NCBI GenBank assembly: GCA_043816165.1
Contig: JBDRIE010000025.1
Location: 2,680 to 66,679, forward strand
Direction: 5' to 3'
DNA: 64,000 bases
DNA from: Nitrospirota bacterium
GTDB taxonomy: Bacteria > Patescibacteriota > Gracilibacteria > UBA1369 > LOWO2-01-FULL-3
Of this stretch, positions 1 to 64,000 are shown piece after piece. How positions within the stretch are numbered: position 1 is the first letter of the stretch; each line of letters begins with the position of its first letter. Position numbers and translations under genes: made by a program. A model generated the notes under the pieces. That model ran no database searches and had not been told where the DNA came from. It was given only the letters and a program-made list of their open reading frames with translations.

Positions 1-13
1 AACCAAGCTTTTA

Positions 14-1144
14 ATGAAAAACATTAGAAAGAAAATTATAGCTATCTCGTTGTGTCTCTCTATCTTGATACCTACATCAGGAGCTATGGCCGCGAGTTCA
101 GATACCGATGCAAATGTAGAAGGAGGTTTGAGCTTTGCGAGATGTATACAAAAGGGAAATACTGACTTTGTTCTGTTCCTAAATACTTTTATTTTTAATG
201 ATGGTTTTTATAATGGTGTAATTGAACCGTGGAAGGATATTTTGATGAGAAATAAGTGTCAAGCCACCGATATTAGTGGACTTATAATTCAGCAAGATAA
301 GATGAGACAATATATTCGTGATGCATTTTTGACTTGTAAAAGCGAAAAAGTCCCTGCTTTGAAACGTGGGATGGATGAGCTCAAAATAGAGATTTATTAC
401 GTTCGAAATATTGTGGATGGAACTGTTGTCGCAAGTATGCCGTTTGATTTGATAAGTACTCGACAAGCTGAAAATCCTGAAACTTTGAAAACTTCGACCG
501 CAAAGATAGATGCAGATATTAAGGAAAAATATTCGAGCAAAACTGTTCTTTCCGACTCCGAGTTAGATATTTTAATAGCAAAACTACATGTAAAGTATAA
601 AGATCGTGTAAATGAATATATTAAATGCACAAATGACGCTTGGTCGCAGGTATCCAAAAAATGGAAGGAGTTTGTAGATTCTGCCGGAGGGCTTGGTACT
701 GCGGCGAAAACAGCTGAAAAAGAAATTGCGGGAGCGGCTGAAAAGCTTGTTGAGTCTGTGAATGCTGATTCATTAAAGGCAACCTACAAAGGTTGGTTGC
801 AGATAAATATTAACAATCTTGAGGCAAAAGAGGGCTTAACCGAGATTGCAAATAAACTTAAACAAAATGTTCCAGGTACCGGTTCGTCCGGAACAATAAC
901 CCAGAGCGCTTTGCTTGATGCAATAAGTGTTACTGATACGAATTATGACTTGAACAAGACAAGGGCTGAGATGAATACCAAGTTTAAGTCTTTATACAAA
1001 GAGACCAGTGATTCCGGAACTCAACTTCTTGTGACCGGTTTGGACACATATAATAAAACTCTTACTGAGACCTTCCCTATTCTCGCGAAAATTCTGGAGG
1101 GAACGAAGGATATGAATAAAAGACAGTGCCCGGGGAAGTTTTAG
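14..1144 (+). CDS. secreted hypothetical protein
   Basis: 376-aa ORF. N-terminus MKNIRKKIIAISLCLSILIPTSGAMA/ASS reads as a Sec signal peptide. Mature part looks helical with several Cys. No family recognised. A hairpin terminator follows. Confidence 0.6.
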   Translation: MKNIRKKIIAISLCLSILIPTSGAMAASSDTDANVEGGLSFARCIQKGNTDFVLFLNTFIFNDGFYNGVIEPWKDILMRNKCQATDISGLIIQQDKMRQYIRDAFLTCKSEKVPALKRGMDELKIEIYYVRNIVDGTVVASMPFDLISTRQAENPETLKTSTAKIDADIKEKYSSKTVLSDSELDILIAKLHVKYKDRVNEYIKCTNDAWSQVSKKWKEFVDSAGGLGTAAKTAEKEIAGAAEKLVESVNADSLKATYKGWLQININNLEAKEGLTEIANKLKQNVPGTGSSGTITQSALLDAISVTDTNYDLNKTRAEMNTKFKSLYKETSDSGTQLLVTGLDTYNKTLTETFPILAKILEGTKDMNKRQCPGKF

Positions 1145-1151
1145 CTAAAGT

Positions 1152-1190
1152 AAAGACTCCCTACAGAGTAAGGAGTCTTTGGGCTTTTCT
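1152..1190 (+). terminator. intrinsic terminator after the secreted-protein gene
   Basis: AAAGACTCC (1152-1160) pairs with GGAGTCTTT (1172-1180), followed by GGGCTTTTCT. Confidence 0.5.
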
Positions 1191-1191
1191 A

Positions 1192-1241
1192 GGGGTACCC
1201 CGCAGAGCGGGGTTAGTTATTAGTTCGCGGGCAACGAACTA
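1192..1241. repeat. GC-rich hairpin pair
   Basis: CCCCGC-AGA-GCGGGG at 1198-1212 and TAGTTCG-CGGGCAA-CGAACTA at 1221-1241. The first matches the hairpin at 32859-32875 in inverted orientation. Confidence 0.5.
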
Positions 1242-1275
1242 AAGGGCATTGGAGGTTTTTAATTAAGATAATATT

Positions 1276-1446
1276 TTATCTGTGTACGAATTGTAAAACC
1301 ATATCTTTCACTTTCTCTTTGAGATTCGCTTTCTCTTCCAGGCCATTCATCTCTAATGTCAGTTGGGAAACTTCTGAGTAGCAATATGGGCAGCAAAGTC
1401 CGTGACTTGAAACTGCTTTCCCACATGACAAGCAATGGATGATCAT
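1276..1446 (-). CDS. small zinc-ribbon protein (56 aa, below the ORF-track cutoff)
   Basis: Hand translation MIIHCLSCGKAVSSHGLCCPYCYSEVSQLTLEMNGLEEKANLKEKVKDMVLQFVHR. Has CxxC...CxxC. Starts 14 nt after the stop of the upstream HTH gene on the same strand. Confidence 0.45.
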   Translation of the reverse strand: MIIHCLSCGKAVSSHGLCCPYCYSEVSQLTLEMNGLEEKANLKEKVKDMVLQFVHR

Positions 1447-1459
1447 CTCTTTAAAGGTA

Positions 1460-1747
1460 TTAGATTATATAATAATGATTGTCTTCATCCTTTTCGTCAG
1501 GGTCCTTTGGCTGAAAGGTCTTCGTTTTTTCATTTTTAGCTTTTGGCGCTGTTCCCGTCTGCGGCGGGTTAGCGCCCGGAGTCATACGATCTTCAAGGAA
1601 CTTATTTATTTCGCTTTCCTTGATCCTATAGACCCGTCCCAGCTTAATACCTTTCAGCTTACCTTGTTTGATAAACTTCAGAATTGTAAAAGGATGCACT
1701 TGGAGAATATTTGCGACTTGTTCAGTTGTAAAAAACTTTTCTTTCAT
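1460..1747 (-). CDS. excisionase-family (MerR-like) helix-turn-helix DNA-binding protein
   Basis: 95 aa. FFTTEQVANILQVHPFTILKFIKQGKLKGIKLGRVYRIKESEINKFL matches the Xis/HTH_17-type signature. Disordered P/K/D-rich tail. Confidence 0.7.
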   Translation of the reverse strand: MKEKFFTTEQVANILQVHPFTILKFIKQGKLKGIKLGRVYRIKESEINKFLEDRMTPGANPPQTGTAPKAKNEKTKTFQPKDPDEKDEDNHYYII

Positions 1748-1783
1748 TCAATTTTTTTATACAGGATTTAATATAATTTAATT

Positions 1784-2023
1784 TAATTAAACTTTATTAA
1801 ATTCTACCACTTTTCAGCACATTCTTCAATACTCTCCTTGTTTTTAAGTATCATTTTTGTGTTCGCACTTTATCACATTAATCACAACTATTCAATAGTT
1901 TTGGCAAGTTAATTAAACTTAGTTAAATTTTACCATATTTTATATACATATTCGACATATTTAGCATAGTTTATTGAACTTTATTAAATTTAGTTAAACT
2001 TTATTAAACTTAATTGAACCTTA
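1784..2023. repeat. iteron-like AT-rich repeat array in the HTH gene upstream region
   Basis: TTAATTAAACTTTATTAAATTCTACCA (1784-1810) and TTAATTAAACTTAGTTAAATTTTACCA (1909-1935) match at 24/27. AACTTTATTAAA recurs at about 1976 and 1997. Confidence 0.6.
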
Positions 2024-2063
2024 TATGAAAAAGCCCAACTACGCTACTCCTTATTGAAATGTA

Positions 2064-4976
2064 TTATTTGAGGATTTTTTTAAGCCATTGCCCTGTGTAT
2101 GACTTAGAGATTTTTGTTATTTCTTCCGGTGTTCCAATTGCAATGATTTCACCTCCATTATCTCCCCCTTCAGGCCCCAGATCAATAATGTGGTCTACAG
2201 ACTTGATTACATCCAAATTGTGCTCAATTACAAGTACCGTGTTACCTTTTTCTACTAATTTTTGTAATACACTTAGAAGCTTTTTCACGTCATCAAAGTG
2301 TAGACCGGTAGTCGGTTCGTCCAATACATACAGTGTTTTTCCTGTAGAGCGCTTTGATAGCTCCGTAGATAATTTAATACGTTGTGCTTCGCCTCCTGAT
2401 AGAGTTGTCGCCGGTTGTCCAAGGTGAAGATACCCAAGACCAACCTCACATAAAGTAATTAATTTAGTTTTAACCGCAGGAATCGCTTTAAAGAACTCCA
2501 AGGCCTCTTCCACCGTCATCTCAAGCACTTCGTGGATATTTTTACCTCTATATCTCACCTCTAGAGCCTCTTCGTTGTATCTTTTACCCTTACAGACCTC
2601 ACAAGACACATAAATATCAGGCAAAAAGTGCATTTCTATCTTTTTGATTCCGTCTCCGGTACATGCCTCACATCGTCCTCCTTTTACGTTAAATGAGAAC
2701 CTTCCCGCTTTATAACCACGAGTTTTTGATTCCGGTGTCTGCGAGAAGAGATCTCTGATATCGGTAAATACTCCCGTATATGTAGCTGAATTTGACCTGG
2801 GGGTACGTCCGATCGGAGATTGGTCGATGTTTATAATTTTGTCTAAATGTTCGAGCCCCTTTATCTCTTCGTGTGCTCCCGGTATAGCTTTTGATTTATA
2901 AAGCTCTTTTGAGACAGCTTTTACCAAAATGTCATTTACCAATGTCGATTTCCCCGATCCTGAAACTCCTGTGATACCGATGAATGTTCCTAATGGGAAG
3001 TCGGCATCAATTCCTTTTAAATTATGCTCTGCGGCTCCTATTATCGAGATTTTTCCTTTTTTACCTTTTCTACGTTCTTTCGGTACGGATATTTCCGCTT
3101 TTCCTGAAAGGTATTTACCGGTTAGTGAATTCTTATTTTTTATAATTTCTGAGGGTGAACCCTGTGCTACTACTTCTCCTCCGTGTTTTCCCGCTCCAGG
3201 CCCTATATCGATGATGTGATCCGCGGCAAGCATGGTATCTGTATCGTGTTCAACAACAATTACCGTATTTCCAATGTCACGAAGCGAAATAAGCGTTTTA
3301 ATCAGCTTGTCGTTGTCGCTTTGGTGCAATCCGATACTGGGTTCATCCAGTACGTAAATAACGCCTGAGAGACGCGATCCTATCTGAGTTGCAAGCCGAA
3401 TTCTTTGCGCTTCACCTCCTGAGAGAGTGTTTGCGGTTCTATCCAATGTCAGATACGAGATTCCCACGTTTTCCAGGAAGTTTAGTCTATTGCTGATCTC
3501 TTGTAAGATTTGTTTTGCTATTTCATGCTTCATTTTGCTCAATTTGAGGTGCTGGAATAGGTCTATAGCCTTTTTGATGGATAATTCTGTCATATCTATA
3601 ATTGAGAGATCATTTATTTTAACTGCGAGAATTTCTGCTTTTAGTCTTTTTCCCTTACATGTCGGGCATTTTAGAATTCGCATGTAGCCTTCTATTTTTT
3701 TCCTTACGTAATCTGAGTCCGTTTCCAGATACCTTCTTTCCAGGTTTGGTATTACTCCCTCAAATGTAGTTTGGTATTCCCCTACAAATGATGATTTTTC
3801 CGGATCTTTTACTCCGTTCCCTATTTGGACTGTGTATTTTTTCTCCGGATCTCCTTGCAGTACCTTGCTTAATACTTCTTCAGGAAGTCTACTTATCGGT
3901 GTATTCATCGAAAATTTATTCTCTTTTGAGACACTTTCCAGAATTCGGTTGTACCAAGTTAAATGTGAAGTTGTTGTAGACCATGGCATTATTGCTCCTT
4001 CTGCGAGAGTGAGTTTCTTGTTTGGAATTACGAGATCTGCATCTATTTCCAGCTTGGTTCCAAGTCCGTGGCACTCTTCGCATGCTCCTTGTGGATTGTT
4101 GAAAGAAAAGCTTCGTGGAGAGATTTCCGCCACATTAACGTGACACGTATTACATGCGAAATGCTCAGAGAATACCTTTTCTTTGTTGCTTCCATGCTCT
4201 GCTATGATCATCAGCCCTTCTCCGAATTTCAGTGCGGTTTCTATTGAGTCTGCAAGCCTTGTTCGGTCCGGATTAGGAAGGTCTATTTCTTGCCCGGAAG
4301 AAAGCTTTTGTACTTTTTTCTTAAAGTCTTTAACCACTAGGCGGTCTACCACTATTTCGATGTTGTGCTTTTTGTTCTCATCTAATTCCGGAACATCAAT
4401 GATTGAATATATTTCTCCGTCTATTCTTACCCTCACAAATCCTTCTTTTTGGATTTTTTCGAGTCCTTTCATGTGCTGCCCTTTTCGTCCTCTTACTATT
4501 GGTGAGAGAATTAGGATTTTCTTTCCTTCCGGCATCTCTGAGACCTCTTCGAGGATTTGTTGTGAGCTTTGTCTCTCGATCGGTTTATGGCATTTAGGAC
4601 AGTGCGGAGTTCCAACTTTTGCAAATAATAATCTCAAATAATCGTATATTTCAGTTACTGTTCCCACTGTTGATCTTGGGTTTCTTGAAGCTGTTTTTTG
4701 GTCAATTGAGATGGCTGGAGAGAGCCCTTCTATGTTGTCCACCTCCGGTTTTTCCATTAATTGGAGGAAGTTTCTGGCATATGTGGAAAGGCTTTCTACA
4801 TATCTTCTCTGTCCTTCTGCGTAGATTGTGTCAAATGCTAGTGAGGATTTTCCTGATCCCGAAAGACCTGTAATTACCGTAAATTTATCACGTGGAATTT
4901 CCACGTTTATCCCTTTAAGGTTGTGGATTCTAGCCCCTGTTACTGTTATTTTGTCTGTCGACATATTTTTCAGCAC
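2064..4976 (-). CDS. uvrA: excinuclease ABC subunit A
   Basis: 970 aa. Two ABC ATPase modules ([31 protein letters not shown] twice) and zinc-finger Cys clusters. Full-length UvrA architecture. Confidence 0.97.
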
Positions 4977-4984
4977 AAATTAAG

Positions 4985-5002
4985 CTCTACATGCAAGTAG
5001 AG
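4985..5002 (-). terminator. inverted repeat between the prsW-like stop and the uvrA start
   Basis: CTCTAC-ATGCAA-GTAGAG. Could terminate the upstream minus-strand gene or be a uvrA operator. Weak U-tract. Confidence 0.3.
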
Positions 5003-5050
5003 ATTTTAGCATTAGAATCCTGATCGCGCAAGCATTAAACTTAGCCTTCG

Positions 5051-5962
5051 CTACGCTTCCGCATGGTCTTTTTTCAGAGCCTTTCTTTCGAAATATACCC
5101 CTGTTTTTGGGTGAGGATGATTTCTAGCGTATGCAAGGACTTTCCCGTATTCTTTGTGGTTTTCCTTCTTTTCAAAGTAATAGTTCAAGGTCTTATATCC
5201 ACCGACCAAGAACGGAACTATTAGGAAATTTAGGTTCATTTCGAGGACAATATTGAAGATGGCATGAAGTCCGATCGAAATGAGTAACCCTTCCAGGATG
5301 ATTTCTTTATAGAAGATTCCTTCTTTTTTGAAATGGAAAATGTTGTGGATTTTTTGTACCCATTGTTTTCTTTTCGCTTTTAACTCTTCTTGTAATATTG
5401 GTTTTGCGAAGTGAGCTGTTCCGTAGTAATAGCCGAGGATTCCTGAGAACATTAAATGTGCGAATGTTGAGAATGTCGATCTGAATAGGAATGGCATCAG
5501 TAAATTTGATGGTCCTTGGCTGATCCAAATATTGTAGAAATATAGGATGTTTTCTGTGAATGAGAACCCGAGCGCCGCAAGAATGAAGAATTCAATCGCG
5601 TCGTCAACATTCTTGATTTCATCATCATCTGAGACCTTTACCGATAGCATTTTCATTATTTCCTCAATTACTCCCACAAACAAAAATGTGATGATCACAC
5701 TTAGAGGCACAATAGTAAGATTTGAAAACCCAATAAGGTCATTATGGTAATAATCCGCGAGTTTGAATGCGTTTATCCATGGGAAAAATTGCCATAAAAA
5801 CTTGTAGAAGAGTATGGGGAAAACGGCTAAAGCGCCTACTGCAAAGGTCAAAATCACTGTGCTTCGTTTTTCCGGGTGCTTTTTATAGTAAATATATCCC
5901 CAAATCAATGCCGGGACACAGGCAAGCATTATTGATATGATTATCTGAATGGCGTGATTCAT
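5051..5962 (-). CDS. PrsW-family intramembrane metalloprotease
   Basis: 303 aa, polytopic. Motifs VIEEIMK, GFSFTENILY and HLMFSGILGYYYG...HAIFN match PrsW-type site-1 proteases. Confidence 0.7.
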   Translation of the reverse strand: MNHAIQIIISIMLACVPALIWGYIYYKKHPEKRSTVILTFAVGALAVFPILFYKFLWQFFPWINAFKLADYYHNDLIGFSNLTIVPLSVIITFLFVGVIEEIMKMLSVKVSDDDEIKNVDDAIEFFILAALGFSFTENILYFYNIWISQGPSNLLMPFLFRSTFSTFAHLMFSGILGYYYGTAHFAKPILQEELKAKRKQWVQKIHNIFHFKKEGIFYKEIILEGLLISIGLHAIFNIVLEMNLNFLIVPFLVGGYKTLNYYFEKKENHKEYGKVLAYARNHPHPKTGVYFERKALKKDHAEA

Positions 5963-6004
5963 TTCTTTTTATTTTCATTTTTCTTTCTTGTTATTATAAC
6001 ATAT

Positions 6005-7096
6005 TTATTCTATCCTGACAAACCATAAGCTTTCGCCTTCCTTGTCGAGCTTTTTGAAGCTCTCCTGGTCCGTGGTTGTGATGATTGTCTGGCAGTCTTT
6101 TATTGATTTCAGGAGGTGTTCTCCCCTTTTTCGGTCCAATTCTGAGAATACATCGTCCAGGAGAAGGATTGGATTTCTGCCTGTTTTTTCCTTGATATAT
6201 TGGATTTCCGCGAGCTTGATTGCCAGTAGGAGTGTGCGGAATTCACCTCTTGAGGCTGAGGACAAGATTTCTTTGCCATCGATGAAGAATTTGAGGTCGT
6301 CGCGGTGTGGGCCGAGTGTGGTTTTTGCTTCGCGGATGTCTCGATCGCGTCTGATTGTCAGCTCTGCCTCGTATTCTCCTTTTATAGTGCTGTACTGAAT
6401 CTCTACTTTCTCTTTCCCTCCGGATATTGATTGGTAGATTTTTTCGAGTTTTTTGTTAAGGAATTGGGTAAATTCTTTTCTTTTCTTGATGATTATACTT
6501 CCAAACTCCATTAATTCTGTGTCCCATGCGTCCAGGTCTTTTTCCAGGTTCTCCATAGGTTTATTTGTGAATTTAGCCTCGCGTATTGCATGAAGGAGTG
6601 CGTTTCTCTGCTTTAGCGTTTTTTTGTATTTGGTTAATGCTTCCAGGTACTTTTTGTCTACCTGGGAAAGCAGTATATTTAAATATCTTCGTCGGTATGA
6701 TGGGCTCAGATAGAGCATGTTTAGGTCTTCGGGATGGAATAGCACCGTAATTAAATTCCCGATATATTCGCTATTTCTCATGCTGACATCGTTTTTTTTG
6801 AATCCTTTCTGTTTACGGGGATAGTTTGAATAGAAGACCTCCAGGCTTGTTTCTTCCCCATCTATTTCTGTTTCACATTTGCATCTCATATAGTCAAATT
6901 CCCATTCTATCAGGTCGTCTTGAAGAATGGTGCGGAATGATTTTCCCAGACTAAGCACATAAATGGCTTCCAGGAAGTTTGTTTTCCCTTTTCCGTTCGG
7001 TCCTACAAGGATCGTAATGTTTTTGTCTTCCGGAAATTCGTATTCATATCTGTTGTAATTCCGGAAGTTTTCGAGTTGAAGTTTTCGTAGTTTCAT
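6005..7096 (-). CDS. recF: DNA replication and repair protein RecF
   Basis: 363 aa. MKLRKLQLENFRNY...GPNGKGKTNFLEAI Walker A and C-terminal LLLDDVFSELD Walker B. Confidence 0.95.
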   Translation of the reverse strand: MKLRKLQLENFRNYNRYEYEFPEDKNITILVGPNGKGKTNFLEAIYVLSLGKSFRTILQDDLIEWEFDYMRCKCETEIDGEETSLEVFYSNYPRKQKGFKKNDVSMRNSEYIGNLITVLFHPEDLNMLYLSPSYRRRYLNILLSQVDKKYLEALTKYKKTLKQRNALLHAIREAKFTNKPMENLEKDLDAWDTELMEFGSIIIKKRKEFTQFLNKKLEKIYQSISGGKEKVEIQYSTIKGEYEAELTIRRDRDIREAKTTLGPHRDDLKFFIDGKEILSSASRGEFRTLLLAIKLAEIQYIKEKTGRNPILLLDDVFSELDRKRGEHLLKSIKDCQTIITTTDQESFKKLDKEGESLWFVRIE

Positions 7097-7142
7097 TCTA
7101 TCTTTATTTTACCCGATATTTATTATTAATCTAACTGAAATT

Positions 7143-8909
7143 ATGTCAAAAGCGAATGTCGATCTCGATGCAATGCGCCACTCTTGTTCGCATGTCCTCG
7201 CACAGGCTGTGTTGCAAATGTTTCCGGAGGCTTCACTAGCTATCGGGCCAACGATCGAGGACGGTTTTTACTATGATTTTGACCTTCCAAGGACTTTGAT
7301 TCCGGAGGATTTGCCGATTATTGAGAAGAAAATGAAGCAGATTATTAAGCAAAATCAGACTTTTGAGAAGAGGGTTGAGCCGGGTGATAAAGCTATTGAG
7401 TTTTTGAAGAAAACCAAACAGAAGTACAAGGTTGAGTTGGTGGAGGAATTTGTGAAAGAAGGTGAAGAAATTACTTTTTATGAGAATATTCTTCCTCAGG
7501 GAAACAAGCCGATGTTTGTGGATCTCTGTGAGGGACCTCATGTGGAAAGAACCGGGCAAATTGGTCCGTTTAAGTTGCTGAAAATTGCCGGGGCGTATTG
7601 GAGGGGTGACGAGAAAAACCCTATGTTGCAGCGGATTTATGGGACTTGTTGGAATAGCCGCGAGGAATTGGACGAATATTTGAAGATGCTGGAGGAAGCG
7701 AAAAAACGCGATCATCGTAAGCTCGGGAAGGAATTGGAGCTGTTTACTTTTGATGATGAAATTGGGGCGGGGCTTCCGCTTTGGCTGCCAAAGGGTGCAG
7801 TGATTGTGGAGATTTTGGAGAATTTGGCGAAGAAAAAAGAGGCTGAGCAGGATTATGTGCGCGTTAGGACACCACATATCGCAAAAGAGCAATTGTATCT
7901 GACTTCCGGTCATCTTCCTTACTACAAAGAGCACATGTATCCACCTATGGAGCTTGATAATGAGAAGTATTATTTGAAAGCGATGAATTGTCCTCATCAT
8001 CACAAAATTTATGCTGCACGACCGAGAAGTTATCGTGAATTACCTTTGAGACTTGCTGAATATGGGCATTGTTATCGATTTGAGGATTCCGGAGCTTTAT
8101 TTGGGCTTATGAGAGTTCGTTCTCTTTGCATGAATGATGCTCACATTTACTGTACCGAGGAGCAATTTGAGGAGGAATTCAAGAAGGTTATTGATCTTTA
8201 TATGTTTTATTTCGATCTGTTTGGAATTGAGAAATACGAAATGCGACTTTCGAAGCATCACAAAGATGGGCTTGGGAAAAAGTATGTTGATAATGAGAAG
8301 TTGTGGATAAAAACCGAGAAATTGGTAAAGAAAGTCATGGATAAGGGGAAAATTAATTATGTAGAAGCCGACGATGAGGCTGCTTTTTATGGACCGAAGA
8401 TTGATGTACAGGTTTGGTCCGCAATTGGTAAGGAGTTTACTTTGGCTACAAATCAGTTGGATTTTGCGATTCCTGAACGCTTTGGGCTTAAATATAATGA
8501 CAAGGATGGGAAAGAAAAGACACCGCTTTGCATTCATAGAGCGCCTCTGAGTACTCATGAGAGGCTTATTGGATTCTTGATAGAGCATTATGCGGGGGCA
8601 TTCCCTGTGTGGCTTGCACCTGTGCAGGCTTTGGTGGTTCCGGTTTCTGAGAAGTTTAATAAATATGCCGAAAAAGTACGTATTGAACTACGAGCTGCCG
8701 GTGTTCGAGTTGAAATTGATGATTCCGACTTCCAATTAGGAAAGAAAATCAGAAATGCTGAGATGCAAAAAGTTCCATATATGCTTGTGGTTGGGGAAAA
8801 AGAAGAGAAGGATGGGGCTGTCGCGGTTCGGGATTATGCTACGAAAAAGCAGGATGTGATGAAGTTGAAGGCATTTATGAAGAAGATTGAGACTGAAATG
8901 TCTATTTAG
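7143..8909 (+). CDS. thrS: threonine--tRNA ligase lacking the N-terminal TGS domain
   Basis: 588 aa. Starts at the editing-domain HSCSHVLAQAV motif. Class II core and anticodon-binding domain present. Confidence 0.96.
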   Translation: MSKANVDLDAMRHSCSHVLAQAVLQMFPEASLAIGPTIEDGFYYDFDLPRTLIPEDLPIIEKKMKQIIKQNQTFEKRVEPGDKAIEFLKKTKQKYKVELVEEFVKEGEEITFYENILPQGNKPMFVDLCEGPHVERTGQIGPFKLLKIAGAYWRGDEKNPMLQRIYGTCWNSREELDEYLKMLEEAKKRDHRKLGKELELFTFDDEIGAGLPLWLPKGAVIVEILENLAKKKEAEQDYVRVRTPHIAKEQLYLTSGHLPYYKEHMYPPMELDNEKYYLKAMNCPHHHKIYAARPRSYRELPLRLAEYGHCYRFEDSGALFGLMRVRSLCMNDAHIYCTEEQFEEEFKKVIDLYMFYFDLFGIEKYEMRLSKHHKDGLGKKYVDNEKLWIKTEKLVKKVMDKGKINYVEADDEAAFYGPKIDVQVWSAIGKEFTLATNQLDFAIPERFGLKYNDKDGKEKTPLCIHRAPLSTHERLIGFLIEHYAGAFPVWLAPVQALVVPVSEKFNKYAEKVRIELRAAGVRVEIDDSDFQLGKKIRNAEMQKVPYMLVVGEKEEKDGAVAVRDYATKKQDVMKLKAFMKKIETEMSI

Positions 8910-8914
8910 CAGAG

Positions 8915-9006
8915 AGCTTTTTGCCAATATTTGGATTTCCGGTCAATGTAAAGCGGTAATGTGCATACCTAATTCAAAGCTTTTTGCCGGTATTTGGATT
9001 TCCGGT
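8915..9006. repeat. 29-bp direct repeat pair downstream of HNH copy 1
   Basis: AGCTTTTTGCCAATATTTGGATTTCCGGT (8915-8943) and AGCTTTTTGCCGGTATTTGGATTTCCGGT (8978-9006) match at 27/29. CCGGTATT recurs on to 9055. Confidence 0.7.
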
Positions 9007-9028
9007 ATTTCCTGTCCGGTATTACCCA

Positions 9029-9817
9029 TCACAACATCGCCGCCTGCCGGTATTTTCTATAGAGAATGTCTGCTTCGTGCTTGATTTGCGCTTTGATGTT
9101 GATTTTCCATTTGTTTGGGTTTTCGTTTTCGTTCGGAATCAAGCCATTGTGCGCGAATTCATGATGCTCATGGCAAAGTCCGGTTATGTTTTTGTGGTTT
9201 TTTGTTGTGGAATATCTGTCCTGGTGATGTAGATTTTTTATTGGTCGATTACAGTTGGGATAAGCGCATTTCCCATTTGTTTTTTTGAGGGTTTCCCTTT
9301 TTCTTTTTATGCGGATATGACGGGGTTCCTGGTCGCTTGTCAAGCTTTGACCGGTCAAGCTTTTTGGAGAGGCGGGAAATTCATCGTTTACCGTTTTCTC
9401 CAGAATCATTTTCGTCACTTCTTTGTTCGTCAGATTCCATTTTTCCTTCAATTTCAAAAACAAAAAGGTCATTTCTTCGTCCAGTTCCAGTTTGATTTTT
9501 TCAGGGACCGCTTGGCAGACCGTTTCATCGGTTATATTCTCTTTTTTCCTGAGTTCTTTTGATAAAGTTTGAACCGCAGGTTTGCTCATGTGACGGATTT
9601 TGTCCGCAAATATTTCATCGGTTTCGGGCGTGGCGAGGCGCGCTATCATCGCCACTTTGTTTACTCCGACTTCCTTGATCGCAGCTTTGAGATGGGGTTT
9701 GTCAGCCAGATTCGGTTCGAGGCGCAATCTTGTTTCGACCGCCGAGCGGGAAAGTCCGCCGAATTTGGCCGCGTATTCGAATATCGAAGTTGCATATTTT
9801 TTGTGAAGATTTTCCAT
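9029..9817 (-). CDS. HNH endonuclease domain protein (copy 1)
   Basis: CAYPNCNRPIKNLHHQDRYS...GLCHEHHEFAHNG is an HNH/zinc-finger motif. Start taken at MENLHKK (9817) by alignment with the paralog. The track ORF extends to 9889. Confidence 0.8.
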   Translation of the reverse strand: MENLHKKYATSIFEYAAKFGGLSRSAVETRLRLEPNLADKPHLKAAIKEVGVNKVAMIARLATPETDEIFADKIRHMSKPAVQTLSKELRKKENITDETVCQAVPEKIKLELDEEMTFLFLKLKEKWNLTNKEVTKMILEKTVNDEFPASPKSLTGQSLTSDQEPRHIRIKRKRETLKKTNGKCAYPNCNRPIKNLHHQDRYSTTKNHKNITGLCHEHHEFAHNGLIPNENENPNKWKINIKAQIKHEADILYRKYRQAAML

Positions 9818-18123: not shown

Positions 18124-19695
18124 TTATGTTTTTTTCTTTTTTTGAACTTTTGTGCCTCCGCCGGCTCTTTGGATTGCGTCTTTGTATCGGCTCTGTGCCT
18201 TGTTGCCACTTATGTTCCATACGTGGTAGGCCTTTGCCAGTTTTCTGATATCGTCGTTGTTCGTTTCGTATCCGTTTATTTTGTAAGTTCCATTTGCGGA
18301 TACTGATATTTGTTTTAGAAGGTTTGAATATTTACCGTCTTTTTTCCCTTTGCTTTTCAGCCATCGCACGAATGATTGAAGTGTGATTTTTCGGTAAACC
18401 GGTACGCTTGTGACTTTTGTAGTTTTATTTTTCGTATCTTTCGATCGTCTTCCATGTTCGTTTACGAATTCTTCAAAAACTGTTGATCCGGCGAATTTTT
18501 GTGCTGTTAGGAATATGTTCCATCCCCGATTTCCTTCTGTTAATGTTTTTAATTGATATGCCGTTTCATTTTTGTCTTGTTCTCTTCTCTCGCTTGCGTC
18601 TGTCCAAAATCCCGGTTTTGGGTCTTCCTTGTATTTTGCCAAAGCGTATGCCGCGTAATTGATTAGCATTCCTTTCTTTGTCATTATTTGTGCCAATTTT
18701 TCCGGATCCTTCCATCCTCCACCTTTGAATATATTCGCGACCAATGTTCCTCCAACAGATACGGCTACTGATAATTTTGTTAAGGCAATTAATATGTTTT
18801 TTCCTGTTAACATTTGTGCCGCTGGATTGTATGAGCCGTAGGCAGATCTGAAATAGCTTTTTCCTCTTTTTACGAAGTCGTGATTTATTTTGTAAGTTGT
18901 TGACATCATGTGTTCTTCTCCTTTTGTGAATCTTGAGTTCTTCCCGGTTAATTTGCTTGCAAGTGTGAAGCTTATTGCTCCATGTTTGCTTCCCGCTTTC
19001 AGGAATTCTTTTAGGTTTTCTCCGGTAAGTTTTTCTTTTGCTATGTGATCTTTGAGAACTTCTTCTCTTTCTTTTTCTGAAAGGAAATTCATAATCAGCC
19101 AGGATGATGCTGCTTCTCCTTGGTTGCATTCCGGTCCTCCCGATGCAAATGATTTGCTTAAGTATTTTTTTACTTCTGCGAATTTTTCCGCTGTTTGTGT
19201 TTCCAGTTTGAATGCGTATTTTATCGAATTAATCGCTCCTGAGTTTTTTGGGTTTAATAGAAGTTTGGATAGTGTTCGTGCTTTGAATGCCAAACTGTCT
19301 CTCATCTTCAATAGCGCTGTTTCTGTTAATTTTCCCCCATGCATTCTTCTAATTTCAATTATATATTTGGTTGTTATTCCAGTGATGGATACCAATTGTT
19401 TTTCGTAACGACCAACTATCTGATTTAGCTTCGTGAGTGTGTCTTTGTCTTTTATATTTGCTGATGTGATTACTTCTTCGCTTTGTTCTTTCCAAAGTCT
19501 TCTAACGTCCTCAAAAGCTGTGCCTGTGAGGATGTCCGGCATAAGATTTTTTAGCATTCTTCCCCTAGGTGATTTCACATATAATCCTTCTGATATTTCA
19601 TCTTGGATTGCTTTGTTAGCGTCCTTGAACGATTTCTTCATTCGTTCTTTGTAATGAGTTCTGTATCTTTCTGTATTTCCTTTATCTAATGCCAT
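18124..19695 (-). CDS. hypothetical protein (523 aa), orphan operon gene 2
   Basis: Lys-rich ORF with one central hydrophobic segment ILIALTKLSVAVSVGGTLVANIF. No family recognised. Confidence 0.75.
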   Translation of the reverse strand: MALDKGNTERYRTHYKERMKKSFKDANKAIQDEISEGLYVKSPRGRMLKNLMPDILTGTAFEDVRRLWKEQSEEVITSANIKDKDTLTKLNQIVGRYEKQLVSITGITTKYIIEIRRMHGGKLTETALLKMRDSLAFKARTLSKLLLNPKNSGAINSIKYAFKLETQTAEKFAEVKKYLSKSFASGGPECNQGEAASSWLIMNFLSEKEREEVLKDHIAKEKLTGENLKEFLKAGSKHGAISFTLASKLTGKNSRFTKGEEHMMSTTYKINHDFVKRGKSYFRSAYGSYNPAAQMLTGKNILIALTKLSVAVSVGGTLVANIFKGGGWKDPEKLAQIMTKKGMLINYAAYALAKYKEDPKPGFWTDASERREQDKNETAYQLKTLTEGNRGWNIFLTAQKFAGSTVFEEFVNEHGRRSKDTKNKTTKVTSVPVYRKITLQSFVRWLKSKGKKDGKYSNLLKQISVSANGTYKINGYETNNDDIRKLAKAYHVWNISGNKAQSRYKDAIQRAGGGTKVQKKKKT

Positions 19696-19705
19696 GATTA
19701 AATGT

Positions 19706-20260
19706 TTAAATTTTTAATAATCTTGAGAATATTTCTGTCAGGGACTGATTGTGCCCTTCTTTTTCAGGGATTTTTTCGATCAAAAATTCGCGAACTTCTG
19801 ATGGATCTTGGCTGTTTAGCTGGATTGATATATCTACCACCAATTCTCCATCCACTTTTACGTATAGGGATTTTGTGTATGGCGGTTCGTAGACCAACCA
19901 GAACGATTTTATTCTTGTGAATGGATATTTTCTTTTTCCTACTTTGATTCCGATGTCCGAGATTGAGACTTCTACGTCTTTTGTCGGTTCTCTATTTACT
20001 AAATAATATACAATTGCAAAAACTACTATTGCCAGGGAGAAAGTCCATGCTTGATGAGCCATCCCCGTTACGATTGCAGCGATTAATAGTGCCGCAACAA
20101 TTACTTTCCAGATTTTCCCTCTTTTGTGTCTGAGGTGTTCCGGTGCAGTCCATGAAATTACGGTGTTGTCGAAGGCTGAGGGCTGGTTTTCTATATATTC
20201 CTTCTCCCTCACTTTTCTTATTTTTCTTTGCTTGAATTTATCTTTTAATTTTTTGATCAT
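19706..20260 (-). CDS. two-TM membrane protein (184 aa), orphan operon gene 1
   Basis: Basic N-terminus, two adjacent TM helices (IWKVIVAALLIAAIVTGMA, WTFSLAIVVFAIVYYLV), then a roughly 90-aa beta-rich domain. Topology resembles bacterial PH-like (YdbS/T-type) proteins, tentative. Confidence 0.7.
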   Translation of the reverse strand: MIKKLKDKFKQRKIRKVREKEYIENQPSAFDNTVISWTAPEHLRHKRGKIWKVIVAALLIAAIVTGMAHQAWTFSLAIVVFAIVYYLVNREPTKDVEVSISDIGIKVGKRKYPFTRIKSFWLVYEPPYTKSLYVKVDGELVVDISIQLNSQDPSEVREFLIEKIPEKEGHNQSLTEIFSRLLKI

Positions 20261-20293
20261 TTTTGTTTTGTTTTTGCATGAATTTTTCTAATT

Positions 20294-20302
20294 ATTATAC
20301 CA
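20294..20302 (-). promoter_or_regulatory. extended -10 promoter element for the orphan operon
   Basis: Minus-sense TGGTATAAT about 35 nt upstream of the ATG at 20260, in the 90-bp rpsR/operon spacer. Confidence 0.45.
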
Positions 20303-20350
20303 AAAAAAGCCCCATTTTGGAAGGGTAAGTGGTTGAACTCGTTTAGAAAC

Positions 20351-20563
20351 CTATCGAATGAACCCCATTAGCGACATAATCCTTGCATTTTTGATCGCAT
20401 TTGTGACTTTTTTCTGATGTTTAAGGCAAGTTCCGCTGTAGTATCGAGGGACTATTTTGTAGTATTGCGAAGTAAATTTATTTAGTAAACTTACATTTTT
20501 GTAATCGATATGCTGAATTTGGTCCTCACAGAAGTGACATTTTCTATTCTTATATGATGGCAT
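20351..20563 (-). CDS. rpsR: 30S ribosomal protein S18
   Basis: 70 aa with CHFCEDQIQHIDYKNVSLLNKF...RITGTC-like core. Canonical rpsF-ssb-rpsR context. Confidence 0.9.
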   Translation of the reverse strand: MPSYKNRKCHFCEDQIQHIDYKNVSLLNKFTSQYYKIVPRYYSGTCLKHQKKVTNAIKNARIMSLMGFIR

Positions 20564-20580
20564 ATTGAGTTAGTTAATGA

Positions 20581-21000
20581 TTAAAAAACGTTATCATCAG
20601 CATCTGGCGCCGGCATAGTATCTACCTCAGGTGCTGCTTCTATTAATTCTTCTTCACCCTCTAATTTCTCTCTTTTTTCAAGCATAATCATATCTTGTAA
20701 AACTATTTCAGTTCTAAATCTTTTGTCTCCTTCTTCAGTTTCCCAACTTCGTGTCTTTAAGTATCCTTCCAAATATACTAATTTTCCTTTTGAAAGAAAT
20801 TTCCCGCATATTTCTGCTAATTTTGCCCATGCAACTATTTCATGAAATTCTGTAGATTTTTTTCTTTCCCCTTCTCTTACCGTCCATTCTCTGTTTGTGG
20901 CTATCCCAAAAGTAGTAATTGGTTGACCATTTTGAGTTTCTTTTGTTTCCGGATCTCTAGTTAAATTTCCGATTATTATTATCTTGTTTACTGATCTCAT
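20581..21000 (-). CDS. ssb: single-stranded DNA-binding protein
   Basis: 139 aa. OB-fold N-terminus MRSVNKIIIIGNLTRDPE and acidic C-terminal tip DADDNVF. Confidence 0.93.
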   Translation of the reverse strand: MRSVNKIIIIGNLTRDPETKETQNGQPITTFGIATNREWTVREGERKKSTEFHEIVAWAKLAEICGKFLSKGKLVYLEGYLKTRSWETEEGDKRFRTEIVLQDMIMLEKREKLEGEEELIEAAPEVDTMPAPDADDNVF

Positions 21001-21020
21001 TTTCTATTGGTTAATATTGT

Positions 21021-21083
21021 ATTCGCTTCGCTCATGCTACGCTCGCCTTAGCTCCCGGCGCGTTCGCTTCGCTGCCGCGTGTT
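21021..21083. repeat. GC-rich intergenic element, copy A
   Basis: Fills the rpsF-ssb spacer. Positions 21034-21083 match 38665-38714 at 43/50 ungapped (hand count). Confidence 0.75.
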
Positions 21084-21744
21084 AAAGTGAAATATCAGGA
21101 TCGTCGATGATACTTTTTAACCTTTCATCAACATCATCCAGTTTTGCTACTGGTTTCTTCTCTTCTTTTGGTTCTTCTTGCTTTGGCTCTTCTTCCGGTT
21201 CTTCCTTCTTCGGTTCTTCTTTCTTTGGCTCTTCTTCCGGTTCTTCCTTCTTCGGTTCTTCCTTCTTTGGTTCTTCTTTCTTTGGCTCTTCTTCCGGTTC
21301 TTCCTTCTTCGGTTCTTCCTTCTTTGCTACCTTTGGCTTTGGTCTAAATTTTCCTTCTTCTTTTTCCTTCTTCTTTTTCTCTTTTTCTAACTCTTCTTTT
21401 GCCGCTCTTTCTTCATACACTTCCAATGTAATCATTTCGTAGTTATCCGGAGTTTTTACTATCAAATATCGAACTACGTTTTGGTTTAGCACTAGGGGTT
21501 TGTCTAGTTTCTTTAACTTTGCCGGTTCTATAGAGAAGTTAAATACTGCGTAGTATCCTTGATCTTGCTTTTTAATTTTGTAAGCAAAATTTCTTACTCC
21601 CCAGAGATCTTCGTTGAATATCTCACCTCCGTTTTCTAAGATGATTGATCGAACTTCATCAAGTTCTTTTTTTGTCTTTTCTTCTCCCAAGTCAGGTGGA
21701 AGAATTAACATTATTTCGTATTTTTTAGTTTCTAAATTTTCCAT
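21082..21744 (-). CDS. rpsF: 30S ribosomal protein S6 with long (EEPKK)n C-terminal extension
   Basis: N-terminal roughly 100 aa is S6-like (YEIMLILPPDL...VRYLIV). The C-terminal roughly 110 aa is K/E/P repeat. Confidence 0.9.
   Translation of the reverse strand: MENLETKKYEIMLILPPDLGEEKTKKELDEVRSIILENGGEIFNEDLWGVRNFAYKIKKQDQGYYAVFNFSIEPAKLKKLDKPLVLNQNVVRYLIVKTPDNYEMITLEVYEERAAKEELEKEKKKKEKEEGKFRPKPKVAKKEEPKKEEPEEEPKKEEPKKEEPKKEEPEEEPKKEEPKKEEPEEEPKQEEPKEEKKPVAKLDDVDERLKSIIDDPDISL
21165..21330. repeat. coding tandem repeat (15-nt subunit) in the rpsF tail
   Basis: 38-nt core TTTGGCTCTTCTTCCGGTTCTTCCTTCTTCGGTTCTTC occurs at 21182, 21224 and 21281. Confidence 0.8.
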
Positions 21745-22088
21745 ATTTCTTTGGATTAAGATCTAGTGACCTTTTAGCCCTATACGTGATTGCATAGAAC
21801 AGAAAAATATTTAAAGCAGTGGGAAGTTATCAGAATGTTCAACCTTTGACAATAGCAATACGCAATATTTTCACGACATAGTCAAGGATTTTATTTTTTG
21901 CACTCTTTATTCACATATTCCCTTCTAGGCCTTTTTCTTCCCTTTTTATGCGGAATAACGAGTGTTCGATTTCAACTCGTCGTACCATCCACAATATTTC
22001 CATGAAAATGTCAATGTTCGCGTCTTGAAGGGATTTCCCAAAACCCTCATACTGCTACGAGGTGAAATTTATTGAAAAATGTCTATAA

Positions 22089-23309
22089 ATGAGTACAACC
22101 GAAACGATACTGCAGGTAAATAAGTTTGCGAGAAAAGCTCGCCACTTGAGGAACTTTTCGAAAAGTAAACTCTGGAAATCTTATTCCAAAGATATATTTA
22201 AATTTATATCGTATCCTGCAAGAACAGTAATGAAGACGCCTTTATTTGCTAACATAAGGCGTTTCCTAATTGGGGTAAAATTATTTATTTCGGATATTAT
22301 CCCTGTTTCACCACAAAAAAGACTTCTATTCCAAGCTATAATGATCGGATCTGCTGCACTAATAGTGAGCTCGTTCACTCCCGGAGGATCTTTCACAGCA
22401 ATTTCAATGAATTATTCTACTGAATATATTAGTTCTTATTCACTACCTGGAGACATATTAGTGTCTGATGAAAATGGATATTTGATAAAAATTAATCCAC
22501 AAACTAACGAATCAAATAGAGTGGGATTAACAGATTTTGCTTTACATACTATAGAAGACGGCGAATCTTTGTCAGTTATTGCGCAACACTATGGAGTGAA
22601 TGTTTCTACAATTATGTGGGAAAATGGACTTGCTAATGCAAATAGTATTAGAGCGGGACAAAAACTTCTTATTCCACCGGTTGACGGTCTTAGCTATACA
22701 GTTCAAAGTGGAGATTCTTTAGAGAAACTTGCTGATAAATATGAGATTAGTGTTGAATCTATTATTGCTCAAAATACTCTTGAAGCTGATGTTCTAGGTA
22801 AAGGACAAGATCTATTCTTGCCCGGAGCCATACAAGCTGCACCGGTTAACGTTGCTACTGCAAGTTATGCCGCTTCATCTACAAGCAGAGCCGTGAGTTA
22901 TGCGGATGCATCTTCTTCTACAAGCGCTCCTGCAGTTGGTAGAATCTTCATTTACCCAACAAAAGGTAAAATTACTCAAGGATATAAGTCCGGTCACTAT
23001 GCGATAGATATTGCTGATTCTTCCAGGCCTCCTGTATGGGCTGCCGGCGGAGGAGAAGTTACAAAAGCCTCAACGGGTACTTGGGGAGGTGGATATGGTA
23101 ACCATATAATCATAGATCACGGAGATGGGTTACAAACTCTTTATGCTCATCTTGATAGCGTGAATGTTTATGAAGGACAATGGGTTGGACAAGGTGATGT
23201 GGTTGGTATTATGGGTAATACCGGTCGTGTATACGGTGCAACCGGAATTCATCTGCACTGGGAAGTTATCTACAATGGAGTGAAACAATATCCAGGAGAT
23301 TATTACTAA
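22089..23309 (+). CDS. LysM-domain M23 family peptidoglycan endopeptidase
   Basis: 406 aa. One TM, two LysM repeats (HTIEDGESLSVIAQHYGV..., YTVQSGDSLEKLADKYEI...) and an M23 core HYAIDIA...GNHIIIDHGDGLQTLYAHL...GIHLHWEV. Confidence 0.88.
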   Translation: MSTTETILQVNKFARKARHLRNFSKSKLWKSYSKDIFKFISYPARTVMKTPLFANIRRFLIGVKLFISDIIPVSPQKRLLFQAIMIGSAALIVSSFTPGGSFTAISMNYSTEYISSYSLPGDILVSDENGYLIKINPQTNESNRVGLTDFALHTIEDGESLSVIAQHYGVNVSTIMWENGLANANSIRAGQKLLIPPVDGLSYTVQSGDSLEKLADKYEISVESIIAQNTLEADVLGKGQDLFLPGAIQAAPVNVATASYAASSTSRAVSYADASSSTSAPAVGRIFIYPTKGKITQGYKSGHYAIDIADSSRPPVWAAGGGEVTKASTGTWGGGYGNHIIIDHGDGLQTLYAHLDSVNVYEGQWVGQGDVVGIMGNTGRVYGATGIHLHWEVIYNGVKQYPGDYY

Positions 23310-23313
23310 GATT

Positions 23314-23577
23314 ATGGTGGTTTTGAAGCATATTTGGTACATACCGCGGTATTTAGTGATGGCGGTGATTTGGGTGTATCAGAGGACTCTGTCGCCCGAT
23401 CATGGGATGTTTAAGGTTATGTTCCCAGATGGGTATTGTAAATTTAGGCCGACTTGTTCGGAGTATTCTTTGCAGACTGTGCATAAGTATGGAGTTGTGA
23501 TCGGTGTGCCAAAGGCGTTGTGGAGGGTACTTCGGTGCAATCCTTACAGTAAAGGTGGAGATGATCCGGTTAAATAG
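23314..23577 (+). CDS. yidD: membrane protein insertion efficiency factor YidD
   Basis: 87 aa. YQRTLSP...CKFRPTCSEYSLQTVHKYG...RCNPYSKGGDDPV. Confidence 0.88.
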   Translation: MVVLKHIWYIPRYLVMAVIWVYQRTLSPDHGMFKVMFPDGYCKFRPTCSEYSLQTVHKYGVVIGVPKALWRVLRCNPYSKGGDDPVK

Positions 23578-23658
23578 GTTTAGTAAGGACATTCTTCTTG
23601 ACTTTCTGATTCTTGTGGCTAGAATTTAGCAGGTTTTTTTAGAATTTAATTAGTTGCA

Positions 23659-25182
23659 ATGCCGATTGAGAGAGCATTAATTAGCGTGTCAGATAAGACA
23701 GGCGTTGTTGAACTTGCGAAAAGCTTGGCAGTCAAAGGTGTGGAGATATTATCTACCGGAGGAACTGCTGATGCTTTGAGGGATGGTGGTGTTGACGTGG
23801 TGGATGTAAGTGACTACACAGGATTCCCGGAAATGATGGATGGAAGGGTGAAAACACTACATCCAAAAGTGCACGGAGGCCTTCTTGCATTGCGCGATAA
23901 TCCGGAACATATGAAGCAGGCTGAGGAGAATGGAGTGAAGATGATCGATTTGGTTGTTGTGAATTTGTATCCGTTCCAGGAGACTATTGCCCGTGAGGGA
24001 GTGACCGAGGAGGAATCAATTGAGAATATTGATATTGGTGGTCCAAGTATGATCAGAAGTGCGGCTAAGAATTTCAAATATGTGACTGTTTTGACTTCGC
24101 CTGAAGATTATAAAATGGTTATGGATGGTGAAGTTGATCTGGAAACTCGTAAAAAGTTGGCTCGGAAAGCATTTACCATTACTCATGCATATGATGATGC
24201 TATTGAACATTATTTGAGAGAGCAATTGGGTGAACCCGAGCTACTCGATCTTCATTATGAAAAGGTTGGAAGCTTGAGATATGGTGAAAATCCAAACCAA
24301 AAGGCTGCATTTTTCCGAAATCCGGAAAATCACGATTCAAATATTACAAATTCAAAAGTTCTGAATGGAAAACAGTTATCTTTCAACAATATTGTGGATG
24401 GAGACAGTGCGCTTGAGCTCGTAAAGGAGTTCAAAGAGCCGACTGCGGTTTTTATTAAACATAATAATCCTTGTGGAGTTGCCTGCGCTTCTACCATCGA
24501 CGAAGCTTTCGCAAAATGTCATGACGTTGACCCGATGTCAGCTTTTGGCTGTGTGATTGCGGTAAATCGCGAGGTTGATGAGGGAATTGTTGACTATATA
24601 AAGGAGAACAAAATGTTTGTGGAGATGATTATTGCTCCAACTTTCGAGGAGAAAGCTTTGAAACGTCTGATGACTCGAAAGAATTTGAGAATTTTGGAGA
24701 CCGGTGAATTGAAACTCGATCTTTTGAAGACTGATATCAAAAAAGTCGCGGGTGGAATATTGATTCAAACAAAGGATACTTACGAATTGAAGTCTGAAGA
24801 TTTTAAAGTTGTGACAAAGAAGGCTCCGACGAATGAGGAAGTTCAGGCACTCTTATTTGCGAATAAAGTCGTAAAGCATGTGATGTCGAATGCAGTGATA
24901 ATGGCTAAGGGAACAGAAGTTGTGGCGGTTGGCGCCGGGCAGATGTCGCGTGTAGATAGCGTGAGAATTGCGGGAATCAAAGGTGGTGACCGGATTCGGG
25001 GAAGTGTGATGGCGAGCGATGCGTTTTTCCCTTTTGCTGATGCTATGGAGGAGGCTATAGAGCTCGGTGTCGTTGCGTTTAGTCAGCCGGGTGGATCTGT
25101 GAATGATAAGGAAGTTATTGCACGGGCTGATGAGTTAGGCGTTTCTATGGTCTTCACCGGAAGACGTTACTTTAGACACTAA
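23659..25182 (+). CDS. purH: bifunctional AICAR transformylase / IMP cyclohydrolase
   Basis: 507 aa. RALISVSDKTGVVELAK...STGGTA MGS-like N-domain, KTLHPKVHGG, and a full-length C-terminal AICARFT domain. Confidence 0.97.
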   Translation: MPIERALISVSDKTGVVELAKSLAVKGVEILSTGGTADALRDGGVDVVDVSDYTGFPEMMDGRVKTLHPKVHGGLLALRDNPEHMKQAEENGVKMIDLVVVNLYPFQETIAREGVTEEESIENIDIGGPSMIRSAAKNFKYVTVLTSPEDYKMVMDGEVDLETRKKLARKAFTITHAYDDAIEHYLREQLGEPELLDLHYEKVGSLRYGENPNQKAAFFRNPENHDSNITNSKVLNGKQLSFNNIVDGDSALELVKEFKEPTAVFIKHNNPCGVACASTIDEAFAKCHDVDPMSAFGCVIAVNREVDEGIVDYIKENKMFVEMIIAPTFEEKALKRLMTRKNLRILETGELKLDLLKTDIKKVAGGILIQTKDTYELKSEDFKVVTKKAPTNEEVQALLFANKVVKHVMSNAVIMAKGTEVVAVGAGQMSRVDSVRIAGIKGGDRIRGSVMASDAFFPFADAMEEAIELGVVAFSQPGGSVNDKEVIARADELGVSMVFTGRRYFRH

Positions 25183-25183
25183 T

Positions 25184-26068
25184 ATGGAGATTTTTGATTC
25201 CATTATTCTAGGAATTTTACAGGGTATAACTGAGTTTTTGCCTATTTCTTCTAGTGGTCATTTAGTTTTGGGTGAATATTATTTGAGTTTGAATGTAGAA
25301 ATGTTGAAAAGTTTTGATGTTGTGGTTCATATTGGGACTTTGTTGGCGATTTTTGTTTATTTTTGGAAAGATATTTGGGGAATGTTGAAAGCGATTGGCC
25401 GGCTTTTTGTTGGGCGACTTAAATTGAAAGATCCATATGCTCGATTAATCTTTTTTATAATTATTGGAACTATTCCTGCTGTGATTATCGGGCTTTTCTT
25501 TGAGGATTTGATCGATTCTACTTTTAGAAATGTTAAGTCGGTGGGGGCCTGGATGATGGTGGTTGGAATTGTTTTTGTGATTGGGGAATATACTTATAGA
25601 AGGGTTTATTGCGATGCCGGGATTGGGCAGAAGATTGCTGAAAAGGCAGATAATGTTCGAGATTATGTTCAACCGGGAGGATATGAGAGTCCTGAAGTTC
25701 GTGGAATGAAATGGTGGAAAGCAATTGTTATTGGACTCGCTCAGGCTTTGGCTTTGATTCCGGGAGTTTCGCGGTCTGGTTCGACAATTGTTGCGGGCCT
25801 TTTCCAGGGAATTAATCGGAGTGCCGCTGCTAGATTTTCGTTTTTACTGGGAATTCCGGCGATGGCTGGTGCAGGGTTTTTAACGGCTCTTAAGATCCCT
25901 GAAAATGGTGGACTGATGGTAGATATTTGGCCGCTTTTCATTGGATTTTTCACTTCTTTTATTTTTGGTCTTCTTTCTGTAGCTTTTTTAATGAGATTTT
26001 TGAAGAAAAACAGCTTAATTGTGTTTGCAATTTATTTGATTGCACTCGGATTTGGAGTGTTTATTTAA
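25184..26068 (+). CDS. uppP: undecaprenyl-diphosphate phosphatase
   Basis: 294 aa. GILQGITEFLPISSSGHL and PGVSRSGSTI motifs of BacA/UppP. Confidence 0.93.
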   Translation: MEIFDSIILGILQGITEFLPISSSGHLVLGEYYLSLNVEMLKSFDVVVHIGTLLAIFVYFWKDIWGMLKAIGRLFVGRLKLKDPYARLIFFIIIGTIPAVIIGLFFEDLIDSTFRNVKSVGAWMMVVGIVFVIGEYTYRRVYCDAGIGQKIAEKADNVRDYVQPGGYESPEVRGMKWWKAIVIGLAQALALIPGVSRSGSTIVAGLFQGINRSAAARFSFLLGIPAMAGAGFLTALKIPENGGLMVDIWPLFIGFFTSFIFGLLSVAFLMRFLKKNSLIVFAIYLIALGFGVFI

Positions 26069-26131
26069 TTTTTCCTAGACTAATCCTTCTATTTATACTA
26101 GAATCGTTTTTAATAATAATAAAATTTATTA

Positions 26132-27151
26132 ATGGCGAATATTTCCGATTACAAGATAGCAACACTTGGAAGTCATACTGCCCTTCAGATTCTGAAAGGG
26201 GCTAAGGATGAGGGCTTTGAGACTATTTGTATTTGTCAAAAAGATAGAAGAAAACCTTATGAGAGTTATAAAGTTGCGGATCAGATTATCGAAGTTGATT
26301 CATTTAAGGATTATTTCAAAATTGAACAGCAACTCATTGATCAAAATGCGATTATTATTCCTCATGGTTCTTATGTTGCATATATTGGAGCTGAGAAAAT
26401 GATGGATGTGAAGGCGATGCACTATGGGACAAAGGGAATCCTGGAATGGGAATCTGATCGCACGAAGGAGAGAGAATGGCTGTTGGATGCCGGAATTAAG
26501 TTGCCGAAGATTTTCAAAAATCCTGAAGAAATTGACCGAGCTGTCATTATAAAATTTCATGGAGCAAGGGGCGGGAAAGGGTATTTTATTGCGAATTCTC
26601 CTGAGGAGTTTAAGGAAAGAATACAGGAATATGGAGAGGATCATGATGGATATGTGATTCAGGAATATATCGTGGGAGTTCCGGTTTATTCACATTATTT
26701 TTATTCTCGTTTGAACGATGAACTTGAGGTTATGGGTTTTGATAAGAGATATGAATCGAATGCGGACTCAATTGGACGTGTTGCCGCGAAGGATCAGGTG
26801 GATGTTGGAATCAGGACAACTTATACAATTACCGGGAACGTTCCTATCGTTTTACGCGAATCTTTGTTGCCGGAGATTTTTGATATGGGTGATAGAGTTA
26901 TTGAAGCTTCTAGGAAAATTGTGGACGGTGGGCTTTTTGGCCCGTTCTGTCTTGAGGGAATTATTGACCCGGAACTGAATTATTATGTTTTTGAAATTTC
27001 TGCAAGAATTGTAGCCGGAACCAATCCTTATGTGCATGGATCACCGTACACTTGGCTTCGATATGACGAGCCTATGAGTACCGGAAGAAGGATTGCCAGG
27101 GATATCAAAGACGCTATTGAGAAGGGCGAAATTGAAAAAGTATTAGGTTAA
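26132..27151 (+). CDS. purP: FAICAR synthetase, archaeal PurP type
   Basis: 339 aa. Aligns by eye end to end with archaeal PurP: IATLGSHTALQILKGAK, PHGSYVAY, KFHGARGGKGYFIA, DKRYESN, ITGNVPIVLRESLLP, GPFCLEG. Confidence 0.9.
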   Translation: MANISDYKIATLGSHTALQILKGAKDEGFETICICQKDRRKPYESYKVADQIIEVDSFKDYFKIEQQLIDQNAIIIPHGSYVAYIGAEKMMDVKAMHYGTKGILEWESDRTKEREWLLDAGIKLPKIFKNPEEIDRAVIIKFHGARGGKGYFIANSPEEFKERIQEYGEDHDGYVIQEYIVGVPVYSHYFYSRLNDELEVMGFDKRYESNADSIGRVAAKDQVDVGIRTTYTITGNVPIVLRESLLPEIFDMGDRVIEASRKIVDGGLFGPFCLEGIIDPELNYYVFEISARIVAGTNPYVHGSPYTWLRYDEPMSTGRRIARDIKDAIEKGEIEKVLG

Positions 27152-27162
27152 TTTTATTTTCT

Positions 27163-28353
27163 ATGATTAAAAAGACAGACATCAAACAAATGTTAAAAAA
27201 GTACGACACCGGTGATATTACTATTGGTGTTTTGGGTGGGCACAGTGCTCTCGATGTGTGTAGTGGTGCGAAAGAATATGGTTTTCGGACTGTGGCGGTT
27301 TGCCAGAAGGGTCGGGAGAAAACTTTTAAGAAATATTATAAGACTCGGAAAGATGGAAGAGGGTGTATTGATGAAGTAATTTTGGTGGATAAGTTTTCGG
27401 ATATTGTGAAGCCGGCAATTCAGAAGCAATTGCAGAAATTGAATACTATTTTCATTCATAATCGATATTTCTGGGTGTATTTTGATAATTTCAAAGACAT
27501 CGAGGACAAGTTCAAGGTGCCAATTTTTGGCTTAAGACAAGGTGTAAAGCTGGAGGAACGTGACCAGCCGCTTAATCAATATCATTTGTTGGAGAAAGCC
27601 GGGATTAGGATCCCAAAAATCATTCGTCGAGGTGATAGTAAAATGAATGCGGAGAAATTGTCAGCGGCGTTTACGAAACATTTTGATGATGACAAAGGTG
27701 GACCGCTATTGGTAAAGGTAAACGAAGCTACTCGTGGATATGAGAGAGCGTTTTTTATTGCAACTAGCGAGAATAGTTTCCACAGAAAAGCTGAAAAGAT
27801 GATTGCAAAAGGCCATATTACCCAGGAAGACCTGGACAAAGCTGTGATTGAGGAGTTTGTACTTGGAGCGCAGATTAATCTGAATTTCTTTTATTCTCCT
27901 TTAAAAGGTGAGTTGGAATTGATGGGAACCGATACTCGCAGACAGACCGATCTGGATGGATTTTTGAGGTTGAATGCAAAGGTTCAGGAGACACTTTTGA
28001 GTTCAGGATTTAGTCCGAAAATGATCGAGACCGGGCATTATTCTGTGACTATGAAGGAGTCATTGGTGGAAAAAGCTTATGAAATTGGTGAGAAATTTGT
28101 GAAGACTATGGAGAAAGAGGTGAAGCCCGGAATGATCGGGCCTTTTGCGCTACAGGGAGCGGTTGCTGCTGATAACGGCAAAGAGGAATTTGTGATTTTT
28201 GACGTGAGTATGAGAATTCCCGGATCGCCCGGTACGAAGTTCACTCCTTATTCCGGTTATCTATATGGTGAAACCTTGAGTTATGGAGAGAGGATCGCTA
28301 TGGAGATTCATGAAGCGATTGATGCGGGGAAACTGGAGGAGATTTTGACTTAA
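27163..28353 (+). CDS. PurP-family ATP-grasp paralog
   Basis: 396 aa. GVLGGHSALDVCSGAKEYGF, RGYERAFFIA, GTDTRRQT, GPFALQG. Same fold family as the upstream gene but diverged with insertions. Confidence 0.8.
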   Translation: MIKKTDIKQMLKKYDTGDITIGVLGGHSALDVCSGAKEYGFRTVAVCQKGREKTFKKYYKTRKDGRGCIDEVILVDKFSDIVKPAIQKQLQKLNTIFIHNRYFWVYFDNFKDIEDKFKVPIFGLRQGVKLEERDQPLNQYHLLEKAGIRIPKIIRRGDSKMNAEKLSAAFTKHFDDDKGGPLLVKVNEATRGYERAFFIATSENSFHRKAEKMIAKGHITQEDLDKAVIEEFVLGAQINLNFFYSPLKGELELMGTDTRRQTDLDGFLRLNAKVQETLLSSGFSPKMIETGHYSVTMKESLVEKAYEIGEKFVKTMEKEVKPGMIGPFALQGAVAADNGKEEFVIFDVSMRIPGSPGTKFTPYSGYLYGETLSYGERIAMEIHEAIDAGKLEEILT

Positions 28354-28356
28354 TTT

Positions 28357-28914
28357 ATGAAAAAACATATTCCAAATATCCTGACGGTCTTACGTTTGGT
28401 TCTTACCGTGGTGATCATTATATGCTTTATTGTGCCGTTTAGTGGGAATTTCTTGTGGATTTTTGGCTTTTTCGTGGTGGCTGTTTTGACTGATTATTTT
28501 GATGGAATGCTGGCTCGCAGATGGAAAGTGGAGTCTACTTTTGGGAAAGTTTTTGATTCTTTGATTGATAAGATTCTGGTTTTATCGATTTTGATGATGT
28601 TGATTCCTTACAATATAGTTCATTATGGGATCTTTGTGGCTTTTTTGTTTAGAGATATTTTTGTTGATGGGTTGAAAAATTATCTTTTGTCTCTGAATAA
28701 ACCTGTTGCTCCGAAGATTACCGGGAAATTAAAGTTTTTCTTTCAAACATTGATGATTGGATTGATGTTGTTGCTTCTTAGTGACACTAGGTGGGATGGA
28801 GAGGAAGTATTATATATGTTAGGGATATTAACGACAACTTCTTTGGCCTTGTTTTTCGCTTACTTTAGTGCTTTTCTATACACAAGAGATTTTATTAGAT
28901 CATATAAATCGTGA
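28357..28914 (+). CDS. pgsA: CDP-alcohol phosphatidyltransferase (PgsA-like)
   Basis: 185 aa. DYFDGMLARRWKVESTFGKVFDSLIDK matches the D-x2-DG-x2-AR...G-x3-D-x3-D motif. Confidence 0.8.
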   Translation: MKKHIPNILTVLRLVLTVVIIICFIVPFSGNFLWIFGFFVVAVLTDYFDGMLARRWKVESTFGKVFDSLIDKILVLSILMMLIPYNIVHYGIFVAFLFRDIFVDGLKNYLLSLNKPVAPKITGKLKFFFQTLMIGLMLLLLSDTRWDGEEVLYMLGILTTTSLALFFAYFSAFLYTRDFIRSYKS

Positions 28915-29831
28915 AAAACTCAAAAGTACTTATTATTGGGGGGACGGGGTTTATTGGGAATGCACTTGTGAAGACTCTGGAGGAGCAGGGTTTTAATGAT
29001 GTAACCGCTGTCTCTCGATCATCCCATGGAGTTGATGTGACTGATTTGGAAACTTTGCTGCCTTTTATTGCTATGGCTGATTATGTGATAAATCTTGCGG
29101 GTCATATTTCTTTTCATAAAAAGGATAGGGATGAAGTTTTGAAAATTAATAACGAGGGCTCTATCAATGTTTTACGAGCTTGTGAAAATAGTGATGTGAA
29201 GAAATTGGTTCATATGAGTTCAACCGCTTCATTTGGATTTGATCATGATATAGTCACGGAGGATACAGAATTTGATTGGGATAAACACAAAAATCTTGGT
29301 TATAGTTATTCTAAATATTTGCCGAATAAGCAGATTCATGAAAGTGGGTTGCCGACGAATATTATCTATCCCCCACTTGTGATTGGGCCGGACAGCAACG
29401 TAAATGTGGATCGTTTGATTAAATACGTGCATGGGAAAAAGAATGTTTTTGCTCCTCCCGGAATGAATGCGTATATTGATGTGCGTGACCTAGCTGATGC
29501 TATAGTTCGCGTGCTTCTGGACGCTGAAAATAATGAGAATTTTATCGTGGCAAAGGAAAATATTACTTTCGTGAAATTGTTCAGTGCAATTGCTGAGCTT
29601 CTTGGACAACAAAGTAAGGTTCGGAAGATTCCGGGGTTTTTGAGAGGGCCTGTAGTTGGGATTTCGAGATTGCTGGAGGGTGTTGGGATTTCAATTCCTT
29701 CTGAGAATTTGTTTTTGGGATTTAAGGAGCGAAAATTTGATTCGACTAAAATCAGCCGATTGTTGGGATTTGAGCCAAAACACAGCTATCGAGAATCATT
29801 GGCAGAATCGATAAAAGGGTTTATTTCTTGA
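28911..29831 (+). CDS. NAD-dependent epimerase/dehydratase (extended SDR)
   Basis: 306 aa. VLIIGGTGFIGNAL Rossmann motif and YSYSK catalytic motif. GTG start overlaps the pgsA stop. Confidence 0.8.
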   Translation: MKNSKVLIIGGTGFIGNALVKTLEEQGFNDVTAVSRSSHGVDVTDLETLLPFIAMADYVINLAGHISFHKKDRDEVLKINNEGSINVLRACENSDVKKLVHMSSTASFGFDHDIVTEDTEFDWDKHKNLGYSYSKYLPNKQIHESGLPTNIIYPPLVIGPDSNVNVDRLIKYVHGKKNVFAPPGMNAYIDVRDLADAIVRVLLDAENNENFIVAKENITFVKLFSAIAELLGQQSKVRKIPGFLRGPVVGISRLLEGVGISIPSENLFLGFKERKFDSTKISRLLGFEPKHSYRESLAESIKGFIS

Positions 29832-29854
29832 GCTTTTCCGTATAGATTATTTGC

Positions 29855-31138
29855 ATGAAAGTATTAGTACTTGCAGCCGGGCGCAGTAAGCGTATGAAAC
29901 CGGTTGAGGATAAAAATTTTTTGGAGTTCTTGGGAAAACCACTGATTCAGTGGCAGCTTGAGAGTTTGAAGAGGAATGGGCTGAATGATGTGATTGTTGT
30001 GGGTGGAGCGCATAATTTGGAGCGGTTGGAGGACGCGGCGCGTGGAGTTTTTCCTGATGCGCAAGTGGTTGAGCAGGAGAATTTGGATATGGGCATGTGC
30101 GGAGCGGTACTTGCGGCACGGGATGTTTGCGTTGGACCGGTTTTGATATTTAGCAGTAATGATGTTGTTGATGATGAGGCGTTTAAATTGATTGCTGATG
30201 CGTCTGAGGGAAATGAGGAAGGTTATATTCTTGGTAAAAAAGTTGATGAATATTTTCCCGGGGGTTATTTGAAAATTGATGATGGATTAATTTCCGGGAT
30301 CGTTGAGAAACCTGAACCTGGTGCGGAACCGAGCGATATGGTAAATCTCGTGGTTCATTATCACAGAGATTATGCTCGTTTGGTACAGTATTTGGAGAAT
30401 GCGAAGAGCGGTCAGGATGATGTATATGAAGTTGCGCTTACAAATATGATTAACGATGGAGTGAAGATGAAAGCTGTGGAATATAGTGGTTATTGGCAGC
30501 CTATTAAATATCCTTGGCATGTTAAACCGGTTTTTGATTATTATTTTAGTAAGTCTGAAAAAGGTGTGAGCGATAGTGCTTCGATTGCGGATTCAGCTGT
30601 TATTAAAGGTGATGTGATTATTGAGGATAATGTGAAAATTTTTGAAGGAGCTGTTGTGAATGGTCCCGCATATTTGGGTAAAGGATGTATTGTCGCGAAT
30701 AATGCGTTAGTTCGAGATAGCCATCTTGGGAAAGGCTGTGTTATTGGTTATTCAACTGAAGTTGCCAGGAGTTTTCTTGGTAATGATGTTTGGACTCATA
30801 GTAATTACGTTGGAGATAGTGTTATTGGCAATAATGTGAGTTTTGGAGCCGGGACTGTTACCGGAAATCTGCGTTTGGACGAAAAAGATATTTATGATGG
30901 AATAAAAAAGTTTGGTCTTGTGACAGGTGATAATATTCGAGTAGGTGTAAATACGAGCTTTATGCCGGGTGTAAAAGTTGGAAGTGATAGTTTTATTGGA
31001 GCCGGGATTGTTGTTGCTAAGAATATTGATGAAAAGAGTTTTGTCCGCGGAGAATGGAATTTGAAAATTTCAGAGAATAAAGCTAGTGTCGATCCGAAAG
31101 GTCGTGATGAAATAAAAAATAAATTAAATAATGGTTAA
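29855..31138 (+). CDS. sugar-1-phosphate nucleotidyltransferase with C-terminal left-handed beta-helix domain
   Basis: 427 aa. MKVLVLAAGRSKRM N-terminus and hexapeptide repeats in the C-terminal half. GlmU-like/archaeal bifunctional architecture. Confidence 0.8.
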   Translation: MKVLVLAAGRSKRMKPVEDKNFLEFLGKPLIQWQLESLKRNGLNDVIVVGGAHNLERLEDAARGVFPDAQVVEQENLDMGMCGAVLAARDVCVGPVLIFSSNDVVDDEAFKLIADASEGNEEGYILGKKVDEYFPGGYLKIDDGLISGIVEKPEPGAEPSDMVNLVVHYHRDYARLVQYLENAKSGQDDVYEVALTNMINDGVKMKAVEYSGYWQPIKYPWHVKPVFDYYFSKSEKGVSDSASIADSAVIKGDVIIEDNVKIFEGAVVNGPAYLGKGCIVANNALVRDSHLGKGCVIGYSTEVARSFLGNDVWTHSNYVGDSVIGNNVSFGAGTVTGNLRLDEKDIYDGIKKFGLVTGDNIRVGVNTSFMPGVKVGSDSFIGAGIVVAKNIDEKSFVRGEWNLKISENKASVDPKGRDEIKNKLNNG

Positions 31139-31925
31139 ACTTTCAATTACGATCGTTAATTATAATCAAAAATACTTCCCTCGCCTTTGCGTGGAGGCTT
31201 TGAAGAAGAGCAAAACTGATTTCGAATTTGAGATTATATTTTGTGATAACAACTCTCACGATGAAAGCCTGGATTATTTAAAAAAAGCTTCTGAGAAAGG
31301 AGATATTATCCTCACAGAGTCTGGAAAGAACCTTGGCTATGGTGCAGGCATGAATTATGCGGCGCGAGAAGCTAAAGGAAAATATATTTTGATTTTGAAT
31401 GCAGACATAACAGTCGATACTGACTCTTTGCAAAAGCTTGTTGATTATCTCGAAACACATCCGGATGTTGGAATGGTTGGACCAAAGCTTATGTATCACA
31501 ATGGTGAAGTTCAGAGGTCTTGTAGACGCCATTTCAATTTCTTTGACCTATTTATTAAAAGAACTTTTTTACGAAAAATTTGGCCTTTCAAGAAAAGATA
31601 TGAAAACTATTTGATGGAAGATTTCAATCATATGAGTACGCAAGAGGTGGATCTAATAACCGGAGCGTTTATGATGATGCCGATGGAGGTTTTCCAAAAA
31701 ATAAACGGTTTTGACGAAAGATTTTTCTTATTTATGGAGGATTTTGATCTTTGTAGAAAAACTCAGAAAGCCGGTTACAAGGTTGTCTATTATCCCGAAG
31801 CGGTTGCCACCCATTACCACAAAAGGCTTAGTCAGGGGTCGCTTTGGAAATTAGCTTTAAATAAAGTTTCTTGGTATCACCTAGCGAGTGCAATTAAGTA
31901 CCATTGGAAATGGAAAGGTAAATAA
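31131..31925 (+). CDS. family 2 glycosyltransferase
   Basis: 264 aa. LSITIVNYNQ...CDNNSHDES...LNADI...MEDFDLC is typical GT2 (GT-A, DxD). Confidence 0.85.
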   Translation: MVKLSITIVNYNQKYFPRLCVEALKKSKTDFEFEIIFCDNNSHDESLDYLKKASEKGDIILTESGKNLGYGAGMNYAAREAKGKYILILNADITVDTDSLQKLVDYLETHPDVGMVGPKLMYHNGEVQRSCRRHFNFFDLFIKRTFLRKIWPFKKRYENYLMEDFNHMSTQEVDLITGAFMMMPMEVFQKINGFDERFFLFMEDFDLCRKTQKAGYKVVYYPEAVATHYHKRLSQGSLWKLALNKVSWYHLASAIKYHWKWKGK

Positions 31926-31939
31926 ATAATATAAATCAT

Positions 31940-32257
31940 ATGAGCCCATTTTTTCTACATATAGCAATAATCGCGGTTCTCGATATTGCCGCCTCTATAA
32001 CAGCAAAATATTATAGCATTACAAAACATCCTCTTTTACTTGTTGCTACGTTTATAATTTTAGGCTCCGCGGGTGTTGTATTTGCAAAGTCTTTAAAATA
32101 TGAAGGGGTTGCTATCGCTAACGTACTATGGATTGTTGTGTCGATTATTGGCGTTACTTTGATTGGATATTTGTATTTCAAAGAAAGCATTACAGGAATC
32201 CAGATGGCTGGAATTGTGGTTATTACTTTGGGTTTAGTGATGGTGAATTTGAAATAA
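31940..32257 (+). CDS. small 4-TM SMR/DMT-like membrane protein (possible lipid-linked sugar flippase)
   Basis: 105 aa, four hydrophobic helices, sits after the GT2 gene. ArnE/F-like role is only by size, topology and context. Confidence 0.55.
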   Translation: MSPFFLHIAIIAVLDIAASITAKYYSITKHPLLLVATFIILGSAGVVFAKSLKYEGVAIANVLWIVVSIIGVTLIGYLYFKESITGIQMAGIVVITLGLVMVNLK

Positions 32258-32258
32258 T

Positions 32259-32843
32259 TTATTTCCGCTTCGCTAATTGGCGGATCACTTCAGGGTACCA
32301 CTCCTTTTCGAGGGCCTGGACGCGGTCTTTTAGAGTTTCCGGCGTGTCTTCGGCGTAAACCGGGCAGGTTTTTTGGAGAATAATCGGGCCTGTGTCTACT
32401 CCTTCATCCAAGTAGTGGATTGTCATTCCTGTTTCCTTGTCGCCTGAGGCTAATACAGCTTCGTGGACTCCCTTTCCGAAGAAATCCTTTCCGGCATATT
32501 TTGGGATGAGAGCAGGATGAACATTTATAATTTTGTTGCGGAATTTTTCGATGAATCCTGATGTGAGGATTCTCATATAGCCGATCAGTACTACCAAATC
32601 AACTTTGTGTTTTTCGAGTAGTTCTGCGACTTTTTGATCAAATTCTTCGCGAGTCCTGTTGGCAGTTTTTACCCAAATCCCTTTGTATCCTTGTTCGCTC
32701 GCTCTTTTTAAAGCATAAGCATTTTTCTTATTACTAATAACTACTGAAAGTTCGATTCCCGGCATCTTGCCGTCTTTCATTTCGTCTATGATTGCTTGTA
32801 GGTCAGTTCCTTTTGTTGATGCTAATACTCCGATTCTGAACAT
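32259..32843 (-). CDS. purN: phosphoribosylglycinamide formyltransferase
   Basis: 194 aa. IGVLASTKGTDLQAII..., INVHPALIP and MTIHYLDEGVDTGPII motifs. Confidence 0.9.
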   Translation of the reverse strand: MFRIGVLASTKGTDLQAIIDEMKDGKMPGIELSVVISNKKNAYALKRASEQGYKGIWVKTANRTREEFDQKVAELLEKHKVDLVVLIGYMRILTSGFIEKFRNKIINVHPALIPKYAGKDFFGKGVHEAVLASGDKETGMTIHYLDEGVDTGPIILQKTCPVYAEDTPETLKDRVQALEKEWYPEVIRQLAKRK

Positions 32844-32858
32844 AATATATTTGGTTAG

Positions 32859-32875
32859 CCCCGCATTCTGCGGGG
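32859..32875. repeat. GC-rich hairpin CCCCGC-ATTCT-GCGGGG
   Basis: Lies between the sdaAA stop and the purN start. Its reverse complement resembles the 1198-1212 hairpin, including flanks. Confidence 0.55.
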
Positions 32876-32879
32876 GTGG

Positions 32880-33779
32880 TTATAATTCTCTGGTAATGCG
32901 TAATCCCAGTTTTTTCTTAATTCTGTTACCTGTTGGCGTGATGGCAAGTCCTCCAAGTGCGGTTTCTTTGATTGTGCGTGGCATTGTTCTACCAATATCT
33001 TTTGCCGCACGTACTACTTCGTCAAACGGTACGTAACTTTGAACTCCAGATATTGCCATATCACTTGCGCCGATTGCATTCATACATCCAATTGCATTTC
33101 TTTTTATACATGGGACTTCGACCAGACCGGCTAGTGGATCACATGCCAGACCGAGATAACTTTTTAATGCTATCGCAGCTGCGTCAAAACATTGCTCGGG
33201 AGTTCCGCCTCTCATTTCTGTGAGACCTGCTGCAGCCATTGCAACTGCGGCTCCAACTTCTGCCTGGCACCCGCCTTTTGCGGCTGAGATTGTTGATTCT
33301 TCTGCAATTATTAGTCCGATCGCTGAGGCACAAAATAATCCGCGAAGTAATTTTCGTTTTCCGGCTTTGAAATGTTCTGCAGAGCTAAATAAGACTCCGG
33401 GTATTACTCCAGCTCCGCCTGCTGTTGGGAATGCAACTATTCGTCCCATTCGTGCATTTTGCTCTCCTACTGCTAATGCATAAGCCATGGCTCTTATCGT
33501 TACCTTATTCCCCATCATTTTTTCCAGATTTTTGAGAGACTTATAAACTTTTTGTGCATCACTGCCGCTAATCCCCATTATTGATTTCTTGTTGGAGTTG
33601 ATTCCTTGCTTCACGGCCTTGTACATAAAATCCCGCGTCATTTTCATCTTGTTTCTAATTGTGCTTATTGCGTTCCCTGATCTTTGTGATTCGTAAAGTT
33701 TTGCAATTTCAGAAATTGGAACTTTGTACCGTTTTGTGAGTTTGATTACGTCCTCTGCTGTTTGAAAATGATATTTCAT
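32880..33779 (-). CDS. sdaAA: L-serine dehydratase, iron-sulfur dependent, alpha subunit
   Basis: GGAGVIPG and ISAAKGGCQAEVGAAVAMAAAGL motifs. Start set at MKYHFQ (33779), just after the sdaAB stop. The track ORF extends to 33848. Confidence 0.9.
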   Translation of the reverse strand: MKYHFQTAEDVIKLTKRYKVPISEIAKLYESQRSGNAISTIRNKMKMTRDFMYKAVKQGINSNKKSIMGISGSDAQKVYKSLKNLEKMMGNKVTIRAMAYALAVGEQNARMGRIVAFPTAGGAGVIPGVLFSSAEHFKAGKRKLLRGLFCASAIGLIIAEESTISAAKGGCQAEVGAAVAMAAAGLTEMRGGTPEQCFDAAAIALKSYLGLACDPLAGLVEVPCIKRNAIGCMNAIGASDMAISGVQSYVPFDEVVRAAKDIGRTMPRTIKETALGGLAITPTGNRIKKKLGLRITREL

Positions 33780-33780
33780 A

Positions 33781-34470
33781 TTATTGTTTTTCCAGTTTAG
33801 AAAGTGATCGAATGAAGTCGACATGTTTTGTGTTTTTTTCGAGTTCAATTACTTCCGGGAGTTTTATTCTGCGGCCTTCTGTATGGAGAATGCTCAGAGT
33901 TTTGTTTTTGTAGGTTCTTTGTTCTATATCGTGAATTTTTATTCCTTTTAGAGCGTTTACTTTTTCCCTTAATTCCCTGATTACTCTTTTATCTTTGTCG
34001 TGTTGAACTACCAATGAAAGGTATTTTCCCGCTCTCCCCCTTAGGTGAATATTAAAATTGTCGATTTTTAGAATTTCAATTACTCCTCCTCCAACTGAAG
34101 ATCCTATTACCGACATTTTTCTCCTGGAATTCTCGAGAACTATTTTTACCGTGTTGGGATGATATCTTTCTCCAAGGAATTTCTTTTTGAATTCGTATTC
34201 AATTCCTTTCTTGTCGGCAACTCTGAAACTATCTTTTATCGATGGGTCGCTTGTTCTCATTTTTAATACTCCCGCGAGAAGTGCACGATCCGTTGCGTGC
34301 CCTTTGTAAACTTCTGCAAAAGATCCATGAAGATAAAATGTTACTTTTCGTGGAGTTCCGTGGAATAATGCTCTGGCAAACTGCCCAATTTTGCACGCAC
34401 CGGCAGTGTGAGAACTTGATGGTCCAACCATTATCGGCCCTGCAATGTCGAAAATCGATATTTCGTCCAT
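33781..34470 (-). CDS. sdaAB: L-serine dehydratase, beta subunit
   Basis: 229 aa. SIFDIAGPIMVGPSSSHTAGACKIG N-terminus and an ACT-like C-terminal half. Confidence 0.9.
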   Translation of the reverse strand: MDEISIFDIAGPIMVGPSSSHTAGACKIGQFARALFHGTPRKVTFYLHGSFAEVYKGHATDRALLAGVLKMRTSDPSIKDSFRVADKKGIEYEFKKKFLGERYHPNTVKIVLENSRRKMSVIGSSVGGGVIEILKIDNFNIHLRGRAGKYLSLVVQHDKDKRVIRELREKVNALKGIKIHDIEQRTYKNKTLSILHTEGRRIKLPEVIELEKNTKHVDFIRSLSKLEKQ

Positions 34471-34680
34471 TTTTTTAAGTTGGTGTTTTACACCAGTTTA
34501 GCAGAATTGGGTTTAATGTCTATTTTAAAATTAGACTATAGGTTTTTATATGTCTACCCTAAGTGATTGCGTTGTTTAGCCTAGAGGGGTATTATGTTTT
34601 GAAACGCTGAAATTGATAGTAAATATATTATGCCATCCAAGAGTCCGATATTAGACCTTTAAAAACTAGTAGAATAAAGC

Positions 34681-35022
34681 GTGAGCAATCGTATGGAGAG
34701 TTTTGTAGAAAAGGAGCCTTCGCTTCGCTGCGACTCTGCTCGCAATTGCTCACACTTTGTGATGGTACTTCTTGACCAGCTGAACCGCTCATTTACTTCC
34801 CTCGTGGTTGGGCCTGGTGACCTCCGTGATTTATATTGCGTAGATGGTTCACATTCAACAGGCGGTCGTCGGATCGACTAAAAATATGTTCCGAAGTAAG
34901 GTGTGTAAAAAAGTAAGGATTGGTCTCCCGAAAACAAAAACAAACTTAACAAAAAAAGTTCTTAGCCGAAAAAATATTCTCGACTAAAACTTAAGTTTTT
35001 CCCGCCATTGGCGGGTTTTTTA
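34681..35022 (+). ncRNA. candidate structured non-coding transcript (class unknown)
   Basis: In a 550-bp gene-free gap. A 73-nt imperfect hairpin (GTGAGCAAT 34681-34689 pairs with ATTGCTCAC 34745-34753), a GC-rich core and an A-rich tail, ending in a plus-strand intrinsic terminator. Confidence 0.3.
35001..35022 (+). terminator. intrinsic terminator CCCGCC-ATT-GGCGGG + T6
   Basis: Perfect 6-bp GC stem followed by TTTTTT on the plus strand. Abuts the mscS stop codon and may also act on the minus strand. Confidence 0.65.
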
Positions 35023-36087
35023 TTACCTTTTTTCGCCTAGTGGACGAAGTGGTTGTTCGTCATCATCTTCAACTTCTTGAAGTACTGCTTGAGGTGTTTG
35101 AGGGACTATTGGAGTTTGTGAAGTTATAACGGGAGCTACTCCTGGAGCGGGTGTCGGTTCACTTTTTTGCCCTCCTTCGGCGGATTCGGCCGCGCTCTGT
35201 TCCATAAAATCTTTTTCCTCAATAGGATTATCTTTATCTTGAGCAATTGTTCGAATAGGCCATGGGATAGTAATTCCAAACTCATCGAACTTGGCTTTTA
35301 CATTTTTCGCCAAATCACTTTTTATCTTTATCCAACCACCTGTCGAACTAACCCATGCTTTGATTTTCAGATCAATTGAGTTCTCTCCAAATCCAGATAC
35401 TACTACAGAAGGTTTTGGTTCGAGAAGCACACCTTTTGTATGCTTGGTCGCGCTCATGCATATCTTAATTACGTTCTCTAATTTATGTCTGTAATCCACT
35501 CCAACTTCTAATGCAATTTTTCTAAATGGATTTGAAGTGAAGCTTGTTACTTGTTTCTTGAACATTTGTGCGTTTGGAACGATCACTTTCGTCCCATCGA
35601 TCGCTTTTAATACTGTGACTCTTGATTGAATCTCCTCCACTTTGCCTATTGTGCCTCCTACGCTAATAAAATCTCCAATCGTAAAATGATGACTCACTAG
35701 CAACATTATCCCAGCCAAAAAGTTCATAATTAGGTCTTTCAATGCGAAACCAATACCAAATGCAACCGCTGCGAGGATTGTGGTAAGGTCGATACCTGCG
35801 ATTTTCAGACCGATTGTGATACCAAGGATCAGGACACTCGAATAAGCGATTCTTCCTCCCAAAATCTGTAATTCTTCGTGCTCTTCACCGACTCCTTTTT
35901 CTTCAAGCTTGTTTTTTACCATACTTTTTGCCAATTTCGCTACCAACACAGAAAGAACGATCACTATAGCTCCCGCGATCCATAGAGGGATTTTTGTGAC
36001 TACTAATTCAACTAGCTTGGCAAGTTCTAAAACTGTACCACTGGCTACTTCTTCTGCGTCTACTGTAGCTGCATAAGCTGTAAGCAT
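35023..36087 (-). CDS. mscS: small-conductance mechanosensitive channel
   Basis: 354 aa. TM helices followed by LKDLIMNFLAGIMLLVSHHFTIGDFI...GKVEEIQSRVTVLKAIDGTKVIVPN, the MscS beta-domain signature. Confidence 0.87.
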   Translation of the reverse strand: MLTAYAATVDAEEVASGTVLELAKLVELVVTKIPLWIAGAIVIVLSVLVAKLAKSMVKNKLEEKGVGEEHEELQILGGRIAYSSVLILGITIGLKIAGIDLTTILAAVAFGIGFALKDLIMNFLAGIMLLVSHHFTIGDFISVGGTIGKVEEIQSRVTVLKAIDGTKVIVPNAQMFKKQVTSFTSNPFRKIALEVGVDYRHKLENVIKICMSATKHTKGVLLEPKPSVVVSGFGENSIDLKIKAWVSSTGGWIKIKSDLAKNVKAKFDEFGITIPWPIRTIAQDKDNPIEEKDFMEQSAAESAEGGQKSEPTPAPGVAPVITSQTPIVPQTPQAVLQEVEDDDEQPLRPLGEKR

Positions 36088-36207
36088 GTTTTCGTTTTAA
36101 TTAATCTATATATATTACCATTTTTTTGACTTTTTCTCAATGGTAATTAGGTGGCTTTTCCCTAGGATATTGTTACTGTTGGGTATGCATTATTTAACCA
36201 AATTACT

Positions 36208-36981
36208 ATGTACATCGGAGAATTACTTATTTACATTCCCATCGCACTCGTGGTCCTTGTGATTTCGAGCATTCGAGAGGTGAAACAATATGAAAGAGGT
36301 GTGAAATTTACTTTAGGTAAATACACTAGTCTTTGCATGCCAGGATGGAGAATCATCATTCCGATTTTTCAAAAAATGACCAAGGTTGATATCCGTGTGA
36401 AAGCTGTGGATGTTCCTGATCAAGAAGCTATTACCGAGGACAACATTTCTATCACAATTAATGCGGTTATTTACTACAAAGTTAGTGATGCTGCGAAAGC
36501 TATTATTGAAGTTGAGAATTTTTACTATGCAATCTCTCAACTCGCTCAGACTACTATGAGAAATTCGGTTGGTGAGGTCTCACTTGATGTCCTGCTTAAA
36601 AACAGAGACGATATTGCTGCAAATATTCAAAAAACTGTTGATGCGGCTACAGATCCTTGGGGAATCAAGGTTGAAGCTGTTGAGTTGAAAGATGTTGTAC
36701 TTCCACAAGATTTGAAGAGAACGATGGCGAAAGTTGCGGAGGCTGATCGTGAAAAGAAAGCGGTTATCATCAAGGCTGAAGGTGAAGTGATTGCTTCTGA
36801 TAATTTGGCAAAAGCGGCGCGGACTTTGGCAACAGCTCCCGGAGCATTGCATTTGCGTACTTTGCAATCTGTGAACGATCTTTCATCTGATCAATCAAAT
36901 ACAACCGTTTGGATGATGCCACTCGAAATTTTGAGAGCGGTTGAAAAGGTTGGTGATCATTTTGAAAAGAAAAATAATTAA
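36208..36981 (+). CDS. SPFH/band 7 (stomatin-like) protein
   Basis: 257 aa. N-terminal TM, VKQYERGVKFTLGKY...ITEDNISITINAVIYYKV...RDDIA... is typical stomatin/prohibitin. Confidence 0.9.
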   Translation: MYIGELLIYIPIALVVLVISSIREVKQYERGVKFTLGKYTSLCMPGWRIIIPIFQKMTKVDIRVKAVDVPDQEAITEDNISITINAVIYYKVSDAAKAIIEVENFYYAISQLAQTTMRNSVGEVSLDVLLKNRDDIAANIQKTVDAATDPWGIKVEAVELKDVVLPQDLKRTMAKVAEADREKKAVIIKAEGEVIASDNLAKAARTLATAPGALHLRTLQSVNDLSSDQSNTTVWMMPLEILRAVEKVGDHFEKKNN

Positions 36982-36988
36982 TTAGTGG

Positions 36989-37819
36989 ATGCATAAGAAA
37001 TATGGAATCTTGGCCCATCCTGCCGGGCATTCTTTGTCGCCTGCAATTTTTAATGCGGCTTTCAAGGAGGCTGGGCTGGATGCTGAGTATCGTGTTTATG
37101 ATGTAGCGGAGGAGAAATTGGCTGAGTTTATGAATGTTGTGAAGCATGAGCCGGTGAGCGGCTTGTCTGTTTCTTTGCCACATAAAGAGGCGGTGATTTC
37201 GTATTTGGACGAAGTGGATGAGGATGCGCGTGGGGTCGGTGCCGTGAATTGCGTGGTGAATCGAGGTGGGTTTTTGTATGGATATAATACGGATTTTGTT
37301 GGGTCGAATAAGGCTTTGGAGGAGGCTGTTGGGGAGTTGCGCGGGCGAAAGGTGGTTGTGATTGGCGCTGGGGGTGCTGCTAGAGCAGTTGTTTATGGGC
37401 TTTTGAAAGAAGGAGCTTCGGTTTCTATTGTAAACAGGCATAAGGAGAAGGCCGAAAAGTTGGCGAGTGAATTTTCTGGTGTGTTTGGTCGTGAAGTTTT
37501 GAGTGGTGGAATGGAGGATGCGGATAAATTTGATGGAGAAATTTTGGTACAGGCTAGCTCTATTTGGACTTTGAATCCTGAATCGGAACTGAGAGATCTA
37601 ATCCCCGGGGATTTTGTGAAAAAGTTTGATATTGTGATGGATATTGTTTATAAACCTTTGATGACGCCTTTGTTGAAGGCCGCAGAGAGCATGGGAAAAA
37701 CGGTAATTACCGGGGAGAAGATGCTTCTGTATCAGGCTGTTGAGGCTTTTAAATTGTTTACTGAAAAAGATGCTCCGGTTGGGGTGATGAAGAAAGAACT
37801 TTCCGAGAATCTGGTCTAG
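36989..37819 (+). CDS. aroE: shikimate dehydrogenase
   Basis: 276 aa. GHSLSPAIFNAAF, SVSLPHKEAV, NTDFVG and VIGAGGAARAV motifs. Confidence 0.9.
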   Translation: MHKKYGILAHPAGHSLSPAIFNAAFKEAGLDAEYRVYDVAEEKLAEFMNVVKHEPVSGLSVSLPHKEAVISYLDEVDEDARGVGAVNCVVNRGGFLYGYNTDFVGSNKALEEAVGELRGRKVVVIGAGGAARAVVYGLLKEGASVSIVNRHKEKAEKLASEFSGVFGREVLSGGMEDADKFDGEILVQASSIWTLNPESELRDLIPGDFVKKFDIVMDIVYKPLMTPLLKAAESMGKTVITGEKMLLYQAVEAFKLFTEKDAPVGVMKKELSENLV

Positions 37820-38580
37820 TTGTGCCTCAAAAAGTCAGCGCCTGATTCGTCTTTGGCTTTTGGTTCTTCTTTCTTTTCTATCGCTTTTCCATAGTCTTGT
37901 CCATAGACCGTATCTGCGGCCAGGAAGTCTTTGTCATAGATTTCGACTATCCATCCATAAACCATAGTTACTACGCTCTGAGTGAAGGCTATTGAGCCCC
38001 AAACAACCGGTAAGGCGGCGAACAGTAGAATAGTTGGGCTTGTAACCAGTTTTGCCATCAGGAATATCACCAAAGCACTTATTAGGATCGAAAATGTTAC
38101 TCCGTAGAGACCGACGAGGGCGTATTTGCGATCGGAGACTATTTCCAAAATCAACATGCTGGTTTGAGCTGATACTATAACGTGCAACGCTACCGCCCAG
38201 ACCACTATTCCGATGTCTATTGAAGAAGTTACAAAGTAGACGGGAACCATTAATATAAAGATGATTATGTGTACGATGAATGTTTGGTAAATCGCGGTTG
38301 ACCTGCGAGAGTATTTCTCTTGTTCAGTGTATGAGAGTAAAAATGTGCTAAGCAGATTTCCCAAGGTTGTTGCCAGGAAGATCATTACCATTAAGAAGAA
38401 AATGAAGATCGGGCTGACGTATTGTTCCGGACTCGGATTTAATATCGGAGTGAGGATTGATGAGGACAAAACGAATACGAGTAACAGCAATAACGTGCCG
38501 ATAACTCCTCCTGTCATTCCTGCAAGTATTTTTAAAAGAAAACGTGGAAATGATATTTTTGGTGGGCCTAGTTCTGCCAT
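37816..38580 (-). CDS. polytopic membrane protein, unknown function
   Basis: At least 6 hydrophobic helices. Start set at MAELGPP (38580) because the longer track ORF (to 38646) reads through a GC-rich hairpin element. Confidence 0.6.
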   Translation of the reverse strand: MAELGPPKISFPRFLLKILAGMTGGVIGTLLLLLVFVLSSSILTPILNPSPEQYVSPIFIFFLMVMIFLATTLGNLLSTFLLSYTEQEKYSRRSTAIYQTFIVHIIIFILMVPVYFVTSSIDIGIVVWAVALHVIVSAQTSMLILEIVSDRKYALVGLYGVTFSILISALVIFLMAKLVTSPTILLFAALPVVWGSIAFTQSVVTMVYGWIVEIYDKDFLAADTVYGQDYGKAIEKKEEPKAKDESGADFLRHN

Positions 38581-38617
38581 AAGAATAAGGGTTAATAGGG
38601 ATAATGTACTCGCTCCG

Positions 38618-38644
38618 GCCGCTCCCCTGACGGGGGCCAGCGGC
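38618..38644. repeat. GC-rich hairpin GCCGCT-CCCC-TGAC-GGGG-(GCC)-AGCGGC
   Basis: Inverted repeat in the spacer between lspA and the downstream membrane-protein gene, next to element copy B. Confidence 0.5.
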
Positions 38645-38657
38645 ATGACCCTCTTCG

Positions 38658-38714
38658 GGCCTTCGTGCTATGCTCGCCTTAGCTCGCAGCGCGTCCGCTT
38701 TGCTCCCGCGTGTT
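38658..38714. repeat. GC-rich element, copy B (supplies the lspA 3' end and stop codon)
   Basis: 38665-38714 matches 21034-21083 at 43/50. The lspA stop (38679-38681) lies in the CCTTAGC core. Confidence 0.75.
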
Positions 38715-39137
38715 CTTGAGTCTACCATAAAAGATTATTAGCAACAATATTCCGACAGTTATATAAATGTCTGCCAGGTTGAATGTTGGCCAATACGGTA
38801 CAGCTATGAAATCGATCACGTATCCATGGTAAAGTCTGTCACCCAGATTACTGATTCCTCCCGCTAAAACTCCGGCTGTTAGCACTTGAGAGAGACGATG
38901 ACTCAGATCGAGTTCTTTTTTGATGAAATAAAATAAAACTATCAGAAGTGCGATATTTGCTATGATCAGAAGTTCTTGAGGAATTGGGATGCCAAAAGCG
39001 ATTCCAGTGTTTTTTGAGATCGATAAATATTTCGTTGCGAGGAATTTGGTCGCTTGGTCTGAAAGAACTAATAGAAGGGTGAGAATTGATATATTTTTCA
39101 TAGTTATTATTTGAGCACAAATATTGATAAAATACAA
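38679..39137 (-). CDS. lspA: lipoprotein signal peptidase II
   Basis: NTGIAFGI and FNLADIYITVG motifs. The start is probably MKNISILT at 39101. The last 11 aa (NTREQSGRAAS) are encoded by repeat copy B. Confidence 0.88.
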   Translation of the reverse strand: MYFINICAQIITMKNISILTLLLVLSDQATKFLATKYLSISKNTGIAFGIPIPQELLIIANIALLIVLFYFIKKELDLSHRLSQVLTAGVLAGGISNLGDRLYHGYVIDFIAVPYWPTFNLADIYITVGILLLIIFYGRLKNTREQSGRAAS

Positions 39138-39160
39138 TTAAACTAGTAGTATCTTCCCAC

Positions 39161-40369
39161 ATGAGAAAGATATTTAAGTTTGATACAGTTTTGGCCCTCG
39201 CGGTCCTTTTCTTGCTGATTTTCGGGCTGATTATGATTACCAGTATCGGGGTGCCGAAGTCCATAAGTTTGAGCGCGCCTGGTGTCGATTATCCGAATTG
39301 CAGTGACCCGGCGGTTGATTGTTATCTGCTATTCAAAAAGCATTTATTTAGGTTGTTTGTGGGAATTGTGGCGTTCTTTGTGGCTTTGAAATTGTCGATG
39401 AAGTTTTGGAAGAGAATTTCATTTATTTTTTATGTGTTTTTGATTGCTCTTCTGTTTCTCGTACTGATTTCCGGGGAAGCTTTTGGGACAATTGCTACAA
39501 ACTGGCTTGTAATCTTTGAAACTTCTGTTCAGCCCTCGGAGTTTGCGAAGCTTGGTATAATTTTGTATTTGGCATATTGGCTGAGCAAGAAGCGGGACAG
39601 TGTGGAAAGTTTTCAGAATGGGTTTATTCCGTTTTGTGTGATTGCCGGTTTGATGATTTTGCCAATTGTTTTGCAGAATGATTATGGGTCTACGATGGTT
39701 GTTGGGATAATTGCGATTACTATTTTCTTTGTGGCGGGGGCGAAGGTAAAGCACTTGGCTTTTGGAGTTCTTTTGGCGATGCTGGCCACAATTGTGGTTG
39801 TGTCGGCGGTTCCGCATGTCCGGGAAAGGTTTCAGGGATTTATGAGAGTGGAAGAAGAATGTCTTGAGGATTATTGCTGGCAGTCTCAGCAAGCAAATAT
39901 TGCTGTGGCAACCGGCGGATTTTGGGGAAAGGGTTTGACTCAGGGCGTTCAGAAATCGTACTGGTTGCCGCAGGCTTCGGACGATTTTATTTTTGCAGCT
40001 TCTGCAGAGGAATTAGGATTTTTGAGAATAATTTTTATCGTTTTGGCTTACTTTTTGATAGCGATTCGGGGTTACTCTATTGCAAATAAGGCCTCGAGCA
40101 ATTACGAAATGTTTGTCGCAGTTGGAATAACGACCTGGATTGTTGTTCAGGCTTTCATTAATATTGCAGTGAATACCGCTTTGATGCCGGTGACGGGAGT
40201 GACGTTGCCGTTTGTGAGTTATGGTGGTTCGTCATTGGTGGCATCACTTATTGGAATTGGAATTTTATTAAATATTTCTCAACATACAACTTATCATGCG
40301 AATAGTACTAACAGGTGGAGGAACAGGAGGACACGTCATTCCCAATCTGGCCGTTATAGAAGAGGTTAG
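39161..40369 (+). CDS. ftsW: FtsW/RodA (SEDS) peptidoglycan polymerase
   Basis: 402 aa, about 10 TM, with PEAHTDFIF-like SDDFIFAA and LPFVSYGGSSL. Sits upstream of murG. Its Arg-rich tail overlaps murG by 74 nt. Confidence 0.9.
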   Translation: MRKIFKFDTVLALAVLFLLIFGLIMITSIGVPKSISLSAPGVDYPNCSDPAVDCYLLFKKHLFRLFVGIVAFFVALKLSMKFWKRISFIFYVFLIALLFLVLISGEAFGTIATNWLVIFETSVQPSEFAKLGIILYLAYWLSKKRDSVESFQNGFIPFCVIAGLMILPIVLQNDYGSTMVVGIIAITIFFVAGAKVKHLAFGVLLAMLATIVVVSAVPHVRERFQGFMRVEEECLEDYCWQSQQANIAVATGGFWGKGLTQGVQKSYWLPQASDDFIFAASAEELGFLRIIFIVLAYFLIAIRGYSIANKASSNYEMFVAVGITTWIVVQAFINIAVNTALMPVTGVTLPFVSYGGSSLVASLIGIGILLNISQHTTYHANSTNRWRNRRTRHSQSGRYRRG

Positions 40370-41366
40370 GAATGGGAATGAACTTCTATATATCGGTTCT
40401 AAGGATGGAATGGAAAAGAAGATGGTGGAAAATGCCCCGCCTGTGGCGGGATCTTCGATGGGTGTCCGATATGAGGGCGTGAGCTGTGGGAAGTTGCGCA
40501 GGTATTTTTCTGTTGAGAATTTTGTGGATGCTTTTCGAGTGCCTGTTGGATTTTTTCAGGCGAAGAGTTTGTTGAAGAAGTTTGAGCCGGATGTTGTTTT
40601 TAGTAAGGGAGGTTATGTGAGCGTGCCTGTTGTGATGGCGGCTCGTTGGTTGAAGATTCCTGTGATCGTGCATGAATCCGATATTTCTCCGGGACTTGCA
40701 AACAAGATTTGTTTCAAATTTGCAAAGAAGATTTGTGTAAGTTTTGAGGAAACTTTGGCTTATTTACCTAAAAAGTTTTTGAAGAAAGCTGTTTATACCG
40801 GCTCCCCTGTTCGTGGAGAGATTTTGAAGGGAGACAGTGAGGCAGGTTATCGGTTTACCGGATTTGATAAGCATCGACCTGTGATTCTGGTTGTTGGAGG
40901 AAGTCAGGGTGCGGCGCAGATAAATGAGTTGGTTCGTGCTTCATTGGATGAATTGACGAAAAAATTTCAAATAGTACATATTGTGGGAAAAGGGAATTTG
41001 GATATTGGGGTAAATAAACGTGGCTATGTTCAGTATGAATTTTTGGGGCGTGAGCTTGCGGATGTTTATTCAATCAGCGAGATGGTTGTGACTCGGGGTG
41101 GGGCGAATGTGCTGGCTGAATTGGCATTATTAAAGAAAAAAGTTCTGATAATTCCTTTAAGCACTGAAGCCAGTCGTGGAGATCAGGAAGAAAACGCTCA
41201 TCTTTTTGTTAGAAAATTTGGTTGGTCTATGATTAGCGGTGATATTTCGCGAGAAGATTTCATTAGCAATATCGATCTGACATTCAACAATGAACTTTCG
41301 TATGACAATAAATATAAGAACGGGCTGAAGTCGATAGTGGACATTATTCTTAATTACAAAAAATGA
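40296..41366 (+). CDS. murG: UDP-GlcNAc--lipid I N-acetylglucosamine transferase
   Basis: 356 aa. MRIVLTGGGTGGHVIPNLAV..., GGSQGA, and a C-terminal E-x7-E region. Confidence 0.93.
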   Translation: MRIVLTGGGTGGHVIPNLAVIEEVRNGNELLYIGSKDGMEKKMVENAPPVAGSSMGVRYEGVSCGKLRRYFSVENFVDAFRVPVGFFQAKSLLKKFEPDVVFSKGGYVSVPVVMAARWLKIPVIVHESDISPGLANKICFKFAKKICVSFEETLAYLPKKFLKKAVYTGSPVRGEILKGDSEAGYRFTGFDKHRPVILVVGGSQGAAQINELVRASLDELTKKFQIVHIVGKGNLDIGVNKRGYVQYEFLGRELADVYSISEMVVTRGGANVLAELALLKKKVLIIPLSTEASRGDQEENAHLFVRKFGWSMISGDISREDFISNIDLTFNNELSYDNKYKNGLKSIVDIILNYKK

Positions 41367-42508
41367 AAATAGGAGTAAATGCGAGACTGCTGTGTGAACC
41401 ATTTACCGGAATCGGACAATATACTTTGAATATGTTCCGGGAGTTGGCGAAAATCGATCCTAGTAATGAATATATTTTGGTTGTTCCAAAAAAAGTGGAT
41501 GCTTCATTTCCAAGTAACGTTCGGGTGGAAGTCGTTAAACAAAGGCTACTCGGGACTGCGGGGATGAAAAAAACCTGGTGGGAGCAAATAGCATTGCCGG
41601 AATTTTTTGAAAAGGAGGGAGTGGATATTGCTTTCTACACTTATCCGAGTATTCCGTGGACGAAGGATTGGTACGCTAAGGGAATCAAGACTGTTGTTGC
41701 GATTCATGACTGCATTCCGTGGATGAGGAAGAGTTATCGGCGTGGATTGATGTCAAAGATGTATCATTATCGAAATAAAAAAGCGGTGGCGAGGGCAAGT
41801 TTGGTTTTTACTGTGTCTGAAGTTTCCAAAAAAGACATCGTGAAAGTGTGCGGCGTGGAGCCGGAGCGGGTGCATGTCGTTTACAATGATGCGAGTCCTT
41901 TTTATAAATTGTTGATGCCTCGGGTGGAAATTGCTGAAGTTTTGAGGCGGTTTAGCCTGAAGGATGATCAGTTTTTCCTATATGTTGGCGGTTACGACGA
42001 GAGGAAGAATGTTGGATATTTGAAGAATGAGCATGATGCGTATGTGAAGGAGGGTGGTGAATTGCCTTTGGTGTTGATTGGCGGAAAGTTGCATAAGGGG
42101 AAGCTTTATCGGAGCTATGATGGTGGAGATAATGTAGTGAAGACCGGATTTTTGGATGAAAAGTCTTTGGCCGCTCTATATAGGAGTTGTTCGGCTTTTG
42201 TTAATGTTTCGGATCAGGAAGGTTTTAATATTCCTATTCTGGAAGCGGCAAACAGTAGCGCTCCTTTGATACTTTCAGATATTCCTGTGCATCGGGAAGT
42301 TGCTCACCCCGCCATAGGCGGGGGGTCTTCGACCGGTAATGCGGCTTTGTTTGTGAATATTGGTAAGAAGGGAGCTTTGAAAGATGCGTTTAAAAAAATG
42401 TCTCTGGAGGCCAATCAAGAGAGATTTTCTGCTGACTCTGCGGCGTTGGCTCGGAAATATTCATGGGCGAGCTCTGCACAAAAAGTGAAAGATATGCTAT
42501 TTTCTTAA
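41363..42508 (+). CDS. family 4 (GT-B) glycosyltransferase
   Basis: 381 aa. EGFNIPILEAANSSAPLILSDIPVHREV is the GT4 E-x7-E region. ATGA overlap with murG. Confidence 0.85.
   Translation: MKIGVNARLLCEPFTGIGQYTLNMFRELAKIDPSNEYILVVPKKVDASFPSNVRVEVVKQRLLGTAGMKKTWWEQIALPEFFEKEGVDIAFYTYPSIPWTKDWYAKGIKTVVAIHDCIPWMRKSYRRGLMSKMYHYRNKKAVARASLVFTVSEVSKKDIVKVCGVEPERVHVVYNDASPFYKLLMPRVEIAEVLRRFSLKDDQFFLYVGGYDERKNVGYLKNEHDAYVKEGGELPLVLIGGKLHKGKLYRSYDGGDNVVKTGFLDEKSLAALYRSCSAFVNVSDQEGFNIPILEAANSSAPLILSDIPVHREVAHPAIGGGSSTGNAALFVNIGKKGALKDAFKKMSLEANQERFSADSAALARKYSWASSAQKVKDMLFS
42307..42323. repeat. GC-rich palindrome CCCCGCC-ATA-GGCGGGG inside the GT4 CDS
   Basis: Perfect 7-bp stem, in frame, encoding PAIGGG. 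Near-identical to the terminator hairpin at 35001-35015. Confidence 0.6.
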
Positions 42509-42513
42509 TCGAT

Positions 42514-43047
42514 ATGGAACTAATAAATATTCTCATTATAGGTAGTGCGATCGTTCTGGTGCTTGTGCTCTGGGTGATTGTTGGGGTGAGGCATCTTCTT
42601 GGGCTTGTGCAGCGGATTCGGGAAGAATGGGAGGTTGTGGATGAATCTTTGCGGAAGAGGCATGATATATTGCCGAATTTGATTGAAACTGTGAGGGGAT
42701 TTGCTACTGATCAGGAGAGTTTGTTGCAAGATATGATAGATAAACGGGTACGGGCCGCGAAATCTTACGGTGCAAGTGGGAAAAAAATTGAGTATGAACA
42801 TGATCTGAGCAAAGTGATTGATAAGGTTATTGGTTTGGGAAGGAATTTTCAGGAATTGTCTAAGGATACAAATTTCTTGGAATTGAGGAAGGGAATTGAT
42901 GATTTGGAGATACAGATTGAAGAGAAATCGAAGAATTATAATGTGATGGTTAGATACTACAATAGGCATCGTTCGGGGATTTCGTTGCGTCCTCTTGCGG
43001 CTATTTGGGGGCTTAAGGCTGAGAACATCTTCGAGGTAGAAATCTGA
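42514..43047 (+). CDS. lemA: LemA family protein
   Basis: N-terminal TM then RIREEWEVVDESLRKRHDILPNLIETVRGFA...YNVMVRYYN. Start set at MELINI. The track ORF starts at 42463 inside the GT4 gene. Confidence 0.85.
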   Translation: MELINILIIGSAIVLVLVLWVIVGVRHLLGLVQRIREEWEVVDESLRKRHDILPNLIETVRGFATDQESLLQDMIDKRVRAAKSYGASGKKIEYEHDLSKVIDKVIGLGRNFQELSKDTNFLELRKGIDDLEIQIEEKSKNYNVMVRYYNRHRSGISLRPLAAIWGLKAENIFEVEI

Positions 43048-43092
43048 TTTTATTTCTGTAAAGGAAATTTTCCAATTTTTGAAAAGTTTCTG

Positions 43093-43121
43093 TTGACGGT
43101 GAGTGTTTACTCACCTATATT
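43093..43121 (+). promoter_or_regulatory. sigma-70-type promoter of lexA
   Basis: TTGACG (43093-43098), 17 nt, TATATT (43116-43121), about 30 nt upstream of the lexA ATG. Confidence 0.55.
43098..43115. promoter_or_regulatory. candidate LexA operator GGTGAGT-GTTT-ACTCACC
   Basis: Perfect 7-4-7 palindrome filling the -35/-10 spacer of lexA. A further GGTGAGC half-site lies at 43124-43130. Confidence 0.45.
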
Positions 43122-43151
43122 GTTGGTGAGCATATCCTTACCCTAAAAATT

Positions 43152-43772
43152 ATGAACGAATATTTAACAGACAAACAGGAGGCAGTATTGAAGTTCATTG
43201 AGGAATATCAATTGGCTTATGGAAAATCTCCTACTCTTAAGGAGATGCGTGAGAAATTCAAGGTCAGTTCTGACAATAGCATCTTGAAGCATTTAAAGGC
43301 GCTGCAGGAGAAGGGATACCTCGAGAAGGATGATACTCCGAGAGGGATTAAGTTGCTGGATAGCGTAAAGCAGAAATTGACCGGGGGTGGAGTGAGCGTG
43401 CCAATTCTTGGATCTATTCCTGCTGGTGGGCCTGTTATGACTGATGAATATATTAATGGATGGATGAGTGTTGGTGAGGATTTGGCGAAGAACAATAAAG
43501 ACTTTTTTATGTTGGAAGTGACCGGTCGAAGTATGATTGATGCTGGAATTTATGAAGGTGATTTGGTTCTTGTTAATATGAAGAAGGAGGCTAGGGATGG
43601 AGACGTTGTTGTTGCTTTGATTGATAATGAAAATACTTTGAAGAGGCTGGTTAAACAAAGTGGTGGAAAAATTTATTTAAAAGCAGAAAATAGAGAATAT
43701 GAAGATATACATCCAATTGAAGAATTGGTCGTACAGGGAACGGTGACGGCTTTGATAAGGCAATACTCCTAA
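43152..43772 (+). CDS. lexA: LexA repressor
   Basis: 206 aa. Winged-helix N-domain (LTDKQEAVLKFIEEY...SPTLKEM), S24 peptidase core GRSMIDAGI...GDLVLV, and a K in the ...LKRL region. Confidence 0.93.
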   Translation: MNEYLTDKQEAVLKFIEEYQLAYGKSPTLKEMREKFKVSSDNSILKHLKALQEKGYLEKDDTPRGIKLLDSVKQKLTGGGVSVPILGSIPAGGPVMTDEYINGWMSVGEDLAKNNKDFFMLEVTGRSMIDAGIYEGDLVLVNMKKEARDGDVVVALIDNENTLKRLVKQSGGKIYLKAENREYEDIHPIEELVVQGTVTALIRQYS

Positions 43773-44125
43773 AGGGGCGGACATTGGAGTTTAAAAAAAT
43801 TTAATCATTAAAAAACAGCTTGAGCTGGCGCTTTTAGGTCAGCGTTATTTACCCAACTAATTAATTAACCAAATATATTATGTTTATCACACTAACTGTC
43901 GATACAAACATCAAAAAAAACTCAGGTATCAAACTCCGAAAAAATAAAATGAATCCTGCTCACGGATGGAGAAAAGCAATCAATGTAAGGAAGAGAAGTT
44001 TGTGGCAAAGGGTCAGATCTTGGAGGAGATCTTTAAGGGGTGGAAAATACAAATTGGACGGGCAGGCTGTTATGTTTTAATTGTGATTGCCGGCATGTGT
44101 CGGATTTTTTATAGGAATGAGGGGA

Positions 44126-44153
44126 AAAAGTGGGCACGTGCCCACTTTTTTCT
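44126..44153 (+). terminator. perfect palindromic intrinsic terminator
   Basis: AAAAGTGGGCAC/GTGCCCACTTTT followed by a T-run. Ends a 350-bp stretch with no convincing CDS. Confidence 0.6.
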
Positions 44154-44219
44154 TGGGGCGTTGGCTTGAATATGCGATCCTTGTTTTTTGCGTACCTTTC
44201 AATTACCATTAGCTACCGT

Positions 44220-44543
44220 ATGGAAACTAAATATGTGAAAATCGCTGTGTTTGTTCCGACTACTCACGCGGATGAGGTGAGGAAAGTTTTGAGTGAGAGT
44301 GGGGCCGGGCATGTTGGGAACTATGATTTTTGTAGCTTTAGTACGAAAGGGACTGGGCGATTTCGAGGGCTGGAAGGGACGAAGCCTTTTGTGGGAAAAG
44401 CTGGCAAGGTTGAGAAAGTTGAAGAGGAAAAAATTGAGACGATTTGTCCTTATGGAAAACTGCAGACCGTCATTGATGAGCTGAAGAGAGTCCATCCGTA
44501 TGAAGAGCCTGCTATAGATATTTATCCGCTGCTAAACAACTAG
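44220..44543 (+). CDS. YqfO/NIF3-insert-like PII-fold protein (COG3323 type)
   Basis: 107 aa from METKYVK. KIAVFVPTTHADEVRKVL..AGHVGNYDFCSFSTKGTGRFRGLEG..PFVG...HPYEEPAIDIYPL matches the stand-alone NIF3-insert family. Confidence 0.78.
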   Translation: METKYVKIAVFVPTTHADEVRKVLSESGAGHVGNYDFCSFSTKGTGRFRGLEGTKPFVGKAGKVEKVEEEKIETICPYGKLQTVIDELKRVHPYEEPAIDIYPLLNN

Positions 44544-44603
44544 AAATATTTGCACTTCCGGGAGATTTCTATAGAATAATATTCCAAGTTTAAGGGCTTT
44601 TCT

Positions 44604-47225
44604 ATGACAAAACTTACGCCGATGATGGCGCAATATAAGGCTATAAAAGAGAAATACAAGGATTGTATCTTGATGTATAGGATGGGTGATTTTTATGAAA
44701 TGTTTTTTGAAGATGCGGTTGAGGCGGCTGGGATTTTGCAGATTACTTTGACGGCGCGGAACAAGGGTGGAGATGGTAAGGCGCCGATGTGTGGTGTGCC
44801 GTATCATGCGGTGGATCAGTATTTGCCGAAGCTGACTCGAGCGGGAAAAAAAGTGGCGGTGTGCGATCAGATGACTGAGCCGACCGGGAAAGGGATTGTA
44901 GAGAGAGAGGTTGTGAGGGTTGTGACTCCGGGTACGACTTTCGATGAGGGTTTGTTGGATCGGAAGGCAAATAATTATGTGGCGTGCGTGGTTGAGGCTC
45001 CTGCGGGGTCTGGGGCCGGTTCGGGGTCTGGCGCCGGTTCGGGGTCTGGCGCCGGTGCGCGGTTTGGGCTTGCTTATGCGGATGTGACGACCGGGGATTT
45101 TCGTGTGAGTGAATTTGAAAAGTTTAGTGAATTGGTCCGGGAAATGCAGAGAGTGGATGTGGCCGAGTGTATTTGTGAGGAGGAACTGACTGCTCGTGTG
45201 AAACAAGGTTATGTTTTTCCATATTCTTATTCGAAGGACGCGGAGTCTGAGTTGAAGGATGGATTTGGCATCAAATCTTTGAGTGTTTTTGGGCTGGAGG
45301 ATCGTTCACAAGCGACTCTTGCTGCCGGAATGCTTTATGAATATTTGAAGGAAACTCAGAAGACTGATTTGAAACATATTCAGAGGATTTCTTATTTTGG
45401 TATGTCTGATTTTATGCCACTTGATGAAGCTTGTATTAGGAACCTGGAGCTTTTTCGGACTAGTCGTGGGAATAAAGAAGGAAGTCTGGTTTGGGCTATG
45501 GACAATACTGTGACTGCTATGGGTGGGCGGTTATTGAGGAATTGGGTTTTGCATCCACTGTTGAAGAAAGCCGAGATTGATATTCGTTTGAATGAAGTTG
45601 ATAAATTTGTTGGAGATTCGAGCTTGATGAGGTCTGTTCGTGAGGAATTGAGTAAAATTTATGATATTGAAAGACTTTTGAGTCGTTTGAGTTTGGGGAC
45701 CGGCAACGCGAGAGATCTGGTTGCGATGAAGGCGTCCTTGAAAGTTATTCCTAGCTTGAATGAGCTGACCACCTCCACGGCGGGGCAGGCCGGGGCCGCC
45801 GCCTCAGCGGGGTCTGCGACTGGCATTTCTGAATTTCCTGAACTGGTAGCTCTGGTTGAAATTGGTATCAATGATGAATGTCCTATTTCGGTTCGCGATG
45901 GTGGGATGATTCGTGGAGGATATGACAAAGAACTGGATGACTTGAGATCGATAAGTACTGAAGGAAAATCATTTATCAAAGATTTGCAGGAAAGAGAGAG
46001 CAAGAGGACCGGCATTAGCACACTGAAGGTGAAATTCAATAGAGTTTTTGGATATTATATCGAGATTAGCAAAGCAAATGCTGGGAACGTGCCGGATGAT
46101 TATGTAAGGAAGCAAACTTTGGTGAATGCGGAGCGATATATTACGCCTGAGCTGAAGGAATATGAGGAGAAGGTTTTGACTGCTGAGGACCGCATCAAAG
46201 AGCTTGAATATGAACTTTTCTATAAGATTCGGATGGAAGTTGTGAAGGAGTTGGTGAAGTTGCAGAAGGCGGCGAAAGTGGTGGCAGAGATGGATGTGTA
46301 TAGTTGTTTTGCTTTTAATGCGGAGAAGGGGGCGTATTGTAGGCCGGAAGTTTTGGAGGATGCCACCGCCGAGGCGGGGTCTACGAGCGGCATTGAGCTT
46401 GTGGGTAGCAGGCATCCTGTTATCGAAAAAATTGGATCTGATTTTGTTCCGAATGACTGCGAGATGAATGCGGATCAGTCGTTTTTGTTAATTACCGGAC
46501 CTAATATGGGTGGTAAGTCTACTTATCTGAGGCAGGTTGCTTTGTGTGTTTTGATGGCTCAGATCGGAAGTTTTGTCCCTGCTTCGTCTGCTAGGATCGG
46601 GGTTGTGGATCGGATTTTTACAAGAGTTGGGGCATCTGATAATCTTGTGGCCGGAGATAGTACTTTTATGGTGGAGATGCAGGAGGCTTCTTATATTTTG
46701 AATCATGCTACAGAGCGGAGTTTGATAATTTTGGATGAAGTGGGACGTGGAACTTCGACTTATGATGGTGTGAGTATTGCTTGGGCGATTATGGAATTTA
46801 TTCATGATCGGCTTAAGGCAAAAACTCTATTTGCGACTCACTATCATGAGTTGATCGAACTTGCTGACAAGCTGGATCATGCGAAGAATATGAGCGTAGC
46901 CGTGCGGGAAAACGAGAAAGAGGGCGTTGTGTTTTTGTATAAAATTGTTGAAGGGGGCGTGGATAAAAGTTATGGAATCGAGGTCGCGAAGCTTGCCGGT
47001 TTGCCGGTGGATGTTGTTGGGAGGGCGAGGGGAGTTTTGAGTGAATTGGAATCGAAAAAAATTACAAAAAAACGTGTTGATCCGAATCAAGTGGAATTGT
47101 TTGAAGAAAATCGTGCTCATCGTGAACTTTTAAAAGATTTGAGTGAAGTGGATGTTAACAATTTGACTCCGATTGAAGCTTTACGGAAATTGAATGAGAT
47201 GAAAAAGAAAACAAAGGAAGACTAG
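44604..47225 (+). CDS. mutS: DNA mismatch repair protein MutS
   Basis: 873 aa. TPMMAQY...GDFYEMF mismatch-binding domain, GPNMGGKSTYLRQ Walker A, ILDEVGRGTSTYDG. Carries three GC-rich in-frame inserts. Confidence 0.97.
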   Translation: MTKLTPMMAQYKAIKEKYKDCILMYRMGDFYEMFFEDAVEAAGILQITLTARNKGGDGKAPMCGVPYHAVDQYLPKLTRAGKKVAVCDQMTEPTGKGIVEREVVRVVTPGTTFDEGLLDRKANNYVACVVEAPAGSGAGSGSGAGSGSGAGARFGLAYADVTTGDFRVSEFEKFSELVREMQRVDVAECICEEELTARVKQGYVFPYSYSKDAESELKDGFGIKSLSVFGLEDRSQATLAAGMLYEYLKETQKTDLKHIQRISYFGMSDFMPLDEACIRNLELFRTSRGNKEGSLVWAMDNTVTAMGGRLLRNWVLHPLLKKAEIDIRLNEVDKFVGDSSLMRSVREELSKIYDIERLLSRLSLGTGNARDLVAMKASLKVIPSLNELTTSTAGQAGAAASAGSATGISEFPELVALVEIGINDECPISVRDGGMIRGGYDKELDDLRSISTEGKSFIKDLQERESKRTGISTLKVKFNRVFGYYIEISKANAGNVPDDYVRKQTLVNAERYITPELKEYEEKVLTAEDRIKELEYELFYKIRMEVVKELVKLQKAAKVVAEMDVYSCFAFNAEKGAYCRPEVLEDATAEAGSTSGIELVGSRHPVIEKIGSDFVPNDCEMNADQSFLLITGPNMGGKSTYLRQVALCVLMAQIGSFVPASSARIGVVDRIFTRVGASDNLVAGDSTFMVEMQEASYILNHATERSLIILDEVGRGTSTYDGVSIAWAIMEFIHDRLKAKTLFATHYHELIELADKLDHAKNMSVAVRENEKEGVVFLYKIVEGGVDKSYGIEVAKLAGLPVDVVGRARGVLSELESKKITKKRVDPNQVELFEENRAHRELLKDLSEVDVNNLTPIEALRKLNEMKKKTKED
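45005..45058. repeat. 3 x 18-bp tandem repeat inside mutS
   Basis: GGGGTCTGGGGCCGGTTC / GGGGTCTGGCGCCGGTTC / GGGGTCTGGCGCCGGTGC, encoding (GSGAGS)-type linker. Confidence 0.9.
45768..45827. repeat. GC-rich in-frame cassette in mutS (insert 2)
   Basis: Encodes TSTAGQAGAAASAGSATGI. 45795-45827 matches 46362-46394 at 26/33 ungapped and in the same codon phase (hand count). Confidence 0.7.
46362..46394. repeat. GC-rich in-frame cassette in mutS (insert 3)
   Basis: GCCACCGCCGAGGCGGGGTCTACGAGCGGCATT encodes ATAEAGSTSGI. Shares the GCGGGGTCT core with inserts 1 and 2 and with 42317-42340. Confidence 0.7.
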
Positions 47226-47280
47226 CGAATAAATGGCTTCTATTGTATGATTGCGGTTGGTATTTCCTAATACTTGAAAT

Positions 47281-48423
47281 ATGAAAAAATTATTTAGCTT
47301 GTTACTAGGTTTTGCCTTGGTTTTGACCTTGGCGGGATGCAGTTTTGATTTCAGTTTTGGGGGAGGTGATGATGAAGAAGAAGTTATTGCGCCGGAAGAG
47401 GAAATAGTGGAGGAAGAGGAAGTTGTTGAGGAGGAGGAAGAAGTTGTTGAGGAGGAGGAAGAAGTTGTGGAAGAAGAGGAAGAAGTTGTGGAAGAAGAGG
47501 AAGAGGTTGTGGAAGAAGAGGAAGAGCCCGGCTACACTGGGGCAAATTACATTACAATTACCAGCCCTGATCCTGATAGTGATTACCATGAACAACCTAT
47601 AGTTTTTGAAGGAATTGTTTCTCCAAATACAAAGAAAATTGTAGTTACGGCTACTATTCAAGCAATGGATATGAATCCTGATGCTCTGGATGTTGTCGAT
47701 GTTTACACCTTGCAAGATTTCAAATATGGAGATGCCAATTTTGTTTATAGATCAAGTATGGAGTGGGGCAATTTGTTTTATGGAACTAATGACTACGAAT
47801 TCAAAGCTTATTACGATGATGGGAAGACCAGTAGTGCTTATTTGACTGTTTACTTCTCACCAGCAACTGCTGAAATAGGTAAACCGGTAGTTTATCTTTA
47901 TCCAGAGAAAACAATGAAAGTTTTTGTGGATGTTGAGCCTGAGGGCGGAATTTCCGTTTCTGAGCCTGAATTAGCAGATGGATGGAATGTTGTGGCTACT
48001 CCTGATAGTAAAATTTATAATTTTGCTGATAGAGGAGTTTATCCTTACTTGTTCTGGGAAGGTTATGCTTATGATTTCGTGACTCCGGAAGAGGGATTTG
48101 TAGTAGAGAGTGATGGTGTTGAGAAGTTTTTTGATGAAAAATTGGCAGTTCTTGGTTTGAATGAGGTGGAAGTTGCTGACTTCAAGGAGTTTTGGGTGCC
48201 TCGCTTGAGTGAAGATCCTTACTATTTTATTACTTTCATTTCACAAGAAGATTTTGATAAATATGCACCTTTGACTGTTGATCCTGAGCCGGATTCTGTG
48301 ATCCGAGTATTCTTCGATTACAAAGGACTGGATGGAAAAGCGGAAGTCAAAGAGCAGAAACTTGTAACTCCTGAAAGAGAAGGTTTTACTGTTGTGGAAT
48401 GGGGTGGAAGACTTTATAGATAA
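47281..48423 (+). CDS. lipoprotein with acidic (EEEEVV)n repeat and unknown C-terminal domain
   Basis: 380 aa. Lipobox LTLAGC, about 45 aa of E/V repeat, then a roughly 290-aa aromatic-rich domain not recognised. Confidence 0.75.
   Translation: MKKLFSLLLGFALVLTLAGCSFDFSFGGGDDEEEVIAPEEEIVEEEEVVEEEEEVVEEEEEVVEEEEEVVEEEEEVVEEEEEPGYTGANYITITSPDPDSDYHEQPIVFEGIVSPNTKKIVVTATIQAMDMNPDALDVVDVYTLQDFKYGDANFVYRSSMEWGNLFYGTNDYEFKAYYDDGKTSSAYLTVYFSPATAEIGKPVVYLYPEKTMKVFVDVEPEGGISVSEPELADGWNVVATPDSKIYNFADRGVYPYLFWEGYAYDFVTPEEGFVVESDGVEKFFDEKLAVLGLNEVEVADFKEFWVPRLSEDPYYFITFISQEDFDKYAPLTVDPEPDSVIRVFFDYKGLDGKAEVKEQKLVTPEREGFTVVEWGGRLYR
47395..47526. repeat. coding 24-nt tandem repeat (E/V-rich)
   Basis: GAGGAGGAGGAAGAAGTTGTT- and GAAGAAGAGGAAGAAGTTGTG-type units, about 5 copies. 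Confidence 0.8.
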
Positions 48424-48428
48424 AAATT

Positions 48429-50033
48429 ATGAAAAAATTATTTTCGCTATTAATTTTGTTGCTGTTTTCGGCTGTGTTTACCGGTTGTGGTAAGGAATAT
48501 ATATATATTGATTCGCTTTATCCCGAGGATGAAGCGATGTGGAAGCATATTTTTGACAAAGGTGAATCCATTGAATTTGAAACTGCCCCAATGGGGATTA
48601 TTTTGCCGCATCACTCTATTACGCAATTTACAGTGAATAGTTTTTATGCCGGTTTGGCTAAGGTGAAAGATCCTTCTGTTGTTGTGGTTTTGGGGCCGAA
48701 TCATTTTGAATCCGGTCTTGAGACCGGCAAGTCTGACAATGTGCAGACGTGTAACGCGTGTATTTATTCAACTACTGATGGAGATTTGATGCTGGATGAG
48801 GATTTTATTGACGATATGGTTGATGATGGAGTAGCTGTTTATAACGACACTACTTTCGCTCAAGAGCATGCGGTTTTTGCCCATTCTCCTTTTATTAAAC
48901 ACTATTTTCCGGAAGCTACGATCGTTCCAATTCTGTTTAAGTGGGATACCTCGATTGATGAGCTGAAGGAGGTAAGTGATTTTTTGGATGAAAATTTACC
49001 TGCAGATGCTTTGGTGCTCGCCAGTGTGGATTTTTCACACTATGTTCCTGATGGAATGGCACTTTTCCACGATGATGCTTCATATGCTTCAATAACTAAT
49101 TTCGACTATTCTAATATTTTTGATCTGGAGCTCGACTCACCTTCTTCAATCTATACATTGCTCAGCCTTATGGATGCACGTGGATATATGAATTCTGAAT
49201 TGAAGAAGCATACGAATTTAACTGATTTCATTGATGAACATAAGGAGGAAACCACTAGCCATTTGTATTTTGCCTTTTATAAAGGTGAAGTTGATCCGTA
49301 TCAGGGAGTGAGTATTTTGGTGGTTGGTAGTTTGCCGGATGATAATACTTTGGAATTTATGACGAGCTGGAAGTGGGATGAAAATTATGATGAAGCTTCG
49401 GATCAGACTATAAATAAGCAGCTTCGAGATATTCGTGGGACTGAGGATCGGTTTTTGGTGGGAGCTGATTATTACTTATTTGATCATGTTGAAAATGAAT
49501 GTTCTGTTGAAGAACAAAACTATATGAAAATTGCATTCTGTAAGTTTTCTGAGGACGAGGGTGCAGAAAAAGAGTATTTGGATATTATCGATAAAATCAA
49601 AGAAGATGTTGATGAAGTTGTGCTTCTTTTTGATTATCAAGGCGGTGGTGAAGTTGATGAAGATAGAAAATTCTTCACACGTGCTCTGGCGAAAAAGGGT
49701 GTAGATATTTTTATTGGGCGTGGGCTTAAGGAGATCGTTCCTTTTGAAACTTATAAGGGAAATTTGCTTTTCCATAATCTTGGAAATTTCATTGTGGACA
49801 ACAAACTGGTTACTGACTTGAATGCTTTGTCTTCAGGAATCGCGCTTGGACTTCATATTACTCCATACAATTACATTATTTATACTTTCCCTGTTTCGAT
49901 TACAAATGGCTATCCAACGCTTGAGGATTACTCCAAACGGACTACGCTATTTAATATTTATAAAGAAGATGCTATATTGGACCGCCATGATAGTACCAAT
50001 CAGGATAAGGGGTTTATAAATGTTGAAAGATAG
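48429..50033 (+). CDS. lipoprotein: MEMO1/AmmeMemoRadiSam-B-like domain fused to a degenerate CapA-like C-terminal half
   Basis: 534 aa. Lipobox FTGC. MGIILPHH..., VLGPNH, FAQEHAVFAHSPFIKHYFP, IVPILF and ASVDFSHY are MEMO-like. The C-terminal YKGNLLFHNLGNFIVD resembles the CapA tail (tentative). Confidence 0.7.
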   Translation: MKKLFSLLILLLFSAVFTGCGKEYIYIDSLYPEDEAMWKHIFDKGESIEFETAPMGIILPHHSITQFTVNSFYAGLAKVKDPSVVVVLGPNHFESGLETGKSDNVQTCNACIYSTTDGDLMLDEDFIDDMVDDGVAVYNDTTFAQEHAVFAHSPFIKHYFPEATIVPILFKWDTSIDELKEVSDFLDENLPADALVLASVDFSHYVPDGMALFHDDASYASITNFDYSNIFDLELDSPSSIYTLLSLMDARGYMNSELKKHTNLTDFIDEHKEETTSHLYFAFYKGEVDPYQGVSILVVGSLPDDNTLEFMTSWKWDENYDEASDQTINKQLRDIRGTEDRFLVGADYYLFDHVENECSVEEQNYMKIAFCKFSEDEGAEKEYLDIIDKIKEDVDEVVLLFDYQGGGEVDEDRKFFTRALAKKGVDIFIGRGLKEIVPFETYKGNLLFHNLGNFIVDNKLVTDLNALSSGIALGLHITPYNYIIYTFPVSITNGYPTLEDYSKRTTLFNIYKEDAILDRHDSTNQDKGFINVER

Positions 50034-51783
50034 TATGTCTGTAATAAAGATTCTTCCGGAAAATTTGGTCAATCAGATTGCTGCAGGTGAGGTGGTTGAA
50101 AGGCCTTCTAGTGTGGTCAAGGAGCTTGTTGAAAACAGTATTGATGCCGGGGCCGGGCGTGTTTTGGTCGATGTGAGGGATGGAGGGAAGACTTTTATTA
50201 AAATTACCGATAATGGGTGTGGGATGTCGCGAGACGATCTTGAAATGGCATTGCAAAGGCATGCAACTAGCAAGATTTCTAGCGAGGCTGATTTGTGGAA
50301 AATAAAAACTATGGGGTTTCGTGGTGAGGCTCTGGCGAGTATTGCTTCGGTTTCGAAGATGGTTATCAAGAGTAAAACTGCCGGTGAAGTCGGGGGTGCA
50401 ATGATCGAGTGCAATGGTGGGGATATGGTTTCGGCGAATGATGTCGGTATGAGTGACGGGACTGTGATCGAGGTTTATGATTTGTTTTTTAATACTCCGG
50501 CTCGGCAGAAATATCTAAAAAAAGAGAGTACCGAGCTTGGGCAGATAACTTCTACGATGAATAATATTGCTTTGGCTAACCCTTCTGTGGCTTTCAAGTT
50601 GATTCATAATGGGAAGGCGGTATTTGATTTGGCGCCTGTTACGGATTTGATTTCGCGGGTGAGGGATGTTTTTGGGGTGGCGACTGCGGAGGCGATGATC
50701 CCTGTGTTTTATGGAGGAAGCAGTTTTCAGGTTGAGGGTTTTGTGGGGAAGCCGGCGTTGAGTCGAAGTACAACTAAACATCAATACTTTTTTGTTAATG
50801 GTCGTTATGTTCAGCACTTTTTATTGGCGCATTCAATCAAATCTGCGTTTCATTCGATGTTGATGGAAAACAAGAAACCGGTTTTTGTTATAAATATTAC
50901 GATCGATCCATCTTTGATTGATGTGAATGTGCATCCGCGGAAGTTGGAAGTGCGTTTTGAAGATCAGCAAAGGATGATTCGGACTATGTATTCGTGTGTA
51001 AAAGCGGCATTGGAGAAAGAAAGCCTGACTCCTCTCGGAATTACTGAGTCGAAAAGGTATATGTCAGACAGTTTCCCGAAGGAAAACAATTATGCGAAAG
51101 CTGGAAATGTTCAAGATGCAATTTCATTTTCCAAAGATTTTTTGGCAGAAAGAGATTCCCGCCAAATTCAGCAAACTTCTTTGCCAACGGGTATTTCTGA
51201 GGAGGAGGAAGAAGGTATGCAAGCAATTTCCCAAGTCTCTGAGTCGTATATTGTCGCTCAGGATCAGGGCGGGCTTGTTTTGATTGATCAGCATGCCGCT
51301 CATGAAAGAGTTCGATATGAACAATTGATGGATCAATATGAAAATGAACAAAAAGCTGTTCAGCCTTTGCTTGTACCTTTGCAGATTGAGTTTTCCGGAG
51401 ATGAGGTTTCGGTGATCGAAGATAATAAGGAAATTTTTGATGGATTGGGGTTTGATGTTGAGCATTTTGGAGGAAAAACTTTTGTGGTGAATGGTGTTCC
51501 AGCGTTTTTGTCGGGGGAAGATGCCGAGGGAGTGATAAAGGGAGTTTTGGATGATATTTTGAATGAATCTAAACCTTCGCGTGTTCAGGGATTTGAGGAA
51601 GTTATCAATTATATGGCTTGCAGGAGTGCTATAAAGTTTGGGCAAAAGTTGAGTTTGGGGGAAATGCAGGTATTGATTGATGATATGTCGAAGTTGGAGA
51701 GGCCATATACTTGTCCTCATGGTCGTCCAACAATGATTTCACTTACTTTAAGTGAGCTTGAGAAGATGTTTGGAAGAAAGTAA
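50020..51783 (+). CDS. mutL: DNA mismatch repair protein MutL
   Basis: 587 aa. LPENLVNQIAAGEVVERPSSVVKELVENSIDAG GHKL ATPase and C-terminal dimerisation domain with ...ACRSAIKFG.... Confidence 0.95.
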   Translation: MLKDSMSVIKILPENLVNQIAAGEVVERPSSVVKELVENSIDAGAGRVLVDVRDGGKTFIKITDNGCGMSRDDLEMALQRHATSKISSEADLWKIKTMGFRGEALASIASVSKMVIKSKTAGEVGGAMIECNGGDMVSANDVGMSDGTVIEVYDLFFNTPARQKYLKKESTELGQITSTMNNIALANPSVAFKLIHNGKAVFDLAPVTDLISRVRDVFGVATAEAMIPVFYGGSSFQVEGFVGKPALSRSTTKHQYFFVNGRYVQHFLLAHSIKSAFHSMLMENKKPVFVINITIDPSLIDVNVHPRKLEVRFEDQQRMIRTMYSCVKAALEKESLTPLGITESKRYMSDSFPKENNYAKAGNVQDAISFSKDFLAERDSRQIQQTSLPTGISEEEEEGMQAISQVSESYIVAQDQGGLVLIDQHAAHERVRYEQLMDQYENEQKAVQPLLVPLQIEFSGDEVSVIEDNKEIFDGLGFDVEHFGGKTFVVNGVPAFLSGEDAEGVIKGVLDDILNESKPSRVQGFEEVINYMACRSAIKFGQKLSLGEMQVLIDDMSKLERPYTCPHGRPTMISLTLSELEKMFGRK

Positions 51784-53913
51784 TTATTTTCCCCATAAAG
51801 CTGAAAAATATTTATCATAAACAAGTGTCGTGGCGTACGTGATGTCCCCTTCCGAAGTCAAAGTGGCGTCTTCCGGGTGAATAGATAGGCTGTATATTTC
51901 ATCCGCCTTTGAAACGGTTTTTGTAAATATGCTGCCTTTGCTTCCCGGCTGTTTTTCAATTATTAATTTGTAAGTAGCTACCGGTTCGAAATCCAAAGTA
52001 AACGGGAGGCTGTATTTTATCCAAACTTCTGAAGTTTCACCTGCCTTAGTATTCATTTCCAAAAAGAAATAGGTCTTTTTGAGATCTTTATCGTACATAG
52101 TCTGCACGTCAGCCCCATCTGTCTCTATTAAAACGCTTCCTTCAGGGACATAAATTCTTGTGGAAACTTTGTTTTCACCTCGTCCCAAAATATCAATTAT
52201 ATTATCCGGCATTTCGTCGAATCCATATCCCGCCAGAATCTTTTTCCACATAAAATAAATCTCGTCTGTCCAGAGATGTGATCGCTCCACGGTTATTTCA
52301 TTTGTAATTTTCCCATTTATATCAATATCCGTGTGGTGTTGAATCACTTCTTCCATGAATTGCTCGGATTTTGTGCCGCCTGTGGAGATGTGTATCACGC
52401 TCAGATAATCTTCTTCCGGTTCTGAAATGTGGACAGAACCATCCAGTCCTGTGGACTCGAATAACGCTTGTATCTCCTCGTCGCTCGAGTACATCATGAT
52501 GTGTTTTTGCTGGATTGCTTTGTACATTTTGCTGGAAACTTTGCTGATGTTTTCCTCTTTTAGAATCGCTTCTTTGAATAGCGGGACAAATACTTTGAGC
52601 AGGTGTTTCGGATCTTCTTCTCCCCAAACTTTTCCTTCGATCACGTAGCTGAGAAGCAAATTGTAGTTTTCCGAGTCGAGTGCTCCAAAGTTGCCGACTT
52701 GGATTGGGCCTGTGATTTCCAGCATGTCCATTAGTAGACCTTGATTGATTGCGATCACTGTGTCGACTGTTGGGCCGCCTTCTTTTTCGAGGAACCAACG
52801 TGCTTTTTTGGCTGAAGTTGGGAAGTCCGGTGAATAGTTGCTATCCCTTAAACGCCAGTTTTTTGTCCAGGGTTTGAACTCTTCCGGTGGTTCTATTATT
52901 CCGCCGTATGATCCGTCTATATCGTAGACGTCGTAGGTTTCGAGTTTTTCGATGTACCCTTCGTTGATGTCCATTATTGCGTAACTTCCGATGAATCCAC
53001 CTGATGGTCTGATCTCGTTGTTGTTTTGGAATAAGATTAAGTACCTGTGTGGGTATCTGTCTCCGAGGAGTTTGAGGATTGCCGGAAAATACTCTGAAGT
53101 TGCTGCGAGTGTGTTCGAGATTTCCTCAATTTTTGTTTTTGCTAATGTTACCCTGGCTCTGAGTTCCGGTGGCAAAGTGCTTTCTTCTATCGTCAGAATT
53201 TGTTCTGATGCCAGATTGATTTGTTCGATAGCCAAGTCGGTTTTTTCGAGTCCTAATCTGAGGCTGTCAGTAATTGATGGTGGAGATGGCTGGTCCGGAT
53301 TGTTTTTTGTGACGAAATAAAGTGGAATTTTGTTGAACTCTTCCACCGCTTCCAGAAAATACTTCCCTGCGAATGAAAAATATTTACCTCCTTCCAGCAT
53401 TGCATTAACGGCTTGTCCTACACTTGAATCCTCATTGTAAAACGAATAATCGGTATTTATAAACCAAAGTTCGTCCTCGGCTTCCTCAAAATTTGTAATT
53501 GCCTTATCAAAGGATTCCAAAGCATTATCGAACTGGATTTGTGTGGCACTTTTCCCCGCATCCAGAATGTAATTGTAACCTTGATATGCCGTGTCTGAGA
53601 TATCTTTCTCTATTGTTTTCCCGATTACATAAACGTTTACTATGTTGATCGCAAAAATTATCAAAAAACCCGCGAGCGCGACTCTTATCAAATTCCCCAA
53701 ATACTTTGGAGGGTTAAATTTTTTCCCGCGAATATAAATATAATTCTCTTTTTTGCTTGAATAAAGGTCTTTTACCTCCCTTATTGGAGTGTCTTCTTTG
53801 TAGATATTATTTTCTGTCTTTTCAATAGGTTTCTTTTTTCCCGAAACCTTCCCTTTCAAGTCAATTTTCTTGTGACTAGGATCTATTTTTATATCTTTCG
53901 AGTTTTTTGGCAT
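51784..53913 (-). CDS. DUF4012-type membrane-anchored extracytoplasmic protein
   Basis: 709 aa. One N-terminal TM. LLGDRYPHRYLILFQNNNEIRPSGGFIGSYAIMDINEG matches the DUF4012 signature as I recall it. Confidence 0.72.
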   Translation of the reverse strand: MPKNSKDIKIDPSHKKIDLKGKVSGKKKPIEKTENNIYKEDTPIREVKDLYSSKKENYIYIRGKKFNPPKYLGNLIRVALAGFLIIFAINIVNVYVIGKTIEKDISDTAYQGYNYILDAGKSATQIQFDNALESFDKAITNFEEAEDELWFINTDYSFYNEDSSVGQAVNAMLEGGKYFSFAGKYFLEAVEEFNKIPLYFVTKNNPDQPSPPSITDSLRLGLEKTDLAIEQINLASEQILTIEESTLPPELRARVTLAKTKIEEISNTLAATSEYFPAILKLLGDRYPHRYLILFQNNNEIRPSGGFIGSYAIMDINEGYIEKLETYDVYDIDGSYGGIIEPPEEFKPWTKNWRLRDSNYSPDFPTSAKKARWFLEKEGGPTVDTVIAINQGLLMDMLEITGPIQVGNFGALDSENYNLLLSYVIEGKVWGEEDPKHLLKVFVPLFKEAILKEENISKVSSKMYKAIQQKHIMMYSSDEEIQALFESTGLDGSVHISEPEEDYLSVIHISTGGTKSEQFMEEVIQHHTDIDINGKITNEITVERSHLWTDEIYFMWKKILAGYGFDEMPDNIIDILGRGENKVSTRIYVPEGSVLIETDGADVQTMYDKDLKKTYFFLEMNTKAGETSEVWIKYSLPFTLDFEPVATYKLIIEKQPGSKGSIFTKTVSKADEIYSLSIHPEDATLTSEGDITYATTLVYDKYFSALWGK

Positions 53914-53914
53914 A

Positions 53915-55621
53915 TTACTTGATACGCAAGTAATTAATTGATGTTATCCCATCGTCAAAATAGCTTTTGCCCGAGCTTAAAGATGAAATAAGTCCGAGTA
54001 TTGGTGGTAGGGCTCCCTCATCAAACATTGTTGGGAGAAGCTCTTCCATGTTGAAATAAGAAACTTCGTCCGAATGTTTTAAGACCGGAGCTATTAGTTT
54101 TGAGTATGTATCTGATACTTTCAAACTGCTTATTTCTCCGTTTTTTGCGTCAATTGCGCTTTTGATTCCTTGTGTGTCTGTAGCAATTATTGCGACATTA
54201 TCGATGATTGAATATGCTACGACCCAGTCTTGTTTGCCCATTCTCAACTCATAAATTGTTGTTCCTTGATATATAACTTCTTCTTTCGTTATCGCTTCAG
54301 CAACTGCCACTATTTCTTTTGAAACTGTTCCATCTTCCAAAATGTGTTCTACTACTTTTGGTTCGAATACAGCTCCGATTTCTGCAAAATTGTCAGCTAT
54401 TTCATGGATTCTTACCGCTTCTGAGGATGGATCGTCCAGTTCAACTATCAATTTGTAAATCTGCCCTTCTCCATCTTTCTCCATTGCTAATGCAAATTCG
54501 TTTGCAAACAGAGGCAGAAGGTCAGTCTTGAAATTCACTTCCGGTCCGAAATATTTTTGAGAATATCCCTGAAGAATTTTGTCGAAGACTTCGATTACTG
54601 CATTGTCTCCTCCCGCTAATGCTTCGAGCATTCTTTTCACTTGGTATTCCAGATTTTCACCTCCCCAGAATGCCATGGTATTTGCGTCCACATATTCGCT
54701 AAGGTTTGCCGAATATTTTTCTTTGAAGTCAATGTATTTGCTGTCTTGCAGGACCGCCCTGTTTAGGCTGATAAATGTTTGGATTGCGAATTTGTCATCC
54801 AATGCCACCAACGCCAATCCTTCAGAATCGAGTAGGCTCATGAATGGCTGTACCGTTTCTACAGATAATCCTTTTTCGCTCAAGAAAGGGAATGCCTGGA
54901 AGAAGTCAGCATCGATTTTGTTAAAATTGACGAAGAAATATACCGCTTTGTTTAGTGGCATGTTGTCGTCGATTCTTCTATAGCTTTCTGAATCGTAGAG
55001 CCTTTTTCCTGATGGAGTTTGTAGTTCCTTTATCACTTCTTCGTTGTCGCTGATTATTATATATTCGCTTAGGAGAGCCTTGGTTCGGCCGTCTACCTTG
55101 CTGTCTTCAATATATTTTTTTGCATTTGTTTCACTAAATACCTCTGCAAAATAGACCAGGTCCACCTGTTCTCGTTCCGGTGATTTGATTACAGCTACTC
55201 CCACTACTCTTCCTAACCATGGAGCGATTTCTGAGTCGTAGTCTACGAGGAATTTTTCTTCCAAAAGCTTGATGAGGTTTTTGGCAGAGTACTCTTCGTG
55301 CCCTTCAAGCAGGGTAAATGTCTTGGTGAATTGGTTGTGGTCAAAATTGCTGTTTATTTCGACGATTGCGATTGTCTGTTCAGCAGGGAGTAATTGGGCA
55401 ATAGGTCTGGGCTTGAATGCTTTTTGGAAAAGCAAGTAGCCGACTGATACGAGGATTGCAATCATTATCAAAGCCAGGATTCCACCTAGGATTTGTTTTT
55501 TGGAAATTTTGATTTTGGATTTTTTGATTTTGGATTTTTTCTTCTCCTCTTTTTTAACTTTTTTCTTTGGGGCTTTGTCCTTCTCCCTTCTTTCTTTTTT
55601 TGCTTTGGATTTTTTACCCAT
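53915..55621 (-). CDS. membrane-anchored hypothetical protein (possibly DUF3352-like)
   Basis: 568 aa. Very basic K-rich N-terminus, one TM, large extracytoplasmic domain. 1-nt gap to the downstream DUF4012 gene. Family call is tentative. Confidence 0.55.
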   Translation of the reverse strand: MGKKSKAKKERREKDKAPKKKVKKEEKKKSKIKKSKIKISKKQILGGILALIMIAILVSVGYLLFQKAFKPRPIAQLLPAEQTIAIVEINSNFDHNQFTKTFTLLEGHEEYSAKNLIKLLEEKFLVDYDSEIAPWLGRVVGVAVIKSPEREQVDLVYFAEVFSETNAKKYIEDSKVDGRTKALLSEYIIISDNEEVIKELQTPSGKRLYDSESYRRIDDNMPLNKAVYFFVNFNKIDADFFQAFPFLSEKGLSVETVQPFMSLLDSEGLALVALDDKFAIQTFISLNRAVLQDSKYIDFKEKYSANLSEYVDANTMAFWGGENLEYQVKRMLEALAGGDNAVIEVFDKILQGYSQKYFGPEVNFKTDLLPLFANEFALAMEKDGEGQIYKLIVELDDPSSEAVRIHEIADNFAEIGAVFEPKVVEHILEDGTVSKEIVAVAEAITKEEVIYQGTTIYELRMGKQDWVVAYSIIDNVAIIATDTQGIKSAIDAKNGEISSLKVSDTYSKLIAPVLKHSDEVSYFNMEELLPTMFDEGALPPILGLISSLSSGKSYFDDGITSINYLRIK

Positions 55622-55734
55622 ATTTGATTAGTCAGTGTTTTGTTAATAATATACGGTTTTTGGTTGAAATAAAAATCATTATTGTAAGTTTGTGAGAATT
55701 TTCGTAGAATGGACGGGCTTATAACGATTTTCAT

Positions 55735-57549
55735 ATGACTGCAAATGAGTTAAGACGGCTGTACATCGACTTTTTTGTCAATAAACATGACCATAGAGAG
55801 ATTGGTGGTGCGTCATTGATTCCGGAAAATGATCCGACTGTTCTGTTTACGACTGCGGGTATGCATCCTTTGGTGCCATTTTTGATGGGAGAGCCTCATC
55901 CTTCCGGTCGTAGGCTTGTGAATATACAGAAATGCATAAGGACCGGGGATATTGATGAGGTTGGGGATGAAACGCATCTGACGTTTTTTGAGATGTTGGG
56001 AAATTGGTCGCTTGGAGATTATTTCAAGGAGGGGGCTATCAAGATGAGTCATGAGTTTTTGACTAGTTCTAGGGAGAATGGAGGGCTTGGCTTACCGATG
56101 GATATGTTGGCTGTTTCGGTTTTTGAGGGTGATAATGACGCTCCTCGTGATGATGAATCGGCTGATATTTGGCGTGGACTTGGTTTTGACGATGAACGGA
56201 TTGCGTTTTTGGATAAGTCTGAGAATTGGTGGGGACCTGCCGGTGCGACCGGGCCTTGTGGTCCTGATACCGAGATGTTTTATTGGAGCGGTGAAGGTGA
56301 TGCTCCTGCGGCTTTTGATCCGGATGATGATCGATGGGTGGAAATCTGGAATGACGTATTTATGCAATATAACAAAAAAGAGGATGGGAGTTTTGAGGAG
56401 CTTTCGCAGAAAAATGTGGATACGGGGATGGGATTTGACAGGACTTTGGCGGTTTTGAGTGGCGTGGGGACTCCATTTGAGACTGAACTTTTTGCTCGAA
56501 TACTGGGTGAGATCAGATTGTTGGCAAATTATAGTTCACCGGATGCGGCTCAACAGAAATCTGAACGAATTATTGCCGATCATTTGCGTACCGCTACTTT
56601 TATATTGGGAGATCCTCAGGGAGTTACTCCTTCAAATACCGATCAGGGATATGTTCTTCGGCGATTGATTCGTAGGTCTGTTATTCATGGACGAAAATTG
56701 GGTATTGAGTCTGATTTCGCTCGTAAGATTGCGGAGATTGTAGTCGAAGATTATGGGGATTTTTATACTGAGTTGGTTGAGAATGCGACACGGATTTACG
56801 TGGAAATTGCGGGAGAGGAGGAGAACTTTAAGAGAACTTTGAACAAAGGTTTGTCCGTTTTGCATAAGGAAATGTCGCAACATGATAAGAGCAAGGGAGT
56901 GCGTGGTTTTGATGAAAAGTTCTTTTTTGAAATGTTTGCGACTTACGGATTTCCGGTTGAGATGACTTGCGAGGAGATGGAGGATAGCGGCTGGACTTCG
57001 GGCGACGAGGATCGTAACTATATTATGGAAAAATTTGAAAAATATTTTGATGAGCACCAAGCCTTGTCACGAGCGGGAGCTGAGAAAAAGTTTTCCGGTG
57101 GTTTGGCTGATCATGGTGAGGACGTGACTAAGTTGCATACGGCAACGCACTTACTGCATCGGGCTTTGCGGCAGGTTTTGGGCAATCATGTTGAGCAAAA
57201 AGGTTCAAATATTACTCCTGAAAGGCTCCGTTTTGATTTTACTCATGGGGAGAAAATGACCGACGATGAGGTTGCGGAGGTTGAGCGTTTGGTGAATGAA
57301 GTGATTGATAAGGGCATTGATATTGGCTGTGAGGAAATGGGCGTGGATAAGGCGAAAGAGGCGGGAGCAATTGGCCTTTTTGAATCAAAATACGGGGAAA
57401 AGGTGAAGGTTTATACTGTGGGAGATTTTAGTAAAGAGATTTGTGGAGGGCCGCATGTGGGGAATACGAGTGAGCTGGGGCATTTTAGGATCAAGAAAGA
57501 GCAATCTTCGAGTGCGGGGGTGAGGAGGATAAAAGCGGTTTTAGAGTAA
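55735..57549 (+). CDS. alaS: alanine--tRNA ligase, shortened (no C-Ala domain)
   Basis: 604 aa. FFVNKHDH...LFTTAGMHPLVPF, WGPAGATGPCGPDTE, editing-domain HTATHLLHRAL and CGGPHV. Ends right after the editing domain. Confidence 0.94.
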   Translation: MTANELRRLYIDFFVNKHDHREIGGASLIPENDPTVLFTTAGMHPLVPFLMGEPHPSGRRLVNIQKCIRTGDIDEVGDETHLTFFEMLGNWSLGDYFKEGAIKMSHEFLTSSRENGGLGLPMDMLAVSVFEGDNDAPRDDESADIWRGLGFDDERIAFLDKSENWWGPAGATGPCGPDTEMFYWSGEGDAPAAFDPDDDRWVEIWNDVFMQYNKKEDGSFEELSQKNVDTGMGFDRTLAVLSGVGTPFETELFARILGEIRLLANYSSPDAAQQKSERIIADHLRTATFILGDPQGVTPSNTDQGYVLRRLIRRSVIHGRKLGIESDFARKIAEIVVEDYGDFYTELVENATRIYVEIAGEEENFKRTLNKGLSVLHKEMSQHDKSKGVRGFDEKFFFEMFATYGFPVEMTCEEMEDSGWTSGDEDRNYIMEKFEKYFDEHQALSRAGAEKKFSGGLADHGEDVTKLHTATHLLHRALRQVLGNHVEQKGSNITPERLRFDFTHGEKMTDDEVAEVERLVNEVIDKGIDIGCEEMGVDKAKEAGAIGLFESKYGEKVKVYTVGDFSKEICGGPHVGNTSELGHFRIKKEQSSSAGVRRIKAVLE

Positions 57550-58899
57550 TTCGCCTTTTAGTACCCAAGGCGCTGTGCCGGTGATTTTGACCGGGACTAT
57601 TTTGCCGAGGAGATTTTCGTCTGACCGGAATTGTACAGTTTTGAAGTTTTCACTGCGGCCGGTGCAGATGTCGCCTTCTTGGTTTTCGACCAGTACGTTT
57701 ACCGTTTTGCCTACAAATCTTTCGAGAGTTTTTGCTGACTGTACTTTTAGGAGTTCGTTCATGGCTTCCCATCTTTGTTTTTTGGTTTCTGTCGGGATGT
57801 CATCTTTCATGAATCGGTTGGCGGTTGTGCCTTTTCGGTCCGAGTATTGGGCGATGTAGGCGTGTTCGAAGCCGAGGGCTTTGAAACGGTCGTATGTATG
57901 GCGGAATTCTTCTTCTGTTTCTCCGCAGAATCCCACGATTATGTCTGTGGAAATGGAAATGTCCGGGATTTTTGCGCGTAATTTTTGGATGATCTCACTG
58001 AATTTTTCGATTGTGTAGGGGCGATTCATTCGTTTGAGGGTTGCGTTGTCGCCGGCCTGGACGGGAAGGTGCAGATATGGCATTTGTGTTTGTAGAGTGC
58101 CCATTGCTTCTATCAGTTGGTCGCTCATGTCTGAAGGGTGGGGTGAAGTGAATCGCACTCTTTCTAGGCCCTTTAGTTTATTGAGTTCTTCTAGGATGTG
58201 AACGAAGGGTTCCTTCTCCAGGTGTGCGAATTTTTCGTGCTCTTTGTCGTAGTTGCTGAGACCGTATGAATTCACTGTTTGTCCGATGAGTGTGATTTCT
58301 TTACACCCATTTTCAACTAATTTTTCCGCTTCTTCTAGAATGTCTTCAATTTTTCGTGATTTTTCCCGGCCTCTGGAATATGGGACAATGCAATATGTGC
58401 AGAATTTGTCGCAGCCGTTTGAGATGGGGAGTAATGCTTGGGCATTTGTATTATAGAAAGTATGAGTTGCATCAATTTTCAGGTAATCTTCCAGGCTTTC
58501 TTCCTTAATTTCTTCAATTTTCAATGCCGGATTTATTTCTCTTAATAATTCTGCGAGCTTTGGTAATTCCTCTGTCCTAAGCGCAATATCCAACTCCTTT
58601 ACTCGTGGAAAAAGTGGATCTCTTTTTTCCGAATACCTCGAACTGGATTCTCTGACCATGCATCCGGTGATTACTACTATTAGATCTTTTTTAGCCTTAA
58701 TTCCCTTCAACTCCCTCATTTTCCCAAGAACTTTGTCCTCTGCTTTTTGTTTAATACTACAAGTATTTAGCAAAATTACATCCGCATCTTTGATTGCGTC
58801 TATTTTGTCGAATCCCAACGCTTCCATGTATGTCTCCATTCTCTCCGAATCGGAGTAGTTCATTTGGCACCCGTATGTGAGGATAATGTATTTTGGCAT
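57541..58899 (-). CDS. miaB: tRNA (i6A37) methylthiotransferase
   Basis: 452 aa. TYGCQMNYSDSE UPF0004 domain, radical-SAM CDKFCTYCIVP, C-terminal TRAM domain. Its 3' end overlaps alaS by 9 nt. Confidence 0.87.
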   Translation of the reverse strand: MPKYIILTYGCQMNYSDSERMETYMEALGFDKIDAIKDADVILLNTCSIKQKAEDKVLGKMRELKGIKAKKDLIVVITGCMVRESSSRYSEKRDPLFPRVKELDIALRTEELPKLAELLREINPALKIEEIKEESLEDYLKIDATHTFYNTNAQALLPISNGCDKFCTYCIVPYSRGREKSRKIEDILEEAEKLVENGCKEITLIGQTVNSYGLSNYDKEHEKFAHLEKEPFVHILEELNKLKGLERVRFTSPHPSDMSDQLIEAMGTLQTQMPYLHLPVQAGDNATLKRMNRPYTIEKFSEIIQKLRAKIPDISISTDIIVGFCGETEEEFRHTYDRFKALGFEHAYIAQYSDRKGTTANRFMKDDIPTETKKQRWEAMNELLKVQSAKTLERFVGKTVNVLVENQEGDICTGRSENFKTVQFRSDENLLGKIVPVKITGTAPWVLKGELL

Positions 58900-58904
58900 T
58901 TTTC

Positions 58905-58979
58905 TGGTGTCCCCGGCAGGAATTGAACCTGCATCTAAGGTTTAGGAAACCTCCGTTCTATCCATTGAACTACGGGGAC
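58905..58979 (-). tRNA. tRNA-Arg (anticodon CCU), CCA encoded
   Basis: Hand-folded. Acceptor GTCCCCG/CGGGGAC, D arm GTTC/GAAC, anticodon stem GAGGT/ACCTT with loop TTCCTAA, T arm GCAGG-TTCAATT-CCTGC, discriminator A, then CCA. Confidence 0.9.
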
Positions 58980-59000
58980 AAATTGATTTAGAGTCTGATC

Positions 59001-59594
59001 TTAGACCTTTTTGAGGAGCACGGTCAATCTTTTGTCTTCCGGTAGCTCTGAACGAGACTTTATGATGTAGCTCTCCTCAGGTGATGGATTCTCCAAACCT
59101 AGATCTTTCATTTTTGCACTCAGGTTGCCTTCTCCCATTGGGATTACTACTCTTGGCTCGATTGCTTCTATTATTTCCATAGGTTTTTTGCCGTCAAGAT
59201 TACTTTTTTCTCCCAGGTCGATCATCAAAATGTCCACGTCTCCGATTTCTTTCACCACATCGCTTGTTAGCACGTGTCCGACCGCTCCAAGATGACAGAC
59301 TTTTATCCCGCCCATGTCGAAATAATAAATAATTGTCTCATCTCCGGCACCTTCTTCCTCTTCTTTTGATTTGCTTTTAGTCCAGGCGCGAAACCCCTCG
59401 ATTGCAATCCCTTGTATTTCATATTCTCCCGCCCAATCAACTACTGTGTCTGCATCTTTTACTTCCGCAGTCTCTTCTAAGCTTGATAAAACTACATTCC
59501 CCGTAACGCCAGACTGCTTGTCAGGGTTGATTAAAAGCGTTGTCCCCTTCTCCTTTAATGTGAAACATGTGTTCCCGTGCCATTTAATTTCCAT
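59001..59594 (-). CDS. MBL-fold metal-dependent hydrolase (COG2220 type)
   Basis: 197 aa. MEIKWHGNTCFTLKEKGTTLLINPD N-terminus is typical of the small UlaG-like beta-lactamase-fold family. Confidence 0.75.
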   Translation of the reverse strand: MEIKWHGNTCFTLKEKGTTLLINPDKQSGVTGNVVLSSLEETAEVKDADTVVDWAGEYEIQGIAIEGFRAWTKSKSKEEEEGAGDETIIYYFDMGGIKVCHLGAVGHVLTSDVVKEIGDVDILMIDLGEKSNLDGKKPMEIIEAIEPRVVIPMGEGNLSAKMKDLGLENPSPEESYIIKSRSELPEDKRLTVLLKKV

Positions 59595-59686
59595 ATATAT
59601 TCTTGGTTATTTTTAAGGTTAAATACCGCGAGGAAGCATACTAAAATTGTTGCGTATAATCAATGTAATTGCTAGTATCCGAATGA

Positions 59687-61868
<2,182 letters not shown>

Positions 61869-61936
61869 ATTTTTGCTTAAAAAAAGCACCCTCGGATTTT
61901 TGGTCTTTGGGCACTTTTAGTTTGTATAATTGAAAA

Positions 61937-62737
61937 TTAGTAGCTTAATGTATTTCCTGCAACCGGGAAAGCTGTATCGACTACAGCCGGTGCATCTACA
62001 GTTACGTTTTCCAGTGAAACTGATAGATCCTCATCGTTGACAGTCATGTTGATTAAATCTTGGGTATTTATGTCGAGATCTATTTGTACACAAGTACCCT
62101 GGACTATTGAGAAATGTGTATAATTCGGTTCAAAATTAATAGAATCGGTAAATACCTTTGTAACATATGCATGAGGTGTGGGATTGCCACTTAGCGACAA
62201 CCATCTAACATAGGTCATAGCAACATGATCGTTAATTTCATTAAGTGGATCTTTGTCAATAACCGTCATCATATTGTCTCTATCGCCGGTTAATAGATAT
62301 TCCATACCATTCACTGTCACATGACCGTCAACCGCACATAAATCAAAGCTTGCAATGGTATCGTCCATACTTACAGTCCTACTTCCACTTGGAGAAGAGG
62401 AAGATAATGAAACCGTTAAGTGTCCATCATTTACTGCTGGTTGTGTTGGTTCATCTGCAGGCTCATCTGTTGGCTCATCTGTTGGCTCATCTGCCGGTTC
62501 TTCCGGCTCTGGTTCATCTTCTGGTTCATATGCTACTGGTATTTCATATGCCACTGGTGCATCGTACACTACCGGTGCTTTGAATCTGAAGAGTTTTCCT
62601 TGGAATAATCCTCCTTGTGCACCTAGCACTACTGCGCCAACTACGACTACGGCCACTAGTACACCAACGATGAGCTTCCATTTGCCTCCCTTTTTAGGTT
62701 GCTCTTTAGGAGTTTGCATGGGGTTTGTGTTTTCCAT
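61937..62737 (-). CDS. membrane-anchored protein with acidic P/E/D/T repeats
   Basis: 266 aa. N-terminal anchor WKLIVGVLVAVVVVGAVVLGA, PV(A/V)Y(E/D) and (A/T)DEP repeats, roughly 150-aa beta-rich C-domain. No family recognised. Confidence 0.6.
   Translation of the reverse strand: MENTNPMQTPKEQPKKGGKWKLIVGVLVAVVVVGAVVLGAQGGLFQGKLFRFKAPVVYDAPVAYEIPVAYEPEDEPEPEEPADEPTDEPTDEPADEPTQPAVNDGHLTVSLSSSSPSGSRTVSMDDTIASFDLCAVDGHVTVNGMEYLLTGDRDNMMTVIDKDPLNEINDHVAMTYVRWLSLSGNPTPHAYVTKVFTDSINFEPNYTHFSIVQGTCVQIDLDINTQDLINMTVNDEDLSVSLENVTVDAPAVVDTAFPVAGNTLSY
62448..62495. repeat. coding 12-nt tandem repeat
   Basis: GGTTCATCTGCA / GGCTCATCTGTT / GGCTCATCTGTT / GGCTCATCTGCC encodes the ADEP/TDEP units on the minus strand. 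Confidence 0.8.
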
Positions 62738-62842
62738 TTTTGTTTTTGTTAATTTTTGTTTTTATATTAAGTGAAAAATATTTTCACAATTAATTATTCT
62801 TCCATAACTTTAGCATATATATATATATGTCAACCTTCTGCG

Positions 62843-63697
62843 TCAAAGTGTCGCTGCCTGTCGGTATTTCCTATAAAGCATGTCCGCCTGGTCATCCACT
62901 TGCCGGGTCACATCGATCCGCCAGTTTTTTTCATCAACAAGCCCATTATGCATGAATTCATGATGATCGTGGCAGAGCGAAACAATCGAATCATGGCTTT
63001 TTGACTCGGAGAATCTGTCCGTATGGTGAAAATCCGTTGCAGGTTTGTTGCAGTTTGGATAGATACATTTCCCCTCTCCTAGCGCTTTTCGTTGCTGATG
63101 AACGGAAACATATCGCGTTTCAACAGCTTTTTTCGGTCTTGTCGAGTTTTCCCCGGGGACGGGTTTTTGAGGAAATTCATTTTCGCTCACTTTGGCCAAA
63201 ATCTTTCCCATTATCTCCTTGTTGCTCAGAGTTTTTCCCCATTTCTTTTTCAACTTCAAAAACAAAAATGTCATTTCCTCGTCCAGCTCCAACTTTATCT
63301 TTTCTGGTTTCGCCTCACAAAGATCCGTTTCCTTGTTTCGCAGTTCCTTCGAAAGTGTCTGAACCGCAGGTTTGCTCATATTTCCGATTTTATCCGCAAG
63401 AGCTCCCTCGTTTTCGGGTGTAGCCAAAGTTACCACCATCGCTACTTTGTTCAGTCCAACGGTTTTGATAGCCTCCTTCAATTTCGGTTTATCATGCAAA
63501 TGTTTTTCGATTCGCAATCTCTTCTCGACTGTTGATCCGGGAATTCCTCCAAATTTTCCCGCATATTCCACAATTGTAGAAGCAAATTTTTTGTAAATTC
63601 CCGATTCGTAAATTTCCGGAAGAATTGCGAGCATTTCGTTTGTAAGTTTGAATTTTTGTCGGCCCAGTTGTACGAATTTTCTGTGCAGATTTTCCAT
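62843..63697 (-). CDS. HNH endonuclease domain protein (copy 2)
   Basis: CIYPNCNKPATDFHHTDRFS...SLCHDHHEFMHNG. Start at MENLHRK (63697). Has about 25 more N-terminal residues than copy 1. Confidence 0.8.
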   Translation of the reverse strand: MENLHRKFVQLGRQKFKLTNEMLAILPEIYESGIYKKFASTIVEYAGKFGGIPGSTVEKRLRIEKHLHDKPKLKEAIKTVGLNKVAMVVTLATPENEGALADKIGNMSKPAVQTLSKELRNKETDLCEAKPEKIKLELDEEMTFLFLKLKKKWGKTLSNKEIMGKILAKVSENEFPQKPVPGENSTRPKKAVETRYVSVHQQRKALGEGKCIYPNCNKPATDFHHTDRFSESKSHDSIVSLCHDHHEFMHNGLVDEKNWRIDVTRQVDDQADMLYRKYRQAATL

Positions 63698-63882
63698 AGT
63701 TCTGAAGGTTAGAAAGTAGGGGTTATATTTTCTCAAATCCACACAGAAAAACAACCCTAAAATCGCTTGCATATGCGGTTATACAACACTTTTGAAATCT
63801 TTATTAGCACCCCCAAATAACGGCTTTTGCAAGCCCTAACTTTATTTCGCTTTTTATCCAAAAATCTCGTCAAGTCGAAATT
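62843..63882 (-). mobile_element. HNH unit copy 2: CDS plus conserved upstream leader
   Basis: Leader 63698-63882 aligns with 9818-9999 (roughly three quarters identical by eye), including TATAAC at 63778-63783. Mobility not shown. Confidence 0.4.
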
Positions 63883-64000
63883 CTCTTACTCAAAATCCAA
63901 CCCATCACCGGCGACAACCTTTCACGCAAAATCCCGTATAACCGTGAATTTAACCAAACCATTTACTCATATCTTTGTCTGAGGCCCGCTTCCGCTCCAT

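Follow-up and report, generated by a model that had tools for sequence, protein, structure and literature searches.

Rickettsia palindromic elements (RPE) and REPs that lie in frame within genes have been published before, and the family of short inserts that we describe here is a variant of that known class. REPs are 20- to 40-nt GC-rich hairpins that run out on one side into a short unpaired tail and are defined by a GTAG or CGTC (TGTC/CCTC) tag beside the stem; they are high-copy, mainly extragenic, and often arranged as dimers, and those that lie within ORFs are in frame and frequent in DNA-repair genes (Di Nocera et al. 2013, PMC3733652). CGTC REPs, to which RPE-4 and RPE-6 belong, have A/T first pairs in their stems and no dedicated transposase (PMC3733652). 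RPE are described as selfish palindromes that sit in frame in housekeeping genes, where they are translated and tolerated at the protein surface (PMC3733652, PMC10969869). Yeast mitochondrial GC clusters and related organellar hairpin elements are GC-rich palindromes in AT-richer genomes that turn over rapidly between relatives and whose modules merge and shuffle; the clusters are mostly intergenic and carry what may be a duplicated AG target (Wu and Hao 2015, PMC4478555).

The window, a stretch of 64,000 nucleotides from the genome that we call G000, was compared with three other genomes of the same genus (G001, G002, and G003). Two GC-rich segments in its mutS gene, one in a glycosyltransferase (GT4) gene, and one in murG belong to a single element family (Table 1). 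The unit opens with 5' CC, continues through a stem based on CCGCC/GGCGG with a loop of 3 to 5 nt, and closes with a 7-nt unpaired 3' tail, TCT-N-CGA; both ends are fixed. The 24-nt consensus is CC[A/C/G]CCGCC-loop-GCGGG[G/A]TCTNCGA, the tail being TCT[T/G/A]CGA, which on the opposite strand gives TCGNAGAC adjoining the stem. A 30-nt variant with a longer stem is found in the GT4 gene, an OFOR beta subunit, and an amidohydrolase. Units are 67 to 82% GC in a genome of 39.8% GC, and copies in nonhomologous genes match at 20 to 24 of 24 nt. We consider it probable, at roughly 0.8, that the family is a non-autonomous insertion element, a small GC-rich hairpin akin to REPs but with each copy intragenic.

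Table 1. Element copies, related sites, and host gene in the window (positions counted from its first nucleotide)
Feature	Position	Strand	Sequence and context
GC-rich patch in a 1262-aa orphan gene	12694..12725	.	Intact orthologous copy in G002 is antisense and read PPVEDPAKGGAE
murG 24-nt element	40435..40458	+	CCCCGCCTGTGGCGGGATCTTCGA; in murG 40296-41366; read (A)PPVAGSS
GT4 30-nt variant	42303..42332	+	CTCACCCCGCCATAGGCGGGGGGTCTTCGA; in glycosyltransferase gene 41363-42508; read HPAIGGGSST
mutS host gene	44604..47225	+	873 aa; Pfam MutS_I to MutS_V; E. coli MutS match in PDB, E = 1e-187
mutS site 1, three tandem 18-nt units	45000..45059	+	GCGGGGTCTGGGGCCGGT then TCGGGGTCTGGCGCCGGT x2, encoding AGSGAGSGSGAGSGSGAG; between domains I/II
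mutS site 2A, 21-nt B-type unit	45769..45789	+	CCACCTCCACGGCGGGGCAGG; directly upstream of older site-2 copy
mutS site 2, 24-nt element	45796..45819	+	CCGCCGCCTCAGCGGGGTCTGCGA; read (A)AASAGSA(T)
mutS site 3, 24-nt element	46363..46386	+	CCACCGCCGAGGCGGGGTCTACGA; read (A)TAEAGST(S); directly before domain V GSRHPV motif
Empty site in G000	61348..61351	+	G002 has a private 24-nt copy here, CCACCGCCACAGCGGGGTCTTCGA
MutS insert-spanning peptide, predicted from sequence			...EDATAEAGSTSGIELVGSR...

Like RPE, the family occurs in frame in unrelated protein-coding genes and is missing from their orthologues. It differs from them in its length of 24 to 30 nt and in being found in one Patescibacteria genus, a separation drawn against descriptions of RPE. 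RPE-1 is about 100 to 150 bp long. The family shares the GC-rich hairpin, the one-sided tail, and the in-frame position with REPs, and with CGTC REPs the lack of a transposase of its own. Unlike REPs, it has no GTAG/CGTC tag (on the other strand the TCTNCGA tail places ..AGAC beside the stem), its stems consist of G/C pairs throughout, and its ~16 copies are all intragenic, with no HH/TT dimers and no RAYT, the Y1 transposase that accompanies GTAG REPs. The mitochondrial GC clusters resemble it in composition, turnover, and modularity, but the element lies in ORFs only and makes no target duplication. A MITE is derived from an IS and has terminal inverted repeats and a target-site duplication, whereas our element forms one hairpin, is tailed asymmetrically, and leaves no duplication.

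In G000 the full pattern, with up to 2 substitutions allowed, matched 15 copies versus 0 in the reversed genome. We count 15 to 17 copies in G000, at least 11 in G002, 1 in G001, and 0 in G003; the corresponding strict-pattern counts are 8, 11, 1, and 0, with reversed-pattern controls all at 0. Among ~455 other genomes of the phylum there were only 2 stray strict-pattern matches. As far as these pattern searches tell, the family does not extend beyond one genus of ultra-small Patescibacteria from groundwater. The G000 copies (~16) are spread over many different contigs, all within ORFs of at least 200 aa, and are single units except for two adjacent pairs. Hosts include MutS, MurG, MurD, GuaA, PPDK, FBPase, OFOR subunits, and SSB. 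Modules merge and shuffle, with A1, A2, A3, and B units as sub-families, and the same hairpin is nested in a 57-nt element carried by CarB and MnmA; B-type units other than that at mutS site 2A occur in guaA, in murD, and on contigs C42 and C48. The tail of the PPDK copy is tandemly duplicated locally.

Folded as DNA, the commonest 24-nt form reaches -3.9 kcal/mol, a weak hairpin not above shuffled sequences; the murG copy reaches -7.1 kcal/mol (z = -3.6) and the GT4 copy -9.6 kcal/mol (z = -4.2), and stems are often imperfect. Among hairpins with a 6-bp stem, CCCGCC/GGCGGG is the most frequent in the G000 genome (25 observed versus 0.07 expected). The core GCGGGGTCT exceeds chance expectation: it occurs 11 times on both strands versus ~2 expected (Markov orders 1 to 4), with 7 of the 11 inside family copies. 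Rfam searches returned nothing but a tRNA for the window and nothing but RNase P for the GC-rich repeat loci. RNase P has the family stem in three of its helices, and terminators use it as well.

The sequence-only reading had singled out two mutS segments (45795-45827 and 46362-46394) as 26/33 identical and both in codon phase 0, and the coordinates and sequences are correct. So is the core that it placed in the GT4 gene (GGCGGGGGGTCTTCGACCGGT at 42317-42337), which lies in frame. It did not include the murG copy or the 21-nt unit at mutS site 2A, and it missed that what is conserved is a hairpin followed by a 7-nt tail, with both ends fixed. An alignment of 25 MutS orthologues bears out its expectation that all three segments are lineage-specific. 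A search for related loci brought up distant MutS alone (at most 50% identity), with a Patescibacteria MAG as the best match. Sites 2 and 3 are filled in G000 and G002 and empty in G003, G001, and other genera (21 of them for site 2), while site 2A is private to G000, being absent from G003, from G001, and from G002, which has the 24-nt copy alone. The site 3 insert was also seen in metagenome runs X1 and X3, including in a diverged strain.

At mutS site 1, G000 has 54 nt more than G003, partly present in G002 and G001. The tandem repeat, which starts at 45003, had been tied to the cassette: a core of 10 nt is indeed shared, and GCGGGGTCTG occurs only three times in the genome, the other two being true element copies. 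The link itself is no better than probable, with 14/17 identity to the element plus flank. Judged from these matches, site 1 is probably a decayed and amplified 3' half of an element.

The MutS inserts occupy three stretches predicted to be disordered: the connector between domains I and II and the loops that precede the clamp and domain V. Their proposed location in surface loops agrees with gaps relative to E. coli MutS (18 aa at site 1 and 8 aa at site 3) and with modelled coil of pLDDT <50 (residues 135-150, 393-405, and 587-593 for sites 1, 2, and 3).

Exact empty counterparts of 24 or 30 nt were found at ten sites in genomes of the same genus, and at 8 of the ten, outgroups indicate insertion. 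The murG gene, which matches the Pfam GT28 N and C domains, has a G003 orthologue that lacks exactly 8 aa (24 nt), and the GT4 orthologue in G003 lacks exactly 10 aa (30 nt). At GT4 the insertion lies cleanly between REVA and GDAALFV, and we rejected the possibility that it replaces the catalytic EX7E region. The mutS site 2 and 3 pairs differ by 24 nt each. Six further filled/empty sites, each with 2 or 3 outgroup genomes, comprise four copies private to G000 and two private to G002. Three more G002-private copies are empty in G000. Thus some copies are private to G000, some to G002, and some common to both. For one G002 locus (L050), the aligned flanks map to C25:64027 and C25:64030 with an exact 24-nt gap in G000 (the empty site in Table 1). 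At another (L051, against C25:15380), G000 has a related GC island that is degraded and 9 nt shorter; this patch, at 12694..12725, is probably a decayed copy.

At the 13 sites with an empty counterpart, no target-site duplication was found. At more than 10 independent sites, set in sequence that is otherwise unrelated, the unit starts and stops in the same way (CC...CGA, 24 nt), and the junctions show no microhomology. On the evidence of these alignments, the insertion of new copies is shown to postdate the divergence of the species in this genus and to leave no target-site duplication. The sequence-only reading had argued for the spread of one cassette rather than low-complexity drift, and this stands: exact 24- or 30-nt inserts with the same ends lie in unrelated genes and are absent from orthologous sites in the same genus. 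Over 14.5 kb of synteny between G000 and G003, family units make up only 4 of the 10 indels of at least 6 nt (5 counting site 1). No within-population indel variants were detected in four metagenome runs, a result that we count against an element, together with the lack of a mobilizing enzyme among the genes searched for, the weak hairpin of the commonest form, and this small share of the indels. The stray copy in G057 has the only flanking 7-nt direct repeat, and no empty counterpart was found for it.

In mutS DNA, G000, G002, and G003 are nearly equidistant (84 to 85% identity), and the three shared copies therefore need either a clade of G000 and G002 or their precise loss from G003. Since G000 and G002 split, the shared copies in mutS and FBPase have been kept, and shared copies diverge about as fast as their flanks (1 to 4 of 24 nt versus ~15%). 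An assembly artefact was ruled out, as copies are orthologous in two species and the same inserts are carried by independent metagenome runs; groundwater runs X1 to X5 contain this organism.

Being divisible by three in length and free of stops in each of the six frames, the unit never disrupts its host gene. In 24 independent events, 15 copies are read as A-G-S, 7 antisense as D-P-A, and 2 as R-D-L-R, with 0 in the remaining three open frames; the two mildest readings, A-G-S-S and antisense E-D-P-A, thus account for 22 of the 24. The earlier statement that the cassettes encode only A/G/S/T residues holds for one frame, and three are actually used. We infer that a copy survives where a disordered loop gains small or acidic residues from it (A-G-S-S-T-G or antisense V-E-D-P-A) and that the element is therefore translated and merely tolerated. 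Metatranscriptome X9 gave no coverage of the inserts.

Insertion is mostly at G^NNGG, after G and before NNGG, giving junctions G/CC...CGA/NNGG (slashes marking the unit ends). Copies cluster, with 6 pairs within 5 kb versus 0.75 expected (P = 0.00075). In G000, 14 of 14 copies lie on the G-rich strand, including three that are antisense to the host gene; the 7 G002-private copies divide into 5 on the G-rich strand, 1 on the opposite strand, and 1 that is ambiguous. This bias is confounded with gene orientation and frame selection, and the independent test consists of 5 antisense copies, 2 of them clear. The G-rich strand is presumably the leading strand.

IS200/IS605 elements keep one orientation with respect to the replication strands. 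The strand bias of our element, measured against the G-rich strand with a skew that is confounded with gene orientation, may hint at a likeness to them. Points shared with IS200/IS605 and REP-RAYT single-strand transposition are a hairpin, here the presumed recognition feature, the absence of target-site duplication, and a short preferred sequence adjoining the insertion. The element differs from IS200/IS605 in being a single hairpin rather than having separate left and right ends, in a target (G^NNGG) that lies mostly 3' of the insertion point, and in belonging to a genus without the Y1/HUH transposase (TnpA), or the TnpB that often accompanies it, in four genomes. There the Y1_Tnp profile (PF01797) gave no match, while controls matched in 6 known genomes, and the TnpB zinc-ribbon domain was absent. 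The genomes are ~1 Mb and without Y1 transposase, and candidate enzymes are therefore few. Free-standing GIY-YIG nuclease genes of ~85 aa are present, and their number tracks the number of elements across the four genomes; small GIY-YIG proteins of G000 are encoded at C41:18090-18302, C30:3221-3433, and C10:718-945. HNH and LAGLIDADG proteins are further candidates.

By analogy with IS200/IS605 and RAYT enzymes, we infer that a trans-acting enzyme recognizes the folded hairpin on single-stranded DNA and cuts at the two fixed ends. New copies commonly settle less than a few kilobases from one already present, mostly after G and before NNGG, with the hairpin-to-tail strand placed on the G-rich strand. 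That the 24-nt unit is the complete substrate of a strand-specific Patescibacteria insertion pathway without Y1, with GIY-YIG nucleases or a replication-fork process as candidates, strikes us as doubtful. If true, few DNA units that have defined ends and are shown to have moved recently would be as small, and the case would provide a tractable handle on the spread of transposase-less REP-like and GC-cluster elements. A copying error coupled to replication would need no enzyme: a stable hairpin in a nascent or template strand would provoke template switching or flap mis-ligation, and hairpin plus tail would be copied from nearby. The lack of a detected transposase in the genus, the clustering of copies within 0.5 to 5 kb, their fixed orientation relative to the G-rich strand, and local tandem duplications (the PPDK tail and the mutS site 1 unit) all fit such an error. 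We nonetheless think it unlikely, given that the ends are constant without junction microhomology, that copies sit on many separate contigs, and that the hairpin of the main variant is weak.

The cassette might instead be kept for a function of its own and spread because it is useful, for instance as an mRNA hairpin pacing translation where domains meet, as a tag on the protein, or as a site of recognition or recombination. The domain-junction positions in MutS, the retention of the mutS and FBPase copies, and the stem in RNase P helices and terminators would agree with this. We find it quite improbable, however, in view of sister species that lack each copy, shared copies that change about like their flanks, imperfect stems, and the use of three different reading frames. 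Least credible, and very improbable, is a separate origin of each segment as a low-complexity Gly/Ala/Ser/Thr linker, with codon bias and slippage making them alike. In its favor, mutS site 1 is a slippage-type tandem array, and in other genera MutS carries unrelated GC-rich insertions at the same loops (G024 at site 3, G010 at site 1), so that these loops are indel-prone. Convergence does not explain identity of 20 to 24 of 24 nt between nonhomologous genes that takes in the palindrome and fixed ends and extends to antisense and third-frame use; it also faces reversed-pattern controls of 0, the absence of the family from the rest of the phylum, and the exact 24-nt filled/empty sites, which contradict it.

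The family in this genus bears on how transposase-less hairpin repeats move, whether CGTC REPs, Rickettsia elements, or mitochondrial GC clusters. The case is unusually clean, with exact ends, a 24-nt unit, and more than 10 filled/empty pairs between sister species in both directions, and it offers a measurable target preference, local clustering, and strand bias. In the candidate phyla radiation, reduced genomes accommodate repeated insertion into enzymes that are essential, which is relevant to their annotation, to orthologue alignment, and to structure prediction.

A metagenome-wide pattern scan gave 81 matches among the 80 loci listed, 72 on contigs of ~60 to 70% GC and only 7 on contigs of <50% GC; from these numbers, the majority look like chance. 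Two 24-nt units stand in tandem on one 45%-GC metagenome contig, which shares no gene with G000.

A genome-wide listing of GC islands and hairpins in G000, the genome containing the window (1.07 Mb, 49 contigs, 39.8% GC), traced the GC-rich cassettes in mutS and a GT4 glycosyltransferase gene to a short element whose shared core forms the 3' arm of a CCGCC/GGCGG hairpin, with a constant tail behind it. The window spans C25:2680-66679 of G000. CCCGCC..GGCGGG was the most frequent 6-bp-stem hairpin in this genome (25 observed versus 0.07 expected) and the sole GC-rich hairpin among the top 25. The unit, with its ends set by alignment of same-genus genomes, is 24 nt long and reads CC[A/C/G]CCGCC-loop-GCGGG[G/A]TCT[T/G/A]CGA. 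We distinguished sub-types A1 (CCRCCGCC-N4-GCGGGGTCTNCGA), A2 (CCCCGCCTGTKGCGGGATCTTCGA), A3 (30 nt, CTCRCCCCGCC-WTAK-GGCGGGGGGTCTTCGA), and B (21 nt, with the 3' end ...GCGGGGCAGG). With up to two substitutions allowed, a search recovered 15 A-type copies from G000; the reversed genome yielded none. Predicted hairpins of A2 (-7.1 kcal/mol; z = -3.6) and A3 (-9.6 kcal/mol; z = -4.2) are strong. A1, the commonest form, has a weak hairpin (-3.9 kcal/mol, no more stable than shuffled sequences) owing to a C-to-A substitution by which a Pro codon also becomes Thr.

The sequence-only reading had singled out two mutS segments (45795-45827 and 46362-46394) and an in-frame GGCGGGGGGTCTTCGACCGGT in the GT4 gene (42317-42337). 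The 33-nt segments are indeed 26/33 identical and begin in codon phase 0, and the core GCGGGGTCT is more frequent than chance, with 11 occurrences on both strands versus about 2 expected under Markov orders 1 to 4; seven of the 11 fall within copies of the one element. Its proposal that a single cassette had spread is supported by the fixed ends and by exact 24- or 30-nt empty sites in same-genus genomes. The genome-wide search recovered further copies in many genes, with frame and orientation recorded. Hosts of A- and B-type copies are mostly housekeeping genes: MutS, MurG, GT4, GuaA, PPDK, FBPase, MurD, SSB, a DinG-like protein, an amidohydrolase, a Wzy-like protein, and OFOR alpha and beta. 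In the PPDK copy (C26:8119-8175, in the PEP-utilizers mobile domain), the 12-nt tail is tandemly duplicated (GGGGTCTTCGAC GGGATCTTCGAT).

Coordinates of host genes, element copies, related repeats, and small GIY-YIG genes in G000 (window positions unless a contig is named)
Feature	Location	Strand	Remarks
mutS	44604-47225	+	873 aa, all five MutS domains
GT4 gene	41363-42508
Copy in murG	40435-40458
Copy in GT4	42303-42332
Copy at mutS site 2	45796-45819
Copy at mutS site 3	46363-46386
B-type unit	45769-45789		adjoins site-2 copy on its upstream side
~57-nt copy	C43:37770-37850		carB
~57-nt copy	C34:20935-21020		mnmA
~57-nt copy	C43:12685-12755
~57-nt copy	C9:28160-28240		ssb tail
~57-nt copy	C43:20489-20556		intergenic
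~57-nt copy	C43:49279-49337		intergenic
~57-nt copy	C47:5756-5811		intergenic
~57-nt copy	C33:71030-71083		intergenic
Small GIY-YIG gene	C30:3221-3433 (within C30:3100-3560)		~85 aa; between broken tRNA-Cys copy (GC-rich inserts) and intact tRNA-Cys
Small GIY-YIG gene	C41:18090-18302
Small GIY-YIG gene	C10:718-945

Orthologous positions in related genomes indicate how these copies arose. Among 25 MutS orthologues, the second and third of three insert places (sites 2 and 3) are filled only in G000 and its congener G002 (91% amino acid identity) and empty in the congeners G003 (90%) and G001 (83%) and in every other genus, so that the inserts are lineage specific; the DNA gaps are exactly 24 nt. 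On a syntenic contig of G003, exactly 24 nt (8 aa) of murG and exactly 30 nt (10 aa) of GT4 are absent at the copy sites. Six more sites were aligned over all four genomes of the genus. Four hold copies private to G000 (DinG-like exonuclease-helicase, amidohydrolase, OFOR alpha, and OFOR beta) and two hold copies private to G002; each is empty in two or three of the other genomes, which sets the direction as insertion. Three G002 copies (L050, L054, and L055) have exact or near-exact empty counterparts in G000, one of them in the window at 61348-61351, and the FBPase copy is common to both genomes. No site with an empty counterpart showed a target-site duplication. By these alignments, the copies are insertions, and recent ones.

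As a check against over-reading, we listed all indels of at least 6 nt in 14.5 kb of G000-G003 synteny (window 36646-51785 versus G003 contig C55). All ten were extra sequence in G000 and none in G003; they comprised four exact family units, the site-1 array, and five unrelated indels. Four public groundwater metagenome runs from separate studies yielded contigs covering all three mutS sites with the inserts present; these contigs contained no indel variants there and included a strain with 6 to 9 substitutions around site 3 that kept the insert. The inserts are not an artefact.

The strict pattern occurred 8 times in G000, 11 times in G002, once in G001, and not at all in G003; it had one match among a further 57 genomes from the family or order (G057) and one in 400 genomes sampled over the phylum (G406), and its reversal had none in any genome set scanned. 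These 24- to 30-nt in-frame hairpin insertions are a genus-restricted, recently expanded family. The lone G001 copy shares a TTCT loop with the copy at C21:7058 in G000, which it resembles, so the family may be older than the split within the genus. The G057 copy (L058, C1:115208-115228; CCGCCGCCACGGCGGGGTCTGCGA), the only one outside the genus in the 61-genome scan of relatives, lies in another family of the same order and has AAATCAG on both flanks, the only possible target duplication seen.

The unit is open in all six frames, which are used unevenly. Across 24 independent insertion events from G000, G002, G001, and G057, the frame ..A-G-S-S/A/T.. was used in 15, the antisense frame ..(E)-D-P-A.. 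in seven, and ..R-D-L-R.. in two; the three Arg-, His-, or Trp-rich frames were never used. Antisense copies occupy acidic tails (e.g., the SSB C terminus) or genes on the lagging strand. Selection on the protein best explains the uneven frame use, and on that ground the inserts are presumably translated.

The suggestion that the mutS inserts occupy surface loops agreed with structure mapping. In an AlphaFold model (mean pLDDT 78), sites 1 to 3 are coil with pLDDT below 50 (residues 135-150, 393-405, and 587-593); against Escherichia coli MutS, they align with gaps of 18 aa at site 1 and 8 aa at site 3 and with a variable loop at site 2. By Pfam boundaries, site 1 lies between domains I and II, site 2 within domain III, ahead of domain IV, and site 3 between domains III and V. 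Unrelated GC-rich insertions occur outside the genus at site 3 in G024 (L007; ARPGAEGGPRAEASGG) and site 1 in G010 (L020; SLRSEKGGRGGRGGD), marking these MutS loops as recurrent indel sites. Site 1, the 18-nt tandem repeat at 45003 that had been taken as a cassette relative, carries 54 nt more than G003, that is, three 18-nt units. The kinship is only probable: 14 of 17 positions of a unit agree with the element and its flank, and a left arm is not recognisable. GCGGGGTCTG occurs just three times in G000, here and in two bona fide copies. We lean towards an origin of site 1 in a decayed copy that later underwent slippage.

A G immediately precedes the insertion point at 12 of 13 empty sites and positions +3 and +4 are GG at 9 of 12, giving a target G^NNGG; one antisense copy, in which these bases do not form a Gly codon, also fits. 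Copies are clustered, with six pairs within 5 kb versus 0.75 expected (P = 0.00075). Four insertion events in two species share a 6.2-kb stretch of contig C35, and in the window a 6-kb stretch holds five GC-rich insertions, namely four family units plus the site-1 array. The hairpin-to-tail strand was the G-rich strand in all 14 G000 copies scored, including three antisense to the host gene, and in five of seven G002-private copies (one ambiguous, one opposite); this strand bias is only suggestive because skew is confounded with gene orientation. We favour a process in which a trans-acting activity would recognise the hairpin and insert it strand specifically, working like IS200/IS605 or REP-RAYT elements without belonging to those families, over the main rival, in which a replication-coupled copying error spreads the copies. 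As to a source for such an activity, no Y1/RAYT transposase or TnpB domain was found in the four genus genomes (positive controls worked). Small free-standing GIY-YIG genes number three in G000, one each in G002 and G001, and none in G003, a parallel with element counts that covers four incomplete genomes; none of these genes adjoins an element copy.

Rickettsia palindromic elements are the classic case of in-frame insertion, so the kind of event is already known; the family itself appears to be a new variant, and the literature searched contained no report of such elements in Peregrinibacteria or Patescibacteria. REPs of 20 to 40 bp also occur inside ORFs, many in replication and repair genes, and the CGTC type has no dedicated transposase (PMC3733652, Di Nocera et al. 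2013); unlike REPs, the element lacks a GTAG/CGTC tag, A/T stem base pairs, dimer organisation, and an extragenic habit. Yeast mitochondrial GC clusters show turnover and module merging by an unresolved mechanism (PMC4478555); the element family resembles them in both respects, without their AG duplication.

G000 holds other GC-rich repeats. A second family of ~57 nt (...GAGTCAGCTCC-CCCCGCCAAGGCGGGG-CAGGGTCGGGAC..., about 9 to 12 copies, several in frame in essential genes) has the same hairpin at its centre, with in-frame copies in CarB, MnmA, and SSB; it had no Rfam match. In C9, C15, and C26, a variant without the inner CCCCGCC hairpin occurs, as though one hairpin had been nested into another element. 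Directly downstream of one copy is a free-standing 219-aa ORF (C43:20605-21264) with a LAGLIDADG-like motif, LGFFAADGS. A different repeat of ~55 nt (C43:31985-32043; L140 2686-2744) has 84 to 95% identical copies on many contigs and occurs in all four genus genomes, including G003, which is without the 24-nt element. Two more families, each on several contigs, are represented at window 38605-38712 (C25:41284-41391; ...GGCCGCTCCCCTGACGGGGGCCAGCGGCATGACCC...) and 21049-21083 (C25:23728-23762; ...AGCTCGCAGCGCGTTCGCTTCGCTGCCGCGTG...); an Rfam scan of the window found nothing but one tRNA. The class A RNase P RNA (C33:20508-20946; L040 209-647; 143 bits) is 439 nt long versus 367 nt in the model, with a CCCGCC/GGCGGG stem in three native helices and an insertion of ~83 nt in the P12 region.
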